Below, in pieces: positions 1-64,000 of a stretch of 64,000 bases of DNA. The stretch is from Polyangiaceae bacterium (GTDB lineage: Bacteria > Myxococcota_A > Polyangia > Polyangiales > Polyangiaceae). The position numbers and the translations under genes are program-made. Location: contig JBFXBK010000005.1 in assembly GCA_050183255.1 (NCBI GenBank), positions 1,203-65,202 of the forward strand. The letters are read 5' to 3'. The notes beneath the pieces are model-generated. The model made no database searches. It had not been told where the DNA came from and saw nothing but the letters and a program-made list of their open reading frames with translations. The first letter of the stretch is position 1; each line of letters begins with the position of its first letter.

Positions 1-458
1 TCGATCAGCCAGTTGCCGATCGGGTCGCCCGCGTCATTGTCGGCGTCTTGGTCAGCGCCGACGACGGGGATCATGATGTCGAGCGCGCGACCCGTTCCGT
101 GCACGGACAGCTCGCTCAGGTTGGCGGTGTTCTGGCGGCACGCGTAGCCGCCAATGCTCGCGATCTGAGGGAAGTGATCGTAGAGGTACTGGCGCAAGAT
201 CTCGCCACCGGTGGTGATCCCGCCGGCACAGCTGGCGCCGTTGTTCCAGGGCCCGGCGCCCGTGTAGTCGACGTACTGCGTGTCGCCGATCGCTAGAGTT
301 TCCGCGGGGATTTGCCACGGCCCTGGGTGAGCGAGGCGCCCTGTCTGCGCCGCCACGCTCTCGTCCGGCGCGGCCTCGCCACAGCCCACACCCAACCCGC
401 CAAGGGCCACCAGGCTGAGCAGTAGTGGTCCGCGTACCCAACGAATCCTCCCGAGCAT
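1..458 (-). CDS. Secreted lipoprotein with extensin-like C-terminal / LAS-type (M15-like) peptidase motif; the 3' end lies outside the window
   Basis: Absent from the ORF track because the frame runs off the window start. My reverse-strand translation from the ATG (complement of 456-458) reads MLGRIRWVRGPLLLSLVALGGLGVGCGEAAPDES...IGGYACRQNTANLSELSVHGTGRALDIMIPVVGAD.... It has a signal peptide and lipobox (LGVGC). The pattern GxYxCRxxN...LSxxxHxxGxAxDI resembles extensin-like_C/LAS zinc peptidases. Third codon positions are G/C-rich. Confidence 0.6.
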   Translation of the reverse strand, partial: MLGRIRWVRGPLLLSLVALGGLGVGCGEAAPDESVAAQTGRLAHPGPWQIPAETLAIGDTQYVDYTGAGPWNNGASCAGGITTGGEILRQYLYDHFPQIASIGGYACRQNTANLSELSVHGTGRALDIMIPVVGADQDADNDAGDPIGNWLI

Positions 459-693
459 CGGCGGAGCTTAGCTCGACGCCGGGCGCGTGACCGGACCAAA
501 AAGCGACTCCGCGGTCAGCTTTGCTGGAAACATCCAGGGAAACTGGAGCAATGGAGCGCCGCTCGGGAGCCTTGGGGAGCTGGCCATGCCGGCCACCCCG
601 GAGTCGAGCGCCGCGCGGCTTTGGCGGCGGGCATCAAGCGAGAACGACAACCTGCCCACGACCGTCACGCGACGCGTGCTATACGCGCTCGCC

Positions 694-2187
694 ATGCTCA
701 AGAAGGTCCTGATCGCAAACCGGGGGGAAATCGCAGTTCGAGTCGCACGCACGTTGCGTGAGATGGGGATTCGCTCGGTAGCCGTTTACAGCGACGCCGA
801 CCGGGAGAGCCTCCATGTCCGCGTGTGCGATGAGGCCTATCACATCGGTCCCGCGGCCGCAGCGGAGAGCTATCTCCGTGCGGATAAAATCTTGAGCGTC
901 GCCAAGCAGGCTGGCTGCGACGGCGTACACCCGGGCTACGGCTTCTTGAGCGAGAACGCTGAGTTTGCCGAGGCGTGCGAGGCCTCCGGTGTGACCTTCA
1001 TCGGTCCGCCGCCGAGCGCGATGCGGGACATGGGCTTGAAGACCGCTGCGCGCGACAAGATGTCAGCTGCTGGCGTCCCGATCGTACCCGGCGGAAACGC
1101 GGATACGGTCGAAGAGGGCTTGGCCACCGCGGAGCGAATCGGCTACCCGGTGATGCTGAAGGCGACCGCTGGCGGCGGCGGCAAGGGCATGCGCCTAGTG
1201 CACAAGCCGGAGGAGCTCGGGCCGGCTCTCGAGCGCGCACGCAGCGAGGCCAAGAAGGCTTTCGGCGACGAGACCGTCTACATCGAGAAGGCGATCATTC
1301 AGCCGCGTCACGTCGAGATTCAGGTGCTCGGAGACAAGCACGGCAACATGGTGCACCTCTTCGAGCGCGATTGCTCCGTGCAACGTCGTCACCAGAAGGT
1401 CGTCGAAGAAGCGCCCTGCCCCGCGATCGACGAAGAGATCGTCCACAAGATGGGCGAGGTCGCCGTCAAGGGCGCCAAGGCCGTCGGATACTTTTCCGCA
1501 GGGACATTTGAGTTCCTGCTGGGGCAGGACAAGAGCTTCTACTTCTTGGAGATGAACACTCGCCTTCAGGTGGAGCACCCCGTCACTGAGCTGATCACGG
1601 GCGTCGATCTGGTGCGGGAGATGGTGCGCGTCGCCGCGGGGCTGCCTCTCGAGTTCGAGCAGAAGGATCTCGAGCGCCGCGGAGCAGCGATCGAGTGCCG
1701 CATTTACGCGGAGGATCCCGCAACGGGCTTCCTGCCTTCGCCAGGCAAGATCACGCGTCTCCTGACGCCTTCCGGCCCCGGTGTGCGCGATGACTCTGGC
1801 GCCTATGAAGGCTGCACCATCAGCGCCAACTATGACCCGCTGATCTCGAAGCTCAGCGTTTGGGCTCCCACGCGCGCCCAGGCGGTGGAGCGCATGCGGC
1901 GCGCGATCGGCGAATACCTCGTCAGTGGTATTCGCACGAACCTCCCGTTCCACGAGCGGTTGTTCGAGCACCCAGAGTTCATCGCCGGGCACTACGACAC
2001 TGGCTTCATCGATCGCTTCCGTGACGTGCTGCTCGGCGGAACGACGCTGAACGCCGAGGAGCGGGCCGCGCTCGCTCGCGCCATCGCTGTGGCGGCCTAC
2101 GAGCGCACCAACGGCTGCGCCGCCGTGACCCAGAACGGGTCCGGCATGAGCCCCTGGGTGGCCGCTCACCGCGCAGAACTTCGCTAG
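694..2187 (+). CDS. accC: Biotin carboxylase (ATP-grasp subunit of an acyl-CoA carboxylase)
   Basis: MLKKVLIANRGEIAVRV N-terminus, glycine-rich loop ATAGGGGKGMRLV and signature EMNTRLQVEHPVTE. I prefer the ATG at 694 over the track start at 487, because the upstream 69 aa look non-coding. No BCCP AMKM motif. It has a C-terminal extension of about 45 aa. Confidence 0.9.
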   Translation: MLKKVLIANRGEIAVRVARTLREMGIRSVAVYSDADRESLHVRVCDEAYHIGPAAAAESYLRADKILSVAKQAGCDGVHPGYGFLSENAEFAEACEASGVTFIGPPPSAMRDMGLKTAARDKMSAAGVPIVPGGNADTVEEGLATAERIGYPVMLKATAGGGGKGMRLVHKPEELGPALERARSEAKKAFGDETVYIEKAIIQPRHVEIQVLGDKHGNMVHLFERDCSVQRRHQKVVEEAPCPAIDEEIVHKMGEVAVKGAKAVGYFSAGTFEFLLGQDKSFYFLEMNTRLQVEHPVTELITGVDLVREMVRVAAGLPLEFEQKDLERRGAAIECRIYAEDPATGFLPSPGKITRLLTPSGPGVRDDSGAYEGCTISANYDPLISKLSVWAPTRAQAVERMRRAIGEYLVSGIRTNLPFHERLFEHPEFIAGHYDTGFIDRFRDVLLGGTTLNAEERAALARAIAVAAYERTNGCAAVTQNGSGMSPWVAAHRAELR

Positions 2188-2295
2188 TTTCCGCATCCGT
2201 AGTCTGATTCCAGTTCGCCCCCGAGCAGGCCTGTTTGGGGGCGTTCCCGTATCGATACGCTTGGTCCTACGCGCGGCGCCGTGTAATTCCAAAGC

Positions 2296-3453
2296 ATGGC
2301 AGCGCTCGACGGTATCCGCGTTCTTGATCTGACTCGCCTCCTCCCGGGTCCCTTCGCCACCGTGGTGCTGGCTGATCTAGGGGCCACGGTAGATAAGGTC
2401 GAGGACGCGGCGGCTGGTGACTACACGCGCGTCACCCCTCCCATGCAGGGCGACACCGGCTTGATGTTTCACACCTTGAACCGCGGCAAGCGCGGGATGG
2501 TGCTCGACCTCAAGAAACCGGAAGGCGTTGCCGCGCTGAAACGCATGGTCATGAGCTATGACGTAGTGTTCGAGCAGTTTCGCCCAGGCGTGCTCGATCG
2601 CTTGGGTGTAGGACACGCGCTGCTGCGCGAGCTGAACCCGAAGCTCATCGTGTGCGCGCTGACAGGCTACGGCCAAACGGGGCCGCTCGCGCAGCGCGCC
2701 GGCCACGACTTGAACTACATGGCGCGTGCTGGCTTGCTCGGCGCCATGGGGCCGCGAGATCAGGCGCCGGCGACGCCATCCTTTCAGCTCGCCGACGTCA
2801 GTGGCGGGATGTGGTGTGTGATCGCGATCCTCGCCGCTCTCCGTGAACGGGAACTAACGGGGGAGGGCAAGCTGATCGACATCGGGATGATCGAGAGTGT
2901 CGTGCCGTTCGCGCTCCCCGTCATGGCCAAGCTCATGGGGGGAGAGAGCGTCGAGCGAGGCAACGAGATGCTAACCGGTGGGCTCGCGATCTATCGCACC
3001 TATCAAACGAAGGACGGCGGGGCCGTCGCGTTTGGCGCGCTCGAGCCCAAGTTCTTCCAGGCGTTCTTTAACGCCGTGGAAATGCCGGTCGACGCGAGCT
3101 ACGTCGTGCCAGGCGCACACCAAGCAGAGCTCCAAACCAAACTGGAGGCGCTGTTCGGGTCGCGAACCCGAGACGAGTGGCTCGCGCTCAACGACGAACA
3201 CGACGTGTGCCTCGAGCCCGTGCTGCGCCCGGATGAGCTGTTCGCGGATGCTCACCTACAAGCGCGTAAGGTATTCTTGGATGTCGAGACCGCAGACGGC
3301 GTGGTCAAGCAGGTGCGCACGCCGGTGACGCCGCTCGAGCTGGAACCACGCCCGGCGCCCAAGCAGGGGGAGCACACCGATCGAATCCTCGCGGATGCTG
3401 GCTTCAGCGCTGATGAGATCGCTGCGCTGCGTTCCCAGCGCGCCGTGCGTTGA
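2296..3453 (+). CDS. Family III CoA-transferase (CaiB/BaiF / alpha-methylacyl-CoA racemase-like)
   Basis: N-terminus MAALDGIRVLDLTRLLPGPFATVVLADLGA, ...GYGQTGPLAQRAGHDLNY... and the overall length are typical of family III CoA-transferases. Confidence 0.8.
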   Translation: MAALDGIRVLDLTRLLPGPFATVVLADLGATVDKVEDAAAGDYTRVTPPMQGDTGLMFHTLNRGKRGMVLDLKKPEGVAALKRMVMSYDVVFEQFRPGVLDRLGVGHALLRELNPKLIVCALTGYGQTGPLAQRAGHDLNYMARAGLLGAMGPRDQAPATPSFQLADVSGGMWCVIAILAALRERELTGEGKLIDIGMIESVVPFALPVMAKLMGGESVERGNEMLTGGLAIYRTYQTKDGGAVAFGALEPKFFQAFFNAVEMPVDASYVVPGAHQAELQTKLEALFGSRTRDEWLALNDEHDVCLEPVLRPDELFADAHLQARKVFLDVETADGVVKQVRTPVTPLELEPRPAPKQGEHTDRILADAGFSADEIAALRSQRAVR

Positions 3454-3479
3454 GCCGCGGCGCACACGTCGAGAACTCG

Positions 3480-4883
3480 CTACACCCGCTTGTACTCTTC
3501 GACGAACTCCCAGTCGGCAATTAGCCGCTTCTTGAGCAGCAGCGAGAGCAGGGCTGCGAACATCGACTCCCAGCGGGCGTTTTCCCCGAGGATCTCCGTG
3601 GCATCCGCACCGTGGGACACGGCTCGCAGCGCCGCGACCAGATCGCGGGCCGTGAGTTGGTCTTCCCCGGACGCCGGGGGCTCCACCTCGGCTTCCGGTT
3701 CGCTGCGAGGCGATTGAGCGGAGCGCGCGGGCAGGTTGATGGTCGTTCCATCAAGCAGCGTCAGCGAGACCATGCGAGGTGTCTTGCCTGCTCTGGGCTG
3801 AGGCATCACCGCGTCTCGCGCCGGCACTCGGGAACTCTCCGGGACCGGGGTTAGGCTCCTGGGTGGTTCGTCGGGTTGTGAGGGCGCTCGGCTGCTCGGG
3901 GTCGGCTCAAGGCCAGTGTATCCAGAGTTCGGGAGCGTCCCGCTGGCATCAGTGGCTTCGGCTACCGCCGGCGGCGCTTCCGTGGGGATATCGTCCTGGC
4001 CAAGCGACGATGGTTCGAGCGGAGGGGCGTCTTCGACCGCTGGGGTCACCACATCTGGAGGATGCGAACTCGGAGGGATATTGACGCTTGGCGCGCTCGC
4101 CAGCGCAGGCGGCGGCTCGGTCTCGCCTTGATCCGGGAGCTCGCCAGCCTCGCTCGCAGCTGGCTGCTTGGTCGCGGGCGCCGCTTCGCTAGCGGCGGGT
4201 GGCTCGCTAGCAGACAGCTTAGTGCTCGGGGCTGCGACCTCCGACGCCGGCGCATCCAGCTCCGCTGGACTGAGCTCGGCGGGTGGGGCTTCGGGGCTCT
4301 CCACATGCACCTCGATGTCGAGCTCAGAGGGGACTTCCTTGCGAGGTGGCTGCGGTGGCTTTGGCGGAGGACGTTTGGGTTCCGCGGTCGTGGGCACCGC
4401 TATCGGATCCGAAGGTTCTGCGCCCCCCGCGCTGGTCGTGCCGTAGTAAACGCGAATCGCGGCGCGGATGTCCGACGGCGGTGCGATCATCGCGCGCACC
4501 GGAAGGCCACTGAACTGTCGCACTTGGTCCAGGGCTGTTTCGTCGGTTGGGTCGTCCATCGCTACGTACAGCGTTTGCCCAAGGCCGCGGACGCGGCGGA
4601 CGAAGATCGGAACCAGGCAGAACCGCTCGACGACCTGGCTCGGAACCAGGTTGAGGAGCTGCCGTGAAAAATCGATATGGTAAAGCGACACCCAAGGGAC
4701 CGAGAGCTGCTGGCTCAAGATCTGGGTGACTTGTGTCTCGGAGACCAGCCCGGACTCCACAAGTAGGGTACCGAGACGCCGACGATCCTCGCGCTGACGC
4801 TCCAGCACCTCGTCGAGCTGCTGGCGTGTGATCATTTGGGCTTCTACGAGCAGATCGCCGAGTCGGACTCTCGGGGCGGCCAT
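3480..4883 (-). CDS. Stand-alone MshEN (T2SS-E N-terminal) domain protein with a long Pro/Ala/Ser/Glu-rich linker; predicted c-di-GMP receptor
   Basis: The N-terminal ~145 aa carry two tandem copies of the RLGxxLVxxGxxxxxxLxxxLxxQ-type motif (RLGDLLVEAQMITRQQLDEVLERQ, then REDRR, then RLGTLLVESGLVSETQVTQILSQQ). About 250 aa of low-complexity P/A/S/E sequence follows, then a ~90-aa C-terminal globular region. No ATPase domain. Confidence 0.75.
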   Translation of the reverse strand: MAAPRVRLGDLLVEAQMITRQQLDEVLERQREDRRRLGTLLVESGLVSETQVTQILSQQLSVPWVSLYHIDFSRQLLNLVPSQVVERFCLVPIFVRRVRGLGQTLYVAMDDPTDETALDQVRQFSGLPVRAMIAPPSDIRAAIRVYYGTTSAGGAEPSDPIAVPTTAEPKRPPPKPPQPPRKEVPSELDIEVHVESPEAPPAELSPAELDAPASEVAAPSTKLSASEPPAASEAAPATKQPAASEAGELPDQGETEPPPALASAPSVNIPPSSHPPDVVTPAVEDAPPLEPSSLGQDDIPTEAPPAVAEATDASGTLPNSGYTGLEPTPSSRAPSQPDEPPRSLTPVPESSRVPARDAVMPQPRAGKTPRMVSLTLLDGTTINLPARSAQSPRSEPEAEVEPPASGEDQLTARDLVAALRAVSHGADATEILGENARWESMFAALLSLLLKKRLIADWEFVEEYKRV

Positions 4884-5302
4884 TGCTCTCAGGACCCTAC
4901 CCTGAAAGCCAGAACTTCCCGAGGAGAATCGCCGGGTGACGTCGTTCCAGGGTGGCTGACGAACGCTCGCATCTGAGCCACTTCAATAGGTGCTGGGCCC
5001 GAGCCGGACCTGGACGCGCCCGCAGGTTTGTCCTGGACGCTTCCGCCGAGAACCTGCCGTTCTCGATTCTGAACACCCCGAAGCATCGGATTGGAGCCTT
5101 TCCCGACAATCAGACGACGCTCCCCCCACTGACCTCCGGTGCTGTACTTCGCACCTCCCCCCCAAATTGGGAGTTTGATCCACGGGAGCCTCATGCATAA
5201 GGGCTGCTTTCACGACCGCGGTCCAGCACTCGCCTTGCTGGAAGAAAAAGTGCATCGGGTCAGGCTAGCGATGTTTCCCCTTCACCCCAAACCCGCACGG
5301 GG

Positions 5303-7975
5303 ATGGTAAGTTACTCAGCGATGCGACCGTGCCCCCAGTGCGGAACGCAGTGCGCCGAGGAGCACAAATACTGTCCGGCATGCGGTTTCCCCGTCGGCAG
5401 TGTTCGCACCACAGCCACTGACGACAAGTTGATCGGACAGGAGCTACCTGGGGGCTACCTGATCCTCGACTTGCTCAGCGTCGGCGGCATGGGTCGGGTG
5501 TACCGCGCAGAGCAACGCGTGCTGGGGCGAACTGTCGCGGTGAAGATTATCCATCCTCACCTACTGAGTGACGAGAATTCTGCCCTGCGCTTCATGACCG
5601 AAGCGCGCGCCGCGTCGCAGCTCAATCATCCCAACTCCATCAGTGTCATCGATTTCGGGCGCACAGACGACGGTCAGCCATATCTGGTGATGGAGTTTCT
5701 GCGCGGAAAAGATCTCGCGCGGGTTGCATACGAGGACGGTCCGCTGTCATTCGTGCGCATCGTGGACATCCTGCGCCAGGTGTTGTTTGCGCTGTCGGAC
5801 GCCCACGAGATGGGCATCGTCCACCGCGATCTCAAGCCAGAGAACATTCTGTGCGAGCCGCTCCGGCGCGGCGGCGACCACGTCAAGGTCGTGGACTTTG
5901 GCTTAGCCAAGCTGAAGCAAGACGCGACGATGCCCAACGTCACCAGCCCGGGCATCGTGTGTGGAACCCCAGACTACATGGCGCCCGAGCAGGGGCGTGG
6001 AGATCCCATCGACGGCCGCACCGACTTGTACGCCGTCGGTGTGATCCTGTTCCAGCTGCTCACGGGTCGCCTGCCGTTCGAAGCAGAGAGCCCGACCCAA
6101 GTGGTCATGATGCATCTGTCGATTCCGGTGCCGGACCCCACCCAGGTTGCTCCCGAGCGGAACATCCCGGAGCCCCTCGTGGCGGTAGTCAGCAAGGCGC
6201 TCGAGAAGGACGCAGAGCACCGCTTCCAGGATGCCCTCGAGTTCGCCGACGCGCTGAAGGAGGCGATCGACCAAGTCGAGGCCGAGGAGAAGGAGCGCTC
6301 CAGCGGCGTCCCGCCAGTTCCGGTCACCGGGAGCGTGCAGTGCCCCGCGTGCGAGTCTGTCGTGCCGCTGCAGAAGTTCTGCGGTGAGTGCGGTGCGAGG
6401 TTGCCCCTCAACAGCGTCGTACCCGAGGCTCCCTCGGTACCCTCACTGCCGTTGCCCATGGTCGGCCGCGATGAGGACCTCGCGTGGCTCGCCGATCGCC
6501 GCGACCAGCTGAGCGAGGAAGTCTCCGGAGCGCGGCTCGTTGGTGAGTCTGGCGCTGGCAAGACACGCCTGCTCAAAGAGTTCCTTGCCCGCGCGGAGAG
6601 CGCAGGTGATCTGGTCGTCTACGCGACCCCGGATCCCCACGGAGCCGAAGTCGCCTACTACGCACTGCGGGAGACGCTCGGGGTGCTGCTCAAGCGCCGC
6701 AAGAATGGCGCGTCGATGCCCGACGTCACTGATGCTCCGGCTGAAGTGGCTGCCGCAATTCGTGAAGTCTTCGAAGGACCGCGCGACGACGATCGGCGCA
6801 GTGTGCTGGAGCGCCGCTTTGCGCTGGCGGAGGCCCTGCGTTGGGCGCTCGGGCAGGCGCGGCAGCAGACGAACGGTGCTGTGATCGTGGCGCTCGACGA
6901 CTTGCATCGCATGGATGGCGCCAGTCGCAGCGCCTTCGCTGACGCCCTGGGCGAACCGCCGGCCGTGCGCACCTTGATCCTCGCGGCTCACGTACCCGGG
7001 TTCGAGACAGGGTGGGGGGCCGCGCATGCCGCTCGGGTGATCAGCGGGTTGCCCACTCCCGCAGTGTCCAGGCTGCTGAAGGCGAGCCGTCCAGGTGAGC
7101 GGCTGCGCGCGATTGGTGACGCGGGAGCGCGTGGGGTGCTGCCGATGTACGTCGAGCAAGTGATCCGCTTCACGCTCGAAGGCGGAAAGGAACCGCCGAC
7201 GCGACTCGCGGATCTCGTGGCGGACCGCGTTGCGGCGCTCGAACCCGATGCGCGCCGGGTGCTCCAAGCCATCGCAGTGCTTGGCGACGACGTGGAGCCC
7301 ATCGCCTTCGGGACCATGGTGCCGAACGTCACGGACGTTCTTGGGGCGCTGAACCAGCTCGTACAAGCTGGCATGGTCGTTCGCCACGCGGGGACGCTCT
7401 CATCGTCCCATCCGTTGATTCGTGACGTGGTGCTGGCGGCGGTACCTGCCGGTGTACGTCGCGACTTGCACTTCCGTGCGGTAAAGGTCTGCGAGGAGTC
7501 GGGCGCACCGATCGAGGCTCATGCGCTTCATGCGTTCTACTCTCAGGATTCTTTCCAGGCGCTGCTCCTGCTGGAACAAGTCGCGGATCGCGCCTCGGCG
7601 CGGGGTGACACCCAAGCCGCCGTGCTGGCACTCCGCCGCGGCCTGGAGCTGGCGCGACAGGAAATCGCGCGAGGCGAGCTGGACGACCCCCTGCGCGCCG
7701 TCTTGATCTTCAGTCGCAAGCTTGGCGATGCGCTAACCCGCGCGGGCAACTTCAGTGACGCCGAGGGCGTCCTGCGCGAGGCGCTGGACCTGGCGGGGCC
7801 GAGCGGCACCGACCGCGCTCGTGTGCTCAGCGCGCTGGCGCACGTGGCCCATGGTCGGAAGCGCTCCGATGAGGCCTTCGAGTACATCAACGAGGCGATC
7901 GAGGTCGCGCGCAAGTCCGGGGCACACGAGCTCTTGCTCTCCCTGGAAACCATGCGTCGCGACTGGGCGTCCTGA
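5303..7975 (+). CDS. Ser/Thr protein kinase fused to zinc ribbons, a STAND/AAA NTPase and TPR-like repeats
   Basis: N-terminal CPQCG...CPACG zinc ribbon. Kinase motifs are VAVKII, HRDLKPENIL, DFGLAK and GTPDYMAPEQ. A second ribbon reads CPACESVVPLQKFCGECG. Walker A is GESGAGKTRLL and Walker B is VALDDLH. The C-terminus is helical and repeat-like. An alternative ATG lies at 5321. Confidence 0.9.
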   Translation: MVSYSAMRPCPQCGTQCAEEHKYCPACGFPVGSVRTTATDDKLIGQELPGGYLILDLLSVGGMGRVYRAEQRVLGRTVAVKIIHPHLLSDENSALRFMTEARAASQLNHPNSISVIDFGRTDDGQPYLVMEFLRGKDLARVAYEDGPLSFVRIVDILRQVLFALSDAHEMGIVHRDLKPENILCEPLRRGGDHVKVVDFGLAKLKQDATMPNVTSPGIVCGTPDYMAPEQGRGDPIDGRTDLYAVGVILFQLLTGRLPFEAESPTQVVMMHLSIPVPDPTQVAPERNIPEPLVAVVSKALEKDAEHRFQDALEFADALKEAIDQVEAEEKERSSGVPPVPVTGSVQCPACESVVPLQKFCGECGARLPLNSVVPEAPSVPSLPLPMVGRDEDLAWLADRRDQLSEEVSGARLVGESGAGKTRLLKEFLARAESAGDLVVYATPDPHGAEVAYYALRETLGVLLKRRKNGASMPDVTDAPAEVAAAIREVFEGPRDDDRRSVLERRFALAEALRWALGQARQQTNGAVIVALDDLHRMDGASRSAFADALGEPPAVRTLILAAHVPGFETGWGAAHAARVISGLPTPAVSRLLKASRPGERLRAIGDAGARGVLPMYVEQVIRFTLEGGKEPPTRLADLVADRVAALEPDARRVLQAIAVLGDDVEPIAFGTMVPNVTDVLGALNQLVQAGMVVRHAGTLSSSHPLIRDVVLAAVPAGVRRDLHFRAVKVCEESGAPIEAHALHAFYSQDSFQALLLLEQVADRASARGDTQAAVLALRRGLELARQEIARGELDDPLRAVLIFSRKLGDALTRAGNFSDAEGVLREALDLAGPSGTDRARVLSALAHVAHGRKRSDEAFEYINEAIEVARKSGAHELLLSLETMRRDWAS

Positions 7976-8037
7976 CCCAGCTCGAGAATGGGCACAAACC
8001 CTTTGTGACCCAGAGCGCGTGTCGCTAAACCGCGAGG

Positions 8038-9099
8038 ATGGCAGAGCAGCACCTGCCCCGCTTCGTCGCGCGCTGGGATTTGGACAAAACGTACCTGCGC
8101 ACTGAGTTCGACACTCCGCGCGACTTGATCAAGACCGCGTTGGAGCGGCCCGATCAAAAGCGCTCCGTTCCGGGCGCCGCCTCGGTCCTGCGCGAGTTGG
8201 GGCGCTCGGGAGCTTACATCCACATCCTGAGCGGGAGCCCGCGCCAGATGCGTAGCCGGCTGGAAGAGAAGCTACGCATCGATCGCGTCCGCTGGGATGA
8301 CCTCACGCTCAAGCCGAATTTCTCCAACGCGCTGCGCTTGCGTTTCCGCGCGATAAGAGACCAGCTGGGATACAAGCTGCCAGTCTTGCTGAAGAGCAAG
8401 GTCACGGAGCGCCGCGGGGAGGGCGCCGAGAACACAAGTACCCCGCTGAGCGGTCGTGAAGTGCTCGTTGGTGATGACGCGGAAGCGGATGCCTTCGTCT
8501 ACTCGCTGTTCGGCGATCTGTGCGACGGTCAGGTGGATAGCGTGCTGCTCAAGCGTATTTTGGCTGCGGGACGCGTCTACTCCGACGTCCAGACGGACTG
8601 CCTCCAGGCGCTCGGCGCGATCCGCCGCAGTCCGATGCAGCGGCGCATCCTGATCCACTTGGAGCGCCAGACGCCGCCCAGTCGCTTCAACGCCTACGGC
8701 GCTCGAGTGGTGCCGTTCTACAACTACCTCCAAGCGGCGTTCGTGCTGGGGGAGGACGGCCTGCTTGGAGCTGACGCCGTGCTGCGAGTGGCTTCGGAGT
8801 TTGCCTTGCGGCAGCGCTTCGACGCGCACTCGCTGGCGCGCAGCTACCACGACCTGATGCGTCGCGGACATGTCGCTGGCGACTTGGTTCCTCAGCTCGA
8901 GCGGAGCCTCGGCGGGTTGATCGCGAGCGGCCCGGTGCCGGCGAAAGAGAGCCTGAGCCAAATGGTCGAGACGATGCGTGGCTACGTGGAGCGTCCCCCG
9001 GAGCGGATCGAACGCCCGAGTGACGCGCGCGAGCTGGACTACGTGGAGCTCGCGCGCAGACATCGCCGTCGCCACCGCTCACCATTCTTCGAGCGCTGA
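8038..9099 (+). CDS. HAD-type hydrolase, App1-like (DUF2183 / phosphatidate phosphatase-like)
   Basis: DxDxT motif WDLDKTYL, then PGAASVLREL...IHILSGSPRQM, ...LKPN... and LVGDDAEADAFVY. This follows the App1/DUF2183 motif order. The assignment is from memory of the family pattern. Confidence 0.5.
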   Translation: MAEQHLPRFVARWDLDKTYLRTEFDTPRDLIKTALERPDQKRSVPGAASVLRELGRSGAYIHILSGSPRQMRSRLEEKLRIDRVRWDDLTLKPNFSNALRLRFRAIRDQLGYKLPVLLKSKVTERRGEGAENTSTPLSGREVLVGDDAEADAFVYSLFGDLCDGQVDSVLLKRILAAGRVYSDVQTDCLQALGAIRRSPMQRRILIHLERQTPPSRFNAYGARVVPFYNYLQAAFVLGEDGLLGADAVLRVASEFALRQRFDAHSLARSYHDLMRRGHVAGDLVPQLERSLGGLIASGPVPAKESLSQMVETMRGYVERPPERIERPSDARELDYVELARRHRRRHRSPFFER

Positions 9100-9426
9100 C
9101 TCCTGCGACAACCTGTCACGCCACGCCCCCAGTCAGGGCTGTGTTCCCAGCCTCAAGTGGGGGCGCAGGAACAATCCTCAAATCGAGTATGCATGTCCCG
9201 GAGATTGCACTAGGCTTGCCTCTCCCCTAAACGGACTACTTTCTCGCCTGCAAAGGCGCGATTTGGCACGGTTCACGCCGGCTGAGGAGTGAACCAGCGG
9301 AGCGCTAGGCGACCGCGAGTTGGCCGATTGCACCCATGCAGGGGAGCGAACAAACAATTCGGAGCTGTGTTTAGCGGCTCCCACCACCAGCGCCAGCTTC
9401 CAGGGCGCTGTGCGAAGGGTCGCGAC

Positions 9427-10035
9427 GTGGACAGCGATCTCGCCGAATCCATCTCAGCCCTCAAGGCATCCTTTCAACAGCGGGGACTCTCCCCGACCTT
9501 CGGAGCGGCGGACCCCGCCCTGGTGGACTCGCTGAAGAAGCAGCTCAAGCTGCCCCGACGTTATCGGGAGTTTCTGCTTGAGTCGGATCCTGTCGACGTC
9601 GAAACCGTCACGCCGTCGGAGCGGGTTCGCCTGGTTCCCTCTGGCGAGTTTCTCGACGAGCAGAAGGGTTTCTGCCTGACTGAGGAAGGTGAGCTGCTGC
9701 TTAGCCCCGCTGCCAATGGCTGGCGTCCCACCTGGGTCATCGTCGGTCATAGCGCGCTGCTCGGCGACCCCTACTTTCTCGACGTAAGCGAGATCGACGC
9801 GGAAGGCGACTGCCCCGTTTACACCGCGATGAGCGGCACCGACACGTGGAAGCCGCGCCTGTGTGCGTCGAGCTTCGCGATGTTCCTGCGCATCCTCGCC
9901 ATCACGGTCGAAGTGGCCTGCGACTTCGACGAAGACGACTTCGACATGGACAACGAGAGCGTCTTTCGCGAGTCGGTGGGCCCGAGGATCCGTGAGTACG
10001 ACCCGGCGGCCATGAAGGCCGGGCACTGGACCTGA
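9427..10035 (+). CDS. SMI1/KNR4 (SUKH superfamily) protein
   Basis: ALVDSLKKQLKLPRRYREFLLESD..., ...WVIVGHSALLGDPYFLDV... and an acidic C-terminus are typical of SUKH-1. I prefer the in-frame GTG at 9427, because the track N-terminus from 9289 is Arg-rich and looks non-coding. The start is uncertain. Confidence 0.6.
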   Translation: MDSDLAESISALKASFQQRGLSPTFGAADPALVDSLKKQLKLPRRYREFLLESDPVDVETVTPSERVRLVPSGEFLDEQKGFCLTEEGELLLSPAANGWRPTWVIVGHSALLGDPYFLDVSEIDAEGDCPVYTAMSGTDTWKPRLCASSFAMFLRILAITVEVACDFDEDDFDMDNESVFRESVGPRIREYDPAAMKAGHWT

Positions 10036-10071
10036 TTCGCCTTCAACACTCGCAGGCTCTAGGCTTCTGCG

Positions 10072-11391
10072 ATGTCCCCCCAAGCTGCCATGCTTCCCCG
10101 AGCTGCAATGCTCAAGCGAGCCGAACAGCCTAGTGCCGATTTCGATGCGCTCCTCGCCCGGCTCGTCCGCCGCGGAGAGTCCGATCTTGAGCGCGTCGAG
10201 CCGGCAGTGCGAGAGATCTTGGCGGCGGTTCGTCAGGACGGCGACGCCGCCCTCAGGTCTGCCGTTGCCCGCTTCGAAAAGCGCGAAGTCGACGCTCTCC
10301 TAGAGAGGGATTTTGGGGGTGAGGCTGCGCTTGCGAGCCTCTCTCAAGAAGTGCAGGCTGCCCTCAAGTTTGCTGCCGTGCGGATTCGGGAGTTCCACGA
10401 ACGCCAAAAGGAGTTCTTGGGCGGCTTCGAGTACTCCCAGGGCGGCGTGTCCCTCGGTACTCGCGTGGAGCCCCTTGGACGCGTTGGGGTGTACGCGCCT
10501 GGCGGAAAGGCGCGCTACCCCTCGAGTGTCCTGATGAGCGCGGTGATCGCGCAGGTGGCGGGTGTCCCCGAGATCATCGTTGCGACGCCGGACCCTGCAC
10601 CCGAGGTGCGCGCGGCGTGCCACCTGGCTGGCGTCACGGCGATCCTCAACGCGGGGGGCGCGCAAGCGATCGCCGCGCTGGCGTATGGCACTGAGAGCGT
10701 GCCGCGCGTCGACAAGATCGTCGGGCCGGGCAATATCTACGTCGCTGCTGCGAAGCGCCTGGTGTTCGGCGAAGTGGACATCGACAGCATCGCTGGGCCG
10801 AGTGAGATCTTGGTCGTGGCTGATGAGAGCGCCGATCCGCGGGTCGTTGCCGCCGATTTGCTGTCTCAAGCCGAGCATGACGAGGCCGCCTATCCGCTGC
10901 TCGTGACCACCGCAACTGCGCTGGTCGATGCGGTCGATCGCGAGCTCGCTGAACAACTCGCGGCGCTGCCCCGTCGCGCAGTCGCCGAGCGCTCGGTCCT
11001 TGATCACGGCTTCGCGCTCGTCGTTCAAGATCGCTCGCAGCTGGCGCGCGTAGCGACAGAGCTGGCGGTGGAGCACGTTTCCGTGCAGACACGCGATGCG
11101 CGTGCACTGGCTGACTCGATCGGTCGCGCGGGTGCGCTATTCGTCGGTCACCACACGCCAGAGGCTGCGGGGGACTACGTCGCCGGACCCTCGCACGTCT
11201 TGCCTACGGGCGGAGCATCTCGCTTCGCCTCACCGCTGGGCATCTATGACTTCGTGACCCGATGCTCGCTCATCACCTATGAGGCGGACGCGCTTGAAGA
11301 ACAGGCTCAGGCGATCACGGATCTGGCTCGTTGCGAAGGGCTGGAGGCTCACGCTCGAGCGGTTGAAGTGCGCACGAAGCGCCTGCACTAA
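10072..11391 (+). CDS. hisD: Histidinol dehydrogenase
   Basis: Motifs GGAQAIAALAYGTESVPRVDKIVGPGNIYVAAAKR, DSIAGPSEILVVAD and LLSQAEHD. The true start may be a downstream Met (MLKRAEQ). Confidence 0.92.
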   Translation: MSPQAAMLPRAAMLKRAEQPSADFDALLARLVRRGESDLERVEPAVREILAAVRQDGDAALRSAVARFEKREVDALLERDFGGEAALASLSQEVQAALKFAAVRIREFHERQKEFLGGFEYSQGGVSLGTRVEPLGRVGVYAPGGKARYPSSVLMSAVIAQVAGVPEIIVATPDPAPEVRAACHLAGVTAILNAGGAQAIAALAYGTESVPRVDKIVGPGNIYVAAAKRLVFGEVDIDSIAGPSEILVVADESADPRVVAADLLSQAEHDEAAYPLLVTTATALVDAVDRELAEQLAALPRRAVAERSVLDHGFALVVQDRSQLARVATELAVEHVSVQTRDARALADSIGRAGALFVGHHTPEAAGDYVAGPSHVLPTGGASRFASPLGIYDFVTRCSLITYEADALEEQAQAITDLARCEGLEAHARAVEVRTKRLH

Positions 11392-11686
11392 AGTGCAGGT
11401 TTTCGGGCTCCAGAGCCCAGTGTCGCCGGGCGGATTCTCACTCTGTCTCAGGTGCGGAGCAGTTTCGTTCCGCTCTGACTGGCAGGCTTGGCCCCTGCGG
11501 TATGCGAAGTGCCTACCTGCCTCTACAGGGTCTTAACAACCGCTCGAAACCCAACTATCACATGCGCCTCAGTGGGGCGTGTGCGGAAGTTGGCGGGCGT
11601 TCGTCGAGCGACGGGCGCGGTGGTTAGCTCCCTAACGCACTCCACGGACACTTCTTCAAGTTCTTGAAATTGCAGAGCTTTTGAAA

Positions 11687-11702
11687 TGGCCTGCTTGTTG
11701 CT
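11687..11702 (+). promoter_or_regulatory. Candidate sigma-54 (-24/-12) promoter upstream of the metalloprotease gene
   Basis: TGGCCTGCTTGTTGCT matches TGGCAC-N5-TTGC, with GG and GC separated by 10 nt. It lies ~70 nt upstream of the ATG at 11772 in a 380-bp lower-GC intergenic region. Confidence 0.4.
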
Positions 11703-11771
11703 TACCACGGTCGCTGGCGCCGTCTGCGCTGGAACCGACACGGCTAACACCGTTCGTTCGAAGGAGAACTC

Positions 11772-14700
11772 ATGACTCTTAAATGGACCCGGCCACTGCT
11801 TGCAGCGTCAGTCGGGCTGCTCGCGACTCTCGGGTGTGCCGAGGAGCGGCAGCCGATCAACCGCGTGCAACCCAACGCCCTCGAGAAGAGCTTTTTCGTG
11901 GGTGCAGATCTGCAGAGTGATGCAGACAACCCCGCGTTCTACGCCAACGGCACCGTGCTGGATATCGGCTACGGCGCGACGCAAGACGCGTTCTTCGACG
12001 GCTTCTATGCCAACGACCTGTCGATCATCCGCTGGCAGATCACCGAAGACCGGCTGATCGGTCGCCTCGCGTACGAGCGCATCGACGGCTCGGACGGCCA
12101 GGGCGCCGGCATGGAGACGAATGACGGCCAGGTCATCTACGCCTTCAACATCCAGGGGCACTTCGACATCAAGCGCAGCTACAACCCGTCCACGGGCGAA
12201 GAGCTGAACGTGATCGAAGAGAACACCTCGGATGCTCCGTGGTACCAGCGCAAGTACTTCCGCGTGGATTGGTCGCGTAACCTCATCACCGAGGCTTACG
12301 ACTTCGACACCCTCGCCATCTACGGCATCTTCTTCGGCGCCTATCAGTACGAAGAGACCGGTTACTACGTCAACGACCCGAGCGACGAGAACGCGCCGAA
12401 CTTCGAGAAGGACTACTTCGACGTCACCACCAAGGCGTGGGCGAAGCCGCAGACCATCGACCTCGGTGGCATGTGGGGCTACGGCGAAGTGCCGGTCTGC
12501 TTCTTCGACGGCGACTTTGCGGGCGGCCAGGCGCCAGCGGGTAACTGCAACCCGCAGGAGCTGACGATCCGTCACTCCTTCTGGAAGGTCACCGACAACG
12601 ACTACCAGCCCGAGGACTGGGACGGCTTCCGCTTCCAGGCGGCTGGCGCGTTCACCAAGGACCGTAGCGGTTTCGCGCGGAACTACGGCATGGTGGACAC
12701 GCAGTGGCGTCGGTTCATCTCGCACTACAACATCTGGAAGCGTAGCCATGCCTACGCCGATCCAGAGGCGATGACGGGCGCGACCGAGTGCTACACACCG
12801 GCGACGACGCCGGTTGGCTTGAGCCCGAACCGTGACGACAACAAGGACGGCACGGCGGACGAGTGTGCAGCGGTGGGCGGTGGCTCACAGTGCGATACGT
12901 TCAGTCAGAAGTGCACGCTGCCCTTCGCCAAGCGCGAGGTGAACCCGATCGTTTGGTACTACACGAACAAGAGCGACTACCGTTACTGGGAAGGCACCCA
13001 CTGGGCCACTCAGGAATGGGACGTGGCCATGCGCATGGCTGTCCAGGCCGCGAAGAACGCCGAGTGCTTCCGCATCGGTGGTAATGACTGCGACAACGCG
13101 TTCCCGGTTCCGCACGGACAGATGGACAGCAACGAAGACGCTCTCGCCGTTTGGCGCGAGGTCGACGCTTGCCGCGTGAAGAACGGCGCTGCCGACCCCA
13201 GCAAGCGCTGGGACACCGCAGCGTGTGCCAGCGTGGCTGACAACACCTTGGCCAAGCGTGGCTACGCGACGGACGATCCGGAGTTCAAGGCACTCAAGGA
13301 CATGGCGATGATGCAAGACGTCGTCGTGCTCTGCCACAGCCCGATCGCAGCGGACGACCACCCGTTGTGTGCCCCGGGTGAGGCTCGCCTGGCCGCCGAC
13401 GTCACCCCGACCGACTGCCAGAAGGTGGCAGAGCTCAGGGCGAAGGCCGCTCCGACCGCCGCTGACAAGCACGTGATCGACGCCTGCGACGCAGCGTACA
13501 AGGTGCGTATCGGCGATGTGCGTCGTCACCTCGTGAACGTCATCAACACCCCTCAGACGGGTTCTCCCTGGGGCTTCGGTCCGACCTACGCCAGCCCGCT
13601 CACGGGTGAGGCCATCAGCGCCAGCATCAACGTCTGGGCTTGGCCGACGGACTTCATCGCGCAGAACGTGGTGGACGTTGCCCGCTTCATCAAGGGCGAG
13701 CTCGACGTCAGCCAGGTCACCGACGGCAAGTTCGTCAAGGACTGGGATCGTGCAGCTGACATCATGAGCAGCGGCGGCGCTCTCGCTCCGATGAACAAGG
13801 CCGAGGTCGAGCGGCGCAAGGGCGAGATGTTCCAGGCCATTGGCAAGGACATCGACACCGGCGTGCCAAGCATCGACCCCACGGCGAAGATCGATCAGCG
13901 CGTGGTCCAGAAGCTGATGCAGGTGCGCAACACCCGGGCATCGGTTGGAGCTACCTCTGCCATGAAGCAGAAGTACTTCGCGCGCATGCAGACCGCGTAC
14001 GGCAGCCAGACTGAAGCTGAGCTGATCACGCCTGCCATTCAGCAGCTGGCCGGTTCTGCCGGTCTGCCGACCGCATCCGCGCAGTCGTTTGCCTCGCCGT
14101 TGCGTGGCCGCGTGAACCCCACGCTGCTGCAAGACCTGCAAGAGCTCGGCGAAGTCGGCCTCGCGAACCGTGGCGCCTGCTTGCTCCACGCTGACGAGTT
14201 CGCTCCGTCGCCGACCGCAATGACCGGCATCGCGGACAAGCTCGAGGCGAAGTTCTCGCCGAAGTTCGGTCCGTTCAACAAGGGCGACAGCGTGCAGACG
14301 CAGCTCGAGCGTGCGGACGCCATGAAGGAGTACCTCGCGCAGAAGATGCACTTCGCGGTCATCACGCACGAGATGGGTCACACGTTTGGCTATCGCCACA
14401 ACTTCGTGAGCTCCTCGAACGCCTTCAACTACCGCCCGCAGTACTGGCAGTTGCGTACCCGCGACGGCGCGGTGACGCAGCAGTGCACGGACCTCGCTCA
14501 GGGCGATGCCGCGCAGAACTGCATCGGACCGCGTTACTTCGATCCAGTCACTCAGGAGGAGACCGACGGCATGATCAACATGTGGTCACACTCCTCGATC
14601 ATGGACTACGCGGGTGACTACTCGCAGGACCTGATCGGTCTGGGTGGCTACGACTTCCACGCCGCGAAGATGTTCTACGGCGACGTCGCCTCTGTGTTCC

Positions 14701-16619
14701 AGCAGGACGACATGAAGGACGGCCAGCCGCTGTCCGCCGCGATCAGCTCGACCATCCTCGACTCCTTCGGCGGTATCCTGGGATACATCTACCAGGATCA
14801 GCCCGGCGATCAGGGGGTCACGATCCACTACTCACAGCTGCAGAACGTCTACAAGCTGATCGACAGCTGCACCGCGGTGAACCCCGAGGACTACGTTCCA
14901 AGCGATTGGAACGCGGACGTCAAGGGTCAGTGGGATCCGACCATGGACGGACACCTCGTCCGGGTGAACGGTCAGTACACCCGCTGCAAGCAGCGCAAGC
15001 TCGGCTACGTCTCCTGGGATCAGCTGAGTGGTGGTGGCTTCGAGGCCGGCAATGCCGACGCTCAGGCTACCGGTGGCACCGGCCCGAGCATCGCTCCCGA
15101 CGGTCGCACTCGCTTCCCGTTCGGCTTCGCGACGGACCGCTGGGCGGACCTCGGCAACCTCGCCGTGTACCGTCATGACCAGGGTGCTGATCCCTACGAG
15201 TTGTTCGAGTTCCTCATCTCCGAGCAGGAGCTGCGGCACATCTTCGACAACTACCGTCGTAACCGTCAGACGTTCAGCGTGCGTGGCGCAGCCAACCGCG
15301 TGTTGACTCGCTACAACACCAAGATGCGCGACGGCGCGAAGGGTCTGGGCCTGATCTACAACATCATCCAGAACGTTCAGCCGGGTGCATTCAACCTGTA
15401 CGTCGATGCGTTCGGCTGGGGCGACAACATGCTCGCCGCTGGTATGGCGTTCGATCACTTCACCCGCCAGATGCAGCGTCCGAACGCTGGCGCTCACGAG
15501 GAGTCCAACACGCTGGGTATCACCAACGTGTTCTCGCCCCTCGTCGTCAACGAGCAGGCCGCCGCAGGCAGCACGCTGCTCACTGTTCCCGATGGCCCGC
15601 AAGGCTTCTGGAACACGGTGGGTATCGGCGGCAAGCTGGTGAACAACACCCTGTCCGACAACCGTGGCGAGTACGACTCCGAGTTCACCCTGAACGCGGG
15701 CTCTTACTACGACAAGGTCTACTCCACGATGTTGCTCACCGAGTCGGTGGACAACTTCATCAGCAGCTCGCTGGACGACTTCGTCGACGCTCGTTTCCGC
15801 TCGGTATCTCTCGCTGACCTGTTCGGCGACGGCTACCGTCGTTGGCTCGCCAACAACCTGACCGGTGACGGCTGGGTCAAGGGCGCGCGCGTGGCGGCAA
15901 CGTCAGGTGGTAAGCCTGAGGTCACGGCGGACGGTTACCCGAGCCAGCCCCTCGGCTGGATCAGCTGGTGGCCGGCGACCCCCGAGGTTTGCTTCCCGAA
16001 CGAGGGCACCTCGATCTGCTCGGCCTACGGTCTGGACGGATCGGCGTTCAAGCCGAACATGCCCGAAGTCAGCCGTGCACTGGACCCCCAGATCGGTTGG
16101 GAACAGCAGAAGTTCCTGATTGCCTGGACCCTGGTGTACCTGCCTGAGAACCAGAAGACCCGTTGGCTGGACCAGATGGGGATCTGGAGCCTGGGCGCGG
16201 ACAGCGACCCCGGCTTCGACAACCGCATCGAGTTCCACATGCCGACCGGTGAGGTCTACATTGCCCGTACCTACGGCACGGAGACCTTCTGCTTCGGCAA
16301 GACCACGAGCGGCACCCCGGCGTGCAGGACCGTTCAGCGTGGTATTGGCGCCCGCATGCTTGAGTACGCGAACGAGCTACTCAACGCGGCGTACCAGACC
16401 ACCGAGGTCGACCACAACGGCGTCACCTGGTACGTCCCGGTGATGGACTCTGTGACGGGTCAGCCTCTGCTGAAGTCGGGTACGAGCTGCGACAGCAGCG
16501 CGGCCTGTCTCAAGCTGCAGGACTTCGTCTCGGTGCCCGACTTCATGCGCCAGGCCATGCACGACTTCGGCATGGCGGATCCCAGCATGAAGGGGATCTA
16601 CGGAACCAGCGGCGAGTGA
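11772..16619 (+). CDS. Very large secreted lipoprotein, zinc metalloprotease (met-zincin, DUF4953/DUF5117-like)
   Basis: Signal peptide and lipobox MTLKWTRPLLAASVGLLATLGC. HEXXH motif in VITHEMGHTFGYRHNF, followed by SSIMDY. An AGGAG RBS precedes the ATG. The 1615-aa frame is continuous with good G/C third positions. Confidence 0.85.
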   Translation: MTLKWTRPLLAASVGLLATLGCAEERQPINRVQPNALEKSFFVGADLQSDADNPAFYANGTVLDIGYGATQDAFFDGFYANDLSIIRWQITEDRLIGRLAYERIDGSDGQGAGMETNDGQVIYAFNIQGHFDIKRSYNPSTGEELNVIEENTSDAPWYQRKYFRVDWSRNLITEAYDFDTLAIYGIFFGAYQYEETGYYVNDPSDENAPNFEKDYFDVTTKAWAKPQTIDLGGMWGYGEVPVCFFDGDFAGGQAPAGNCNPQELTIRHSFWKVTDNDYQPEDWDGFRFQAAGAFTKDRSGFARNYGMVDTQWRRFISHYNIWKRSHAYADPEAMTGATECYTPATTPVGLSPNRDDNKDGTADECAAVGGGSQCDTFSQKCTLPFAKREVNPIVWYYTNKSDYRYWEGTHWATQEWDVAMRMAVQAAKNAECFRIGGNDCDNAFPVPHGQMDSNEDALAVWREVDACRVKNGAADPSKRWDTAACASVADNTLAKRGYATDDPEFKALKDMAMMQDVVVLCHSPIAADDHPLCAPGEARLAADVTPTDCQKVAELRAKAAPTAADKHVIDACDAAYKVRIGDVRRHLVNVINTPQTGSPWGFGPTYASPLTGEAISASINVWAWPTDFIAQNVVDVARFIKGELDVSQVTDGKFVKDWDRAADIMSSGGALAPMNKAEVERRKGEMFQAIGKDIDTGVPSIDPTAKIDQRVVQKLMQVRNTRASVGATSAMKQKYFARMQTAYGSQTEAELITPAIQQLAGSAGLPTASAQSFASPLRGRVNPTLLQDLQELGEVGLANRGACLLHADEFAPSPTAMTGIADKLEAKFSPKFGPFNKGDSVQTQLERADAMKEYLAQKMHFAVITHEMGHTFGYRHNFVSSSNAFNYRPQYWQLRTRDGAVTQQCTDLAQGDAAQNCIGPRYFDPVTQEETDGMINMWSHSSIMDYAGDYSQDLIGLGGYDFHAAKMFYGDVASVFQQDDMKDGQPLSAAISSTILDSFGGILGYIYQDQPGDQGVTIHYSQLQNVYKLIDSCTAVNPEDYVPSDWNADVKGQWDPTMDGHLVRVNGQYTRCKQRKLGYVSWDQLSGGGFEAGNADAQATGGTGPSIAPDGRTRFPFGFATDRWADLGNLAVYRHDQGADPYELFEFLISEQELRHIFDNYRRNRQTFSVRGAANRVLTRYNTKMRDGAKGLGLIYNIIQNVQPGAFNLYVDAFGWGDNMLAAGMAFDHFTRQMQRPNAGAHEESNTLGITNVFSPLVVNEQAAAGSTLLTVPDGPQGFWNTVGIGGKLVNNTLSDNRGEYDSEFTLNAGSYYDKVYSTMLLTESVDNFISSSLDDFVDARFRSVSLADLFGDGYRRWLANNLTGDGWVKGARVAATSGGKPEVTADGYPSQPLGWISWWPATPEVCFPNEGTSICSAYGLDGSAFKPNMPEVSRALDPQIGWEQQKFLIAWTLVYLPENQKTRWLDQMGIWSLGADSDPGFDNRIEFHMPTGEVYIARTYGTETFCFGKTTSGTPACRTVQRGIGARMLEYANELLNAAYQTTEVDHNGVTWYVPVMDSVTGQPLLKSGTSCDSSAACLKLQDFVSVPDFMRQAMHDFGMADPSMKGIYGTSGE

Positions 16620-16652
16620 TCGTCCTCCCGGTAGGCAAATAAGAAAGACTGA

Positions 16653-16690
16653 CGGCCCGAGTGGGAACACACTCGGGCCGTGGTCGTTTT
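16653..16690 (+). terminator. Rho-independent terminator after the metalloprotease gene
   Basis: Perfect 11-bp stem CGGCCCGAGTG / CACTCGGGCCG with a 6-nt loop, followed by the T-rich TGGTCGTTTTG, 34 nt after the stop codon. Confidence 0.7.
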
Positions 16691-16698
16691 GTGAAGCG

Positions 16699-17535
16699 AT
16701 GTTATCGATGAAGAGTCTCCCGCTGGCGCTGATTTCCGCATGCATATGTTCAGGCGTGCTGACCTCGGCTTGCGATCAGTCGAAACCAGCACCTCCCAGT
16801 CCCTCGGGCACTGCGCCCGACGGGTCGCGCATCGAGGCGATGCGCGGTGACTGGCTCAAGCGTTGGAAGCAGTTCCCGGAACTGCCCGAGTGCACTGGTC
16901 TGGCCGAGTCAGACCGCAGTGTGTGCACCGACGCGATCGCGAAGCGCGATGCCTTGAAGGCTGGTGAAGAGAAAGCCGTTCCCGCCGCGGAGCACCTCAA
17001 GCTGGCGGCGGAGGCCGCCGACGCCGCAGCAGCGGCCGGCGAAAAGCTCGAGCTGACTTACATGCAGAAGTTGATGCTGCGCGCCGCTCCCAAAGCAGGG
17101 GAACCCGCTCCGAGCGGAGCGCCGAGCGCCGCGCCCGCTCCAAGCGTCGCCGCCGCGCCAAGCGCTGCTCCCGCACCTTCTTCGTCAGCCAAGAACGGTG
17201 TGATGGCGGCGGTCGAAGCGGCGAAACACGGTGAGTCTCGAGAGCGCGATCCGCTCCAGCTCGCTGGCTTTCAGTTCTTCAGCGCGGAGCGAGACGCGCT
17301 GCTGCGCATCGCCGGCTACATCCGCGAGGGAGCGCCGGACGATCGCGAGAAGGCGATCGAGTTGTTCAAGAAGCACGCTGAGCGCCACCCGAAGTCCGCC
17401 CGCGCGCGTCAGCTGCTCAATGAGGCCATCATCCTTGTTAGCGACAAGGCGCTTCGGGATCGCTTGCGAAAGATCCGCACCGAAATGGGCCCCGGAGCAG
17501 TACCTGCTCCGAGCGCCAGCAGTGAGAAAGAGTGA
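16699..17535 (+). CDS. Hypothetical lipoprotein with an Ala/Pro/Ser-rich segment
   Basis: MLSMKSLPLALISACICSGVLTSAC is a signal peptide with a lipobox. The low-complexity stretch APSGAPSAAPAPSVAAAPSAAPAPSS is followed by a helical C-terminus. I recognise no family. Confidence 0.6.
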   Translation: MLSMKSLPLALISACICSGVLTSACDQSKPAPPSPSGTAPDGSRIEAMRGDWLKRWKQFPELPECTGLAESDRSVCTDAIAKRDALKAGEEKAVPAAEHLKLAAEAADAAAAAGEKLELTYMQKLMLRAAPKAGEPAPSGAPSAAPAPSVAAAPSAAPAPSSSAKNGVMAAVEAAKHGESRERDPLQLAGFQFFSAERDALLRIAGYIREGAPDDREKAIELFKKHAERHPKSARARQLLNEAIILVSDKALRDRLRKIRTEMGPGAVPAPSASSEKE

Positions 17536-17587
17536 CAGTCACAAAGAGCGACAGTCGGAAAGAGTGACAGTGAGAAAAGAGTGACCC
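17527..17587 (+). repeat. Four tandem direct repeats AAAGAG(T/C)GAC(A/C)(G/C)(T/C), period 16-17 bp, between the lipoprotein stop codon and yggX
   Basis: Copies at 17527-17539, 17543-17555, 17559-17571 and 17576-17587. The first copy contains the TGA stop of the upstream gene. The last copy ends 54 nt before the yggX ATG. Confidence 0.8.
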
Positions 17588-17640
17588 AGGTGGTGGCGTG
17601 ACGGTTGACGGAGGCAGCGGAAACGACCAGAACCCACGCC

Positions 17641-17916
17641 ATGGCTCGTACCGTCAACTGCATCAAGCTCGGCCGTGAGGCGGAGGGACTCGACAAGCCC
17701 CCTTTCAAGGGCGACCTCGGTCAGCGCGTGTTCGACAACATCTCGAAGGACGCTTGGCGGGGCTGGCTCGAGCACTCGAAGATGCTGATCAACGAGTACC
17801 GGCTCGATCTCACCAGCGAGCAAGGTCAGCGGATCTGGATGACCGAGCTCGAGAAGTACTTCTGGGGTGATGGCTCGGAGCTCCCGCCCGACTTTGCTCC
17901 CGTAGACAAGGGCTGA
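17641..17916 (+). CDS. yggX: Fe(2+)-trafficking protein YggX
   Basis: MARTVNCIKLGREAEGLDKPPFKGDLGQRVFDNISKDAWRGWLEHSKMLINEYRLDL is a close match to the YggX family. I use the ATG at 17641 rather than the track start at 17605. Confidence 0.85.
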   Translation: MARTVNCIKLGREAEGLDKPPFKGDLGQRVFDNISKDAWRGWLEHSKMLINEYRLDLTSEQGQRIWMTELEKYFWGDGSELPPDFAPVDKG

Positions 17917-17976
17917 TAATCCGGCTGAGCGCCGGAGCATTGTCAGGCGCGAGCGCACCAAGTAGGCTCGCGCGCG

Positions 17977-18303
17977 ATGCTCGAGACGCTGTCCAAGGAC
18001 GACCGCCTGCTGTTGTTGAAGTTCGTGTGCGCCTTTGCGTGGGCGGACCTCCAGGTGCAGAAGCAGGAGCGTCAGTTCGTCCACCGCTTGGTCAAGCAGC
18101 TGAAGCTGGAGAAGGACGAGGCGAAGCTGGTCGACGGGTGGCTCGCCAATCCGCCAACTCCGGAGGAGGTCGATCCTGCGACCGTCCCCCGCAAGCATCG
18201 CAAGCTCTTCCTCGATACCGCGAAGAAGCTGATCGAGAGCGACGGCAACATCGATCCCAACGAAGCGGAAATCTTCGAGTTATTGGAACAGCTGCTGGTC
18301 TGA
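17977..18303 (+). CDS. TerB-like (tellurite-resistance TerB / DjlA N-terminal-like) small protein
   Basis: LLLLKFVCAFAWADLQVQKQERQFVHRLVKQL... and ...ESDGNIDPNEAEIFELLEQ resemble the two-helix-pair TerB fold pattern. Confidence 0.5.
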   Translation: MLETLSKDDRLLLLKFVCAFAWADLQVQKQERQFVHRLVKQLKLEKDEAKLVDGWLANPPTPEEVDPATVPRKHRKLFLDTAKKLIESDGNIDPNEAEIFELLEQLLV

Positions 18304-18388
18304 GCGGCGCCCGACTGGGGCGCTCTCCGGCCTTCGGGCCGACTCGAGTTGGCAAGCGCCGCTTGTTCGCGCTAAGCCCAGCGACCTG

Positions 18389-19102
18389 ATGTTGCGCCCT
18401 CTCGCAGTCATCATCGCCGCGATGTACCTCACTCGGCCGGGCATGCCGTACCCGGAGGCTGAGCGCTACGCCAAGGTGATCCAGGCGGAGGCGAGGTCAC
18501 GGGACTTCGATCCTCTGAGCGCTGTTGCGATCGTCCATTTCGAGAGCGGCCTGCTGCCCCACATGGTCAGTGACAACGGCGAGGACTACGGGCTAGGCCA
18601 GATCCGAGCTCGCTACATCGGCGCCTGCAAGTTCGATGAAGATCCGGTGAACCACCCCAGCGACGAGTGCAAGGCGGTCAAGTCGCAGCTACTCGAGGGT
18701 GAGGAAAACCTGCACTGGGTAGCGAAACTCATCTCGCGCAACCGGAAATTCTGTAAGGAAAAGACGGGGAGTGCGCTGTTTCAGCAGTGGCTCGCGAGCT
18801 ATCAGGGCCTGAACTTCCCAAAGCAGAACCGCTGGTGCCAGCCAAAGAAGAAGACTTGGCGCGTGGTGAAGTACCACGCGGCGCTCAAGCAGGAGCTGTT
18901 TGCTGGCGGAAAGCTGAAGAAGAAGCATCGCGACTTGGTCGAGCAGAAGCGCAAGGAAGCCGAAGCGGAGCGTGGCGAAGACCCGAAGCAGCCGAACGAG
19001 GCTCCTCCCCCCGAAAAGAAGCCGCCGAGTAAGTCCAAGAGCAAGCAGAACGCCGCGCTGCGCTCCGCCAGCGAACTCGTGATGCGCGTGACGGAGCTCT
19101 AA
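18389..19102 (+). CDS. Lytic transglycosylase (SLT domain) with a Lys-rich C-terminal tail
   Basis: Catalytic-Glu motif IVHFESG, then YGLGQI and ...ASYQG. The C-terminal tail is KKKHRDLVEQKRKEAEAERGEDPKQPNEAPPPEKKPPSKSKSKQ. Confidence 0.7.
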   Translation: MLRPLAVIIAAMYLTRPGMPYPEAERYAKVIQAEARSRDFDPLSAVAIVHFESGLLPHMVSDNGEDYGLGQIRARYIGACKFDEDPVNHPSDECKAVKSQLLEGEENLHWVAKLISRNRKFCKEKTGSALFQQWLASYQGLNFPKQNRWCQPKKKTWRVVKYHAALKQELFAGGKLKKKHRDLVEQKRKEAEAERGEDPKQPNEAPPPEKKPPSKSKSKQNAALRSASELVMRVTEL

Positions 19103-19125
19103 CGTCCGTTTGGGTTGGGGGGAGG

Positions 19126-20076
19126 TCAGCCTGTGAGCGACGCTAGGGCAGCGGACGCCGCTGTGAGTTCGGGTTGATCTTCGTCAGCGTAGAAGCCGCG
19201 ATAAGACTCGGGCAGTAGCCTCGCGATGGCTAGGCCTACCGCGTGCATTTGAGTGCCGCGTTTCCCTTCGGAAGCTTCCACCAATGCCTCGGCGCTCAGC
19301 GGTGTACCCACCACGGCGTCGACATGCGTGGTGTGAGCATGCTCCTCGCCAATCGGGACCAAGTGCTCTGTGCCAGTGAGCGCTAGCGGAATGATCTGTG
19401 TCCCTGGTACCTCGAGGTAACGGGAGACCGCGCCTAGGGCAGGCTGCATGGCTGCGCTGCGACTCCGCGTACCCTCTACGAAGACGAGTAGGTGGTCCCC
19501 TGAACGCAGGCGCTCTTCGCAGGTACTGATCGTCTCCGCTGCCAGGCGCGCGACTTCACGACGCGGCATCACCGCTTCGCCGGATGCGCGACTAGGACTC
19601 TGCGGCAGCTTGATTGCACCGAAGCACAAGCTGCTGAAGCGCCTGAAGGCGTCAGTGAAGACCTTCGGCCCCGCGAGCACGCACAGTCGCTCTACGCTCG
19701 CGGCGTGCCCTTCGCGCTCGAGCAGATATGCGAACAGATTCGCGTCGGAGAAGGAGAGGTGATTGGCCAAGTACACGCTCGGCGTGCCGTGCGCTGGTAG
19801 GTGCTCCGCTCCGCGAAGCGTCGAGTCGGCCGTGACGGTGAGCTCACCGAGGGCGTAGTTGATGCGGCGCGCGAGGGGGTTCGGAGGGAAGTAGCCCCAG
19901 CCTTCGCCCGTGGTCATCAGGCGCTGCAACAACTCGCGCTGTGCGGTGTCGTCTTGCTCGGCGAGCAGAGACGTCAGACTGGAACGGACTTCCTCCGACA
20001 GAGCAGGCGTAACGAAGCTCGCTGCGGTCTCCACCAGCATCCGGACGCCGTCCTCGAGGGCCATGGAGGCGACCAT
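19126..20076 (-). CDS. plsC: 1-acyl-sn-glycerol-3-phosphate (lysophospholipid) acyltransferase
   Basis: HX4D motif ANHLSFSD and motif III FVEGTRSRS. Confidence 0.75.
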   Translation of the reverse strand: MVASMALEDGVRMLVETAASFVTPALSEEVRSSLTSLLAEQDDTAQRELLQRLMTTGEGWGYFPPNPLARRINYALGELTVTADSTLRGAEHLPAHGTPSVYLANHLSFSDANLFAYLLEREGHAASVERLCVLAGPKVFTDAFRRFSSLCFGAIKLPQSPSRASGEAVMPRREVARLAAETISTCEERLRSGDHLLVFVEGTRSRSAAMQPALGAVSRYLEVPGTQIIPLALTGTEHLVPIGEEHAHTTHVDAVVGTPLSAEALVEASEGKRGTQMHAVGLAIARLLPESYRGFYADEDQPELTAASAALASLTG

Positions 20077-20156
20077 AGCAGCACAACCAAGTCAGGGTAC
20101 GCCCATCCGACGCAGGAACTTAGGAGCTTTCAGATGCTAGACTACGACCCACGCCT

Positions 20157-21122
20157 ATGGACCTTGAGCGCATGCTGGAAAAGTGTCGCCGTGAGCAGTG
20201 GAGCGTTGAAGAGCTCGATTGGAGCGGCACCCCTCGGCCGATGTCTGCGGATGATGAGCGAGCCATCGTTCAGTACTTCACCGACATGGCGGGAATCGAG
20301 CGGCTGGCCGGAGCGCTGTTCGAAGAGCAGCGTCGCCGTGCAGACGACCCCACGCTGGAGGCGATCTTCGCGACCTTCGTCGAAGACGAGGAGCGCCATG
20401 CTCGGGCGGCAGAGCGACTCGCGCGTTACTACGACACCCGCAAGCTCCAGACCTACGAGATGAACAAGGCGCTCCAGCGCTTCCGTCCGCACTTCGTCGC
20501 CTCCGTGAAGTATCTCTCTGCGGAAATTGCAAACGCCTACATCACCAGCGGCGAGCTGATCCTGGATATCGCGCTGCTGCGTTCGATCAACGACTACGTG
20601 CACGACACGATGAGCGAACGGGCGATGAACCTGATCAACCGGGACGAGTCACGTCACATCGCCATCGACTTCCACATGATCGGCTACTACTCGTCGCAGG
20701 CTTACGCTGACAAGCTCTCCGCAGAGCCGCGCAAGCCGCTCAGAGTGCAGCTCTCTGCGCTGTGGTCGTTCGCCCACGTGCTGTACTACGGTGCCCCTTT
20801 TTTCCGCGGGGTATTCTTCAAGCCGATGCAAGTGGTGGACCCGACCGGCGTGCGCATGAAGGAGGCGTTCAAGCGCATCCAGCTGCTCAGCAAGAAGACC
20901 GGTGTGCGTCGCAGCGCCTTCGTGAAGTTCATGGAGCGCTTGCAAGATCAATACAACGACTCCGCGTTCACCCGCGTGGTGTTCGGGCGCGCCATCGAGC
21001 GTTTCCTGGGCGTCGGACCCGAGATGATTGCGCGGCTCTACGATGAAGCTGAGCGCGAACGCGCCTCCCGCATGAGCTACGAAGAACTCGCGGCGGACGC
21101 GCTACAGGCCAAGTTCGCCTGA
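20157..21122 (+). CDS. Ferritin-like diiron-carboxylate protein (AurF / acyl-desaturase-like)
   Basis: Two EXXH motifs in helical context, FVEDEERHARAAE and NRDESRHIAIDFH, plus further conserved acidic residues. Confidence 0.55.
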   Translation: MDLERMLEKCRREQWSVEELDWSGTPRPMSADDERAIVQYFTDMAGIERLAGALFEEQRRRADDPTLEAIFATFVEDEERHARAAERLARYYDTRKLQTYEMNKALQRFRPHFVASVKYLSAEIANAYITSGELILDIALLRSINDYVHDTMSERAMNLINRDESRHIAIDFHMIGYYSSQAYADKLSAEPRKPLRVQLSALWSFAHVLYYGAPFFRGVFFKPMQVVDPTGVRMKEAFKRIQLLSKKTGVRRSAFVKFMERLQDQYNDSAFTRVVFGRAIERFLGVGPEMIARLYDEAERERASRMSYEELAADALQAKFA

Positions 21123-21134
21123 GGTCGTAGCTGC

Positions 21135-22217
21135 TCAACGCGAGCAGGCGTCCTTGCTCTTGCACACGTTCGCGTCGCAGTTCCCCGAGTAGCACATGCT
21201 GTCTGTCTCGCAGCTGCCCCCGAGGCGTTGGAGGTTCCGACAGGTGCCGTTCACGCAGCGCGCGTAGGGCTGACACTGCGGGCCGAGGGCTTGTGCGCAG
21301 GGCTGGCCGGCTGCTGGCAGCTCTGTGCACGTCCCAGCGTCTGCACTCTCGAGTAGACAGTACGCGCTGTCTCCGCATCCGTCGGGAAACGCTGGAACGC
21401 AGCTCTGCCCCAGAGTCGAGAATCTTTGGCAGGTTCCAGACGTTCCGCCGCTTGGCACGCAAGTTAGATCGAGGGTGCAAAGCGGGCCGCCAGCGATATC
21501 GCACGCCTGTCCCTCATGAGTCGTGAAGAGGGAGTCGACGTCTTCGCAGCGGCCCGGAGCGTCTGCCGTTGCGCCGAAACAGAACGCACCGGCTGCGCAG
21601 GGCACGCCGCCTTCATCGCAAGCGGAGCCCTTCGTTAGCGGCGCTGCGCAGGTGCCTGCGGGCGCACAGACGAGTCCGCTGCCACAGGCAAAGTCGCCGC
21701 TGCATGGCGCTCCAGCGGCGCCGCGCTCAGTGCATTTACCCGGGCAGGAGCTCGCAGCGTCACAGTAGCGCGTGTTTCCGCACTCAGCGTCGACGTTGCA
21801 GTCCCCGCCGAGGGCCGTCGTGCCCTCGATGGTGTCGTCGCACACCTTGGGGAGACCCCCGAGCAACACGTCGCATTGACCGTTGGCAATCGCGTCGAGG
21901 CACGCGCGCGCGGCGGTCGGGTGATAGACGACGCTGCCATCGGCGACTCCAGCTGCTAGCGCCGGGTAGTCGCCATCCCTGAAGATTCGCCCCTGAAGCT
22001 GCTCGCAGTCTTCGTTCGGCACGTAGACCGCTGTCAGCTCCGCGCCGCAGCCGCTGAGGAGCTGACAGATCGAAGTGGTGAGCTCTGCTGGCAAATCCTC
22101 GAACGGGATGCCCGCGTCGCCACTCCCCGCGTCGTCGCTCGAACTACAACCCACCGCGAACAGGCCCAGCGCGACCGCTGTGGCTCCCAATCCCGAAAGC
22201 AAGCGCAACATGTCCAC
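21135..22217 (-). CDS. Cys-rich secreted lipoprotein
   Basis: MDMLRLLSGLGATAVALGLFAVGC is a signal peptide with a lipobox. The mature part contains dozens of Cys residues in recurring C-x(n)-G-x-C patterns. Confidence 0.7.
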   Translation of the reverse strand: MDMLRLLSGLGATAVALGLFAVGCSSSDDAGSGDAGIPFEDLPAELTTSICQLLSGCGAELTAVYVPNEDCEQLQGRIFRDGDYPALAAGVADGSVVYHPTAARACLDAIANGQCDVLLGGLPKVCDDTIEGTTALGGDCNVDAECGNTRYCDAASSCPGKCTERGAAGAPCSGDFACGSGLVCAPAGTCAAPLTKGSACDEGGVPCAAGAFCFGATADAPGRCEDVDSLFTTHEGQACDIAGGPLCTLDLTCVPSGGTSGTCQRFSTLGQSCVPAFPDGCGDSAYCLLESADAGTCTELPAAGQPCAQALGPQCQPYARCVNGTCRNLQRLGGSCETDSMCYSGNCDANVCKSKDACSR

Positions 22218-22304
22218 CAGTCTAGCAGGTGTTCAAAAACACCCTGCAAGCCCGCGACGAAGGGCTGTCACCGATGAAGCGTGGCGCTGCCTACCGAAGC
22301 CTTG

Positions 22305-22835
22305 TCAGGGCTTGGCTGAGGCTTTGCTCCCCGCCTTGGGCTTGTCTGCCGCGATCGCCGCTTCCGCAAGCTCCGCGAGCTCCGGATCCAGCTCGTCCTT
22401 CGCGGGCAGCGCACCCTTCTCGGTGGCGTTGCCTCGGGCCCAGACGTTGCGCTTGGTGTGCAGGAAGAAGACCGTGAACAGGCCGTACTCACCGAGCATC
22501 AGCAGCAGCAAGGAAAAGTGCGGAAAACCGTCGATGAAGAGCGAGATGGTGCGAGACAGCGGCATCAACAGCAGCACCACCACGAACAGCGTTGCATGGC
22601 GCTTCTCCGTGAGGATCTGCTTGTTGAGAACAGCGACGGCAGCTCCAAAGCCAATCGCGACGGCGCCCATGTAGCGCAGCTGGTTGAGCAGCGACGCGAC
22701 GCCGCTCTGTTCCAGCATCTCGGTGCTGACGCCCACCATTTGCGCGGCATCCTTGGCGCCGATCAGCATCGCGCCACCCGCGCCAATGAACACAAGGACG
22801 TAGAGCCACAAGCAAATCCGAGCCAGCGCTTTCAC
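22305..22835 (-). CDS. Small integral membrane protein (about 4 TM) with a charged C-terminal tail
   Basis: Hydrophobic segments ICLWLYVLVFIGAGGAMLIG, YMGAVAIGFGAAVAVL, LFVVVLLLMPL and LLLLMLGEYGLFTVFFL. I recognise no family. Confidence 0.6.
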   Translation of the reverse strand: MKALARICLWLYVLVFIGAGGAMLIGAKDAAQMVGVSTEMLEQSGVASLLNQLRYMGAVAIGFGAAVAVLNKQILTEKRHATLFVVVLLLMPLSRTISLFIDGFPHFSLLLLMLGEYGLFTVFFLHTKRNVWARGNATEKGALPAKDELDPELAELAEAAIAADKPKAGSKASAKP

Positions 22836-22988
22836 GTCGTGCAGTATCTCACGCGGGCCGCGTCAACCCAAGCGCCGCTCACTGCCTGACTCAGGAAGCG
22901 CTCGGAGGCTCCGGGCCGTCTCCGGTGCCGCGGCTTCGCCCGTCTCGTTCTGGTGCAGCCGCCCGACCCACAACCCGGCTCCGGGCAA

Positions 22989-23969
22989 CTAGCGCAAGAG
23001 CCCGCGTTTGCGGAAGTACGCGATGGCGTCGGAGAGCGTTTCCCCGAAATCGCGGTAGGTCGCGCCCAGCTCGAGGACCGATTTCTGGTTGGAGTAGAAC
23101 CCGGGCTTGAGCGTGTACTCGAAGAAGGCGCTGGTCACTGGTGGCTCTTTTCCGCGCAGAAGTGCGATACGCTCCATGCCTCGTACCAGGCGCTTCGTTA
23201 GGCCCGTCGGTAGCCGTCGGATGGATCGGGTATCGCCAGACGCTTTCATGATCGCGCGCATCAGGTCGGCGTTGCTCAAGTTGTGCGCGGTCGCGATGTA
23301 GCGCTCGCCTGCTCGGCCCTTCTCCGCTGCGAGGATGTGCACTCGCGCGGCGTCGCGCACGTCGACGTAGCTCATACCGCCGTCCGTGGTCACCGCTGGT
23401 CCGGGGGTCTGAAGCGTGTTGATCACCGTCTGCCCTGTCGGCGTTGGCGCGATGTCTCCCGGGCCAAGCACCGCCCCGGGGCAAACGACCCGCACGTCCA
23501 TACCCCAGGCGGCGAAGCCTTCGGCCACCTCCCGGGAGTGGTACTTCGAGCGGCTGTAGTGCATCTCGACGTCCCAGGCCTCGTAGGCTGAGCTCTCGTC
23601 GCCGAGACGCCCTGGCGCCGGTCTCCCCAAGGAAACAATGCTCGCGGTGTAAATGGTCCGCTCGACGTCCGCTCGCCGGGCCGCTTCAAGCATGTTGAAG
23701 GTGCCGCGAAGGTTCACCTCGTACATCGGGCGAGGGTCCAACATGAACGACTTGTAGATCGCTGCCGCGTGGAACAGCGTGTCGACGCCGCTGACCGCGC
23801 GTCGACAGGCTTCCAGGTCGAGCACGTTGCCCCGTTGGATCTCCACATCGAGGCCTGCGAGGTTGTCCGTAGGCTCATTCGGCAGCGCCAGCACGCTGAC
23901 CTCTACGCCTCGCTCGAGCAGTAGCCGCACGATGGAACTACCCAGGAACCCGCAGCCGCCGGTGACCAT
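22989..23969 (-). CDS. NAD(P)-dependent epimerase/dehydratase family SDR
   Basis: MVTGGCGFLGSSIV is a GxxGxxG Rossmann motif and YSRSK is the YxxxK catalytic motif. I use the ATG at complement 23967-23969 (or the GTG at 23981, next to GGAGGGAA). The track N-terminal 85 aa from 24224 look non-coding. Confidence 0.8.
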   Translation of the reverse strand: MVTGGCGFLGSSIVRLLLERGVEVSVLALPNEPTDNLAGLDVEIQRGNVLDLEACRRAVSGVDTLFHAAAIYKSFMLDPRPMYEVNLRGTFNMLEAARRADVERTIYTASIVSLGRPAPGRLGDESSAYEAWDVEMHYSRSKYHSREVAEGFAAWGMDVRVVCPGAVLGPGDIAPTPTGQTVINTLQTPGPAVTTDGGMSYVDVRDAARVHILAAEKGRAGERYIATAHNLSNADLMRAIMKASGDTRSIRRLPTGLTKRLVRGMERIALLRGKEPPVTSAFFEYTLKPGFYSNQKSVLELGATYRDFGETLSDAIAYFRKRGLLR

Positions 23970-24294
23970 TGCTCGCTTCACATTCCCTCCTGGATAAAGC
24001 GCTGAACCATGGGGCGCGAGGGTACTACAGGCCAGCGATCGGCCGCTCCCGGCTTCGGGAGACGCTCGGGATGCGTTTGACGCGGTCGCAATCTGCCAAG
24101 CCTGGAAGGTTGTTCCAAAGCCATGACGAACGTTTGCGTGTCGACGCCAAAGCAGCGGAGCGGCTCGTCTTTGGCCTGCTCTGCCTAGCGGCCGACCTGG
24201 AGCCTCCGCTAGAATGTGTTTCACCGCGCTGGGGTGTGGTTCCAGCGCTCAGCCTGCCGTGTTTCTCTGCGGCGCTGCATCGGAAGGACGAACA

Positions 24295-25458
24295 ATGAGC
24301 GGCCTGATTGCCCCGGCACCAAGCGTTTCTCTCCAGCGCATGGCCTTCGCACCGACCCTGCTGGTCATCGCACTCGGACTCGCTGCGGTGGGCTGCGGCA
24401 GCGACGAAGCCGTCGAAGGCGAGGGCGCGGTTCAAGTGGGTTTCGACGACGCAACAATGCAAGAGCTGCATGAAGCAGGCGTCGACCGCTACATCGGCAA
24501 GTTCAAACCTGAAGAGGTCAGTGACTACGGCGAAGGGCTGTACGGCTTCCGCTTCGCCGCAGACGAACACGGACCCATCTGCCTGTGGGGTGATCCTTAC
24601 GCCTTCGGCTTGCAAGACACTGGCTCCGAGGATCTGCTCATCTACCTGCAAGGCGGCGGCGCGTGCTGGTCAGAGCTGTGCTCCGCCAACACCAAGGCCG
24701 GAGATCGGGTACCCACGCTTGGCTGGACGGATCCCTCGACGGAGCAGAATCCCTTCTACGGCTACAACATGGCCCACGTCGCGTACTGCGATGGGTCGGT
24801 GTTCAGCGGGGACAACGAGATCGATCAGGGCGACGGTACCATCCGCTATCATCACGGCCTCGCGAACCTGACGGCCGCGATGGATGTGCTCAAGGAGCGC
24901 TATCCCGAACCAAAGCGCATCGCGCTCGTTGGCTCGAGCGCCGGAGGCTACGGCACCATCATTGGCACCGCGGCGGTGCGCATGCAGTGGCCAACCGTGC
25001 GCCTCGACGTGATCAACGACGCAGGGCTCGGCCTGACGAACCCTGAGCGCCCCGAGACCCTCGAGAAGTTCAAATCCGAGTGGAAATTTGACCAGTTCAT
25101 CCCAGCGTCTTGTGAGACCTGCCAGGAGGGGCAGTTCTCCGAGATGATCGCCTGGGCACTGGACCGCGACCCGAGCCTGCGGGTGGGGGCGTTCTCCTCC
25201 TACGAGGACGCCGTGATCGGCGGTGTCTTCCTCGGCATGGACGGCGAAGCTTTCAAGGCGCTCTTGCTGAAGGAAACTGGGAGCATTCACGAGCGTAGCC
25301 CGGAGCGCTTCAACCGCTTCTACATCTCGGGGTCCCAGCACACTGCGGCGATCGGCCTCTACGACCACGAGGTGGACGGCATGTTGCTCACCGATTGGGT
25401 TGACGAGATGCTGGTTGAGGACCCGAAGTGGCCAGATCTGCTACAGACTGAGGACTGA
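24295..25458 (+). CDS. Pectin acetylesterase / Notum-like (PAE family) secreted esterase
   Basis: Motifs LIYLQGGGACW, VAYCDGSVFSG and LVGSSAGGYG, plus the signal/lipobox-like LGLAAVGCGSDE. The ATG at 24295 is preceded by GGAAGGA. An alternative ATG lies at 24340. Confidence 0.65.
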   Translation: MSGLIAPAPSVSLQRMAFAPTLLVIALGLAAVGCGSDEAVEGEGAVQVGFDDATMQELHEAGVDRYIGKFKPEEVSDYGEGLYGFRFAADEHGPICLWGDPYAFGLQDTGSEDLLIYLQGGGACWSELCSANTKAGDRVPTLGWTDPSTEQNPFYGYNMAHVAYCDGSVFSGDNEIDQGDGTIRYHHGLANLTAAMDVLKERYPEPKRIALVGSSAGGYGTIIGTAAVRMQWPTVRLDVINDAGLGLTNPERPETLEKFKSEWKFDQFIPASCETCQEGQFSEMIAWALDRDPSLRVGAFSSYEDAVIGGVFLGMDGEAFKALLLKETGSIHERSPERFNRFYISGSQHTAAIGLYDHEVDGMLLTDWVDEMLVEDPKWPDLLQTED

Positions 25459-26120
25459 TGTCCCTACGCAGCCTCGGCCTCCCAGACAACGTCTACTCCT
25501 ACTTGCTCGAACACTCCCTGCGTGAGCCGGAGGTGCTCGCGGCCTTGCGTCAAGAGACGGCGGAGCACCCCGCCGCGCGCATGCAGATCTCACCTGAGCA
25601 AGGGCAGTTCATGCGCTTGCTGGTCGAGCTCATGGGGGTGAGGCGCGCCATCGAGGTCGGCGTGTTCACCGGCTACAGTTCGCTGAGTGTGGCGCTGGCC
25701 ATGCCAGAGGACGGCAAGCTCCTGGCGTGCGACGTGAACGCGGAGTTCACCGCGATCGCCAGGAAGTATTGGGAGCGCGCCGGCGTCAGCCACAAGTGTG
25801 AGCTGGTGCTCGCTCCGGCCGCGGAGACCCTCAAGGCGCGGCTCGCTGCAGGCGAGGCAGGTAGCTACGACATCGCCTTCATCGACGCGGACAAGGGCGG
25901 TTACCTGACCTACTACGAGCACTGCCTCGAGCTCTTGCGCCCCGGTGGCTTGATCCTCGTAGACAACGTGTTGTGGAGTGGCGCCGTCGCGGACCCTTCG
26001 GATCAAGACGAGGACACCGTGACCATCCGCAAGCTCAACGAGCATCTTCACCAAGACGAGCGCGTGAGCGTGAGCATGCTGCCGCTGGGCGACGGCCTGT
26101 ACCTCGCGCGCAAGCGCTGA
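25458..26120 (+). CDS. Class I SAM-dependent O-methyltransferase (caffeoyl-CoA OMT-like, family 3)
   Basis: PEQGQFMRLLVELMGVRRAIEVGVFTGYSSL is SAM motif I. It is followed by LLACDVN, FIDADK and LILVDNVLWSG. The ATG overlaps the upstream TGA (TGATG). Confidence 0.85.
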   Translation: MSLRSLGLPDNVYSYLLEHSLREPEVLAALRQETAEHPAARMQISPEQGQFMRLLVELMGVRRAIEVGVFTGYSSLSVALAMPEDGKLLACDVNAEFTAIARKYWERAGVSHKCELVLAPAAETLKARLAAGEAGSYDIAFIDADKGGYLTYYEHCLELLRPGGLILVDNVLWSGAVADPSDQDEDTVTIRKLNEHLHQDERVSVSMLPLGDGLYLARKR

Positions 26121-26174
26121 ACTCGCTGCCTAGCGCGGACGCCTGTGTTGCCGCGCGGAAACCCGTGCGGGCTC

Positions 26175-26936
26175 TCAGTTTGCCTGCAGGTGGGGCAATG
26201 CCCACTCGCAGAAAGCCTCGAAGTAAGCCCGCAGGCCATCGCTCTGGTCTTTCCACTGGCAACCGAGGAACTCGTGGAAGAGCTGCACCGCCAGGGCACC
26301 GGCGGGGTACACCTCGGAGGCGCCTGGGCGCGACGCTTCCCACTCCGCTTGGCCCCAGGCGGCAGCACGTAGGTCGCTGCCGAGCGCCGGTCCGAGTGCC
26401 ATGCGCTGGTACGAGACGGCGCCCGCTGCCTGGGTCACGAGGTTCAGGCTGCGCCCGGGGTCGTCGATGGTGTCGAGGGTCATCACCGCGCAGCCGGCAG
26501 CGTAGTTGGCTGCCAAAGCGGCGTAGCGCAACACCACGGTGGTGGCGTGGCGGTCGAGGCCTGTCTCGGCCTTGCGCTCCATCACCCGGAGCGTTGCTTC
26601 CACCGTCTCGCTCGTGCGTTTCTCTGCGGCAACGATGGCGTTGAAGGCTTCGCTGCGTGCCTTGCGTACAGCCTCGATGCTGGCCTTGCCTTGGACCCAA
26701 GCGAAGGCCACTTGAAGCTGATCGAGTAGTGGGCGGTTGGCGCCTGGAGGCATCGACTGGCGCAACGCGTAGTCGGCGAACGTCAGGCAAAGGTGGACCA
26801 GCGCGCGGTGCGTTTCATCGCCGCGTGCGCAGATCTTCGCGGCGCGCTCGATGGGGAGAGGAGCCGCGCCGGTGATTTCTTCGCCTTGGTGGACGATGCG
26901 CAGCTGGAGCTTGCGCTTGATTCCTGGGCTTGCCAT
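26175..26936 (-). CDS. Hypothetical cytoplasmic all-helical protein (possible Imm5-like immunity-type fold)
   Basis: Continuous 253-aa frame with good codon bias. The pattern ...HLCLTFADYALRQSMPPGANRPLLDQLQVAFAWVQGKASIEAVRKARSEA... recalls Imm-5-like helical-repeat proteins. The family call is weak. Confidence 0.5.
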   Translation of the reverse strand: MASPGIKRKLQLRIVHQGEEITGAAPLPIERAAKICARGDETHRALVHLCLTFADYALRQSMPPGANRPLLDQLQVAFAWVQGKASIEAVRKARSEAFNAIVAAEKRTSETVEATLRVMERKAETGLDRHATTVVLRYAALAANYAAGCAVMTLDTIDDPGRSLNLVTQAAGAVSYQRMALGPALGSDLRAAAWGQAEWEASRPGASEVYPAGALAVQLFHEFLGCQWKDQSDGLRAYFEAFCEWALPHLQAN

Positions 26937-26970
26937 CGGCGCGTCCTATACGACACCCTGCGGCTCACGC

Positions 26971-28215
26971 ATGCGCTTTGTGACGCCAGATCCGGCGCTT
27001 GGCGAGGGACGCCAGCACACAGCGAGGCTGACCGCCAAGTACTTCTGCTGCAACGCAGGCGCGGCTTGCTGTGCGTTCCTTCTGGCGGCTTGGGGAGCGA
27101 GCGGCTGCGAGCGCTCAGAGCCTGGTCAGGAGCTACTCGCCGCCTCAGCCTCCGCGACTCTCGACAGCGCTGAAGCTGCGCTAGCGACTCCCAGCGGGAG
27201 CCCAGGCAGTGGGGCGCACCTCCCCCCCAAACCCGGAAGTAGCGCTGAAGGGACCTCGAGCAAACACCCGGCGACGCTCGCGGACCCGCTGAATCCAACG
27301 CGACCGTTCTCCGCGACGCAGCAGACGTACTTGCCGCTGGCGAAGGACTGGCGCGACGCGCTGCCCGCAAAGGAGCTGCAGTTCATGGCGAGTCCGGCGG
27401 AGCGCGGTGGCGTCTTGCCCTGTGAAGCGCCGGATCCCGGCTTCGGCGTACATGAGCCAAGGTGGATCCACGTGCAGCCGATGGGGAACTTCATCGTGCC
27501 GAAGCACCTGAAGCTGGACGAGAGCGGCGGCTTCGATTTGGTCGTGCACTTTCACGGTCAACGGCCAGCGAGCAAGGAGCTAATACGCACCGGCGAAGAC
27601 CTGGTGTTCCTGGGGGTGAGCCTGGGCATCGGCAAAGCGTACGCACCGCCGTTTCACGACGGAAAGCTGTTCCTGCAGCTCATTAGTGGTGTGGAAAAGG
27701 AACTGAGCAAGCGCTTGGGCCGCGCGGCTCACGTGCGTCGCATGGCGCTCTCGGGCTGGAGCCGGGGGTTTGAAGCGATTGGTGAGGTGCTCACTCAACC
27801 ACTCGCTGACAAGGTAGACGCGCTCATCCTGCTCGACAGCTTTCATGGCTCCCGAGACCTGGAGGCGCGCGCCCTGCGCCTCGCGCCGTTCGTCGCGTTC
27901 GGGAAAGCCGCGCTGACGGGTAAGCGCTTCTTCTTCTTGAGTCACTCGGCGATCCCCACGGAAGACTACGCATCCACTACGGAGACGGTGCACTGGTTGG
28001 TGTGGGAGCTCGCTGGCAAGCCCATCCCTGCGCAGCGCAAGGACCCTCTGGGGCTCCAGCTCACAGACTTCTACAGCGCTGGCGACTTCCACGCCCGCGG
28101 CTACGCAGGAAACGGCAAGCTCGACCACTGCGCGCACTTCGGTGTCTACCCTGATGCGATCCGCGCCGTGGCTGAGCGCTGGCGCCGCACGACCGCGGCG
28201 CCCGAAAAGCTCTAA
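26971..28215 (+). CDS. Lipoprotein with an alpha/beta-hydrolase-like GxSxG motif
   Basis: Lipobox LLAAWGASGC, ...DLVVHFHG... and the nucleophile-elbow-like LSGWSRG. I use the ATG at 26971, because the track start at 26851 would overlap the divergent gene. The start is uncertain. Confidence 0.55.
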   Translation: MRFVTPDPALGEGRQHTARLTAKYFCCNAGAACCAFLLAAWGASGCERSEPGQELLAASASATLDSAEAALATPSGSPGSGAHLPPKPGSSAEGTSSKHPATLADPLNPTRPFSATQQTYLPLAKDWRDALPAKELQFMASPAERGGVLPCEAPDPGFGVHEPRWIHVQPMGNFIVPKHLKLDESGGFDLVVHFHGQRPASKELIRTGEDLVFLGVSLGIGKAYAPPFHDGKLFLQLISGVEKELSKRLGRAAHVRRMALSGWSRGFEAIGEVLTQPLADKVDALILLDSFHGSRDLEARALRLAPFVAFGKAALTGKRFFFLSHSAIPTEDYASTTETVHWLVWELAGKPIPAQRKDPLGLQLTDFYSAGDFHARGYAGNGKLDHCAHFGVYPDAIRAVAERWRRTTAAPEKL

Positions 28216-28235
28216 GCGTTTGAATCCGCAGGGAA

Positions 28236-29447
28236 CTAGCAGCCGGCGATGCCCGCGAGCTCTTGAGCGGTGAAGCCCATCAGGTGCAGGAGCGCGTCGA
28301 GACGGCCTTCGTTGTGGTTCAGGCTCATGTCGGCCACTGCCTGGAGCTTCGGCTTGGCGCGGTACGCGATGCCCAGGCCAGCCGTTTGCAGCATGAAGAT
28401 GTCGTTGGCGCCGTCACCGATGGCCACGGTTTGCTCGAGGCGCACCTCATAGGTCTTCGCCATGTCCTTCAAGAGCTGCGCCTTGCGCTGGGGGTCGACG
28501 ATGGTGCCCAGCACGTTGCCGGTGAGCAGACCATCCTTCACCTCGAGCTCGTTGGCGAACGCGAAGTCCAGGCTGAAGCGCTGGCGGAGTTCGTCGACGA
28601 AGAAGTCGAAGCCGCCGCTCACGAGGCCCACGCGGAAGCCCAGGCTCTTCAAGATCTTCACGAACGTCTCGGCGCCGGGGTTCAACTCGAAGCGATCGCT
28701 CAAGCTGCGCGCGCGCTCCATCGGGAGCCCTTCCAGCAGCTTCACGCGTTCGCGGAGCGCGCCGGAGAAGTCCAGCTCACCAGCCATGGCGCGCTTGGTG
28801 ATCTCGGCTACGCGATCCTTCACGCCGCACAGCTCCGCGAGCTCGTCAATGAACTCGCCGTTCACGAACGTCGAGTCGACGTCCATGCACACCAGGCGCT
28901 TGTTGCGGCGGAATATGTCGTCGCGCTGCACAGCCATGTCGACGTGCAGGCGGGCTCCCATGGCGAGCAGATCCCCACGCAGCTCCATCACGTCGGTGTC
29001 GGTGAGCTCCTTTTCCTCGGAGTCAGCGATCAGCTCGACGCCGCTGAAGCCGTCGTCCGAGAGCGGGCGGATCTGGCGGATGTTCAGGTTCTTGCCGGCG
29101 ATGTAGCGGGTGATCTCGGCGAGAGACGAACCGTCACCCAGCGCGCCGAGGAAGCTGACGCACAGCGCGCTGCGGGGAGGGAACGGTGTCTCCTCCATTT
29201 CCGCGGTGAAAGGCGCGACGTCCACCTTCAGGCCCAAGGCGCTGACGGAGAACAAGATCTCACGCAGGGCGCCGGAGGTCGTCGGCAAGTCGATCACCGC
29301 GCTCAGGTTCAAGTAGCCGTGGAGTACGGACTGGCCGATGTTGACGAGCCTCGCGTGCTCCGACGCGATGACTTCGGCGAGCTTGGCGGTAACGCCAGGG
29401 CGGTCGGGCCCGGCGACGTGGAGGATGATGCGATCGTTCTGTGCCAT
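28236..29447 (-). CDS. serB: Phosphoserine phosphatase with N-terminal ACT domains
   Basis: ACT-like N-terminus IILHVAGPDRPGVTAKLAEVI. HAD motifs are CMDVDSTF and GDGANDIFMLQTAGLGIAY. Confidence 0.9.
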   Translation of the reverse strand: MAQNDRIILHVAGPDRPGVTAKLAEVIASEHARLVNIGQSVLHGYLNLSAVIDLPTTSGALREILFSVSALGLKVDVAPFTAEMEETPFPPRSALCVSFLGALGDGSSLAEITRYIAGKNLNIRQIRPLSDDGFSGVELIADSEEKELTDTDVMELRGDLLAMGARLHVDMAVQRDDIFRRNKRLVCMDVDSTFVNGEFIDELAELCGVKDRVAEITKRAMAGELDFSGALRERVKLLEGLPMERARSLSDRFELNPGAETFVKILKSLGFRVGLVSGGFDFFVDELRQRFSLDFAFANELEVKDGLLTGNVLGTIVDPQRKAQLLKDMAKTYEVRLEQTVAIGDGANDIFMLQTAGLGIAYRAKPKLQAVADMSLNHNEGRLDALLHLMGFTAQELAGIAGC

Positions 29448-29659
29448 GGCTTTGGACTCCAGTTCACGGAGCAGGCTCCCAATAACGCGCTGCCAGAGCG
29501 GGCCGCAAGCTCACGGGCGGGAGGCCCGGGGCGAGCCGGCCAAAGCCCAGGAATTTGAGCGGCTCGGGAGGAATTTCACTCTGAGTGAACGCAGGATGGC
29601 GCCAGCTGTGGGCGTTGTGTCAGGCCGCGTACGCGCTTGCGCGGCTATGCTTCAGTCAA

Positions 29660-29989
29660 ATGGCGACCCAGAACTCGAAATGGATCACCGTGTTTCGAAA
29701 CCGCCTGCGCGCTGACGCGGGCACTGACTACGGCGACGTCGCGACCCGCATGCGTGAGCTGGCGAAGAGCATGCCGGGCTACGTGAGCTTCAAGACCTTC
29801 ACCGCGGAAGACGGCGAGCGCGTGAGCATCATCGAGTTCGACTCCCTCGAGAGCTTGCTCGGTTGGAAGAACCACCCAGAGCACCGCGCGGCTCAGGAAC
29901 GTGGGCGCGAGGCCTACTACGAGGAGTACTCGGTGCAGTCCGCCGAGGTCGCCCGGGAGTACCGCTTCCGCCTCGAGCGGGACGCCTGA
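29660..29989 (+). CDS. Antibiotic biosynthesis monooxygenase (ABM) domain protein
   Basis: About 110 aa. KWITVFRNRLRADA..., GYVSFKTFTAEDGERVSIIEFDSLESLLGWKNHPEH and related segments are typical of the ABM ferredoxin-like fold. ATG at 29660. Confidence 0.7.
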   Translation: MATQNSKWITVFRNRLRADAGTDYGDVATRMRELAKSMPGYVSFKTFTAEDGERVSIIEFDSLESLLGWKNHPEHRAAQERGREAYYEEYSVQSAEVAREYRFRLERDA

Positions 29990-30101
29990 AGACTCTGCGC
30001 TCCACGGGAACGCATTGTTGCCGCGCTTGCTAGGCGCTGCCCAGTGCCGCCACACTCATCGCTGCGCTCGAGAGTGTGGGTGCGGAAACGGCTCGCTGAA
30101 G

Positions 30102-30977
30102 ATGAAACAGATCCCACGGCGTGAGGTGCTTGGCAACTTGGTCACCTTGGCTTCTGCCAGCGTGCTCGGCGCAGGTGGGCTCCTGGGTTGCGACACGGGA
30201 GCGCCCGAGGCGCGCTCCGCGACGCGCACCACTCAGCCGCTGCCAGCACGCCGTGTGCCACGCCAGTTCCGCAGCATGCCCACGGCTGAAGGCCGCGGCG
30301 CGATCGTGCATCGCATCTTTCCTGTGCCGGGCTTCCGTCACCTCGATCCGTTCGTCGTGCTCGATGACTTCGAGGTCGCACAACCTGCTGGTTTTCCGGA
30401 TCACCCGCACCGTGGGTTCGAAGCCTTCACCTACATGATCGAGGGCGCGTTTCATCACAAGGACAACCTGGGCAATGACAGCATCATCACTGCGGGCGGT
30501 ACCCAGCGCTTCACTTCAGGCAGTGGTGCGCGCCACTCGGAGATGCCTGGTGCAGGCACGAACAATCGGGGCCTGCAGCTGTGGGTGAACCTCCCGCGCA
30601 TCAAGAAGCAAATCGACCCGAGCTACGCCGGGACGCCCCATCAAGAGCTGCCGCTGATAAAAACCGCAGGGAAAACCACCCGACGCATCGTGGGTGAAGG
30701 CTCGCCCGTCAAGCTCGAGACAGCGGTGTTCTACGAGGATGTGAGCCTCGACGCCGGCTCGACCCACTCGGTGAGCCTGCCTGAGGACAACAACCACTTG
30801 CTCTACCTGATCTCCGGGGAGGTTCAGGCCCAGGGCGTGAAGCTCGCGATGCGCGAAGGCATCCTCCCGCTCTCCGGGCAGCTCGACATCTCAGCGAGGC
30901 GCCCCTCGCGCTTCGTGGTTTTGAGCGGGCGTCCCCATCGCGAGCCGATCTACCTGCGCGGCCCGTTCGTCGATTAG
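30102..30977 (+). CDS. Pirin family cupin with a Tat-like signal and a lipobox
   Basis: MKQIPRREVLGNLVTLASASVLGAGGLLGC has an RR motif and a lipobox. The pirin core is GFPDHPHRGFEAFTYMIEG. ATG at 30102. Confidence 0.8.
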   Translation: MKQIPRREVLGNLVTLASASVLGAGGLLGCDTGAPEARSATRTTQPLPARRVPRQFRSMPTAEGRGAIVHRIFPVPGFRHLDPFVVLDDFEVAQPAGFPDHPHRGFEAFTYMIEGAFHHKDNLGNDSIITAGGTQRFTSGSGARHSEMPGAGTNNRGLQLWVNLPRIKKQIDPSYAGTPHQELPLIKTAGKTTRRIVGEGSPVKLETAVFYEDVSLDAGSTHSVSLPEDNNHLLYLISGEVQAQGVKLAMREGILPLSGQLDISARRPSRFVVLSGRPHREPIYLRGPFVD

Positions 30978-31161
30978 GCGCGCGGACGTCTCGCAGGGTG
31001 CAACCTTTGCACATCAGTGCCCGACTTCAGGTCAGGATCGATCGGGGGTGAGGCGCGCCGCTTCTGCACCCGTGCTCCAACGTGAGGCGCAGATAGCCTC
31101 GCGCTTCTCAGTGTCGAGTTCAGCCGTTGACGATGGCATCCCGACGTGACAGAGCCGGCCC

Positions 31162-31986
31162 ATGTCGATGCGCGGTTTGCGACGAGTGGTGATGCTGTCA
31201 GTGCTGGGTTTCAGCTGTATCAGCGCCGCTCACGCCGAAGAGGGGAAACAGAAGGAAGCGGCACCGGAAGCGAGCGACGTGCCCGACGATGTGCCGAGCG
31301 ATGCCGATGACTCCGACGACGACTCCAAGTCAGACGAGAACGATGGCGACGACGCAAAGTCCGACGACGACGCAAAGTCCGACGACGACGCAAAGTCCGA
31401 CGACGACGCAAAGCCCGACGACGACGCAAAGCCCGACGACGACGCAAAGCCCGACGACGACGAAGACGAGAAAGAAGATCCGATCGTCTCGTTGAAGGAC
31501 AGCCGTGAGTTCCGTGTCGTGGCGCGCAGCTTGCGCCTCAAGGAGTCGAGCGCGGCGCGTCTCCGCGAGGTAGCGAACCTGTATCGCAAGGCCACGCGGC
31601 AGAAGTTGGTGGTGACCGGAGGCGATCGCACCGCTCAGCGCCAGGCAGAGCTGATGTTCAAGAAGCTCAAGTCGGGCGAGGACGTGATCAAGCTCTATGC
31701 CCGTACCGATTTGGCGAAGGCCATCGTCGAGGTCTACAAGGATGCTCGCGCCGAGGGCGTGACCCGCAAGGGCACGATCATCCGCATGCGCAAGCTGATC
31801 CAGCAGCAGATGGATGAAGGCCAGTTCATCTCACGGCACCTGAACTTCACCGCTGCGGACGTGCGCTCCCGCGGCCTGACCGCCGATCGCATCAAAGCAT
31901 TGCGTGAAGCCGTGAAGGCCGTCGATGGCGTGTCGCTGATCGACGAGCGCGACGGCGCCGCGCCCTGTTTTCACCTGAGCCTCTGA
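31162..31986 (+). CDS. Secreted protein with a poly-acidic DDDAK(S/P) repeat region and a C-terminal LAS/M15-like domain
   Basis: Signal peptide MSMRGLRRVVMLSVLGFSCISAAHA. Six DDDAKS/P repeats follow. The C-terminus carries VVTGGDRTAQRQ, SRHLNFTAADV (an SxHxxxxAxD pattern) and a terminal CFHLSL, which resembles the H-x6-D...H zinc motif of M15/LAS peptidases. Confidence 0.6.
   Translation: MSMRGLRRVVMLSVLGFSCISAAHAEEGKQKEAAPEASDVPDDVPSDADDSDDDSKSDENDGDDAKSDDDAKSDDDAKSDDDAKPDDDAKPDDDAKPDDDEDEKEDPIVSLKDSREFRVVARSLRLKESSAARLREVANLYRKATRQKLVVTGGDRTAQRQAELMFKKLKSGEDVIKLYARTDLAKAIVEVYKDARAEGVTRKGTIIRMRKLIQQQMDEGQFISRHLNFTAADVRSRGLTADRIKALREAVKAVDGVSLIDERDGAAPCFHLSL
31345..31452 (+). repeat. Six tandem 18-bp coding repeats (GAC GAC GAC GCA AAG TCC/CCC)
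   Basis: Three copies end in TCC (Ser) and three end in CCC (Pro). They encode (G/D)DDAK(S/P) x6. Confidence 0.9.
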
Positions 31987-31998
31987 CCCCAACGCTGT

Positions 31999-32049
31999 GT
32001 GCCCGCTTGAGCGGGCACCTACGCTTGCAGTGCCCGCTTGAGCGGGCAC
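31999..32049. repeat. Two identical copies of the 20-nt palindrome GTGCCCGCTTGAGCGGGCAC, 31 nt apart, between convergent genes; likely a bidirectional terminator hairpin
   Basis: Copy 1 (31999-32018) lies between the stop codons of the convergent genes. Copy 2 (32030-32049) encodes the C-terminal ECPLKRA of the minus-strand DUF2293 gene. Each forms an 8-bp GC-rich stem with a TTGA loop. Confidence 0.6.
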
Positions 32050-32711
32050 TCTGGAGGGATTGGCGCGCCTCGTCGGTAGCGTTCTAGGAGCGCCTTCGAG
32101 CGCTGCGCCAGTTGTCGCCGCACCTCACGGCGCATGCCTTTGACGCGTGGAATTTTCATGTCGTCGTAGGCCGTGGTCTGGTGGCGCATCCAGGCGATGG
32201 TCGCGGCGCGGGCGCGCTCCTCGATGGAGATGCGCTTGGTGCGCGCGACGGTGCCGCTGCCCACAGGGGTCGCGTGGCGAGCGATGGCGCTCGCCATTTG
32301 CTTGGCGAGCGCGGCGTGCTGCGGCGCAAACTCGAGGAAGTCGAAGACTTCGCGCTCGAAGTCTTCGGCGTACTCCGCTTGCTCGGTCTCGCGCTTGGCC
32401 CGCGCTGCATCGAGCTTGCGTCGGTACGCTGGATCTTGGCGTTCGGCCGCGAGCGCTGCCGTGATGCGCTCGACGCGCTCCGCCGGCGCCCAGATCCCCC
32501 GGGAAAAGAGCTTGCGGCCCTTTTTCTCCTGCACCAGCCAGTGGTCGCCTTCGGCCTTGATGCGCCGACTGAGCGCTGGGTCTCCCGGCGGCACCAGCAC
32601 CCAGTCGCTCGGCGCGACGCGGTACTCACCGGACTCCGTCTTCACCTCGCGGGGGGAGCGGCCGGGGGCGACGATGCTGCCTGGCTTGGCTGTGCTCTTT
32701 GGAGCGGACAT
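32019..32711 (-). CDS. DUF2293 domain protein
   Basis: The C-terminal half, ...ARAATIAWMRHQTTAYDDMKIPRVKGMRREVRRQL..., matches the DUF2293 pattern (xxRHxxTxYDxxL). The central part is a charged helical region. Confidence 0.55.
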   Translation of the reverse strand: MSAPKSTAKPGSIVAPGRSPREVKTESGEYRVAPSDWVLVPPGDPALSRRIKAEGDHWLVQEKKGRKLFSRGIWAPAERVERITAALAAERQDPAYRRKLDAARAKRETEQAEYAEDFEREVFDFLEFAPQHAALAKQMASAIARHATPVGSGTVARTKRISIEERARAATIAWMRHQTTAYDDMKIPRVKGMRREVRRQLAQRSKALLERYRRGAPIPPECPLKRALQA

Positions 32712-32749
32712 CGCGCCGACGTATCACACGTCGCGCGGACCTGTCACGG

Positions 32750-33217
32750 CTAGGCCGCGCAGCGAGTGAGGTCGCTGCTTCGATGCGTGTGAGACGCTGC
32801 AGCGCCTCTGCGCCAGGCACCGGGACGCACGCCGAAGTGACGATAGAAGGCGCGGCTGAGCGCGAACTCGGAGTCGTAGCCCACCTCGTCGGCGATGGCG
32901 GCGAGGCCCTCGTCGGTCTCCAGGAGTAGCCGCGATGCCTTTTCCATGCGGAACTCGCGAAGCACACTGAGCGGCGGCTTACCGAGCGCCTCGTTGAAGC
33001 GACGGTTCAACACAGGGCGTGACGTGCCGAGCTCCTTCGCGATCGACTCAACCGTCCAGCGGGTGTCGGGACGAGCGCGGAACAGCTCGAGGGCCGCACT
33101 CACCAATGGATCCGCGTCGCCCGCGATCTCCGACTCGGCTTCCGCGGCGGGCTCGATGTGTTCCTCGCTGTACGGTTGTTCGCGGTCTTGCCCCATTGGC
33201 TGATCATTGCGCCTCAC
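32750..33217 (-). CDS. AraC-family transcriptional regulator (HTH domain only, 155 aa)
   Basis: WTVESIAKELGTSRPVLNRRFNEALGKPPLSVLREFRMEKASRLLLETDEGLAAIADEVGYDSEFALSRAFYRHFGVRPGAWRR is a canonical double-HTH AraC domain. Confidence 0.85.
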   Translation of the reverse strand: MRRNDQPMGQDREQPYSEEHIEPAAEAESEIAGDADPLVSAALELFRARPDTRWTVESIAKELGTSRPVLNRRFNEALGKPPLSVLREFRMEKASRLLLETDEGLAAIADEVGYDSEFALSRAFYRHFGVRPGAWRRGAAASHTHRSSDLTRCAA

Positions 33218-33316
33218 CCCCGACCCGCAAGCCCCGAGCGTTTTGGGTATGCGATTGCGTGGGTTTTGAGCGCCTTGGTCATGGGCGAAACGCGCGAAGT
33301 CCGTCAGTTCTCAGGC

Positions 33317-33910
33317 ATGCCTAAGAAGAGCGAGCCTGACAGAGATCCCAAGAAGCCCGAGGCCTCGCGCATGGCGCAGCTCGGTGAGCGCTTGTTCGCG
33401 ACGCGTACCTTGCTGGTGTTTGGGGAGATCACGATGGATGTGGCGGAGCTCACGAGCGCGCAGCTCCTCGCGCTGGCGGCGGACGGTGATCGCCCGATCC
33501 GCCTGGTGATTCACTCGCCGGGCGGTCATGTGGAGAGCGCTGACACGATCTTCGACTTGGTGCGCGCCATCCCAGCGCCAGTGTCGATGATCGGGACCGG
33601 TTGGGTCGCGAGCGCAGGTGCGTTGATCTACTCGAGCGTGCCTCGAGAGAGGCGGTTCGCCTTACCCAACACGCGCTTCCTCTTGCACCAGCCCCTTGGC
33701 GGTATGAGTGGTCCCGCTGCAGACGTGGAGATCGAGGCGCGTCAGATTGGTCTCATGCGGAAACGCCTGATCAAGACCTTTGCTGAAGCGACGGGGCAGA
33801 CGGAAGAGCGGATCGAGCGTGACAGCGATCGCAACTACTGGCTCACTGCACCGGAGGCCGTCGAGTACGGCTTGGTGGGACGCGTGATCAGTGGGTTGGG
33901 GGAGGTGTGA
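33317..33910 (+). CDS. clpP: ClpP-family serine protease subunit (paralogue, no clpX adjacent)
   Basis: Motifs IRLVIHSPGGHV, GWVASAGALI (Ser nucleophile context), RFLLHQPLGG (His) and DRNYWLTAPEAVEYGLV. The start is ambiguous (ATG at 33317 or 33281). Confidence 0.8.
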   Translation: MPKKSEPDRDPKKPEASRMAQLGERLFATRTLLVFGEITMDVAELTSAQLLALAADGDRPIRLVIHSPGGHVESADTIFDLVRAIPAPVSMIGTGWVASAGALIYSSVPRERRFALPNTRFLLHQPLGGMSGPAADVEIEARQIGLMRKRLIKTFAEATGQTEERIERDSDRNYWLTAPEAVEYGLVGRVISGLGEV

Positions 33911-34042
33911 TGTCGGGCCGCTGATCGCTACTCGCTGGCCGAAGAGGTCGGCAATGCCAGGGTTCTCGCCTTGACTGAAGCTTCCAAAATGTAGTGCGGA
34001 AATAGTGTTTGCAGCGATTCCACGGGATGCTTCGCGGCCGGG

Positions 34043-35317
34043 CTAGCGAGGGACCGACACCATCGCCGTGCGCTCGCCCTGATGCGCCGGATCGTCCTTG
34101 CGGAACAGCAGCGTGAAGGCGATGAAGCCGACCCACAATGCGGCGAGGTGATGCAGCATCGGCGCTCCTCCGAGGCGCTCGAACAGCGCGCTCGAGACGG
34201 GCGGACCTATCAGCATGCCCGCGGCGTAGAACGCGTTGTAGATCGCGGTTGCGCGGCTGTAGTCCTTTGAAGGAACCACCAAGCCCTGGAGGGCGAGGCT
34301 CATGGGGGAAATGCTGGCGAGGGTGGCGCCAGCGACGAACACCGCGCCGAGCATCAGCGGGAAGCTGTCGAGCCAAGCAAACGAAGCGATCATCACGGTG
34401 CCAATGATCGCGAGGGTGCGCATCGTGATCAGGTGCCCGAAGCGATCCCCGATACGGCCCGCGGGATTCGTAAACAGCACCATGCCGAGGGCGAAGCATG
34501 CAGTGACGTAGATCGTGTCTGCCTTGCTGACGTGCTTGTCGGTCATCAAGAACAGCGGCAGAAAGAGCACGACGCTGGCCTGGAAGTAGCCGTACGCGAA
34601 GGTCGCGAAGCAGCTGGTCTTGATACGCCAGAGCACACCCAGGCTGCCAAGCTCCTTGGGTTCATGGGATGGGTCTACGGCTGCACGCTCTGGCTGAGCT
34701 TCGACGGACTCTGCAGCGTCAGGCGCCGCGCGATCGTCGGTGCCTATTTCCGCGTGGCGACTCAGGAAGACGAGGAAGTAGACGGCCACCGCAAGGGCCA
34801 GCGCGCCTGCGACGCTGAAGGCGGCTGACAGCGGCCACACGGTAGCCAAGCCTCGGCTCACCAGAGGCCCTAGGATGTAGCCCAGCGCCATGAAGACGGC
34901 GTACAAGCTGGTGACGAGCGCCTTCTGACCCGGCTGCGCGCGCGCCAGGAGCACTGTCTCACAGCTCACCCAAATGCTGACGGACGCAGCTCCGTCGATG
35001 AACCGGAGCCCAGCGATACCGTAGAAGTTGGTTACGTGGGGAAACGCCAGAGTCACCACCGCGTAGGCAGCTACGGCACAGGTAACGAGCGCTTTGGCTG
35101 AAAAGCGCCGAATCAATGCGCCGGCGGGGATGCTCAGGCAGACGATGCCGCCTGCGAAGGCAGCGGCCAGGTTGCCAATCTCGCGCTTCTGGAAGCCGCG
35201 CTCATCGAGGTACACCGCGATCACGCTCAGCGCGACTCCGTACGCCAGCCCGAGCGCCAACGTGCCCAGGTACACGTGACGAATGTCCGGGTCTTTGAGG
35301 GGATTGGTCGAGCTCAC
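34043..35317 (-). CDS. MFS transporter
   Basis: About 12 hydrophobic segments. MFS motif-A-like GALIRRFSAK and AGRIGDRFGH occur in the two halves. Confidence 0.8.
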   Translation of the reverse strand: MSSTNPLKDPDIRHVYLGTLALGLAYGVALSVIAVYLDERGFQKREIGNLAAAFAGGIVCLSIPAGALIRRFSAKALVTCAVAAYAVVTLAFPHVTNFYGIAGLRFIDGAASVSIWVSCETVLLARAQPGQKALVTSLYAVFMALGYILGPLVSRGLATVWPLSAAFSVAGALALAVAVYFLVFLSRHAEIGTDDRAAPDAAESVEAQPERAAVDPSHEPKELGSLGVLWRIKTSCFATFAYGYFQASVVLFLPLFLMTDKHVSKADTIYVTACFALGMVLFTNPAGRIGDRFGHLITMRTLAIIGTVMIASFAWLDSFPLMLGAVFVAGATLASISPMSLALQGLVVPSKDYSRATAIYNAFYAAGMLIGPPVSSALFERLGGAPMLHHLAALWVGFIAFTLLFRKDDPAHQGERTAMVSVPR

Positions 35318-35396
35318 GGCGGCACCGTCGTACTACAAACGCGAACGGGCGCGAGACTCCTCGCGCCCGTTCACTACTTCGTTGCCTCGCGCTACC

Positions 35397-37277
35397 TCAC
35401 TCGGCGGCGATCGGCGCTGCCTCGGCGGTGTTCGCGGCGCCGCCGAAGCGCAGCTTCACCTTTCCTAGCAACGACTCCGCGGCTTCCGGCGCGCGCTCCT
35501 TGGCGATCTCGAGGAGCTCCGCGCTCGCCTGCAAGCTCAGATCCGCTGCGGCCTTGGCGCGGCTCGGCCCGTTCTCAAGCCAACCCTTGGTGGTTGCGCC
35601 GAGCCAGCTCGCCGCGCCCTTCGCCCCCCGCACCACGCGCTGCACGCGCGTGGTCTGCATGCGATCGATGATCTCGTGCGCGGCGTCGGTCGCGGTACTG
35701 CCCGCCTTGTGGGGGGAGCGATGCAGGGCGTTCGCGTACTTCGGGTGCTCCGCGAGGTATGCGCGCAGCTCGTCTTCCGTGATACCGGCGTCCTTCAGTG
35801 CCTTGGCGAACTCGTCCGCCGCAGCCTGCTTGGCCTTGAACAGGTACATTTGCACGCGGGAATAGAAGTTCACCGCGCCGTCGCCGCTGGTCTCCACCGC
35901 GCAGAAGATGGTGCCGGGGAAGCGCTCACCGATCAGCGACTGCACGCCGTCGCTGACGCTCGAGCTCGGCATGCAACCGAAGGGCTTCACGCTGAGGGTC
36001 ATGTTGGCCTTGTTCTTGACCACGTTGAGGATCAGCTTGCCGACCTCCATGTGACCTTCACCGCCGCGCAGATCGTTGTTGTAGAACGGCATCGCGACCT
36101 CGGCGACTTCGTCCATGTCAGGCAGGTGGTAGTCGTAGAAGCCTACGGCGCGGGCGAAGGTGTGGAAGATGACGCGCAGCGCGCGGTCAGCGACCAGCAG
36201 CGCGACGCGACGAGTGAACACGCCATACTCGCCGAGCTCCGAGAGGCCGCTCTTCGCGGTATCGACGCCTCGCAGATCTTTGCGGTTCTCCGTGTCGAAG
36301 CTGACTTCCCAGATGTTGTAAAGCAGCCATGCCGTGAGGAACTGGATGTCACACTCGGCGCCTTCGGTCTCCACGAAGCGCTGCAACGCGTAGTTGCCGT
36401 CGCCTTCAGTGGTCATGGCCCAGAACTCACCAATGATGGCGACCTTCGGCTTGAGGCGCAGGCGGTCCACCGGGATGGCTTCGAACCACTTGCGGCTGCG
36501 GCGTAGCGCGAGGAGCACCGACTTGCCCGCCTTGAGCGCGTCGTAGCACTCCTTCTTGGCGCGCTCGACGACCTCGTCGGTCTCGCCCTTGTTCACCTCG
36601 TAGGGGCGGATGCGGTAGGCCATGCCGTTGATCACGTCACCGGCCAGCAGGCTGCGCACCAAGGTGATGAAGAACTTCGGGTTCATCTCGAGCCCGCTCT
36701 CTTCGCCCGTTGCTTGGCTCAAGCCGCCTTGCTGCTGGAACAGCATCACGCGGAAGCCGTCGAAGCCAGCGTCGCGCAGCGCCTTGCGGTACTCCGTCAC
36801 GTACATGCCGAAGCGACAGGGGCCGCAAGCGCCGGCAGTCAGGAACACGAACTTGTCGATGATCTCCTGGCTATCCATGCCCTTCTTGTCGCGCAGCTCG
36901 ATTAGGAACTTCACGAGGTTCCCCACGGTAAAGTAGGTGGGGTTACACTGAGCGCGGTTGCCGAACTCCTTGCCAACCTGGAGAGCCGCGTTGTCCGGCA
37001 CATCCATCGCGATCACGTTGTAGCCGAGGCTCTGCAGGCCGCCTTCCACCAGGTAGTCGTGGGCCATGGTCAGGCCGCCGACGAGCAGCGTGATCTTGGC
37101 CTTTTCGCTCTTGGTGAAGCCGAGGTCCGCCATGTCCTCGATCCACTGCTTCTCGTCTTTGAGGCCGAGGCGTTCGCGTTCTGTGGCTTCGAACTTTGCG
37201 AGCTCCGCGTCCATGTCGAAATCGCCGCCCACGACGGGCAGGCTGCGCTTGGTTCCGAGGTCGATGTGCTGTGTCAT
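35397..37277 (-). CDS. 2-hydroxyacyl-CoA dehydratase-like subunit (BCR/HAD family, HgdB/DUF2229-related)
   Basis: Family-typical Cys contexts GNRAQCNPTYF and LTAGACGPCRFGMY. The gene sits 33 nt downstream of the activase-fusion gene on the same strand. Confidence 0.7.
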   Translation of the reverse strand: MTQHIDLGTKRSLPVVGGDFDMDAELAKFEATERERLGLKDEKQWIEDMADLGFTKSEKAKITLLVGGLTMAHDYLVEGGLQSLGYNVIAMDVPDNAALQVGKEFGNRAQCNPTYFTVGNLVKFLIELRDKKGMDSQEIIDKFVFLTAGACGPCRFGMYVTEYRKALRDAGFDGFRVMLFQQQGGLSQATGEESGLEMNPKFFITLVRSLLAGDVINGMAYRIRPYEVNKGETDEVVERAKKECYDALKAGKSVLLALRRSRKWFEAIPVDRLRLKPKVAIIGEFWAMTTEGDGNYALQRFVETEGAECDIQFLTAWLLYNIWEVSFDTENRKDLRGVDTAKSGLSELGEYGVFTRRVALLVADRALRVIFHTFARAVGFYDYHLPDMDEVAEVAMPFYNNDLRGGEGHMEVGKLILNVVKNKANMTLSVKPFGCMPSSSVSDGVQSLIGERFPGTIFCAVETSGDGAVNFYSRVQMYLFKAKQAAADEFAKALKDAGITEDELRAYLAEHPKYANALHRSPHKAGSTATDAAHEIIDRMQTTRVQRVVRGAKGAASWLGATTKGWLENGPSRAKAAADLSLQASAELLEIAKERAPEAAESLLGKVKLRFGGAANTAEAAPIAAE

Positions 37278-37310
37278 GTCAGGTTCCCTCTTTGATTCCT
37301 TGCAATCGCT

Positions 37311-40300
37311 TCACTCGGCGGCCGTCGCGCCGCGCTCGTTAGGAAGTTTGGTGGGGACGATGCTGCCGTCCTCTTGCTTGCGTCCAAGCCGGACCATGCC
37401 CTTCGGCAGCTCCGGTGGCTTTTCTAGTCGGGTCTCGTAGGCGAGCACGCGCGAGCGGACCTCGGCGATCTGTTCGGCGATCTCGTTGTCGCTCTCACGC
37501 ACACCCAAGAGCTGCTTCCGCTTCATCTCGAGCAGCTCCAGTCGCTTCTTGTCGATGGCGTGGCTGAGGGCGTCGCGCTTGCGCGAGACGTCCTCTAGGG
37601 CCTCTTGGCGCAGCCGCAAGGAGTGAGCGTAAGTCTTCACGCGGATCTTGATGCTGCCGCCTGGCTTGTTTGCGTCCAGGTCGTGGAGCGCCGCGGAAGG
37701 CGTGCGTGCTGTCTGGACGATCGAATCCACCATGCCGTAGGTGGGTGCGTCGTGGCCGCATTTGAAGCTCGAGAGATCGAGCACGCAGACGTTCGGGTGG
37801 TGCGCGGCGAAGCTAGCTGCCCAGACCTTCTGCGCGCTGTTGGCGGAGTAGTTCTCCGGCCACACGTGGTTCAGCTCCAAGGGGTCTTTGATGAGTCCCG
37901 ACTCCAGCTCCTTCTTGAAGTAGCGTGAGAGGTACTCCTTGTCCTTCGGGATGCTGCGGATGCTCAGGATCGGGTACCCCAGCACCTGGAATTCCTCGGG
38001 GATACCGTGGTTGAGGCCCGGGTCCGAGTGATAGGGGCGGTTCAGCACCAAGATCGCGATGCGGTTCTCCGCTTCGACGGTCTCGAGGATCGCGCGACCC
38101 TTGTCTTGGAGATCGAGCTCGAAGGCTTCGAGTGCCTTGAAGGCCTCGCGGCACGCGTGGTCGTTCTCGTCTTCTGTCACGCCCAGGCGCTCCGCCCAGG
38201 TCTCGAACATGCGCCGCGTCAGGAGCAGGGGCTCGGCGAAAGACAGCGCCGGGCTCAGGTACTCGATGTTCCGTACGGCAAAGAAGTCGAGCTCCTTCGT
38301 GAACGCCGCCTTCATCACATCCGGCGTACCCGCGACGATGGGACAGCTGGTGTTGTCCATCGTGTCCTTCACGAACGAAGGCACATGCGTGAGGATTGGG
38401 AAGAAGATGTAGTTCAGCGGGCGCTTACGCTCGGGTTCATGCTTGTGGAAGAGCAGATTGTGGATGTGCGCCTGCGCGACCTTCGAGGGGAAGCACGGGT
38501 CGATGCTGCCGTACTTGCCGCCCTCGACCCACATGTCCTCGTCGGTGTGCTCGCTGAAGATGACGTTCGTCTTCGGGATGCCGAGCGCCTCGAAGTACGC
38601 GCGGAAGAACGGCGCCGTGGAGTAGATGTTGAGCACCCGAGGCAAGCCGATGCGGATGTTCTTGCGTTTCCGTGCGGCTTCTTCGCTCGAGCGCTGGAAG
38701 GGTCGAGTTACCGTACGACGCTTGATACGGAAGAGGCCCTGGGTGACCTGGACGTCTTCAACCGGGCTGCCCGCCTCGGGCATCGCCTCGCCCTTGTAGA
38801 ACGAAGCAAACGCGCGCTTCGACTCGTAGTCCACCAGGTTCGGGAACTGCTTCGCCGTCTTCTTGCGCTCGGCGACCAGGTCGAGCATCGCCTCCTTGCT
38901 CTCCACAGTGCCCTTCTCGCAGGAGAAGCCGGCGATGTAGCGGCTAGTCGAGCCGTCGGGGCGCTTGGTGTCGATGAACGTGCGCTTGCACTCGTTCGGA
39001 CAGAAGTGACAGACGGTGCTCTCGTCGGTGGTGGTCTTGTAATCGAGATCCAGCGTGGCCTGGATGCCGATGTAGCGCGAGGTGCCGGTACGCTTGTAGC
39101 GCCGCAGCGTTTCCATCGCTGCGCCGATGGCGCCGGCTTCTCCCGTGTGAGGATGGACGTACACCTCGGCGCCGGGCACGCGCTCCTTGATGTAGTCGAC
39201 CTGCGCCTTGACCGCCGCGAGGTTGTACTGCGTGCCGCCCTGGAGCACGAACTTTCTCCCCAGGGAAGCGAGTCGGGGGATCTGCACCACGTACTGCCAT
39301 ACGTTCTTCGGCAGCACCTGGGCGAGCCCGGCGAGCAGCTCCTGCTTCTGATAGCCTTCCTTCTGGAAGTTCACGCGGTCGCTATCGAGGAACACCGCGC
39401 AGCCGTAGCTGAACTTCGGCGCTAGCTCCGCTTGGAAGGCGACCTCCGCGTAGTCCGTGACTGGCAGACCGAACTGGTCCGCCATTGCCTGCAGCAGCAT
39501 GCCGTTGCCGGCGCTGCAGGAGTTCGAGAGCTTGAAGTTCTCGATGTCGCCGTTCTTCATGAACAGCACCTTGATGTCCTGTCCGCCGATGTCGCAGATC
39601 ACGTCGACGTCGCCGAAGAAATGCACGGCGCTCATCATGTGAGCCACGGTCTCGACGATGTTTACATCGGCGAGCACCGTTTCCTCGAGGACATCGGCTG
39701 CGTACCCGGTGGCACCAAAACCGATCACCTCGAGCTTTGCACCTTGGCCCTCCACTTGCTCGCGCAAGCTGGTGAGCAGCTCCTTCGTGTCGAGGATCGG
39801 GTTCCCCTTGGAGAGCTGGTACGCCTTCGCGAGGATCTCCCCATCTTCACCCACCAGCACGGCCTTGCTGGAGGTCGAGCCGCCGTCGAGGCCGATCACC
39901 GCGCGCACCGACTGACCGGGCTCGAACTTCGCTGCGACGAACTTCGGGATCTTGTAGGTGTCGACGAAGCTCTCGGTCTCGCTCTGATCGGCGCTGAGCG
40001 GTGGGCCCGCTTGTTCACCCAGCCGTTCACGGCGCCCATGGGTGATGAAGTTCTTGAGGTCGTCGAGCCCCTTGAACCGCCCGACTTCGCTCTGATCCGT
40101 GCCGACCTCCGCCTTGCCAAAGGCAGCAGCGCCGAAGGCCGCGTACAGCTCGGCGTTCTTCGGCACGAAGATCAGCTCCTCGATCGGCACGTCCTTCGGG
40201 AACTCGTAGCCGCGGTCGCGCCACGTCTCTGGGATGCGCTTACGCCAGCAGTCCTGCAAGAACGGCAGATAGGTGTTCGGGCCACCGAGCAACAGCACGC

Positions 40301-40964
40301 GGTCCTTCAACGTGTTTCCGCGGGTCAACACGCTCAGGTTCTGCATCACGATGGCGTCTGCCAGCGAGTTCAGCACCTCGTCCTTCGGGATGCCCGCCTT
40401 GACCAGGTTCACGATGTCCGTCTCGGCGAACACGCCACACTTCGCCGCCACGTGGTGCAGCTTCTCGTCGTCGAAGCGCAGCTGATTGGCGAAGCCCGGC
40501 TCGGCGTGCACCTTGATCATGCACTTGTCGATCGTCGCGCCGGTGCCTGAAGCGCACTTGTCGTTCATCGACGCGATCGCCGTCTTCTGGCCGGTGTTCT
40601 TGTCGACCTTGAAGATGATGATCTTCGCGTCCTGGCCACCCAGCTCGACGACGGAGTTCACGTCAGGGTGGAGCTTCTCCACTGCCAGCGTGACCGCGTT
40701 CACCTCCTGCACGAACTTGGCGCCGGTGGGCGCCGCGATCGGAGAGGAGCCCGAGCCGGTGCAGAACATCCGCCAGCCGTCGCTCGGGTGATCGGGGAAC
40801 GCTGCGAGGATCGCCTCGAGTAGCTCCAGCACCTTCTCCGGTTGCTTGGTGTGGTGACGCTGATAGTCACTCCACAAGATCTCTTCGCTGGTTGGGTCGA
40901 TGACCACCGCCTTCACGGTGGTCGAGCCCACGTCCATGCCGATGACGAGCTCTCTGGCCTGCAT
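37311..40964 (-). CDS. Fusion of two BadF/BadG/BcrA/BcrD-type activase ATPase domains with a dehydratase-like (DUF2229) C-terminal region
   Basis: ATPase domain 1 carries VIGMDVGSTTVKAVV, NDKCASGTGATID and AAKCGVFAETDIV. ATPase domain 2 carries VIGLDGGSTSSKAVL, SNSCSAGNGMLLQ and YGCAVFLDSDRV. A CHFCPNEC cluster-type motif follows, then a long C-terminal domain. Confidence 0.8.
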   Translation of the reverse strand: MQARELVIGMDVGSTTVKAVVIDPTSEEILWSDYQRHHTKQPEKVLELLEAILAAFPDHPSDGWRMFCTGSGSSPIAAPTGAKFVQEVNAVTLAVEKLHPDVNSVVELGGQDAKIIIFKVDKNTGQKTAIASMNDKCASGTGATIDKCMIKVHAEPGFANQLRFDDEKLHHVAAKCGVFAETDIVNLVKAGIPKDEVLNSLADAIVMQNLSVLTRGNTLKDRVLLLGGPNTYLPFLQDCWRKRIPETWRDRGYEFPKDVPIEELIFVPKNAELYAAFGAAAFGKAEVGTDQSEVGRFKGLDDLKNFITHGRRERLGEQAGPPLSADQSETESFVDTYKIPKFVAAKFEPGQSVRAVIGLDGGSTSSKAVLVGEDGEILAKAYQLSKGNPILDTKELLTSLREQVEGQGAKLEVIGFGATGYAADVLEETVLADVNIVETVAHMMSAVHFFGDVDVICDIGGQDIKVLFMKNGDIENFKLSNSCSAGNGMLLQAMADQFGLPVTDYAEVAFQAELAPKFSYGCAVFLDSDRVNFQKEGYQKQELLAGLAQVLPKNVWQYVVQIPRLASLGRKFVLQGGTQYNLAAVKAQVDYIKERVPGAEVYVHPHTGEAGAIGAAMETLRRYKRTGTSRYIGIQATLDLDYKTTTDESTVCHFCPNECKRTFIDTKRPDGSTSRYIAGFSCEKGTVESKEAMLDLVAERKKTAKQFPNLVDYESKRAFASFYKGEAMPEAGSPVEDVQVTQGLFRIKRRTVTRPFQRSSEEAARKRKNIRIGLPRVLNIYSTAPFFRAYFEALGIPKTNVIFSEHTDEDMWVEGGKYGSIDPCFPSKVAQAHIHNLLFHKHEPERKRPLNYIFFPILTHVPSFVKDTMDNTSCPIVAGTPDVMKAAFTKELDFFAVRNIEYLSPALSFAEPLLLTRRMFETWAERLGVTEDENDHACREAFKALEAFELDLQDKGRAILETVEAENRIAILVLNRPYHSDPGLNHGIPEEFQVLGYPILSIRSIPKDKEYLSRYFKKELESGLIKDPLELNHVWPENYSANSAQKVWAASFAAHHPNVCVLDLSSFKCGHDAPTYGMVDSIVQTARTPSAALHDLDANKPGGSIKIRVKTYAHSLRLRQEALEDVSRKRDALSHAIDKKRLELLEMKRKQLLGVRESDNEIAEQIAEVRSRVLAYETRLEKPPELPKGMVRLGRKQEDGSIVPTKLPNERGATAAE

Positions 40965-41060
40965 CCTGAATTCCCCTTCGATCGATCCGCGTAGCGCGGG
41001 GCCCGGGTCGGGCGGCGCCGAGCTCTCCGCTAGCCCGGTGCTGGAACGCTAACCTGAACT

Positions 41061-41078
41061 GACGCTGACGTCAGTGTC
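41061..41078. promoter_or_regulatory. 18-bp near-perfect palindrome GACGCTGACGTCAGTGTC (candidate operator)
   Basis: One mismatch, centred on ACGT. It lies ~100 nt upstream of the activase-fusion start (40964, minus strand) in a 365-bp lower-GC intergenic region. Confidence 0.35.
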
Positions 41079-41273
41079 TTCCCGTGTACCAGGTCGAAAG
41101 GCGAATTCAACGCCTGGTTCGTCCGGCCTCGCGCTCGAAAAACTCTCAACGACATCCAACATTTAAAGATGTTTCAGCTGCTTTTCGCGTGTCGGCGCCG
41201 GAATCATGACTGTGCGGTTCGCGACTTCGTGGCGGCGCTCCGAGGTCGGGTTAGTGACTCACGCCGTCACCTT

Positions 41274-41293
41274 GACTGACACGAGCGTCAGTC
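41274..41293. promoter_or_regulatory. Inverted repeat GACTGAC-N6-GTCAGTC (candidate operator; shares the CTGAC/GTCAG half-sites with 41061..41078)
   Basis: Perfect 7-bp arms, located 37 nt upstream of the GTG start at 41330. Confidence 0.3.
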
Positions 41294-41329
41294 GATGCGC
41301 TGCGCCTCGTAAGGTGCCATCGTGAGACG

Positions 41330-42511
41330 GTGAGCGCGCGGGCAGGTTCGCTGGCGATTTGGGGATGTGTCACGGCGCTGTGCGTCCTGGGCTGCGACAA
41401 GGACAAGCCAGAGCCACCCGCCGCGCCGTCGGGCGCGCTGCCCAAGGCGCTGATGGGAGTCACCCTGGCCAGTCGCAATGGCTTCGACCTGGCGCTGGGC
41501 AGCGACGGCTTCGAGTTGGTCTGGGGCGCTCCTCCCCCCCAAGAGAAGGCGCAGCGACCCGGGCAGAAATCCATTGCCGGGGGGATTTGGTCGCGAAGGT
41601 TCGACTCCGGCGCCCATGCCGTCGAGGCGCCACGCAAGCTCTTCGAGCTAGCCTCTGGTCACGAGCTTGGCGAAGTCGAAGCGCTCTCTCTCAGCGAACG
41701 ACTCGCAGTGGGGTGGACCGAGCGTGACGCCTCAGGCTACGAAGTTCGGGGTTGGTTGGGGGAGGGTGAGACGGAAGTGATGGCGCCCACCACCCTGGGG
41801 AGCAATGAGGCGAGCGCGAACGTGCGTGGCAACCTACGGCTCTTGACCTCCCGCGGGAGACCGACGGTATTTTTCCGTGGGGCAAGTGGTGATTGCCCGA
41901 CCGGCGTGGCCAGCAAGGACGAGCGCTGTGCTGCGGTGCAGTTCGTCAGCCTGGAGCCAGAAGGACCGAAACCCCGGCGCGGGCCGCTCTCAGTACCGAG
42001 TCCGTGCCCCGCTGCCATCGTGGGCGTCAGCATGAGCGACAAAACGTGGCAGTATGCGTTGTGCTCGTGGAAGGACGGCAAGGTCGATACGACGCTTTTC
42101 TCTGTGGATTTTAACCCGCAGTATGCACGAGCAGTGGAACTCGAGCAGGGCTGCGCGCCCCTGGGCGGTGTGGACGCTGGCAGGGACATCCTGCTCGGCT
42201 TCGACTGCGGCGGCACCCGCAAGTTGGCGGTGGTGAGGGATACTCAAGTGCCGGAGCCGACCCGGGACATGAGCGATGCGCGCCTCGGCTGCGAGCTGGG
42301 GCACCTGACGTTTCACGCCGCAGACTTCAACCAGGTGTTCTCGGAGCCTCAGCGAAACCTCGAGGTGCTGCTGCCCGCGGCCATGCAGCGCCCGGGGATC
42401 CGTGCCGTGTGGACCGGGGTGAGCCTCGTGATGGCGTACCCGATTGGGAACGACTTGGTGTTGGAAGTGCATTCCTGTCAGCAGGGCAAACTATTGCCGT
42501 CGAGCCCGTAG
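41330..42511 (+). CDS. Hypothetical lipoprotein
   Basis: GTG start. SARAGSLAIWGCVTALCVLGC is a signal peptide with a lipobox. The beta-rich sequence has repeated ...G...V.W... segments. I recognise no family. Confidence 0.6.
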   Translation: MSARAGSLAIWGCVTALCVLGCDKDKPEPPAAPSGALPKALMGVTLASRNGFDLALGSDGFELVWGAPPPQEKAQRPGQKSIAGGIWSRRFDSGAHAVEAPRKLFELASGHELGEVEALSLSERLAVGWTERDASGYEVRGWLGEGETEVMAPTTLGSNEASANVRGNLRLLTSRGRPTVFFRGASGDCPTGVASKDERCAAVQFVSLEPEGPKPRRGPLSVPSPCPAAIVGVSMSDKTWQYALCSWKDGKVDTTLFSVDFNPQYARAVELEQGCAPLGGVDAGRDILLGFDCGGTRKLAVVRDTQVPEPTRDMSDARLGCELGHLTFHAADFNQVFSEPQRNLEVLLPAAMQRPGIRAVWTGVSLVMAYPIGNDLVLEVHSCQQGKLLPSSP

Positions 42512-42549
42512 TCGACAGCCAAGGTGGATCCGCGCTATTTCCGCAAGTG

Positions 42550-43227
42550 ATGGCGTCCAAGCGCAGTACCAAGACGAAGCCTGCTGGCGCAGCCCGGCCG
42601 AAGCCAGCCGATCGTCAGGCGCGGCGTCAGCAAATCCTAGAAGCCGCCCGCGTGGTCTTCGCCAAGCGTGGCTATCACCAGACCACCATCGAGCACATCG
42701 TGGCTGAAGCCGGGGTGGCTCGCGGTACCTTCTACTTGTACTTCGAAGACAAGCGGTCGGTGTTTGGTGAGTTGATTGATCGCTTCAGCGCTCGTATCTC
42801 GATGGCGATCAGCAGCATCGTGTTGGACGACCCAGCACGCAACGTCGCGGAACAGGCGCGCGGAAACATCCACGCGATCATCGGGCTCGCACTGCAGGAA
42901 CGCGAGATGACGAAGATCCTGTTCACTGACGCCGTGGGGCTGGATCCCGGTTTTGACCGTAAGCTGTACAGTTTCTACGACGAAGTAGTGCAGCTATTGA
43001 CCGAGAGTCTGAGACAGGGCCAACGCCTCGGCATCGTGGCGGACGGCGAGCCGCGCGTGCTCGCGTACCTGACGATCGGGGCGCTGAAGGAGCTCTTGAC
43101 GCAAGTGGTCACGCTTGGGCTCACCGCCGACAGCGCCGAGGTGCTGACGGCTCAGCTGTATGATTTCCTGAGCCAAGGCTATCTGCGCGTGGAACCCGCG
43201 GCAGCGGGACGCAAGCGTGGGCGATAG
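42550..43227 (+). CDS. TetR-family transcriptional regulator
   Basis: RQQILEAARVVFAKRGYHQTTIEHIVAEAGVARGTFYLYFEDKRSVF is a canonical TetR HTH. I use the ATG at 42550, because the track start at 42409 overlaps the upstream gene. Confidence 0.85.
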   Translation: MASKRSTKTKPAGAARPKPADRQARRQQILEAARVVFAKRGYHQTTIEHIVAEAGVARGTFYLYFEDKRSVFGELIDRFSARISMAISSIVLDDPARNVAEQARGNIHAIIGLALQEREMTKILFTDAVGLDPGFDRKLYSFYDEVVQLLTESLRQGQRLGIVADGEPRVLAYLTIGALKELLTQVVTLGLTADSAEVLTAQLYDFLSQGYLRVEPAAAGRKRGR

Positions 43228-43335
43228 CAGAGCCGGGGCTCGCGTTCTGCGCAGCCGCAGCGCAGCGCAAGCGGTCGCGACTCCGCCTCGAACTGGGTGC
43301 TATACTGACGAGCTATCGGCTGTGTAGCGAGTTGA

Positions 43336-44115
43336 GTGATGAGCAAGCCAGCGGACGACACCAAGAGCGACGAGGGTCGCGGTTCGGAGCCCCTCACCGC
43401 GACCAGTCCGCCGCTCCCGATGCCATCGCCTCCAGCAGTGCCTTCACACCGCCCGGCGGCGGCGCGGCCGAGCTCTTCTCCGCCATCAGCCAACCTGCGC
43501 CGCGATCCAGTGAGTGACTTCCCTCCGAGCGTTTCCGCGGATAGCCACGGGCGTTGGAAAGGGCTGTTGGCACTCGCGGCGAGGGACGCCGTGCTGCACG
43601 CGCTTGGGCCGCGCAGGTTGTCGGAGCTGACCGCCCGCCTCTCCGAGGAAGCGCGCGCCGTGTTCGATCAGCAGTACATCGCGACCGCGTGGTACGAAGA
43701 AGACGCCAGCGGTGAGATCCTCGAAGAGCTCGCGGCGCTGCTCGGTCGCGACCCGCAAGCGGTGGCGCTCGAGATCGGCGCTCGCACCGTCGACCTGTCT
43801 TCTGGCCAGCTTGGGCAGTGGCTGATGCGCTTCATCTCGACACCTGAACGCGTGGTTGGATATTCCCGCGAAGTCTGGTCCCGCTTGCGAGATGGAGACC
43901 TCACGGCCGAGCTCCGGGAGGGCGCGATCGTCTGCCGGCTGCGTGGCTGGGCAGGACATCACCCGCTCGTCTGCGTGTGCACGCAGGGGGCGCTCGACCG
44001 GCTCGGAAGCCGCATGCCCGGGCTAGTCTGGCTTGGCAGTGCGCGCACGAGTTGTGTCTCCGACGGTGCCCCGGCGTGCGTGTACGAGTTGCGCTTTCGT
44101 CGCGGCCCCAAGTAA
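43336..44115 (+). CDS. Hypothetical protein (possibly TIGR02265/DUF2378-like in the C-terminal ~180 aa)
   Basis: Pro/Ser-rich N-terminus followed by a globular region ending ...APACVYELRFRRGPK. The family suggestion is weak and from memory. Confidence 0.5.
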   Translation: MMSKPADDTKSDEGRGSEPLTATSPPLPMPSPPAVPSHRPAAARPSSSPPSANLRRDPVSDFPPSVSADSHGRWKGLLALAARDAVLHALGPRRLSELTARLSEEARAVFDQQYIATAWYEEDASGEILEELAALLGRDPQAVALEIGARTVDLSSGQLGQWLMRFISTPERVVGYSREVWSRLRDGDLTAELREGAIVCRLRGWAGHHPLVCVCTQGALDRLGSRMPGLVWLGSARTSCVSDGAPACVYELRFRRGPK

Positions 44116-44451
44116 GCGCACATCCGCCCACCCGGAAACCTGTGCAGCAGCAACAAACCAGCGCCGCACCAGCAAGCCGCGCCGTGGCCGCCGCTAGCAT
44201 CCCCCGTACCATCCTGCAACGACGCTCGAGACGGCGAAACAAAGCTCGCTGTCAGGCGCGCACACGAGCCACACCTGGCCGCGCATCGTCCACGATTCGC
44301 GGCAGCAAGCGATGTTTCTGACTTGCACTGGGCAAGGGAATCGATATCGAGCCTTCTCAGGCTGTCGACTCCAGTCGTAGCCTGTGTATTGGTTGCCCTA
44401 GCCCCAAACCTTGGGGCCCCCGCGTTAAGCGCGATTTGGAGTGCTTTAGAC

Positions 44452-47364
44452 ATGTCAGGACCTGAACCAGCACCGAACGCCATGAGCCTCGCCTTCGTCG
44501 AGGAGCTGTACGCCGACTACCTGCAGGATCCCAACAGCGTGCCCGAGGACTGGCGCGCCTACTTCGCGGGTACCGACGGCAATGGCTTCAAGGGGCAGCT
44601 GGGCCCGAGCTTCGCGCCCGCCAGCGTCTTCAATCCGCCGTCTCCCCGAGGAAACGGCGCTCAGGAGGAGATCCCCTCCGCAGCGCCTGCGCTGGTGGAT
44701 CGGGGGCGCTCCGGGCCTCCGCTGGCACCCGAGACTCAGATGAAGCACGCGCCCCTCGGCTCGATGCGTCCGGTGGGTGACGTGAGCGAGCTTGCTATCA
44801 AGCAGGACCGCGTCGACCAGTTGATTCGCGCCTACCGGGTGCGCGGCCACATGATCGCCAGGATCGATCCGCTCGATCTGCCAAGGGGTGAAGAGCCGCC
44901 CGAGCTGGCGCCGGAGTTCTACGGGTTGACTGAGGGTGACCTCGACCGCCGCTTCTCGAGCCGCACCATCTACGGCACCGAAACGCTGACGCTGCGTGAG
45001 ATCATCGACCGCCTGAAGGCAACCTACTGTCAGTCGGTCGGAGTGCAGTTCATGCACATCGACGATCTAGCAACCAAGAACTGGCTGCAAGAGCGGATGG
45101 AGGGCGTCGACAATCGCATCACGCTCTCTCACGATGAGCAGCGCCGTATTCTCTTGAAGCTCACCGACGCGGTGATGCTCGAGGAGTTCGTGCAGAAGAA
45201 GTTCCTGGGCGCGAAGAGCTTCTCCCTCGAAGGCTCGGAGAGCTTGATCCCGCTGCTCGATCTCATGATCGACCGCGCGGCTGAGCACGGCGTGAACGAG
45301 ATCGTGCTCGGGATGGCACACCGCGGGCGCCTCAACGTGCTCGCGAACATCATGGGCAAGAGCCCGCGCGACATCTTCCGCGAGTTCGAAGACGTGGACC
45401 CGGAACTCTACCGCGGCAGCGGCGATGTGAAGTATCACATGGGCTACAGCTCCGACTACACCACTTCCACGGGGAGCAAGCTGCACCTGTCGCTGTGCTT
45501 CAACCCGAGCCACTTGGAGTTCGTAAACCCAGTGGTTCAAGGTCGCGTGCGCGCCAAGCAGGATCGCGCTGGAGACATCGAGCGCCTGACGAAGATCCCG
45601 GTGCTGATTCACGGCGATGCGGCGTTCGCGGGCGAAGGCATCGTGCAAGAGACGCTCAACCTGAGCGAACTCATCGCGTATCACGTCGGTGGAACCGTCC
45701 ACATCGTGGTGAACAACCAGATCGGCTTTACCACTCCGCCCTGGCAGTCGCGCTCGACGATGTACGCGACCGACGTCGCGAAGATGCTTCAGAGCCCCAT
45801 CTTCCACGTCAACGGTGAGGACCCGGACGCGGTGGCTCACGTCGTGCGTCTCGCCATGGATTTCCGCATGAAATTCAAGCGTGACGTCGTGATCGATATG
45901 TACGGCTACCGCCGTCATGGCCACAACGAGGGCGACGAACCGGCGTTCACCCAGCCGGTGCTCTATCGCGCGATTGCCCAGCGCAAGAGCGTGCGTGACG
46001 GCTACCTGGACCATTTGCTCAAGCTCGGCGGCATCACTCAGGAGGAAGCCGACCAGATCGCGGTGGACCGTCGCGACAACCTTGAGACGGAGCTGAGCGA
46101 AGCGCGCAAGCGCGACTTCGTGAAGAACGTCGACTGGCTCGGCGGCGTCTGGCAGGGCTACTGCGGTGGCGCCGAAGCGGGCGTGAAAGAGTTCGACACC
46201 GGCGTGGATCGCGACCTGTTGGTCGACCTGCTGCTGCGTCAGACCAAGGTGCCGAGCGACTTCCATCCCCACAAAAAGATCGAGCGCCTGCTCGAGCAGC
46301 GAGCCGACATGGCCGCAGGCAAGCGTGGCCTCGACTGGGGGACCGCGGAGGCTCTCGCGTTCGCAACCTTGCTGATGGAAGGCACCCGGGTTCGCATCAC
46401 TGGGCAAGACTCTGGACGTGGCACGTTTAGTCAGCGCCACGCGGTGCTCTACGACGTCGAAGATGGGCGTACGTACACGCCGCTGGCCAAGCTCTCCGCA
46501 GATCAAGCCCCCGTCGAGATCTACAACAGCCCACTGAGCGAAGCTGGCGTGATGGGCTTCGAGTGGGGCTACTCTCTCGACTGGCCCGACGGACTCGTGC
46601 TTTGGGAAGGCCAGTTCGGCGACTTCGCCAACGCCGCACAGGTGATCATCGATCAGTTCATCGTCAGCGCGGAAGACAAGTGGAAGCGCCTCAGCGGTCT
46701 GGTGCTGCTCTTGCCCCACGGATTCGAAGGGATGGGTCCAGAGCACTCGAGCGCGCGTATCGAGCGTTTCCTCACCCTGGCCGCGGAAGAGAACATCCAG
46801 ATCGTGGAGCCGAGCACACCCGCTCAGTACTTCCACTGTCTGCGCCGCCAGGCGGTCCGCAAGTGGCGCAAGCCCCTGGTCGTCTTCACTCCAAAGAGCC
46901 TGCTCCGGCATCCCGATGCGGTCAGTCCGCTAAACGAACTGGCGACGGGCCGCTTCCAGCGCGTGATCGCTGACGACCTGCCCGTTGGCGGCGGTCGCCG
47001 CGTGACACGCGTGTTCCTTTGCAGTGGCAAGGTCTACTACGAGTTGATGAAGCGCCGTGAGGAGCTCGGACGTGAGGACATCGCCATCGTGCGGATCGAG
47101 CAGTACTATCCGCTCGCCGACGAGCATATGCGCAACGCGTTGGCGCCTTACCCCGATGGTACGCCGGTGATCTGGATCCAGAACGAGCCGGAGAACATGG
47201 GCGCCTGGCGGACGCTGCGCGCGCGCTTCGGAGAGAAGATCTTCGGACGGCTGCCGTTCTCCGGTGTTTGTCGTCCAGAGTCAGCGAGCCCAGCCACTGG
47301 CTCTCCTGCGAGCCACAAGCTCGAGCAGCAAGAGCTGATGGAGCGGGCGTTCGGCGGAGCCTGA
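44452..47364 (+). CDS. sucA: 2-oxoglutarate dehydrogenase E1 component
   Basis: N-terminus [26 protein letters not shown], then [23 protein letters not shown] and [19 protein letters not shown] at 44452 (alternative at 44482). Confidence 0.93.
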
Positions 47365-47571
47365 CCGCAAGCGACACTGCTCCGCGGCCTGTGCGCGCGA
47401 CGGCGAGCCGCTTCCGGTCGCGGTTCCGCGCTCTAGGCTCTCACCAAGCAATTTGCCAAGCCGCTGCGCCTACCCGTGATAGGGTCGGCGCTGCTTTTTA
47501 CCGCGCCCGCTTCGCCGCCGAAGTGCGCTGCGCCGATCTATCCAAACCGTAGGAACAGGAGCTGGCTGACC

Positions 47572-48843
47572 ATGGCCGTCGAACTCAAAGTGCCCGAGGT
47601 GGGGGAGTCCATCACCGAGGTTCAAATCGGTGAGTGGTTGAAGAAGGTTGGTGAGGCCGTCAAGCGTGACGAGCCAGTCGTCATGATTGAAACGGACAAG
47701 GTGACGGTGGAGTTGCCGTCCCCCGTCGACGGCGTGATCACTGAGATCAAGCTCACCGCGGGCACCAACGCCAGCGTCGGAGACGTGGTTGGCTACGTGG
47801 AGGAGGGAGCTACCGCCGCGGAAACGCCCGCGGCCGCTGCGCCCGCTGCAGCGCCAGCCCCCGCTGCAGCGCCAGCCCCCGCTGCAGCGCCAGCATCTCC
47901 CCAGGGAAACGTAGGCGGTTTCGTCATGCCCGCCGCGCAGCGTGAGCTCGCGTCGCGCGGCATGGATGCTTCTCAGGTCAGCGGCAGCGGTCCTGGTGGT
48001 CGAGTGTTGAAGGAGGACGTACAGCGTGCCGCTGCCGCTCCTCAGGCCGCTCCAGCCGCAGTTCCCGCTCCAGCCGCAGTTCCCGCTCCAGCCGCAGTTC
48101 CCGCTCCAGCGCGACCGGCAGCACCGCGGGTCAGCTCCGGCGACCGCGAAGAGGAGGTCGTGGCCATGAGCCCGATGCGCAAGCGCATCGCGGAGCGCTT
48201 GGTAGAGTCTCAGCAGACCGCCGCCCTGCTCACCACTTTCAACGAGGTGGACATGAGCGAAGTCATGGCGATGCGCAAGCAGTACCAGCCGATGTTCACG
48301 GAGAAGTACGGCATCAAGCTCGGCTTCATGTCCTTCTTCGTCAAGGCCGCGTGCGACGCGCTCAAGTTGGTTCCGCAGGTAAACGCTCAGATCAGCGGGA
48401 CCGACATCGTCTATCACAACTACATGGATGTTGGCGTGGCAGTGGGCGGCGGCAAGGGCCTCGTTGTCCCGGTGATCCGCAACGCAGAACGTCTGAGCTT
48501 CGCAGAAGTCGAGCAGACGATTTCCGACTTCGGTGCGCGCGCGAAGAAGAACCAGCTCAAGCTGGACGAGCTGCAAGGCGGGACGTTTACCATCTCCAAT
48601 GGCGGCGTTTACGGCTCACTGATGTCGACGCCGATCATCAATCCGCCACAGAGCGGCATCCTCGGGCTCCACGGCATTCAGGAGCGCCCGGTGGCTCGCG
48701 ATGGACAGGTCGTCATCCGGCCGATGATGTACATCGCGCTCACCTACGATCACCGCATCATCGACGGCCGCGAAGCGGTCACCTTCTTGAAGCGCATCAA
48801 GGAGTGCGTCGAAGAACCCTCACGCATGCTCATCGAGGTGTGA
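47572..48843 (+). CDS. sucB: Dihydrolipoyllysine-residue succinyltransferase (E2 of the 2-oxoglutarate dehydrogenase complex)
   Basis: Lipoyl domain [15 protein letters not shown], Ala/Pro linkers built from 18-bp tandem repeats (about 47845-47895 and 48049-48110) and the catalytic motif YDHRIIDG. An AGGAG RBS precedes the ATG at 47572. Confidence 0.93.
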
Positions 48844-48847
48844 GTCC

Positions 48848-50248
48848 ATGGCCACGAACCACGACTTGATCGTCATCGGTGCCGGGCCGGGTGGTTACAT
48901 CGCGGCCATTCGTGCCGCGCAGCTCGGCCTCAACGTTGCGTGCATCGAGTACGAGCCGATGCTGGGAGGCACTTGCCTGCGGGTCGGCTGCATTCCCAGC
49001 AAGGCGCTGCTCGAAGCCAGCGAGCTCTTCAACCAAGCGCAGAACACCTTCGGTAGTCTCGGTATTCGCCTGCCTCAGGTGCAGCTGGACTTGCCAACGA
49101 TGCTGAGTCGCAAGGACGCGGTGGTGAAGGGCCTGACGAGCGGCATCGCGGGGCTCTTCAAGAAGCACAAGATCACCCGCTACGAAGGCCACGGGCGCTT
49201 CCTCGGTACGCAGAATGGCGTCACGCGGGTTGCCGTGCGGAATGACGGCGCCGACACGGAGCTCTCGGCCGCGAAGGTGATCATCGCCACCGGCAGCAAG
49301 GTCGCGCCGCTGCGCGGCGTCGAATGGGACGGTGATCGCATTGGTGGCAGCACCGAGGCCTTGAGCTACCCCAGCGTGCCGAAGCACCTCGTCGTGATCG
49401 GCGCTGGCGTGATTGGACTCGAACTCGGTTCGGTTTGGTTGCGCCTCGGCGCCAAGGTCACCGTGCTCGAGTACCTGGACCGCATTTTGCCCGGCATGGA
49501 CACCGAGATCGCGAAGGAGGCCAAGCGCACCTTCGAGAAGCAGGGCATGGAGTTCCGCCTAGGTTCTCGCGTCACCGGTGCGCGCGCCATTGGTGACGGA
49601 GCCATCGTCGAGGTGGACGGCCAGGAGCCACTGCACTGCGACCGTGTGTTGCTCGCCGTTGGGCGCATCCCGAACACCGACGGGCTGGCGCTGGAAGCGA
49701 TCGGGCTCTCGACGGATCAGCGTGGACGTATCCCGGTTGGCGATCACTTCGACACCGGCGTGGCTGGGGTCTACGCCATCGGCGATGTGATCCGCGGGGC
49801 AATGCTCGCTCACAAGGCCGAAGAAGAGGGCGTGGCGTGTGTGGAGCACATGGTCACGGGCTACGGCCACGTGAACTACGACGCGATCCCCGGCGTGGTC
49901 TATACGTCCCCGGAGATCGCCTCCGTGGGCAAGACCGAGGACGAGCTGAAGGAAGCAAACATCCCTTATAAGAAGGGTGTGTTTCCGTTCATGGCGAACA
50001 GTCGCGCTCGCGCCATCGGTCACACCGAGGGCCGGGTGAAGATGCTTGCCCACGCGGAAACGGACCGGGTGCTCGGGGTGCACATCATCGGCGCTCACGC
50101 TGGCGACTTGATAGCCGAATGTGCAGCGGCGATTGAGTTCGGCGCGAGCAGCGAAGACGTCGCGCGTACGTGCCATGCCCACCCGACGCTTGCCGAGGCA
50201 GTGAAAGAAGCTGCGCTGTCCGTCGACAAGCGGCCGCTCAACATCTGA
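48848..50248 (+). CDS. lpdA: Dihydrolipoyl dehydrogenase (E3)
   Basis: FAD-binding motif LIVIGAGPGGY, redox disulfide GGTCLRVGCIPSK and C-terminal HAHPTLAE. Confidence 0.93.
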   Translation: MATNHDLIVIGAGPGGYIAAIRAAQLGLNVACIEYEPMLGGTCLRVGCIPSKALLEASELFNQAQNTFGSLGIRLPQVQLDLPTMLSRKDAVVKGLTSGIAGLFKKHKITRYEGHGRFLGTQNGVTRVAVRNDGADTELSAAKVIIATGSKVAPLRGVEWDGDRIGGSTEALSYPSVPKHLVVIGAGVIGLELGSVWLRLGAKVTVLEYLDRILPGMDTEIAKEAKRTFEKQGMEFRLGSRVTGARAIGDGAIVEVDGQEPLHCDRVLLAVGRIPNTDGLALEAIGLSTDQRGRIPVGDHFDTGVAGVYAIGDVIRGAMLAHKAEEEGVACVEHMVTGYGHVNYDAIPGVVYTSPEIASVGKTEDELKEANIPYKKGVFPFMANSRARAIGHTEGRVKMLAHAETDRVLGVHIIGAHAGDLIAECAAAIEFGASSEDVARTCHAHPTLAEAVKEAALSVDKRPLNI

Positions 50249-50489
50249 GCGAGGCGTTGGAGTGAGACAGCTGCTGTGCGTTCGATTGGTTGAACCTCCT
50301 GCGAGACGTGCGAAGGCGCGCTCTGCGATCGTGAAGCCACGGGAACGCGAGCTTGCGGTCGGCTGGTTGGTCGAGCTGCAACTGCCTTGAATCAGGGGCT
50401 GATCGCGACGCGCGAGTGTTCGCTCTGGGAAAGCGAAAGCGTCACTGGCGCTGCGGAATAGGATGCCTGTAGGGTGGGTTTCTCGAACC

Positions 50490-51050
50490 ATGGAACCTCA
50501 GGCAGATCTCACCCTCGTCGTCTTGGAAGAAGGCGCAATTTGGCCAGGGTGGCACGTCGCCTGCCAGTTCTCCGCCGATCTTGGTGAGGGCGCGGCGCCG
50601 CCTGCGGTGATCGCCATCGCACAGAGCCAGGGCGAAGCTGCGAGTCACTTTGCGGAGCGGGTAAGCCACCGGCTCAAGTCGCTCCCGGCAGAGCTGAACA
50701 AGCAGCGAGCGCGCTTGGCGCACGTGGTGTTGTCCACTGCTGACGTCCAGGACGCATCGGGCAAGAGCCGCGTGGCGCTCGCGAAGCGCCTGGCCCAAGT
50801 CTGCGTGAGCCACGCCGCGCGTTTCGTGTTGGCGGCGCCGCCGGCTTGTTCGCCCGCGGCTCAGCGCGATCTGTTCGCGCTGGCGGGTGGCCTGTGTGAG
50901 GTGCTCGGCTCGGCCTGCGACGTCTCCGTCAGCTTCGGCCCCGCCGAACCGCCGACGAGCGAGACCCGTCTGCGCGTCACGCGTCCCGATGGCGCCGAAC
51001 CGGTCGATTTCCAGGAGGAAATGGATCTGCGGCGTATCTCTGTTCACTAG
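50490..51050 (+). CDS. Hypothetical protein
   Basis: The plus frame has the better amino-acid composition and G/C third positions. The overlapping minus-strand ORF (50442..51047) is Arg-rich. No recognisable motif. Confidence 0.45.
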   Translation: MEPQADLTLVVLEEGAIWPGWHVACQFSADLGEGAAPPAVIAIAQSQGEAASHFAERVSHRLKSLPAELNKQRARLAHVVLSTADVQDASGKSRVALAKRLAQVCVSHAARFVLAAPPACSPAAQRDLFALAGGLCEVLGSACDVSVSFGPAEPPTSETRLRVTRPDGAEPVDFQEEMDLRRISVH

Positions 51051-51125
51051 CGGCTTGGTCCACTAGCCGGCTCTGAAGAACGCTCAGCGATTCTTGGGGG
51101 TGAGGGAGCGCCGGACCTTCCGCCG

Positions 51126-51758
51126 TCAGGCTTGCTCGGCGGGTGAGCGATGCAGCGGGACTTCGATCGCGACGTCGAGGATACCGCCGCGCAGGCCACG
51201 CCATGTGTGAACCAGCAGTGAAACGACACCCCACATCAAACCGAAGACGACCCCGCCGTCGATGATGCCGCGCCACGGTTGCGGGACGTGGCGCACCACG
51301 ATCACGATCAGCGCGATCATGCTGGTCACGCCCCACGCCGTGATCAGACCGCGCTTCGTCGCGTGAAAGTAGGCCATGCAGAACGCTGGCGCGAACAGCA
51401 CGTGCAGCGGTCTAGGATTCGCCGCCAGGTGTAGCGCGCGCCCAACCACCTTTGGGCTGAAACGTTTTTGAAATCCTCGATAGCCCTCGGCGTATCCGCT
51501 GAAGAGCAGCCAGCCGACATACAGCAATGCTTGGATTTCCGTCAGGCTGCCTTCCTTGAGCGGCTCCCACGCCAAGGGTGCGATGCGGTAGATCGCTTGG
51601 CCCAAGAACGCGACCACGCCCAGAACACCCCAGAGCATGATCAGGGTTCCGGTGAGCGTGCGCGGAGGGCCGACAGTCACGCGGGGCTTATAGCCCGCAG
51701 CCAATCCCCACGCCCTAACAACTTTGCCGCAGTTCGGCCGCCGTCTGCTGGTTGACAC
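51126..51758 (-). CDS. Integral membrane protein (about 5 TM), unknown family
   Basis: Hydrophobic segments LIMLWGVLGVVAFLGQAIY, ALLYVGWLLFSGY, VLFAPAFCMAYF, AWGVTSMIALIVIVV and GGVVFGLMWGVVSLLV. The start is uncertain (possibly the Met at 51638). Confidence 0.6.
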   Translation of the reverse strand: MSTSRRRPNCGKVVRAWGLAAGYKPRVTVGPPRTLTGTLIMLWGVLGVVAFLGQAIYRIAPLAWEPLKEGSLTEIQALLYVGWLLFSGYAEGYRGFQKRFSPKVVGRALHLAANPRPLHVLFAPAFCMAYFHATKRGLITAWGVTSMIALIVIVVRHVPQPWRGIIDGGVVFGLMWGVVSLLVHTWRGLRGGILDVAIEVPLHRSPAEQA

Positions 51759-51789
51759 GACGCGTTAGGATGCCTACCAGTACTCGGTC

Positions 51790-52845
51790 ATGGCGAAGCA
51801 ACCCCTCGCTGAGCCGCTGGCTGTCGTGGCCGGTCTACGCACGCCGTTCGTGCGTGCTGGGGGTCCGCTCGACAGCGTCGCCGCGGAGTCGCTGCTTGGG
51901 GGAGTGTTGAGCGAGCTGTTGGAGCGTTCGTCGCTCGCCCGGGGCGAGCTCGAGCTGTTGGTGTTGAGCCTGGCGGCGGAGGATGCGCTCGAGATCGACG
52001 GGCGAGAGGTCCTGCGGCGCTCGGTGTGTTCAGATCGAATTGCCGTACGGCAATATTTGCCGGGCTCATCCGATGACCTGCAGGCGCTCGAGTCGTTGGT
52101 CGAGGCGATGCAGGGTGGAGGAGTGGGCGTGGGTGCGCTGCTGGGCGCGCGGCTGCACCGTCGTGGTGTGCCCGAGCGCCTGTGGTGGCGGCTTTGGAAC
52201 TCGATCTGGGGCTTGCGTGCGACCCTGCTTCGCGTGCGCGCAGCCGGCGGCACTGGCTTCGAGTATCGGGAGGTGTTGCGCAGCTACGGCCTCGCTGCCC
52301 GCGCCTGGGGCGAGGGCCGCTTTGAAGATCAGGTAATGGCGGTTCTGATCCCGCGCGCCGCTGAGGTCGTCGCGGAGGATGACCTCCAAAAACACTTCCA
52401 GGCGGAAACGATGCGCAGCTTTGGTGTCGCTGGCTTGGTGCTGGCGACGGCGGAGCAAGTAGAATCGCGCTCGCTCCGCACTCTCGGTTGGATACGCGCC
52501 ATGGCGAGCGAGCGCGTAGGGGCAGGCGACGCGGCCCTCGCCGAGTTTGCCCTCGACGTGTTGGGAGGCCGCGAACCGAGCCTGGTGGAATACAGCGAGA
52601 TCACCGGCTGCGCCGACGCGCTGAGGCGTGGGCTACTCGCGTCAGGTGCGGAGTGGCTCGAGATGGCCGATCGCTTGAACGTGACGGGTGACAGCGCAGC
52701 GTTCGGTGATGCTGGGTGTGCGACTTTCCCCCGACAGATCATTCAGATGCTCCACGAGCTCGGGCGACGCGGGGGGGGAGTGGGGCTCTGCATTTCCGGC
52801 GGTGAACTGTCCACCGCCCTCGCGCTGGAGGTACCCGGTGGCTGA
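51790..52845 (+). CDS. Thiolase-fold (FadA/FadI-like) protein lacking the nucleophilic Cys and the catalytic His
   Basis: N-terminus LAVVAGLRTPFVRAGGPL is thiolase-like. Where FadA has NRLCGSSMQAL, this protein has RQYLPGSSDDLQAL (Cys to Pro). The C-terminal LNVTGDSAAFGDAGCATFPRQI...GLCISGG aligns with VNxNGGAIALGHPLGxSGAR...CIGGG (GHP to GDA). Confidence 0.7.
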   Translation: MAKQPLAEPLAVVAGLRTPFVRAGGPLDSVAAESLLGGVLSELLERSSLARGELELLVLSLAAEDALEIDGREVLRRSVCSDRIAVRQYLPGSSDDLQALESLVEAMQGGGVGVGALLGARLHRRGVPERLWWRLWNSIWGLRATLLRVRAAGGTGFEYREVLRSYGLAARAWGEGRFEDQVMAVLIPRAAEVVAEDDLQKHFQAETMRSFGVAGLVLATAEQVESRSLRTLGWIRAMASERVGAGDAALAEFALDVLGGREPSLVEYSEITGCADALRRGLLASGAEWLEMADRLNVTGDSAAFGDAGCATFPRQIIQMLHELGRRGGGVGLCISGGELSTALALEVPGG

Positions 52846-54784
52846 TGTGGATATGCAGTGCCTTGCGGAAACGAACGGCGCGCCCGAAGCGGTTGGTCCA
52901 GCTCTCCGTCTGGACGCCGACACCATGGAGGTCGTGCTGGGCCCCGGGTTCGAAGTGTTGGATGGCGCGCACGCGGGGGAACTCGCGTCGCGGGTCAGCC
53001 TGGCAGAGCAAGCTGGTGTTCGCGGGCTAGTGTTTCGGTTCTGCGGCGGTGAAGCGTCGCGCCTGCTTGACGCGGATCGCCTGGATGGGTTCGAGACGCC
53101 CGGCCAAGCTGAGGCCGCGCTTGAAGAGGCGACCCGCCTCGTCAGCCGCATCGAGCGAAGTCCGCTCTTGTGTATCGCGGTGATCGAGCGCGACTTGGGC
53201 GGGCCTAACCTGGAGTTGGCCCTTGCGTGTCGCCATCTTATTGCAGGTTCCGGGTTGCGTCTCGGGCTCGATGCTGCGTCCCTTGGGGTGGTACCCGCTC
53301 TCGGCGGAGCCCTGCGCCTCGCGGAGCGTCTCGGTGCACACGGCGCTCTGGCGCATTTGCTCCGCGGCGAGCTGGCAGACAGCGAGGTGGCGTGTGAAAT
53401 CGGGCTCGTCGACGAGTGCCTTGCCAGAGACGCGCTAGTCAGTGCCGCGCGGCAATGGGTGTCGAGGCCCCTGGTCGGCCGCCTTGGCGCACTTCGGGAC
53501 TGGGCGCGCGTTCGCCTTCCGTCTCGTGTATCAGCGGCGGAGATCGACAGCCGCAGCGACGTCGCGCGAGCGCTCAGAAGTCAGCTGCGTGGTGCGTTGT
53601 GGCGTGACGCTGGCCGTCAGCGCGCTGCGGCGGCGCAGGCGTTCTCGCGGTTGGTCTGCGGCGAGCAGAGCGCTGCCCTGCGTCGCCTTGCGCGGATGTT
53701 GGATGAACGCGCGCCTCGCGGTGGTTCCGCTCCCCGGGTCGCGTTGGTCGGTGGAGGCCGAGTGGGGGCGGAGCTCGCGCAGCGCACGCTGCTGGCGGGT
53801 GGTGTCCTAAGGCTGCTCGAACGGGACGAGAAGGCGCTGCTCCGCGGATCGCGGCGTGTGCGCGATGGTCTGCGCAAGTCGGGGCTGGACGGGGTGCGGC
53901 TGGAGCGCGCCATGGGCCACATGACTCACACCGCGGAGCTCTCACGGCTGGGGAGTTTCGATGTCGTGATCGAAGCGATCGCCGAAGAGTCAGTGGTCAA
54001 GCGTCGACTCCTCGACCAAGTCGCTGTGCAGCTCGCGCGTTCGACGGACGTCACGAAGACCCTGGTCACGACGAGCAGCACCCATGAGCTTTCCCGGCTC
54101 GCGTCAGGTCAGGTCACGAAGGTAGCGCTGGTTGGTCTGCACCTCGGGCTCGTGGATGAGCGTCCCTACGCGGAGCTGGTGCATGGGGATCCCGCCGCGA
54201 CGCACCAAATCGGGGCGCTCCTCAGCTCCCTTGGTTACCGTGTGGTAACGGTTTCGGATGTTGCGCCGGGCCTCTGCTTGCGTCTGGTGACTGCCTTCAT
54301 CGTCGAGGGGCTCGAGCTGGGACGTGAAGGCTTCGCGCTGAGCGACGTCGATCAAGCCGCGAGGAACTGGGGCTTTGAGCTGGGGCCTTCGGAGCTGCTT
54401 TCACGCCTCGGGCGGCGCACGTTCTCCGACTTGGTCGCGGTCGCGTTCCACCGTTCGCCTCGCAGATTTCCCGCCCCGGCGCGCTTGGAAGCCGTCTTCG
54501 AGGCGCAGCCGAAGCCGCGCCGTTGGTCGCGTCCCGCGAGCCCAGTACCCGTTGAGCGTCTTGTCTTGCGCCTCGTCGAAGAAGCTCGCAGTGCGCTCCA
54601 AGACGGCGTGGTCGCGCGACCAGAACTCGCTGATCTGGCCGCGGTCTGGGGCATGGGGTTCCCCGCATACCGTGGTGGCCCGCTACGCTTCGCGGAGACG
54701 CTCGGGGAGCGCAAGGTGCAGCGGCGACTGAGCCGCCTGGCGGCGTTGCACGGTCCGCGTTTCGAGCCGAGCGTCGTGCTGTAG
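52838..54784 (+). CDS. FadB/FadJ-like enoyl-CoA hydratase / 3-hydroxyacyl-CoA dehydrogenase fusion, divergent at several catalytic positions
   Basis: Crotonase-like DLGGPNLELALACRHLIA and GLDAASLGVVPALGG (canonical GLPE...). Rossmann motif ALVGGGRVGAELA. HAD-like GLHLGLVDERPYAELVHG and DVAPGLCLRL (canonical PGFxxNR). The GTG at 52838 overlaps the upstream stop (GTGGCTGA). Alternative starts at 52847 and 52853. Confidence 0.65.
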   Translation: MADVDMQCLAETNGAPEAVGPALRLDADTMEVVLGPGFEVLDGAHAGELASRVSLAEQAGVRGLVFRFCGGEASRLLDADRLDGFETPGQAEAALEEATRLVSRIERSPLLCIAVIERDLGGPNLELALACRHLIAGSGLRLGLDAASLGVVPALGGALRLAERLGAHGALAHLLRGELADSEVACEIGLVDECLARDALVSAARQWVSRPLVGRLGALRDWARVRLPSRVSAAEIDSRSDVARALRSQLRGALWRDAGRQRAAAAQAFSRLVCGEQSAALRRLARMLDERAPRGGSAPRVALVGGGRVGAELAQRTLLAGGVLRLLERDEKALLRGSRRVRDGLRKSGLDGVRLERAMGHMTHTAELSRLGSFDVVIEAIAEESVVKRRLLDQVAVQLARSTDVTKTLVTTSSTHELSRLASGQVTKVALVGLHLGLVDERPYAELVHGDPAATHQIGALLSSLGYRVVTVSDVAPGLCLRLVTAFIVEGLELGREGFALSDVDQAARNWGFELGPSELLSRLGRRTFSDLVAVAFHRSPRRFPAPARLEAVFEAQPKPRRWSRPASPVPVERLVLRLVEEARSALQDGVVARPELADLAAVWGMGFPAYRGGPLRFAETLGERKVQRRLSRLAALHGPRFEPSVVL

Positions 54785-54839
54785 TCGCAGCCACCAGAAA
54801 GTCGCTCAAGGGTCGACGTACGTAGCCGATCTCGGAGGC

Positions 54840-56234
54840 ATGCTGAACCCTTCCGTAGCGATAGTGGACGAAGACCCGCTCTCGCGAGAGCTACTCAGAC
54901 TGTGGCTCGAGGCGGCGGGGTACGACGTACTGGAACTCGCTTCGGCTGCGGAGCTCCTCTCACGTCCGATCCTGCCAGACATCTCATGTATCAGCCTGAC
55001 GCTGTCCGACATGCCAGGTGACGCGCTGATCGGAACCCTCAAGGCGCGCGACGCTGACCGTCCGGCGTTGCTGATCAGTTCGTTGCCAGCGAGCGACGCG
55101 GTCGCGCGGGCGCTTGGCTGCGGCGCCTACGATCTGCTCACGAAGCCGCTGGTTCGCGAGCAGGCACTCCTACGTGTGCGCCGTGCGGCTGAGGTGTGGC
55201 GACTGAAGTCGCGCGTACGCGCGGTGTGCGGCGCAGCGGATCTGCCGCCAACCTTGTGGGGGCGTAGTCCAGCGATCAAGGGCCTGCTTGCCGCCGTTGA
55301 CGATAAAATCTGCGGGGAAAATGCGGTGTTGCTGGTCGGTGAGGCGGGGAGTGGCCGCGCCGCCGTTGCTAGGTTCATTCACGTGCGTGGTCCACGATCA
55401 GGGGAGCGCTTCGTCTCGTTCAACTGTGCGGAGTTGCCACCGGCAAGGCACTTTGAAGAGCTGTTCGGAGGTCATGGCGGTGGCGCAGAGAGCCTGTTTG
55501 CGAGGGCCGGTGGCGGTGTGCTCTATATCCACGACATCGGGTGGTTAGCTGCAGAAGCCCAGCAGGAGCTGGTGGATGCGTTGCCCATCGACGGCTCGCC
55601 CCGCAGCACCCGCCGACCGAGCGGCGGGTGGGCCGTCGCCGCGGAGGCTGGGAACCCCGCGGCCTTCGTCGGAGCGCCGGTGCCGCGGCTCATCTGCGGG
55701 AGCACCGTCGAGCTCTCCGTACTCGCGCGCACGGGGCAGCTCACCGAACCCTTAGCGAGACTGCTCGAGGGTGCGACGGTCTCCCTGCCCCCGCTCCGCG
55801 AGCGGCGCGACGACATTCCAGAGCTGCTGTCCTACTGGGTGCGGCGCTTGGCTGCCGAGTCCGGTAAGGCGTCTCCACGCCTCTCCGCAAGTGCGCTCGA
55901 GGCGCTGTTCGAATACGCCTGGCCGGGAAACGTGCACGAGTTGAGCCAAGTCGTGCAGCGAGCCATCCTGGCGAGCGACGGGACTAGCATCCAGCTGAAC
56001 GACCTGCCCATTGCCGTGCGGCAAGCATTCGAGGAATCGGAGCGCGACAGCGGGCTCTTCGAGCCGGCGTGCGAACACGACGTGGTTCCACTGCGCGAGC
56101 TTGAACGACGCGCCATCGCCCACGCGCTGAAGGTCGCGGATGGCAATGTGGGTCAAGCGGCGCGATTGCTGGGGATCGGGCGTGCCACGCTCTACCGTCG
56201 CCTGGCGGAGCAAACCGACTCGCGAGTGGGCTAA
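54840..56234 (+). CDS. NtrC-family response regulator (REC-AAA+-Fis HTH) with a degenerate AAA+ domain
   Basis: The REC domain has VAIVDED, LSDMPG and LTKPL. AAA+ Walker A reads GEAGSGRAAV (Lys to Arg) and Walker B reads VLYIHDI (DE to HD). No GAFTGA is present (FEELFGGHGGGAESLF). PLRERRDDI is retained. The C-terminal HTH is GNVGQAARLLGIGRATLYRRL. Confidence 0.8.
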   Translation: MLNPSVAIVDEDPLSRELLRLWLEAAGYDVLELASAAELLSRPILPDISCISLTLSDMPGDALIGTLKARDADRPALLISSLPASDAVARALGCGAYDLLTKPLVREQALLRVRRAAEVWRLKSRVRAVCGAADLPPTLWGRSPAIKGLLAAVDDKICGENAVLLVGEAGSGRAAVARFIHVRGPRSGERFVSFNCAELPPARHFEELFGGHGGGAESLFARAGGGVLYIHDIGWLAAEAQQELVDALPIDGSPRSTRRPSGGWAVAAEAGNPAAFVGAPVPRLICGSTVELSVLARTGQLTEPLARLLEGATVSLPPLRERRDDIPELLSYWVRRLAAESGKASPRLSASALEALFEYAWPGNVHELSQVVQRAILASDGTSIQLNDLPIAVRQAFEESERDSGLFEPACEHDVVPLRELERRAIAHALKVADGNVGQAARLLGIGRATLYRRLAEQTDSRVG

Positions 56235-56355
56235 CTGGACTGCGGCTCCAGTATTGGCGCCGCGACAATCCACTCAGCGTCACCAGAGCCGGCCAAGGCT
56301 CTGACGACTTGCTATCCTGAGCCGTCGCGCGACCAAGCGTGAGAAGGAGCTCAGC

Positions 56356-57501
56356 GTGAAGCGAAGTCTGCTCAGTGAAGAACATCGAATTTTCGAGAAA
56401 GCGTTCCGCACCTTCGTCGAGCGTGAAGTGCTGCCGAAGCAGACCAGCTGGGCAGAGCGCGGGATGGTGGATCGTGAGACGTGGCTCGCCGCCGGCGCTG
56501 GTGGCTTCTTGTGTCCGTGGCTCGAAGAGGAGCACGGCGGTGCTGGAGGAGACTTCCTTCACTCCGCGATCGTGATCGAACAGCTCGCCTGCGCCTATGA
56601 GTCCGGGTTTGCCATGGGCCTGCACAGCGACATCGTCACTCCCTACATTCACGAGTTCGGGAGCCCGGAGCAGAAGCAGCGCTACCTCCCAGGTTGCGCG
56701 AGCGGCGAAGTGATCACCGCGATCGCGATGACAGAGCCAGGCACCGGATCCGACCTCAACGGCATCCAGACGACGGCGGTGCGTGACGGCGACTCTTACG
56801 TGATCAACGGCTCCAAGACGTTCATCTCGAACGGCATCTTGTGCGACGTGTGCATCGTCGCCGCGAAGACCGATACCAACCCGGACAACCGGCACCAGGC
56901 GCTTTCGCTTTTCCTCGTGGATGCAGGCACGAAGGGGTTCACCAAGGGCCAGAAGCTCAAGAAGATGGGCATGGCCAGTCAGGACACTTCGGAGCTGCAC
57001 TTCGAGGACTGCCGGGTGCCCAAGACCGCCTTGCTCGGCGAAGAGGGCATGGGCTTCTTGATGTTGACCCGGAAGCTTCAGCAGGAACGCCTGGTGGTGG
57101 CCATTGGCTCTCAGGCCAGCGCAGAGCAAATCCTCGCGGATACGCTGGCCTACGTCAAAGAGCGCACCGCGTTCGGCAAGCCGCTCAGCAAGTTTCAAAA
57201 CACGAAGTTCAAGTTGGCGGAGTGCGCGACCGAGGTTGAAGTCGGGCGCGCGTTCTTGGACCGACTGATCGCTGAACACATCGCGGGGGAGCACCTGGTG
57301 AAGGAGTGCTCCATGGCCAAGCTCTGGCAGACTGAGATGCTCGGCCGCGTGGTGGACGAGTGCCTGCAGCTGTTCGGCGGTTATGGCTACATGCTCGAGT
57401 ATCCGGTGACGCGCGCGTACATGGACGCGCGGGTTCAGCGTATCTTCGCGGGTACCAATGAGATCATGAAGGTGATCATCGCTCAACAGCTCGGGCTTTA
57501 G
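56356..57501 (+). CDS. Acyl-CoA dehydrogenase (long-chain ACAD-like)
   Basis: The GTG start is preceded by GAAGGAG. Motifs are AMTEPGTGSDL, LQQERL (helix-G Glu, as in LCAD/IVD-type enzymes) and DARVQRIFAGTNEIMK. Confidence 0.9.
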   Translation: MKRSLLSEEHRIFEKAFRTFVEREVLPKQTSWAERGMVDRETWLAAGAGGFLCPWLEEEHGGAGGDFLHSAIVIEQLACAYESGFAMGLHSDIVTPYIHEFGSPEQKQRYLPGCASGEVITAIAMTEPGTGSDLNGIQTTAVRDGDSYVINGSKTFISNGILCDVCIVAAKTDTNPDNRHQALSLFLVDAGTKGFTKGQKLKKMGMASQDTSELHFEDCRVPKTALLGEEGMGFLMLTRKLQQERLVVAIGSQASAEQILADTLAYVKERTAFGKPLSKFQNTKFKLAECATEVEVGRAFLDRLIAEHIAGEHLVKECSMAKLWQTEMLGRVVDECLQLFGGYGYMLEYPVTRAYMDARVQRIFAGTNEIMKVIIAQQLGL

Positions 57502-57639
57502 CCTCCAAGCGCTCGAGCCCTTGAGCCGCGCGTGGGGCGCCATTCTTCCCGCGATCGGTTGCGGCTGGGGGGCCAGCTTGCGGCCTCGTAGTGCCTCGGG
57601 CTAGACGGCAAGGCCGCGCTGTTCGTCGGCGTCCGTCCC

Positions 57640-59640
57640 ATGCTTGCTGTCGCTCAACCTTGGCTGCTCCGACTCGCCGCGTTCGGCGCGTGCCTGGTTG
57701 CGCTGCCAGTGTTCGCGGAGACGGGTGATGTCGTGGTGAGCGGCGCGCGAACAGGGCACTCGCCTCAGGACCCGAGCGCGGCGAGCCAGGTGCTACGCGA
57801 CGATGAGCTGAAGGCGCCCGGTGCGAGCGCGGGGGATGTGCTGGATCGCGTCAGCGGCGTCGAGGTCTCCCGCAGTGGCTCCGCTAGTGATCGGACGACG
57901 TTGTCGCTCCGGGGGTCGTCGGCGGCTCAGGTGCCAGTCTATCTGGGCCCGCTGCGACTGAACGACGAAGTCACCGGTGCAGCGGATCTCGCAAGCATAC
58001 CGCTCTGGCTGTTGGATCGTGTGGAGGTGTTTCGCGGGAGCACGCCCGCGCGCGCCGACGACTACGGCATGGGCGGCGCAGTATTCTTTGAGCCAAAATT
58101 TCCTCGGAGAAATTCAGTCGGCGCTGGCGTCGGCGTCGGGAGCTTTGGTGAACAGAGTGTTTGGGGTAGGGGGGAGGTTGTCTCGCGGGGCACTGGTGAC
58201 TGGCGTTCGGGTGCGCTCGTCGGTTTGCGCATTTCACGTGCGGAGAATGACTACAGCTACGTCGATGACCGGGGGACCGCATTCGACGAGAGTGACGACA
58301 TCACGCGTACCCGCTCCAACGCTGACTACGCCGAGTGGGACGCTTGGGCGATTGGTCTCACGCGCTCGCGGCGCGGCGCGCGGGTCCTCACGTTGGCGAA
58401 TGCCTTCACACGGGAACAAGGCGTCACCGGGCTAGCATCCGTACCGGCGCAGGCGGCGCGCTCGCGTCGCCAACGCCTACTCGGAGGCGTCTCAACCAAG
58501 GTGCCGTGCGGAAGTATTAGCGCTGGTCAGCGCTGCGAGCTCGAACTGGGTACTCAGCTGCTCGACAGCCGCGAGACGGTTACCGACCCACGTTCGGAGC
58601 TCGGGATCGGGCCGCTTGGAGCGCAAAGCGTCGGTAGTCGTGCGGGTCAGCGGGTGCGCCTCGCCTGGGGTAAAGGCGTGATCGAGGTATCGGGACAAGC
58701 AGACTTTGCTCGCGACGCGCTAGAGGTGCGCGGGGCTCAAGACAGTAGCTCCGAGCGCCTGAGTGTGCGCCCGGGCCTTGAGCTCGTGCTACACCAGGCA
58801 GAGCGGGTACGCTACGCCCTGAGCGCCGCGCTTCCTCTCGTGTCCACGCGCTCGGACGCGCAGATCGCTGGTGCTTCCGCAGGGAGCGACTCCCTCGATC
58901 CGGAAGGCCGTATCGGAGTCGCCTACACTGCGAGTGACAGCCTGAGCCTGTTGCTCAACGTTGGGCATTTCACGCGACGGCCAACTCTAGGCGAGCTGTT
59001 TGGTTTGAGTTCACTGGTCAGAGGCAATGCGGCTTTGGTCTCGGAACGGGGTGAAGGCCTAGACGTCGGAGCCCGCGCCTGGCTCGCTGAGGGCCGGATG
59101 TTCAGTCTCGCGCTCGAAGGCTTCGCCTTCGCGCGCTGGTCGCGCGACTTGATCGCCTACAGACGTTCGAGCTTCGGAGTGGTCACGCCTTTCAACGTGG
59201 CGACCGCGCGGGTGCTCGGTCTGGAGTCGGCGCTCCAGGCCAGCTACGGCGACTGGCTACGCTGGAGAGGCACGGTGACGCTACAGGACCCACGAGACAC
59301 GAGCGACGACCGCAGTCTGCAGAACGATCTACTGCCGTATCACGCACGGCTGATGGCAGCTTCTCGGCTCGGCTTCTACGCAGCTTCAGGCGGCAGCCTT
59401 CCCCCATCGGAGGTAGCGATCGGCACCTCTTACCGCTCGTCCAAATTCGCCGACCCCGCCGGCCTGGTGGTGATCCCCGAGCAAATGCGCTGGGATCTGG
59501 AAGCTGCGGTGGCCTCTGACGACGAGCGGTGGAGGTTGCGAGGGATGCTGCGAAACGTGTTTGGAACTCGCCAGTACGACCTCTTGGGGCAACCGCAACC
59601 TGGGCGCAGCGTGCACCTGAGCGGGGAGTTCGTCTGGTAA
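57640..59640 (+). CDS. TonB-dependent outer-membrane receptor
   Basis: Signal peptide ...ACLVALPVFA. The plug region has VLDRVSGVEVSRSG...LSLRGS and a beta-barrel-type alternating sequence follows. The C-terminus is SVHLSGEFVW (aromatic end). Confidence 0.8.
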   Translation: MLAVAQPWLLRLAAFGACLVALPVFAETGDVVVSGARTGHSPQDPSAASQVLRDDELKAPGASAGDVLDRVSGVEVSRSGSASDRTTLSLRGSSAAQVPVYLGPLRLNDEVTGAADLASIPLWLLDRVEVFRGSTPARADDYGMGGAVFFEPKFPRRNSVGAGVGVGSFGEQSVWGRGEVVSRGTGDWRSGALVGLRISRAENDYSYVDDRGTAFDESDDITRTRSNADYAEWDAWAIGLTRSRRGARVLTLANAFTREQGVTGLASVPAQAARSRRQRLLGGVSTKVPCGSISAGQRCELELGTQLLDSRETVTDPRSELGIGPLGAQSVGSRAGQRVRLAWGKGVIEVSGQADFARDALEVRGAQDSSSERLSVRPGLELVLHQAERVRYALSAALPLVSTRSDAQIAGASAGSDSLDPEGRIGVAYTASDSLSLLLNVGHFTRRPTLGELFGLSSLVRGNAALVSERGEGLDVGARAWLAEGRMFSLALEGFAFARWSRDLIAYRRSSFGVVTPFNVATARVLGLESALQASYGDWLRWRGTVTLQDPRDTSDDRSLQNDLLPYHARLMAASRLGFYAASGGSLPPSEVAIGTSYRSSKFADPAGLVVIPEQMRWDLEAAVASDDERWRLRGMLRNVFGTRQYDLLGQPQPGRSVHLSGEFVW

Positions 59641-59712
59641 CCCCGGCCGCATCAAACAATCAGCCAAGCCTGCGGGACGAGCGGTGTCCATCACGAACGG
59701 AGGCTTTAAGGC

Positions 59713-60486
59713 ATGGCGGATCTACTCAGGGAAGACTCACTACTGTTCTCGCTCAAGGGTCTACAGCGCATGGAAAAGGAGCGGGTGGACCGCGAACTGC
59801 AGGAGCGAGAGCAGCGCCTGGCCGACCAGCACCAGCGCCGAGTCCTTGAAGAGCAACGCCAGCGCGACGCTGAGAAGCGCCGTACCGAGGCGGAAGCCGC
59901 GCGCCGTGAAGCGGAGCGCCTGCGTCGTGAGGAAGAAGACGCCCGCCTCGAGGCGCTGAAGCGTGCCGAGTGCGAGCGCGTACTACAGGAGTCGAAGCTG
60001 CGCGCAGAGCTGGCTGTGGCTGAGGCGGAGCGCGCCCATGATGTCAAGCTTGCTGAAATCCGTACGGATAATGAGAAACGTATCGCGAAAGTAGCTGCAA
60101 GCCTGTGTGCTGGCCTCGCCATTTTCGTAACCTGCGGCTCTCTTGGGCTCTACTTCGGCAAGCTGGCGCCTGAGCACAGCCAGGCGGTGGCGCTGCTGCA
60201 GCGGCAAGCGGACACCGCCAAGTCCGACTCCAAGCAGCTGCGTGAAGACCTCGATGAAGTCAAGGCTCAGCTCCAGACGGAACAAGCAGAGAGCGCACGG
60301 CTGAAGCGTCAGCGAGATGAAGCTCAACGTCAGCTCTCGCAGGCAGATGATGGCAAACCCAGCTTGTCGCCCGCAGAAAAGCCGCGAGGAAAAGGCTCTG
60401 CGACTCCGCTCGCGCGCAATGCTAGCGTGACCCCCAAGTGCAAACCGGGAGAGAGCTACGACCCGATGAACTTCTGCCTGCCCTAG
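59713..60486 (+). CDS. Coiled-coil membrane-anchored protein (charged ER/K-rich helix, one TM, second coiled coil)
   Basis: ERVDRELQEREQRLADQHQRRVLEEQRQRDAEKRRTEAEAARREAERLRREEEDARLEALKR, then the TM segment VAASLCAGLAIFVTCGSLGLYF, then a Q/E/L-rich helix. Confidence 0.65.
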   Translation: MADLLREDSLLFSLKGLQRMEKERVDRELQEREQRLADQHQRRVLEEQRQRDAEKRRTEAEAARREAERLRREEEDARLEALKRAECERVLQESKLRAELAVAEAERAHDVKLAEIRTDNEKRIAKVAASLCAGLAIFVTCGSLGLYFGKLAPEHSQAVALLQRQADTAKSDSKQLREDLDEVKAQLQTEQAESARLKRQRDEAQRQLSQADDGKPSLSPAEKPRGKGSATPLARNASVTPKCKPGESYDPMNFCLP

Positions 60487-60498
60487 CAGAGCTTCGAC

Positions 60499-61680
60499 TC
60501 ATTTCCTGCAGGAATCAAGGTGACTGAGCAGCCGTTCGAGGCGCAAGTCGAGGGCGGCCAAGTGCTCGGGCGAGAGTATCGGTGCTAGGGGATCCTTCGC
60601 CAACGAGCGTGCGAGGCGCTGCCCCAAGCGCTGAGCCGGCGGAACGCGAGGTCCCATCGCTCTCAAGTTTTTCACCAGCTCTAACGGGAAGCTGCAGACG
60701 TGCTCGAGGTCAGCGTCCAGCGCGAGCTTTCGCTGCATCCGCCAGTCAGCAAAGCCGGCGCCGTTGTCGAGAAATATCAGCGGGCCGCCCTGGTCGAGGA
60801 GCAAAGTATTCCCGCCGGACCAGCGATCCGTGTTGTCCAGAAGGTAGTCGAAGGCGGTGAGTTCTTCGAGCGCCGAGACCTGCGGCTTGATTGCCGCAGG
60901 GATTTGCTCCGGCGACCACTTTGGCCACGCGCGCGGCACATCGAGCGAGTACAGACGCTTCGTGTGCCAGGCGATTACCGCGCCGCGGACCGTGTCGGGC
61001 TCTGGCTCTTTCAGCTCGGTGTCAAAGCGCTCGAGGAACTTCTGGTCAGCCCCACTGGCGATGAGTAGCTTGCGCAACGCTGCCCGTGGCAGCGCCCGGC
61101 CCACGACCGGTGCCGTGCGTGCGCAGCCGAGTAGGCGATCCAGGTGGTAGGCGACGATCTCACTGCGGAAGTTCGTGGCAGATTTCTTCTGGTCTGCTTT
61201 CAGTACCGCGCGGTAACCATCCTCGAAGTAGAGGCGGATGGTGACCGTGGACCCACCTTTGTTCTGCGTCGCCTTGGTGATCGAGGCGTAGGACATGCGA
61301 CGCAGCCAGCCGCCGTCTTCCGTCACGTCGATGGGGCCTCGGGCGTCGCCCTTGATGACGTGAGGGGGATTTTGGGTGAGGGAAGTCGGGACCTTGCCCC
61401 GAGGGATCGGCGCCACCGCGGTCGAGAGCGACGGCGGGCTCTTCGGAGCCGCTGGGGTCGCCGCGTCGTTCCCCTCCCCCCCAAACCCGCTGGCGGCGGC
61501 TGAGATCGCGCCTCTGGGTGCAGCTACGGGCGCTGATGCGAGCGGTGCCTCGAGCGAGGCGGGATCTCCTGCGCTGACGTTGGCCTCTCCCGAGGGGTCA
61601 CGCTCGCACCCAAGCAGGGCGAGGCACCACGTGAGGCTCAGACCGCGCCAGACGGCTCTATTGCTTCGCTTCGTTCGCAC
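60499..61680 (-). CDS. Lipoprotein with a Fam20-like (secretory-pathway kinase) domain
   Basis: With the GTG at complement 61678-61680, the N-terminus is (V)RTKRSNRAVWRGLSLTWCLALLGC (lipobox), followed by an Ala/Pro linker. Next come YRAVLKAD, RSEIVAYHLDRLLGCARTAPVVGR, LTAFDYLLDNTDRW, LIFLDNGAGF and HLAALDLRLERLLSHLDSC. This is the same motif order as metazoan Fam20C. The track start at 61770 would overlap the divergent gene. Confidence 0.65.
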   Translation of the reverse strand: MRTKRSNRAVWRGLSLTWCLALLGCERDPSGEANVSAGDPASLEAPLASAPVAAPRGAISAAASGFGGEGNDAATPAAPKSPPSLSTAVAPIPRGKVPTSLTQNPPHVIKGDARGPIDVTEDGGWLRRMSYASITKATQNKGGSTVTIRLYFEDGYRAVLKADQKKSATNFRSEIVAYHLDRLLGCARTAPVVGRALPRAALRKLLIASGADQKFLERFDTELKEPEPDTVRGAVIAWHTKRLYSLDVPRAWPKWSPEQIPAAIKPQVSALEELTAFDYLLDNTDRWSGGNTLLLDQGGPLIFLDNGAGFADWRMQRKLALDADLEHVCSFPLELVKNLRAMGPRVPPAQRLGQRLARSLAKDPLAPILSPEHLAALDLRLERLLSHLDSCRK

Positions 61681-61709
61681 CTCGACGGCCGCGAAGCTAT
61701 CATCGCGCC

Positions 61710-62960
61710 GTGCAACACACGAGCCCTCAGGAGTCGTCGACGCTGACGCGCGGCTCCCTCGGTGCGGCACGACTCTTGGGTATTGGTGTGCTGACGTTTG
61801 CGGGTGTGTACGTTGGCGGGAAGCTGCGCGCGTCCGATAGCCAAGCGCCTGCTCCTTCGAGCCAAGAACCTTCTGTGGCGTCTGCGGTCGGGAGCGAGCA
61901 GCCGGCCCGACTTCAGCCGCCAGGCGGCGGTGTCATCGAGCTACGGCCCCACGGGCCGCGGGTGAACCTGAACAGCGCGATCGAGCTCGACTTCTCCGCG
62001 GCAGTGGAACGCTCGAGCGTGGAGGCAGCCCTCGAGAGCGTGCCTCCCATCGATTGGCGAGTGAGCTGGCCGAAGCCGACCCGTGTGCGCCTGGAACCCA
62101 AGGCGCCCCTCAAGAGCGGAACACTGTATCGCGTCATCGCTGGTGGTCGCTTGCAGGATGGCTCCGCGCTGGCGAGCTTCCTTGGTGAATTCCGCACGGA
62201 AGTACCGGCGCCGAAAGACGTGGTGAAGGGCAACGGCGGCAACCTGATCCTGAGCTTCGATGACGGTCCCCGGGGTACGCTCCGAACCCGTCGCATCCTG
62301 GAGTTGCTCGAGCGCTACCACGCCAAGGCGCTTTTTTTCCCTGTGGCACAGAACCTCGAGCGCTACCCGAAGTGGATCGAGCAGGTGGAGGCAAAAGGGC
62401 ATCGAGTGTGCAATCACAGCTACACCCACCCGAACCTCGCGAGTCGCGGGATCTCCGACGCTGGCCTGCGCCGCGAGATCGAGAAGGGGGCCGGGTACGG
62501 TCGCTGCAGGTTGTTCCGTCCGCCGATGATGGCTCACGACGAGCGGAGCGATCGGGTGGCGAAGCAGCTCGGGCTCAGCGTCTTCTTGTGGGACATCGAC
62601 ACTCGGGATTGGGAGGAGATCCCCGCGGATGAAATCTACAACCGCGTCTTGCGGGCGGTGGAACCCGGTAGCGTGGTGCTGTTTCACCTCCAGGCCCGGC
62701 GCACCCTGCGTGCACTCAGGGGGCTGCTGCCGCGCCTGGTCAGGGAAGGGTACGTGCTCTCCTGGGATCCTCGGGACGTCGACCAGGCGGCCCGGCCGCG
62801 TTTCGGAGTGGGACGCAGTGGCACCTGGCTTTCCGCCCCAGCTGCGGCGCGGGAGCGCTGGCTGGCGAACTTCGCTCCTGGAGTCGCCGAGGCGCAACCG
62901 ATCGAGGTGTCTGGGGGGCCGGCGCCTTGGCCGTTTCCGGTCGGAGAAGCCGAGCCGTAG
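61710..62960 (+). CDS. Polysaccharide deacetylase (CE4 / NodB homology) with an N-terminal TM anchor and an Ig-like region
   Basis: TM segment LLGIGVLTFAGVYVGG. CE4 motifs are ILSFDDGP, CNHSYTHP, LFRPPMM, LWDIDTRDW and VVLFH. Confidence 0.85.
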   Translation: MQHTSPQESSTLTRGSLGAARLLGIGVLTFAGVYVGGKLRASDSQAPAPSSQEPSVASAVGSEQPARLQPPGGGVIELRPHGPRVNLNSAIELDFSAAVERSSVEAALESVPPIDWRVSWPKPTRVRLEPKAPLKSGTLYRVIAGGRLQDGSALASFLGEFRTEVPAPKDVVKGNGGNLILSFDDGPRGTLRTRRILELLERYHAKALFFPVAQNLERYPKWIEQVEAKGHRVCNHSYTHPNLASRGISDAGLRREIEKGAGYGRCRLFRPPMMAHDERSDRVAKQLGLSVFLWDIDTRDWEEIPADEIYNRVLRAVEPGSVVLFHLQARRTLRALRGLLPRLVREGYVLSWDPRDVDQAARPRFGVGRSGTWLSAPAAARERWLANFAPGVAEAQPIEVSGGPAPWPFPVGEAEP

Positions 62961-63106
62961 CTCGCAAAACGTGCTTCCGTCGTTCACGTCCAGCGCGAGA
63001 CCCACATTCACACACCGATGAATCGCGGCTCCCCCCTGACAGCGTTGCCTCAGCTTGGCGTGCGCTTTCGTGCATCGGATTCGCAAAAGTCAGGCTAGCT
63101 TTGTAA

Positions 63107-63122
63107 TGGTTCGCGTTTTGCA
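63107..63122 (+). promoter_or_regulatory. Candidate sigma-54 (-24/-12) promoter
   Basis: TGGTTCGCGTTTTGCA compared with TGGCACG-N4-TTGCA. The GG/GC spacing is correct and the -12 TTGCA is intact. It lies 163 nt upstream of the ATG at 63285 in a 324-bp lower-GC intergenic region. Confidence 0.4.
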
Positions 63123-63284
63123 CCACTGACTGAATGCCCCACAGGGGCACTCGTCGATCCAGAGTGGCCAGGCCGGGGGGAAGCTCGGGTTTTCACCAAC
63201 CGTAAGGGGTTCTGGTTCGCTTTCTTTGGATTGCTATCTGTCGCCCCCACGCGCGGGGTGATTCCTGCCAGGAGTAATACTCAA

Positions 63285-64000
63285 CATGACCAAGCTCACG
63301 TCTCTCCTCGCCGCCGCCGCGCTGGCCCTCCCGTTGTTCGCAACTCAACAAGCTCACGCCGGCATCGCAGCGTGCGGCGACATCAACATCGAGGCAAACG
63401 CCACGTGCTCTGCCACTGCCGAGGGCGGCTGCGATGTGCAGTGCGAGGCGCTCGACTTCAAGGCCACCTGTGCTGCCGAGCTCGATGTGACGTGCAGCGG
63501 CGAATGCAACGCCACGGCGGAGGCTTCATGCACCGGCAGCTGTGAAGCGGACTGCACTTCCAAGTGTGAAGTCGATCCGCCAAAGTTCGACTGCACCGCA
63601 AACTGCACCGCGACCGCCGAGGCCGACTGCAGCGCCAACTGCACCGCTGGCACGGACGAGGAGAAGGACGAGTGCAAGGCGAGCTGTAAGGCTACGGCGA
63701 GCGCCACCTGCGAGGGCAAGTGCGACGTCGATCCCAACGCCAGCGTCGATTGCAGCGCTCAGTGCAAGTCGAGCTGCGAAGGCTCTTGCGAGGTGAAGGC
63801 CAACGCCACCTGTCAGATCGACTGCCAGGGCAGGGCGTACGCTGACTGCAAGGTCAAGGCCGAGGGGGGCTGTGTCGCGCAGTGCAAGCAGCCCAGCGGC
63901 GCGCTGGTTTGCGACGGACAGTTCGTCGACAACAACGGCAACTTCGAGGACTGTCTCGCGGCCCTCAAGGCGGAGCTGAACATCACCTACGGGGCGCGCG
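63285..64000 (+). CDS. Secreted Cys-rich repeat protein; the 3' end lies outside the window
   Basis: Absent from the ORF track because there is no stop codon in the window. My translation reads MTKLTSLLAAAALALPLFATQQAHA|GIAACGDINIEANATCSATAEGGCDVQCEALDFKATCAAELDVTCSGECNATAEASCTGSCEADCTSKCEVD.... It has an AGGAG RBS, a signal peptide and more than 30 Cys residues in repeating C-x3-C / C-x7-C spacing. G/C is strongly favoured at third positions. Confidence 0.75.

Follow-up and report, generated by a model that had tools for sequence, protein, structure and literature searches.

A gene pair for a probable PlsA/PlsR-like iron-sulfur reductase in Polyangia and aerobic Bacillales

What does a locus of the ATP-driven radical-enzyme type do in a Polyangiaceae bacterium that looks aerobic? 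The 64,000-nucleotide stretch analyzed here, referred to as the window, contains such a locus and, as the initial annotation had pointed out, the neighboring 2-oxoglutarate dehydrogenase genes sucA, sucB, and lpd. Among the relatives of this enzyme type, PlsA produces vinyl ethers and Ger produces alkyl ethers, both from sn-1 esters (PMC9702350, PMC13159169). PlsA and Ger are sensitive to oxygen and known from reports on anaerobic or facultatively anaerobic bacteria (PMC13159169, PMC12838417), and gene screens for producers of ether lipids and brGDGTs assume that PlsA/PlsR and Ger mark such organisms (PMC13159169, PMC11868695). BBD-type proteins of Myxococcota MAGs have already been counted as Ger/PlsA homologues (PMC11868695), and myxobacterial plasmalogens are thought to be confined to the CarF-bearing Cystobacterineae (PMC9131029). 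The best reading of the locus is that its two genes encode a divergent PlsA/PlsR relative, which would act as an ATP-driven, low-potential iron-sulfur reductase. Both open reading frames were recovered with exactly the coordinates and lengths first proposed, and every cysteine motif quoted from them is present in the translations:

37311..40964, minus strand: gene 1, 1217 aa (open reading frame and translation), an Act1-Act2-linker cluster-Red1 fusion, the putative PlsA equivalent
40095..40946, minus strand: Act1, first HgdC/BcrAD-type ATPase domain, residues ~7-290, cluster cysteines C137 and C176
39090..39899, minus strand: Act2, second ATPase domain, residues ~356-625, cluster cysteines C483 and C522
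38919..39011, minus strand: linker cysteine motif C652-x2-C655-x3-C659...C682, a predicted extra [4Fe-4S] site at the junction of the ATPase module and Red1
37620..38654, minus strand: Red1, DUF2229 or HAD-BCR-DCCP-fold domain, residues ~771-1115, invariant C824, C874, and C1069
35397..37277, minus strand: gene 2, 626 aa (translation), the Red2 subunit, the putative PlsR equivalent

The gene 1 protein, whose homologues number in the thousands at 77-97% identity, contains two PF01869 (BcrAD_BadFG) stretches (E 2e-70) and matches TIGR00241 of NCBIfam above its cutoff. Alignment of Act1 to HadI (4eht) and HgdC (1hux), and of Act2 to 1hux (E 1.9e-27), places C127 and C166 of HgdC opposite C137 and C176 in the first domain and opposite C483 and C522 in the second. 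These four cysteines, which lie in the motifs NDKCASGTG (C137), AAKCGVFAE (C176), SNSCSAGNG (C483), and YGCAVFLDS (C522), are invariant across 21 aligned homologues. All four residues for bridging one [4Fe-4S] cluster are thus present in Act1 and Act2, as had been claimed from the motifs, and the ATPase pair is strongly supported as an intramolecular counterpart of the HgdC dimer. The next motif, CHFCPNEC (C652/655/659), completed by C682, is invariant in two homologue alignments and is predicted to hold a further [4Fe-4S] cluster. The C-terminal region was rightly called DUF2229-like, since PF09989 matches residues 771-1003 (E 2.3e-48) and the fold resembles the HAD, BCR, and DCCP subunits; the best Foldseek matches of Red1, from an AlphaFold2 model of residues 630-1217 (pLDDT 79.6), are DCCP (7yyl/7yzm), HadC (3o3n_B), and BzdNO (8s02).

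The gene 2 protein has no sequence match in Pfam, NCBIfam, or the PDB. Its AlphaFold model (pLDDT 67, with a helical low-confidence tail) finds solely BCR/HAD/DCCP subunits as top Foldseek matches, namely DCCP (7yzm/6eno), HadC (3o3m_B), and BzdNO (8s02), at a probability of 1.0, so the label "dehydratase-like" is right at the level of the fold. The motifs RAQCNPT and AGACGPCRFG supply C111 and C151/C154; C111 and C154, together with C435, do not vary in a family alignment that extends down to 28% identity. Red1 and Red2 each combine a Foldseek probability of 1.0 with three invariant cysteines, and their iron-sulfur cluster content is predicted from these residues. As sequence paralogues the two domains reached an hhalign probability of 0.2%, with the first-cysteine motif alone lined up; their kinship is one of modeled fold. 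Together, the Pfam domains, the Foldseek folds, and the HgdC ligand positions uphold the original placement in the BCR/HAD superfamily.

A natural fusion hints at the direction of the chemistry. In one relative, on a single metagenomic contig, the gene directly 3' of a BBD gene encodes Red2 fused to a ferredoxin-domain-containing, GltD-like NADPH oxidoreductase, a fusion that suggests net reduction rather than dehydration; in two proteins of the window's own clade, Red2 is fused to the BBD protein itself. The oxidoreductase fusion, in arguing for stoichiometric electron input, bears on a rival idea, a 2-hydroxyacyl-CoA dehydratase that carries its own activator. This dehydratase would remove the alpha-hydroxyl from a 2-hydroxy fatty acyl-CoA, for instance when sphingolipids or ornithine lipids are turned over, and would do so without net redox change, with an electron required only catalytically. 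The database name of gene 2, "2-hydroxyglutaryl-CoA dehydratase", and the HadBC structures matched by both Red domains agree with such an enzyme, and a passage of PMC8618801, citing Keck et al. 2011, describes an abundance of sphingolipids and further unusual lipids in Sorangium membranes. Yet the HAD family domain PF06050 (HGD-D) matches neither protein at E <= 0.01, no acyl-CoA genes are linked to the pair, and CoA-transferase and 2-hydroxyacid dehydrogenase genes are absent from the window and from ~85 related loci. The Bacillales that carry the pair are not known for 2-hydroxy lipids. A dehydratase is therefore regarded as improbable, and reduction by a PlsA/PlsR-like enzyme is preferred.

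The likeness to PlsA was measured on a single-gene protein from Listeria, whose assignment as PlsA follows PMC9702350 and which stands in here for the Clostridium perfringens and Enterococcus faecalis sequences. Gene 1 aligns with it over residues 9-1121 at 29% identity (E 5e-124), and gene 2 aligns with its residues 999-1401 at 23% identity (E 2e-27). The alignment is co-linear in the order Act1-Act2-Red1-Red2, which is the PlsA/PlsR architecture, and the point at which the two genes are split is that of the two-gene Fusobacterium form (985 + 404 aa). All 14 ligand cysteines of the pair (C137, C176, C483, C522, C652/655/659/682, C824, C874, and C1069 of gene 1; C111, C154, and C435 of gene 2) align with cysteines of the Listeria protein, including the three of Red1 and the linker, which there reads CNLCSNTC...GNRC. 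The ligands are thus kept against both HgdC and a PlsA-family protein, a comparison on which the initial annotation had let its case depend. In the tree, however, the window clade and the PlsA-like clade form two deep clades (100/100 support) with the longest internal branches between them, so that the pair falls outside the clade of the PlsA proteins of plasmalogen producers. PlsA-like proteins are 46-55% identical to each other and 28-30% identical to the gene 1 protein, and gene 2 shares 22-26% identity with their clade. The view that the locus is no clear orthologue of a characterized enzyme therefore holds; because of these identities (~29% and 22-26%) and branch lengths, PlsA orthology, and with it the substrate, is not established.

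The occurrence of this enzyme type in an aerobe is not peculiar to this genome. The pair was found across class Polyangia and in many aerobic or facultative Bacillales; a scan of genome contigs for the Red2 family covered the 80 top-ranked among at least 595 loci. Cultured aerobes that possess the pair are Sorangium, Polyangium, Enhygromyxa, Brevibacillus (B. brevis), Aneurinibacillus, and Alicyclobacillus, all of them obligate aerobes, and Paenibacillus. Identity within the window clade is 62-91% across the two phyla. Between the Firmicute and the myxobacterial versions identity is 67%, and the Bacillales nest beside one myxobacterial subclade, which suggests past transfer between these groups. 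The same two facts could be read as the mark of a horizontally acquired relic that is decaying or silent in aerobes. Such a relic would hardly show intact reading frames with the top GC3 of the region (0.87-0.88), thousands of homologues at 65-97% identity with every ligand invariant, and conserved synteny and operator sequences; in addition, wastewater metatranscriptome contigs span both genes at a depth above that over neighboring genes. Because of this conservation the relic explanation is effectively refuted already, and its probability is taken to be negligible. Literature searches on this enzyme family in Paenibacillus, Brevibacillus, or Sorangium, and on ether or vinyl-ether lipids in Sorangiineae and Nannocystineae, returned nothing relevant, and we know of no report of plasmalogens or Ger-type ethers from Paenibacillus or Brevibacillus.

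The surroundings of the pair add a regulator and a candidate operator:

42547..43227, plus strand: TetR-family regulator, ~226 aa with an uncertain start codon, Pfam TetR_N
41059..41074, no strand: operator-like palindrome CTGAC-N6-GTCAG, copy 1, 110 nt upstream of the gene 1 start
41276..41291, no strand: operator-like palindrome CTGAC-N6-GTCAG, copy 2, near the divergent lipoprotein/TetR side
35341..35374, minus strand: terminator-like hairpin with a 15-bp stem of 11 G-C pairs, just 3' of the gene 2 stop codon (pattern match, consensus scan)

Clustering of the open reading frames at ~85 loci left TetR as the sole conserved neighbor. Of 83 loci, 44 have it near the pair, usually directly divergent from gene 1, as in Sorangium and Polyangium. 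The best NCBIfam match of the regulator, nearly full length and below the cutoff, is the Bacillus-type FadR model NF053878 (E 2.6e-15), which points to a distant likeness to Bacillus FadR. The palindrome, whose conserved, putative operator form is ACTGAC-N6-GTCAGT, is exact in 34 of 62 homologous upstream regions (0.02 in shuffles) and present with at most one mismatch in 42 (0.85 in shuffles). The palindrome and the TetR gene tend to occur together (37/44 versus 5/16; Fisher p = 2e-4). An FNR/CRP-type site, as a sign of anaerobic induction, was found in none of the 62 upstream regions. In Collinsella a TetR gene lies directly upstream of the PlsA-like gene, and E. faecalis pls is reported to have the same arrangement (PMC9702350). 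The association may be convergent, because the TetR proteins of the window and of Collinsella are weakly alike in the helix-turn-helix region only (E 0.001). The functional unit consists of the TetR gene and the two enzyme genes. An MFS transporter gene downstream (34043-35317) was considered as a third gene and rejected, since just 8 of 83 loci have it after the pair and the strong terminator-like hairpin separates it from gene 2.

A mechanism can be proposed by analogy with HgdC/HAD, DCCP-R/DCCP, and PlsA/PlsR. An electron would come from a donor in the cell, for which the natural fusion suggests a flavo-iron-sulfur protein linked to NAD(P)H as one possibility, and ATP hydrolysis in Act1/Act2 would lower the electron's potential. 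The electron would then pass through the linker cluster to the three-cysteine clusters of a Red1/Red2 heterodimer, where the carbonyl of the substrate would bind an open iron site and be reduced via a ketyl radical. As its most likely substrate, the enzyme would take a membrane glycerolipid and convert the acyl ester at sn-1 into a vinyl or alkyl ether, in the manner of PlsA/PlsR and Ger. The FadR-like repressor would probably leave its ACTGAC-N6-GTCAGT operator on binding a lipid-type ligand. The enzyme class and the electron path, judged on their own, are very likely correct, and the substrate is probably a lipid ester; the complete proposal of a TetR-repressed two-gene operon for a PlsA/PlsR-like, ATP-driven iron-sulfur reductase of lipid esters is about evenly balanced.

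The substrate is where the proposal has its strongest competitor. The same ATP-driven Red1/Red2 radical reductase could instead serve aerobic soil bacteria in the reduction or dehydroxylation of a soluble compound (a thioester, an ester, or a carbonyl), its likeness to PlsA/PlsR being architectural only. The deep separation from PlsA-like proteins, at 29% and 23% identity, speaks for such a substrate, as do the very different substrates of other BCR/HAD members (HAD, BCR, and DCCP) and hosts that are aerobes with no known ether-lipid route of this type. Gene context bears on both sides. Conserved electron-donor or lipid genes were absent from beside the pair at the ~85 loci, the Bacillales contexts had nothing in common, and only one Brevibacillus genome has a DAG kinase and an MGDG synthase close to the pair; catabolic or CoA-handling genes were equally absent from these loci, which counts against a soluble substrate. 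Strong conservation in two phyla without pathway context fits the self-contained modification of a universal component, such as a membrane lipid, and the regulator is closest to the acyl-CoA-sensing FadR type. Moreover, every characterized enzyme of exactly this fused architecture acts on lipid esters (PMC13159169). A non-lipid substrate thus keeps a substantial minority share of the probability, and a lipid ester is preferred.

What is new is a distinct and very highly conserved sister family of PlsA-like proteins in cultured obligate aerobes. Either the reductive route reaches oxic organisms, in which case one must ask how a low-potential iron-sulfur machine survives there, or the family represents a new substrate class for the PlsA/PlsR-type architecture. 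A more far-reaching idea, advanced tentatively and thought rather unlikely, is that myxobacteria of class Polyangia, which reportedly lack the oxygen-dependent desaturase CarF, and many aerobic Bacillales make vinyl- or alkyl-ether lipids reductively with an oxygen-tolerant or microoxically induced enzyme of this kind. If so, the "anaerobic" ether-lipid route would run in obligate aerobes, and plasmalogen-type lipids would not be limited to one myxobacterial suborder. Both possibilities are directly testable: the pair is self-contained, and tools for genetic work are available in Sorangium (PMC12391302) and in Bacilli.

Compared with known systems, the pair shares with the HAD enzymes (HgdAB/HgdC and HadBC/HadI) the activator ATPase fold with its cluster cysteines and the alpha/beta subunit fold of Red1 and Red2. 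It differs from them in that its activator is a fused pseudo-dimer joined to Red1, with an extra four-cysteine motif, and in that no amino-acid fermentation genes accompany it. DCCP/DCCP-R (E. coli YjiM/YjiL) provides the top structural matches of both Red domains (7yyl, 7yzm, and 6eno) and an ATP-dependent reductase partner of the same family. However, DCCP forms a homodimer and its reductase is a separate protein, E. coli yjiL resembles the ATPase part only (~25% identity), and three invariant cysteines per Red domain are too few for an [8Fe-9S] double cubane by the ligand count of DCCP. The class I BCRs (BcrABCD, BzdNOPQ, and MbdONPQ) have homologous ATPase subunits (9gai_C/D matches), and the BzdNO fold matches both Red1 and Red2. 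They are built from four separate subunits; the window pair has no aromatic-degradation genes nearby and scores 78-116 bits with the BcrA, BcrD, and BzdQ equivalog models of NCBIfam, against cutoffs of 313-578. HAD, BCR, and DCCP each fall short on defining features.

Ger, exemplified by T. maritima Tmari_0479 and D. alkenivorans SHJ90043, was compared by published description rather than by sequence. Its BBD core (2x PF01869 + PF09989, as defined in PMC13159169) is present in gene 1. In contrast to the window pair, Ger is a single polypeptide whose tail has small PF06050 and PF09989 matches, whereas the tail here is a separate gene with no Pfam match, and Ger is reported to be limited to anaerobes (PMC13159169). 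PlsA/PlsR occurs as two genes in C. perfringens (CPE1194/1195) and as single-gene PlsA in E. faecalis, L. cremoris, and Listeria. The window gene 2 exceeds the 404-aa Fusobacterium partner by ~200 aa, and the hosts of its clade are, unlike those of PlsA/PlsR, mostly obligate aerobes or else aerobic Bacilli. The domain order, the split point, and the bridging, linker, and three-cysteine ligands are those of PlsA/PlsR (PMC9702350, PMC12838417), which likewise has no transmembrane segment and in some species adjoins a TetR gene. Among the families that the initial annotation listed, only PlsA/PlsR shares, as judged from aligned sequences, the whole architecture and the complete set of cysteines.

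Both open reading frames named in the initial annotation are present on the minus strand, separated by 33 nt, with the highest third-position GC of the region, and all Cys motifs quoted there are found in the two proteins.

37311-40964, minus strand: gene 1, 1217 aa, two activator-type ATPase domains (Act1, Act2), a linker Cys motif, and a reductase part (Red1)
35397-37277, minus strand: gene 2, 626 aa, a second reductase subunit (Red2)

The gene 1 protein, termed a BBD protein, contains two BcrAD_BadFG ATPase stretches and a DUF2229 region in Pfam, and an 'acyl-CoA dehydratase activase' domain above the NCBIfam cutoff. Residue-level alignment to HgdC, for which the solved activator structure 1hux served as the reference, confirmed conservation of the Cys ligands, placing C127 and C166 of HgdC opposite C137 and C176 in Act1 and C483 and C522 in Act2. 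Since the HgdC ligands are matched in both ATPase domains, the tandem can, judging from sequence, be read as a counterpart of the HgdC dimer within one polypeptide, bridged by a single [4Fe-4S] cluster.

Searches of Pfam, NCBIfam, and PDB sequences return no match for the 626-aa protein. In structure searches, its AlphaFold model (pLDDT 67) matches the double-cubane cluster protein (DCCP), HadC, and BzdNO with probability 1.0 and nothing else convincingly, and the same list comes back for the 1217-aa protein modeled over residues 630-1217 (pLDDT 79.6). TM-scores of both models are low (0.3-0.5), so that these matches provide a fold assignment only, without detailed superposition; at this level, the predicted fold agrees with the earlier label of the 626-aa protein as dehydratase-like. 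C111, C154, and C435 are the only invariant Cys of Red2 in a family alignment down to 28% identity, and neither protein contains transmembrane segments. Among the known families sharing this fold, 2-hydroxyacyl-CoA dehydratase (HAD) membership fails on PF06050 and genomic context, DCCP membership fails on Cys count, and the benzoyl-CoA reductase (BCR) equivalogs all score far below NCBIfam cutoffs. Both window proteins also end in AAE (37314-37322 and 35400-35408) after variable, low-confidence helical tails. At Polyangia loci, Red2 ends in AAE or AEE in 51 of 81 cases and the BBD protein in AAE or PAE in 30 of 72, while endings of this type were not found in the Bacillales homologs; the ending could act as a tag for recognition or docking at the C terminus.

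All the parts of an enzyme that injects electrons at the expense of ATP are present in the pair, which is under strong selection. On the model of HgdC/HAD, DCCP-R/DCCP, and the chemistry proposed for the anaerobic plasmalogen synthase PlsA/PlsR (PMC8788747), ATP hydrolysis by Act1 and Act2 would push a low-potential electron via the linker cluster to the three-Cys clusters of Red1 and Red2. The substrate carbonyl would then sit on the open iron of the Red1/Red2 pair and be reduced through a ketyl radical. Natural fusions occur within the window's own clade, both as BBD+Red2 (1579 aa) and as Red2+BBD (1623 aa). On a single metagenomic contig (L089, 3436-7251), a Red2 60% identical to gene 2 directly follows a BBD gene and continues into a GltD-like NADPH oxidoreductase (Fer4_20, Pyr_redox_2, and two Fer4 domains) as one fusion protein, which may hint at the natural electron donor. 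A catalytic electron suffices for redox-neutral dehydration; this one fusion to an NADPH oxidoreductase suggests that electrons enter in stoichiometric amounts, for a net reduction.

Homologs number in the thousands; the best matches, from MAGs of Polyangiaceae and other Myxococcales, share 77-97% identity with gene 1 and 65-93% with gene 2. When one genome per species was scanned with a profile of the Red2 family, at least 595 loci were found, and the 80 best all belong to Myxococcota, class Polyangia. Cultured aerobes among these best 80 include Sorangium cellulosum So0157-2 and So ce26, three more Sorangium strains, Polyangium sp. 6x1, P. jinanense, and two Enhygromyxa salina strains. Obligate aerobes is how myxobacteria other than Anaeromyxobacter are described (PMC9131029). 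The pair was also detected by tblastn in Brevibacillus laterosporus (67% identity for gene 1, 55% for gene 2), within a plasmid collection that includes some mislabeled chromosomes. With the B. laterosporus protein as the query, family members sharing 77-91% identity appear in Brevibacillus brevis, B. borstelensis, many Paenibacillus, Aneurinibacillus migulanus, Alicyclobacillus dauci, Cohnella, Domibacillus, Evansella, and Anaerobacillus, and a Flavobacteriales MAG encodes a more distant Red2 relative (39%). The initial annotation regarded such a locus as unexpected in an organism that otherwise looks like an aerobic heterotroph; the pair is not peculiar to the window genome, as Polyangia aerobes and aerobic Bacilli carry it too. 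Bacillales and myxobacterial versions share 62-67% identity over ~1150 residues, and in the maximum-likelihood tree the Bacillales branch lies beside a Kofleriaceae/PRO3 myxobacterial subclade with weak support (84/76), which hints that the whole pair moved between phyla in an old transfer.

The window sequence itself was found in metagenomes from landfill, wastewater, and activated sludge, habitats with fluctuating oxygen. In the wastewater metatranscriptome run X8, contigs of at least 95% likeness extend over both genes (window 35500-40500) at a word depth of 15-35, one 529-nt piece being identical to the window. Depth over the flanking genes (MFS, TetR, sucA) is 0-3, and a DNA run of the same study gives ~2-11. 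This hints only weakly at expression of the pair in wastewater, as contig depth is not a reliable gauge and part of it may come from relatives.

In practically all loci whose flanks are long enough, the Red2 gene is immediately preceded by the BBD gene. When conserved gene neighbors were sought, as the initial annotation had proposed, the sole other recurrent gene encoded a TetR regulator (44 of 83 loci), mostly as the immediate divergent neighbor. ORF clustering of the related loci gave no other conserved partner, and the contexts in B. brevis, P. thiaminolyticus, and A. dauci have no neighbor in common. The downstream MFS gene was rejected as part of the unit, as it accompanies the pair in only eight loci and a terminator-like hairpin intervenes (pattern match; 15-bp stem, directly 3′ of gene 2). 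Upstream of gene 1, usually 50-110 nt ahead of its start codon, the palindrome (A)CTGAC-N6-GTCAG(T) is exact in 34 of 62 loci and present in 42 at one mismatch (shuffled-sequence expectation 0.02 and 0.85, respectively). It is a putative operator whose presence goes with that of the TetR gene (37/44 versus 5/16, p = 2e-4, uncorrected for phylogeny). No FNR-like site was found in the 62 upstream regions scanned. The best NCBIfam match of the TetR protein is the acyl-CoA-responsive Bacillus-type FadR, at a score below cutoff.

41059-41074: CTGAC-N6-GTCAG palindrome (sequence pattern), putative operator
41276-41291: second copy of the palindrome (sequence pattern), putative operator
41330-42511, plus strand: lipoprotein-like ORF, 393 aa, between operon and TetR gene, no family match
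L001 (a homologous locus), 7653-8207: PF03692 protein
L040 (a homologous locus), 3817-4461: PF03692 protein

A relative of the lipoprotein-like ORF occurs in only one of 83 related loci (tblastn, at least half length). Several relatives, Sorangium cellulosum among them, encode a small protein with a CxxCxxCC domain (PF03692) after the TetR gene and on its strand; the window lacks it. Two genes downstream of the operon, an extra ClpP paralog is divergent from a short AraC-type regulator (window 32750-33910), a pairing not conserved near the pair in relatives. In B. laterosporus B9 (L002; 16719-18760, 4161-8684), the pair has a lantibiotic-dehydratase/nitroreductase peptide cluster immediately upstream and, 2.5 kb downstream, a diacylglycerol-kinase-like and an MGDG-synthase-like gene; in B. 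brevis, P. thiaminolyticus, and A. dauci, no such lipid genes were seen close to it.

PlsA/PlsR and glycerol ester reductase (Ger) are defined in the literature by two PF01869 domains and one PF09989 domain together with an additional reductase/dehydratase portion (PMC13159169, PMC12838417, PMC9702350). The PlsA family was represented by the single-gene protein of Listeria monocytogenes (1475 aa), a genus for which active pls orthologs are stated (PMC9702350). This protein is co-linear with gene 1 (29%, residues 9-1121, E 5e-124) and then gene 2 (23%, residues 54-484 onto 999-1401, E 2e-27). Each window ligand Cys lies opposite a Listeria Cys, including the CxxCxxxC...C linker and three per Red part, and the two-gene Fusobacterium form (985 + 404 aa) is split at the same junction as the window pair. 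The earlier placement in a superfamily that includes PlsA/PlsR is thus supported by both architecture and ligands. Orthology to PlsA, the prospect that would have made this an already characterized enzyme, is not supported: mutual identity is 46-55% among the PlsA-like proteins of Listeria, Collinsella, Acetoanaerobium, Fusobacterium, and Subdoligranulum but only 28-30% between these and the gene 1 protein, and the maximum-likelihood tree sets them apart from the window's clade, both clades being deep and the split fully supported.

By analogy, the most likely substrate is the sn-1 ester of a membrane glycerolipid. This is favored by the chemistry of all characterized enzymes with exactly the same architecture, by the self-contained nature of the pair, by its FadR-like regulator, and by a TetR gene beside the pls genes of E. 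faecalis (PMC9702350) and flanking the PlsA-like gene of Collinsella too, orthology between the Collinsella and window TetR proteins being undetectable. The sn-1 ester reading is weakened by the deep divergence from PlsA-like proteins, the lack of lipid genes among the neighbors, and the aerobic hosts. It is further weakened in that, to our knowledge, ether or vinyl-ether lipids of the PlsA/Ger type are unreported in the Bacillales carriers.

The kind of enzyme is already known, since BBD proteins of Myxococcota MAGs have been counted as 'Ger homologues' before (PMC11868695). Three aspects are not described in the literature searched: the separate, very highly conserved two-gene sister family; its occurrence across class Polyangia, cultured obligate-aerobe myxobacteria, and aerobic Bacilli; and its dedicated TetR with a putative operator. 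Only Cystobacterineae are stated to make plasmalogens by the CarF-dependent route (PMC9131029). Glycerol ether lipids are reported in Sorangium according to a passage in PMC8618801 (citing Keck et al. 2011), and these could also be explained by elbD. Set beside Ger by published description only, the window family is alike in architecture and represents a known kind of enzyme with an unreported aerobic range, in contrast to the stated confinement of Ger to anaerobes (PMC13159169).

Follow-up and report, generated by a model that had tools for sequence, protein, structure and literature searches.

A predicted lipid-anchored, extracytoplasmic Fam20-type kinase of a Polyangiaceae bacterium belongs to a large bacterial family

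The Fam20-like gene and its flanking genes

In the window (the whole stretch of 64,000 nucleotides that was analysed), a minus-strand gene for a Fam20-like protein lies between two plus-strand genes:

59713..60486, plus strand: coiled-coil protein of 257 aa with a central transmembrane (TM) segment and a C-terminal Cys pair (ORF); convergent with the kinase gene
60499..61680, minus strand: Fam20-like lipoprotein CDS of 393 aa, stop codon at 60499..60501 (ORF list; PF06702, 49.9 bits)
61710..62960, plus strand: CE4 (NodB-type) polysaccharide deacetylase, membrane-anchored, with a Big_5 domain; candidate functional partner, divergent from the kinase gene

The ORF and its 393-aa product were found on the minus strand exactly where the original prediction had placed them. 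The longest ORF at this locus reaches a GTG at 61770 (423 aa); the GTG at 61680 (393 aa) is the start of a 99%-identical protein (P0001) and agrees with the N-termini of the orthologues. The GC content (65.4%) and GC3 (77.4%) of the CDS are the same as those of the adjoining genes, and the gene order of the window recurs on MAG contigs from Polyangiaceae, the longest of 896 kb (locus L007, 579 kb; L009, 896 kb).

Export signal and tether

The product divides into a signal peptide, a tether and a kinase domain:

61606..61680, minus strand: lipoprotein signal peptide, residues 1-25 (n-region RTKRSNR, hydrophobic core, lipobox L-L-G-C)
61606..61608, minus strand: predicted acylated Cys25 at the end of the lipobox; this Cys is conserved across the aligned family
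61396..61605, minus strand: disordered Ala/Pro/Ser/Gly-rich tether, residues 26-95 (composition, pLDDT, alignment)
60502..61395, minus strand: Fam20 kinase domain with N-lobe and C-lobe, residues 96-393 (profile, pLDDT, Foldseek)

The N-terminus (MRTKRSNRAVWRGLSLTWCLALLG-C25) has the basic n-region, the hydrophobic core and the lipobox Cys within the first ~40 residues that define bacterial lipoproteins (SPase II substrates). A strict PROSITE-like lipobox was present in 68 of the 124 family members with complete N-termini, and most of the 25 sequences inspected among the other 56 had either a Cys following a hydrophobic segment or a TM helix at the N-terminus. The tether (18 Ala, 11 Pro, 9 Ser and 8 Gly among 70 residues) aligns poorly and varies in length among homologues, and the AlphaFold pLDDT is below 50 over residues 24-72. 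The conserved lipobox Cys and a retained C-lobe Cys pair (see below) fit an extracytoplasmic, lipid-anchored location. The signal peptide would be cleaved at the lipobox with acylation of Cys25, and the disordered Ala/Pro tether of ~70 residues would give the kinase domain mobility in the periplasm or on the cell surface.

Match to the Fam20 family and predicted fold

The original prediction of a Fam20 domain was borne out by a significant match to Pfam PF06702 (E 4.1e-13; 49.9 bits against a curated gathering cut-off of 26.8; residues 268-392), and the best single-sequence match in a phmmer search against the PDB was hydra Fam20B (E 2.8e-11). A family profile built from 39 bacterial homologues covered both lobes, its positions 100-374 aligning onto residues 108-430 of human Fam20C (chain 5yh3_C; E 5.7e-40), with scores of 141.6 bits for human Fam20C, 132.4 bits for zebrafish Fam20C and 126.2 bits for hydra Fam20B. 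No NCBIfam model covers the protein; the top match, at 12 bits, is meaningless. Judged by these scores, the resemblance to Fam20 is far beyond chance. The AlphaFold model (pLDDT 84.8, pTM 0.79; mostly >90 from about residue 95) also took the kinase fold that had been expected: among the 50 Foldseek matches listed, the best 28 were all Fam20A/B/C chains (E 5.6e-14 to 2e-10, TM 0.5-0.6), 28 of the 50 having E ≤0.001, and these were followed by SidJ and PI3K at E >2e-3. Sequence, profile and predicted structure alike support assignment of the protein to the Fam20 kinases with its catalytic set intact, and it is quite probable that the gene encodes an exported enzyme of Fam20 fold whose kinase site is intact.

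Catalytic residues and disulfide

By alignment, the residues expected of a Fam20 active site map as follows:

61198..61200, minus strand: K161, beta3 ATP-binding Lys, invariant in 39 homologues; equivalent to hydra Fam20 K133
61159..61161, minus strand: E174, alphaC Glu, invariant; equivalent to hydra E157
60826..60828, minus strand: D285, predicted catalytic-base Asp (N-T-D-R-W), invariant; equivalent to hydra D299
60766..60768, minus strand: D305, predicted metal-binding Asp (L-D-N-G), invariant; equivalent to hydra D318 and to mouse Fam20B D309 (L-D-N motif)
60694..60696, minus strand: C329, predicted disulfide partner of C391; equivalent to hydra C341
60508..60510, minus strand: C391, predicted disulfide partner of C329; equivalent to hydra C400

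All motifs quoted in the original prediction occur in the translation, namely LALLGC (Cys25), YRAVLKAD (K161), RSEIVAYHLDRLLGCARTAPVVGR (E174), LTAFDYLLDNTDRW (D285), LIFLDNGAGF (D305) and HLAALDLRLERLLSHLDSC (C391), and the Fam20C strings given there for comparison, including HLEALDRRLRVVLKAVRDC, proved correct in an alignment with human Fam20C. The Asp residues of NTDRW and LDNG, to which it had assigned catalysis and metal binding, align with hydra Fam20 D299 and D318. For the hydra enzyme, the role of K133, D299 as catalytic base and the C341-C400 disulfide have been described (PMC5865150). E174 takes the position of ceFam20 Glu218 and PKA Glu91 via a helix motif shared with hydra, ceFam20 itself lying outside the alignment.

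Over the 39 homologues, with a mean column identity of 30%, K161, E174, D278, N283, D285, R286, N291, D305 and R380 are invariant, and the Gly-rich loop (G142/G143) forms with K161, E174, D285 and D305 a set that is invariant or nearly so. Only one of the four conserved Fam20 disulfides is represented, the equivalent of C341-C400 (predicted C329-C391); the other three lie in animal-only inserts. Within the Polyangiaceae-type clade neither C329 nor C391 varies, and distant clades have lost the two as a pair. The second acidic residue that pairs with the Lys (ceFam20 E213, hydra D152) is absent, together with a 13-residue N-lobe insert, from all bacterial sequences aligned; this Fam20-specific residue matters for Fam20C activity (PMC5865150). 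Of the "metazoan-type" Fam20 domain first proposed, the Fam20 assignment stands and the metazoan detail does not, as the protein has neither the animal N-lobe insert nor the sugar pocket of Fam20B and lacks three of the four disulfides.

Comparison with known kinases

The protein shares with hydra Fam20B (5xom/5xoo) the fold, the catalytic pairs K133/K161, E157/E174, D299/D285 and D318/D305, the equivalent of the C341-C400 disulfide (predicted C329-C391) and export (predicted here), at an identity of about 20-23%. However, none of the ten residues of the hydra Gal-Xyl pocket (T114, Q115, Y148, E149, G150, Y151, Y214, Y253, H301, K321) is identical: T114 is replaced by S, Q115 by T, Y253 by S, H301 by W and K321 by A, while Y148-Y151 and Y214 fall within inserts missing from the bacterial protein. 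It also lacks D152, the Lys partner, and three of the four disulfides, and carries an N-terminal lipoprotein signal whereas Fam20B has a type II Golgi anchor. One homologue (P0010) is labelled "glycosaminoglycan xylosylkinase" in the automatic annotation by JGI; Fam20B orthology was rejected on the Gal-Xyl pocket residues, on which the protein is a minimal bacterial-type Fam20 rather than a xylosylkinase orthologue.

Fam20C (5yh3, 5yh0, 4kqa) heads both the profile scores (E 5.7e-40) and the Foldseek list, and the protein shares with it the motifs FKP, AEIAA[FY]HLDR, FD[FY]L.[GD]N.DR, LDNG.GF and ALD.RL...C. It differs in lacking the N-lobe insert (with the equivalent of ceFam20 E213) and the Cys-rich inserts, and in its catalytic loop, which reads DRWSGGN in place of DRHHYE. 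CotH, a bacterial atypical kinase (spore coat) of the Fam20/CotH group, is a distant relative of Fam20C that acts in the cytoplasm of the mother cell and is not known to be a lipoprotein; no CotH match was found in Pfam up to an E value of 10, and no CotH structure was among the 50 Foldseek matches listed. A weak N-lobe similarity to FAM198/GASK1 (PF15051; E 4.4e-4), for which precomputed matches exist in several homologues, reached 19.6 bits against the Pfam cut-off of 25 and covered residues 172-285 only.

Neighbouring genes in related loci

Related loci were gathered with an alignment of 19 closer sequences, which gave 40 loci from Myxococcota and Acidobacteriota genomes. The deacetylase (PF01522, 79 bits, plus Big_5; nearest NCBIfam models PdaB, NodB and PgdA) lies directly upstream and divergent in 15 of the 22 Polyangiaceae-type loci that could be assessed; in two more it is no further than 5.4 kb away. 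It is retained as a neighbour down to 36-40% identity and persists in three loci (L018, L022, L034) despite a changed other flank, but is absent from at least four well-flanked loci (L013, L020, L026, L027). An unrelated acyl-CoA dehydrogenase is also conserved on the opposite side in most of the same loci, so the adjacency of the deacetylase could be plain synteny. Homologues of the 257-aa coiled-coil protein, which has no significant Pfam or NCBIfam family, adjoin the Fam20-like gene in six locus records, L001 and L006-L010 (L001 and L007 being one contig), and, with weaker similarity, in L015-L017 and L021; a MYXO-CTERM surface protein is a further conserved neighbour.

In the Sandaracinaceae-type clade, a NAGPA phosphodiester glycosidase is found instead in nine loci (among them L002, L028-L032, L035 and L048). 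Its gene runs in the same direction as the Fam20-like gene in L002 and L048 and divergently from it in L029, and DUF2079 membrane proteins lie nearby in this clade. A third, distant clade has another context, a Cytochrom_C_asm protein and a small ORF. A single operon conserved throughout the family was rejected, as the three clades have different neighbours and no single partner defines the family. In some Sandaracinaceae-type loci, a gene for a TLC-type NTP/NDP transporter lies a few kb from the kinase gene. Such a transporter was rejected as a general ATP supply, being found in three loci only (L002, L048, L033) and absent from the window.

Family size and phylogeny

By its sequence the protein is no oddity, belonging to a large bacterial family of more than 150 clusters at 50% identity; 477 clusters have E ≤1e-30. 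The best 150 of these 477 clusters all scored above 225 bits and all carry the bacterial N-x-D-R-[WFY] motif. The family consists mostly of predicted lipoproteins, its named members are Myxococcota/Polyangia MAGs, and much of the wider family falls below the Pfam cut-off and is without any annotation. In the tree, the animal Fam20B and Fam20C clade excluded all bacterial sequences in 100/100 bootstraps. Three groups come out monophyletic, namely animals, the Polyangiaceae-type sequences and the other bacterial clades, and the unrooted tree is thus a three-way split, in which the 86% support for "animals + Polyangiaceae-type" simply expresses the monophyly of the third group. Such a split gives no direction of transfer; the one scenario that this tree rules out is a transfer out of crown-group animals later than the separation of Fam20B and Fam20C.

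Proposed function and alternative explanations

From the computed fold, residue set and export signal we infer a phosphotransfer chemistry in which the nucleotide would be held by G142-G143 of the Gly-rich loop and by K161 paired with E174, a metal would be positioned by D305 and probably N291 as well, and D285 would act as the base for moving the gamma-phosphate onto a hydroxyl group, with the C329-C391 disulfide stabilising the C-lobe in an oxidising compartment. As acceptor we prefer a hydroxyl group on a sugar of a GlcNAc-type glycan, in the envelope or the matrix, that would also be processed by the divergent CE4 deacetylase. Overall, given the sequence and the model, we see about even chances for an enzyme that is anchored by lipid outside the cytoplasm and has a complete and probably active kinase domain of the Fam20 type, with a glycan as our preferred acceptor. 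Since the Fam20B pocket is absent, the aligned residues speak against the Gal-Xyl linker, on which animal Fam20B acts, as the acceptor here. The CE4 deacetylase in one clade and the phosphodiester glycosidase in another lean weakly to a glycan substrate, and our choice of a glycan rather than a protein acceptor is tentative, at somewhat less than even chances.

An alternative explanation is an extracytoplasmic protein kinase like Fam20C, acting on Ser/Thr of secreted, periplasmic, surface, prey or matrix proteins. The order of the profile scores, with human and zebrafish Fam20C above hydra Fam20B, speaks for it, as do the complete loss of the Fam20B sugar pocket and the neighbouring coiled-coil membrane protein and MYXO-CTERM surface protein as possible substrates. 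However, the differences between Fam20A/B/C scores are small, the single-sequence phmmer search put hydra Fam20B first and carbohydrate-active neighbours occur in two separate clades; moreover, protein specificity arose with dimerisation late in animals, the basal animal enzymes being glycan kinases (PMC5865150). We regard a protein substrate as rather unlikely on this evidence. A kinase fold put to other work (an AMPylase, glutamylase, nucleotidyl transferase or pseudokinase scaffold, or an enzyme with a non-ATP donor) is less probable again. The Gram-negative periplasm is not known to have an ATP pool, which makes a classical kinase awkward and its phosphate donor hard to explain, and the beta3 Lys lacks the acidic partner that is specific to Fam20. 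SelO, SidJ and Fam20A are precedents for divergent chemistry in kinase folds, SidJ being also the next structural neighbour, if a weak one, past the Fam20 chains; SelO and SidJ are cited as kinase folds with intact residues and a different chemistry. Against this, the canonical phosphotransfer residues, including the catalytic-base Asp, are all invariant over a very diverse family, a pattern to be expected of a true kinase.

The possibility of an artefact, whether eukaryotic contamination, a very recent animal transfer or a start codon misassigned in a protein that is in fact cytoplasmic, might be raised because Fam20 has been described as animal-specific and because the longest ORF runs 30 codons further upstream. 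Contamination and recent transfer were rejected on composition and synteny, GC and GC3 being identical to those of the adjoining genes and the gene order matching that of Polyangiaceae MAG contigs (L007, L009). The 40 loci from two bacterial phyla, the animal Fam20B and Fam20C clade free of bacterial sequences and the joint conservation of the lipobox and the bacterial-only N-x-D-R-W motif likewise make an artefact hardly credible.

Origin of animal Fam20 and significance

In animals, Fam20 kinases perform the bulk of the phosphorylation of extracellular proteins and act at a control point of proteoglycan synthesis. A membrane-tethered (predicted) Fam20 in a soil-type myxobacterium raises the questions of what is targeted outside the bacterial cytoplasm and where animal Fam20B and Fam20C came from. 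The large bacterial family would be a sister group to the animal Fam20 kinases that is not derived from crown-group animals, and this deeply branching, unstudied family, with the same active site in a simpler architecture, is a specific candidate for the group from which the animal enzymes arose. That animal Fam20 descends from myxobacterial (Polyangia-like) lipoprotein kinases performing nucleotide-dependent phosphorylation of envelope glycans or proteins outside the cytoplasmic membrane is a speculative proposal, and we consider it unlikely; if true, a Polyangia-like origin and extracytoplasmic phosphorylation would imply a dedicated extracytoplasmic ATP supply, for which a TLC-type NTP/NDP transporter is a candidate. 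As a minimal model, a small Fam20 free of glycosylation and with a single predicted disulfide should ease structural and mechanistic study, and it offers a test case for the phosphorylation of macromolecules past the inner membrane of Gram-negative bacteria and for its phosphate donor.

Reviews describe Fam20 as animal-specific and an animal invention. The searchable literature yielded nothing relevant on myxobacterial or bacterial Fam20-like proteins, PF06702 or an extracytoplasmic kinase of this kind, nor any characterised bacterial Fam20, in line with the original prediction, which knew of none. Homologues of FAM20B in Myxococcota have already been noted, in a single sentence of one 2026 preprint, an automated survey that lists FAM20B among possible Myxococcota contributions.

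Gene model and genomic setting

The ORF that ends at position 60499 on the minus strand can be opened at a GTG at 61770, its longest version (423 aa), or at a GTG at 61680, which gives the 393-aa Fam20-like product. The start of the shorter version is also that of P0001, a 99% identical metagenomic protein, and matches the N-termini of the orthologues. Every motif quoted in the original prediction was found in the translation, with codon positions checked, and the Fam20C strings given there for comparison proved correct on alignment with human Fam20C. The gene is native to its host genome; its GC content (65.4%) and GC3 (77.4%) are like those of the adjoining genes, no paralogue occurs within the window, and an identical gene order is found on a 579-kb Polyangiaceae MAG contig and on others. 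This order is thiolase, FadB-like, sigma-54 regulator, acyl-CoA dehydrogenase, TonB-dependent receptor, coiled-coil protein, Fam20-like gene and deacetylase.

Features around the Fam20-like gene (window positions)
51790..57501, plus strand: ORFs whose sizes fit a thiolase, a FadB-like enoyl-CoA hydratase/3-hydroxyacyl-CoA dehydrogenase and a sigma-54 response regulator, as annotated at the same positions in L001, a related locus; probably unrelated to the kinase
59713..60486, plus strand: 257-aa protein with a single TM helix between highly charged coiled-coil segments and, at the C-terminus, C-x(10)-C; assigned to no family; conserved convergent neighbour in about ten loci
60499..61680, minus strand: Fam20-like gene
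61681..61709: 29-bp gap between the kinase and deacetylase genes, measured between their predicted, divergent start codons
60582..61840, both strands: several ORFs of 90-150 aa running antisense to the kinase gene or in its other frames (such as 60700..61068 and 61376..61840, both plus), which are shadow ORFs typical of 65% GC DNA and not genes

Among the thiolase-to-acyl-CoA dehydrogenase genes, the acyl-CoA dehydrogenase was the one compared and is 94% identical to the L001 copy. Two homologues, P0018 (671 aa) and P0020 (665 aa), carry N-terminal extensions of about 300 residues; their start codons were probably miscalled, since the lipobox (FLVFVVGC) sits internally.

A predicted Fam20 fold with a complete catalytic residue set

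The 393-aa protein matched the Pfam model PF06702 (Fam20C) with 49.9 bits (gathering cut-off, 26.8); the sole further Pfam match, FAM198, was sub-threshold, the CotH, HipA, Four-jointed and PI3/4-kinase models gave no match at E values up to 10, and an NCBIfam search returned nothing. A single-sequence search of PDB sequences retrieved hydra Fam20B (E 2.8e-11) together with Fam20A, Fam20C and C. elegans Fam20, and a bacterial profile of 39 homologues aligned with both lobes of human Fam20C (E 5.7e-40, chain residues 108-430). The AlphaFold2 model made from the same 39-homologue alignment had a mean pLDDT of 84.8 and a pTM of 0.79, with pLDDT below 50 for residues 24-72 and mostly above 90 from about residue 95 on. 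Foldseek matched it to 28 Fam20A/B/C chains in the PDB (E 5.6e-14 to 2e-10, TM 0.5-0.6), the next matches, SidJ and PI3K, lying seven orders of magnitude behind. Pfam, profile, model and Foldseek results thus uphold the predicted family membership and kinase-like fold, and the Asp residues of NTDRW and LDNG coincide with catalytic positions of Fam20 as proposed.

Anatomy and active site of the Fam20-like protein (hydra equivalents from the alignment, in full-length Fam20B numbering as in PMC5865150; roles from PMC5865150)
Residues 1-25: lipoprotein signal, MRTKRSNRAVWRGLSLTWCLALLG-C25
Residues 26-95: Ala/Pro/Ser/Gly-rich segment (46/70 residues A/P/S/G), disordered in the model
Residues 96-393: kinase domain
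K161: hydra K133, beta3 Lys
E174: hydra E157, alphaC Glu
D285: hydra D299, catalytic base
D305: hydra D318, L-D-N metal-binding Asp

Across the 39 homologues, whose mean column identity was 30%, K161, E174, G185, W238, F277, D278, N283, D285, R286, G289, N291, D305 and R380 were invariant and G142 nearly so. The best-supported reading is of an exported, lipid-anchored and catalytically competent Fam20-fold kinase on a long flexible tether; its fold, residue set and export signal, and the breadth of its family, were computed directly, and its phosphotransfer, compartment, disulfide and acceptor are inferred. A strict lipobox was present in 68 of the 124 N-terminally complete family members, and among the other 56, most of the 25 inspected had a Cys following a hydrophobic segment or an N-terminal TM helix.

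In the alignment the hydra counterparts of C329 and C391 are C341 and C400, which form one of four disulfides common to Fam20B and Fam20C (PMC5865150). C329 and C391 are invariant in the closer, Polyangiaceae-type clade and are replaced jointly in the distant clades. Because they are kept or replaced together, the pattern expected of a real disulfide, we infer from the sequences that they may be bonded, and that the compartment would be oxidising.

Comparison with animal Fam20

The domain had been described as metazoan-type; in detail it is not. No bacterial sequence has the 13-residue N-lobe insert of animal Fam20, which in hydra Fam20B bears the sugar-pocket residues Y148-E149-G150-Y151 and D152, the Fam20-specific Lys partner, or the Cys-rich inserts in which the remaining three disulfides lie. 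Of the ten residues of the Fam20B Gal-Xyl pocket, not one is kept; five are replaced (T114 by S, Q115 by T, Y253 by S, H301 by W and K321 by A) and five sit in the missing inserts. The sequence of the catalytic loop is D-R-W-S-G-G-N, in which the sixth residue past the catalytic Asp is an invariant Asn, compared to D-R-H-H-Y-E in animals. N-x-D-R occurred in all 183 bacterial-type sequences retrieved, followed in nearly all by W, F or Y; H-H was found at that place only in fish Fam20C. Given these differences, the protein is a minimal Fam20 of bacterial type and no orthologue of the xylosylkinase. The xylosylkinase name given automatically by JGI to one homologue (P0010) was rejected, as no Gal-Xyl pocket residue is retained.

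Distribution and origin of the bacterial family

A word-indexed search yielded 42 relatives; where named, they come from MAGs of Polyangiaceae, Myxococcota or 'Deltaproteobacteria'. When 1.84 billion cluster representatives were searched exhaustively with the profile, 4110 proteins reached E <= 1e-3, 1590 reached E <= 1e-10 and 477 reached E <= 1e-30; each of the top 150 scored above 225 bits, and animal Fam20 proteins scored 112-142 bits against the same profile. On the best-supported reading, the animal enzymes have a large sister family in bacteria, of which this protein is a member. Scanning one genome per GTDB species with two peptide patterns, which may miss divergent members, yielded 40 loci, all in MAGs (Polyangiaceae, Polyangia, Sandaracinaceae, Sandaracinus, Kofleriaceae, other Myxococcota and four weak Acidobacteriota matches). 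Pfam detects the Polyangiaceae-type clade best; the Sandaracinaceae-type P0033 scored 32 bits and most members of a third clade fell below the cut-off or had no match, so that a large share of the family is unannotated. The Acidobacteriota matches are 305-aa secreted proteins (L042:7602-8519, plus strand; similar in L043-L045) that share the alphaC and catalytic motifs (AEIAAYHLDRLLG, N-V-D-R-N, L-I-D-H), have only sub-threshold Pfam matches (PI3_PI4_kinase, HipA_2, Fam20C), and may represent an even more distant secreted kinase family.

In a neighbour-joining tree (300 well-occupied columns; 62 bacterial and eight animal sequences, six Fam20B and two Fam20C), animal and bacterial sequences were split in 100/100 bootstraps. 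Mean pairwise distances were 0.86 among animals, 1.54 among bacteria and 2.27 between them, and the closest bacterial proteins to animal Fam20 were Polyangiaceae-type. For the sampled taxa this tree excludes that crown-group animals donated the gene once Fam20B and Fam20C had split. Since animals, Polyangiaceae-type and remaining bacteria form a three-way split, the topology does not give the direction of transfer; a bacterial source is favoured, though not proven, by the greater bacterial diversity and the reported animal-only occurrence of Fam20.

Only animals are treated in the Fam20 review of 2021 and in the structure-and-evolution paper of 2018, a Legionella kinome survey places FAM20 among 'eukaryotic- or Metazoa-specific' clusters, and CotH is the sole bacterial relative treated in that literature. 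We found no characterised bacterial member in open-access papers and bioRxiv preprints. The finding is not categorically new, as Pfam already detects the domain and a May 2026 preprint ('Origins of eukaryotic metabolism') counts FAM20B as one of five contributions that Myxococcota may have made to endomembrane functions, warning that the signal is not always unequivocal.

Neighbouring genes and the possible acceptor

Directly upstream and divergent, the Polyangiaceae-type clade carries a CE4 (NodB-type) deacetylase that is membrane-anchored and has a Big_5 domain, separated by 26-80 bp in the related loci; at the 29 bp of the window, either the promoters overlap coding regions or one start is misplaced. 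By tblastn, the deacetylase is found there in 15 of the 22 loci that could be assessed, and two more have it <=5.4 kb away. Its identity falls to 36-40%, and the pairing is kept in L018, L022 and L034 despite a changed other flank. However, synteny alone could account for much of this pattern, since the housekeeping acyl-CoA dehydrogenase on the opposite flank is likewise kept in most loci. In the Sandaracinaceae-type clade the carbohydrate-active neighbour is a different one: nine loci carry a phosphodiester glycosidase of the NAGPA family (120 bits), encoded in the same direction as the kinase in L002 and L048 and divergently in L029. Because two such partners occur in two clades, we lean modestly, as a tentative choice, towards a glycan as acceptor, with a link to the CE4 deacetylase. 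A protein acceptor appears somewhat less probable, and chemistry other than that of a kinase improbable.

DUF2079 membrane proteins lie near the kinase in seven Sandaracinaceae-type loci. In the third clade (N-W-D-R-W-S motif, without Pfam match in the loci concerned), the kinase gene overlaps the stop of a small ORF, itself downstream of a Cytochrom_C_asm protein; in L046:3756-6753 (plus strand) and at the place of the homologue P0042 this ORF encodes 108 aa, in what looks like a separate operon context. A small HATPase_c protein comes next in L046 (P0037) and is missing at the P0042 place. A 291-295-aa protein, for which Pfam gave no family, adjoins the deacetylase in two distantly related loci (L001:5581-6456 and L004:5796-6683, both minus strand); the one in L001 bears a weak MYXO-CTERM sorting signal, and in the window the counterpart, after about 63000, would run past the 3' end. 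Three Sandaracinaceae-type loci encode a TLC-family NTP/NDP exchange transporter at 2.5-5 kb from the Fam20-like gene (L002:4142-5578, L048:3146-4546 and L033:9260-10519, all minus strand; PF03219, 65 bits with a cut-off of 21). Not found in the window or most loci, this transporter could in principle supply nucleotides outside the cytoplasm.
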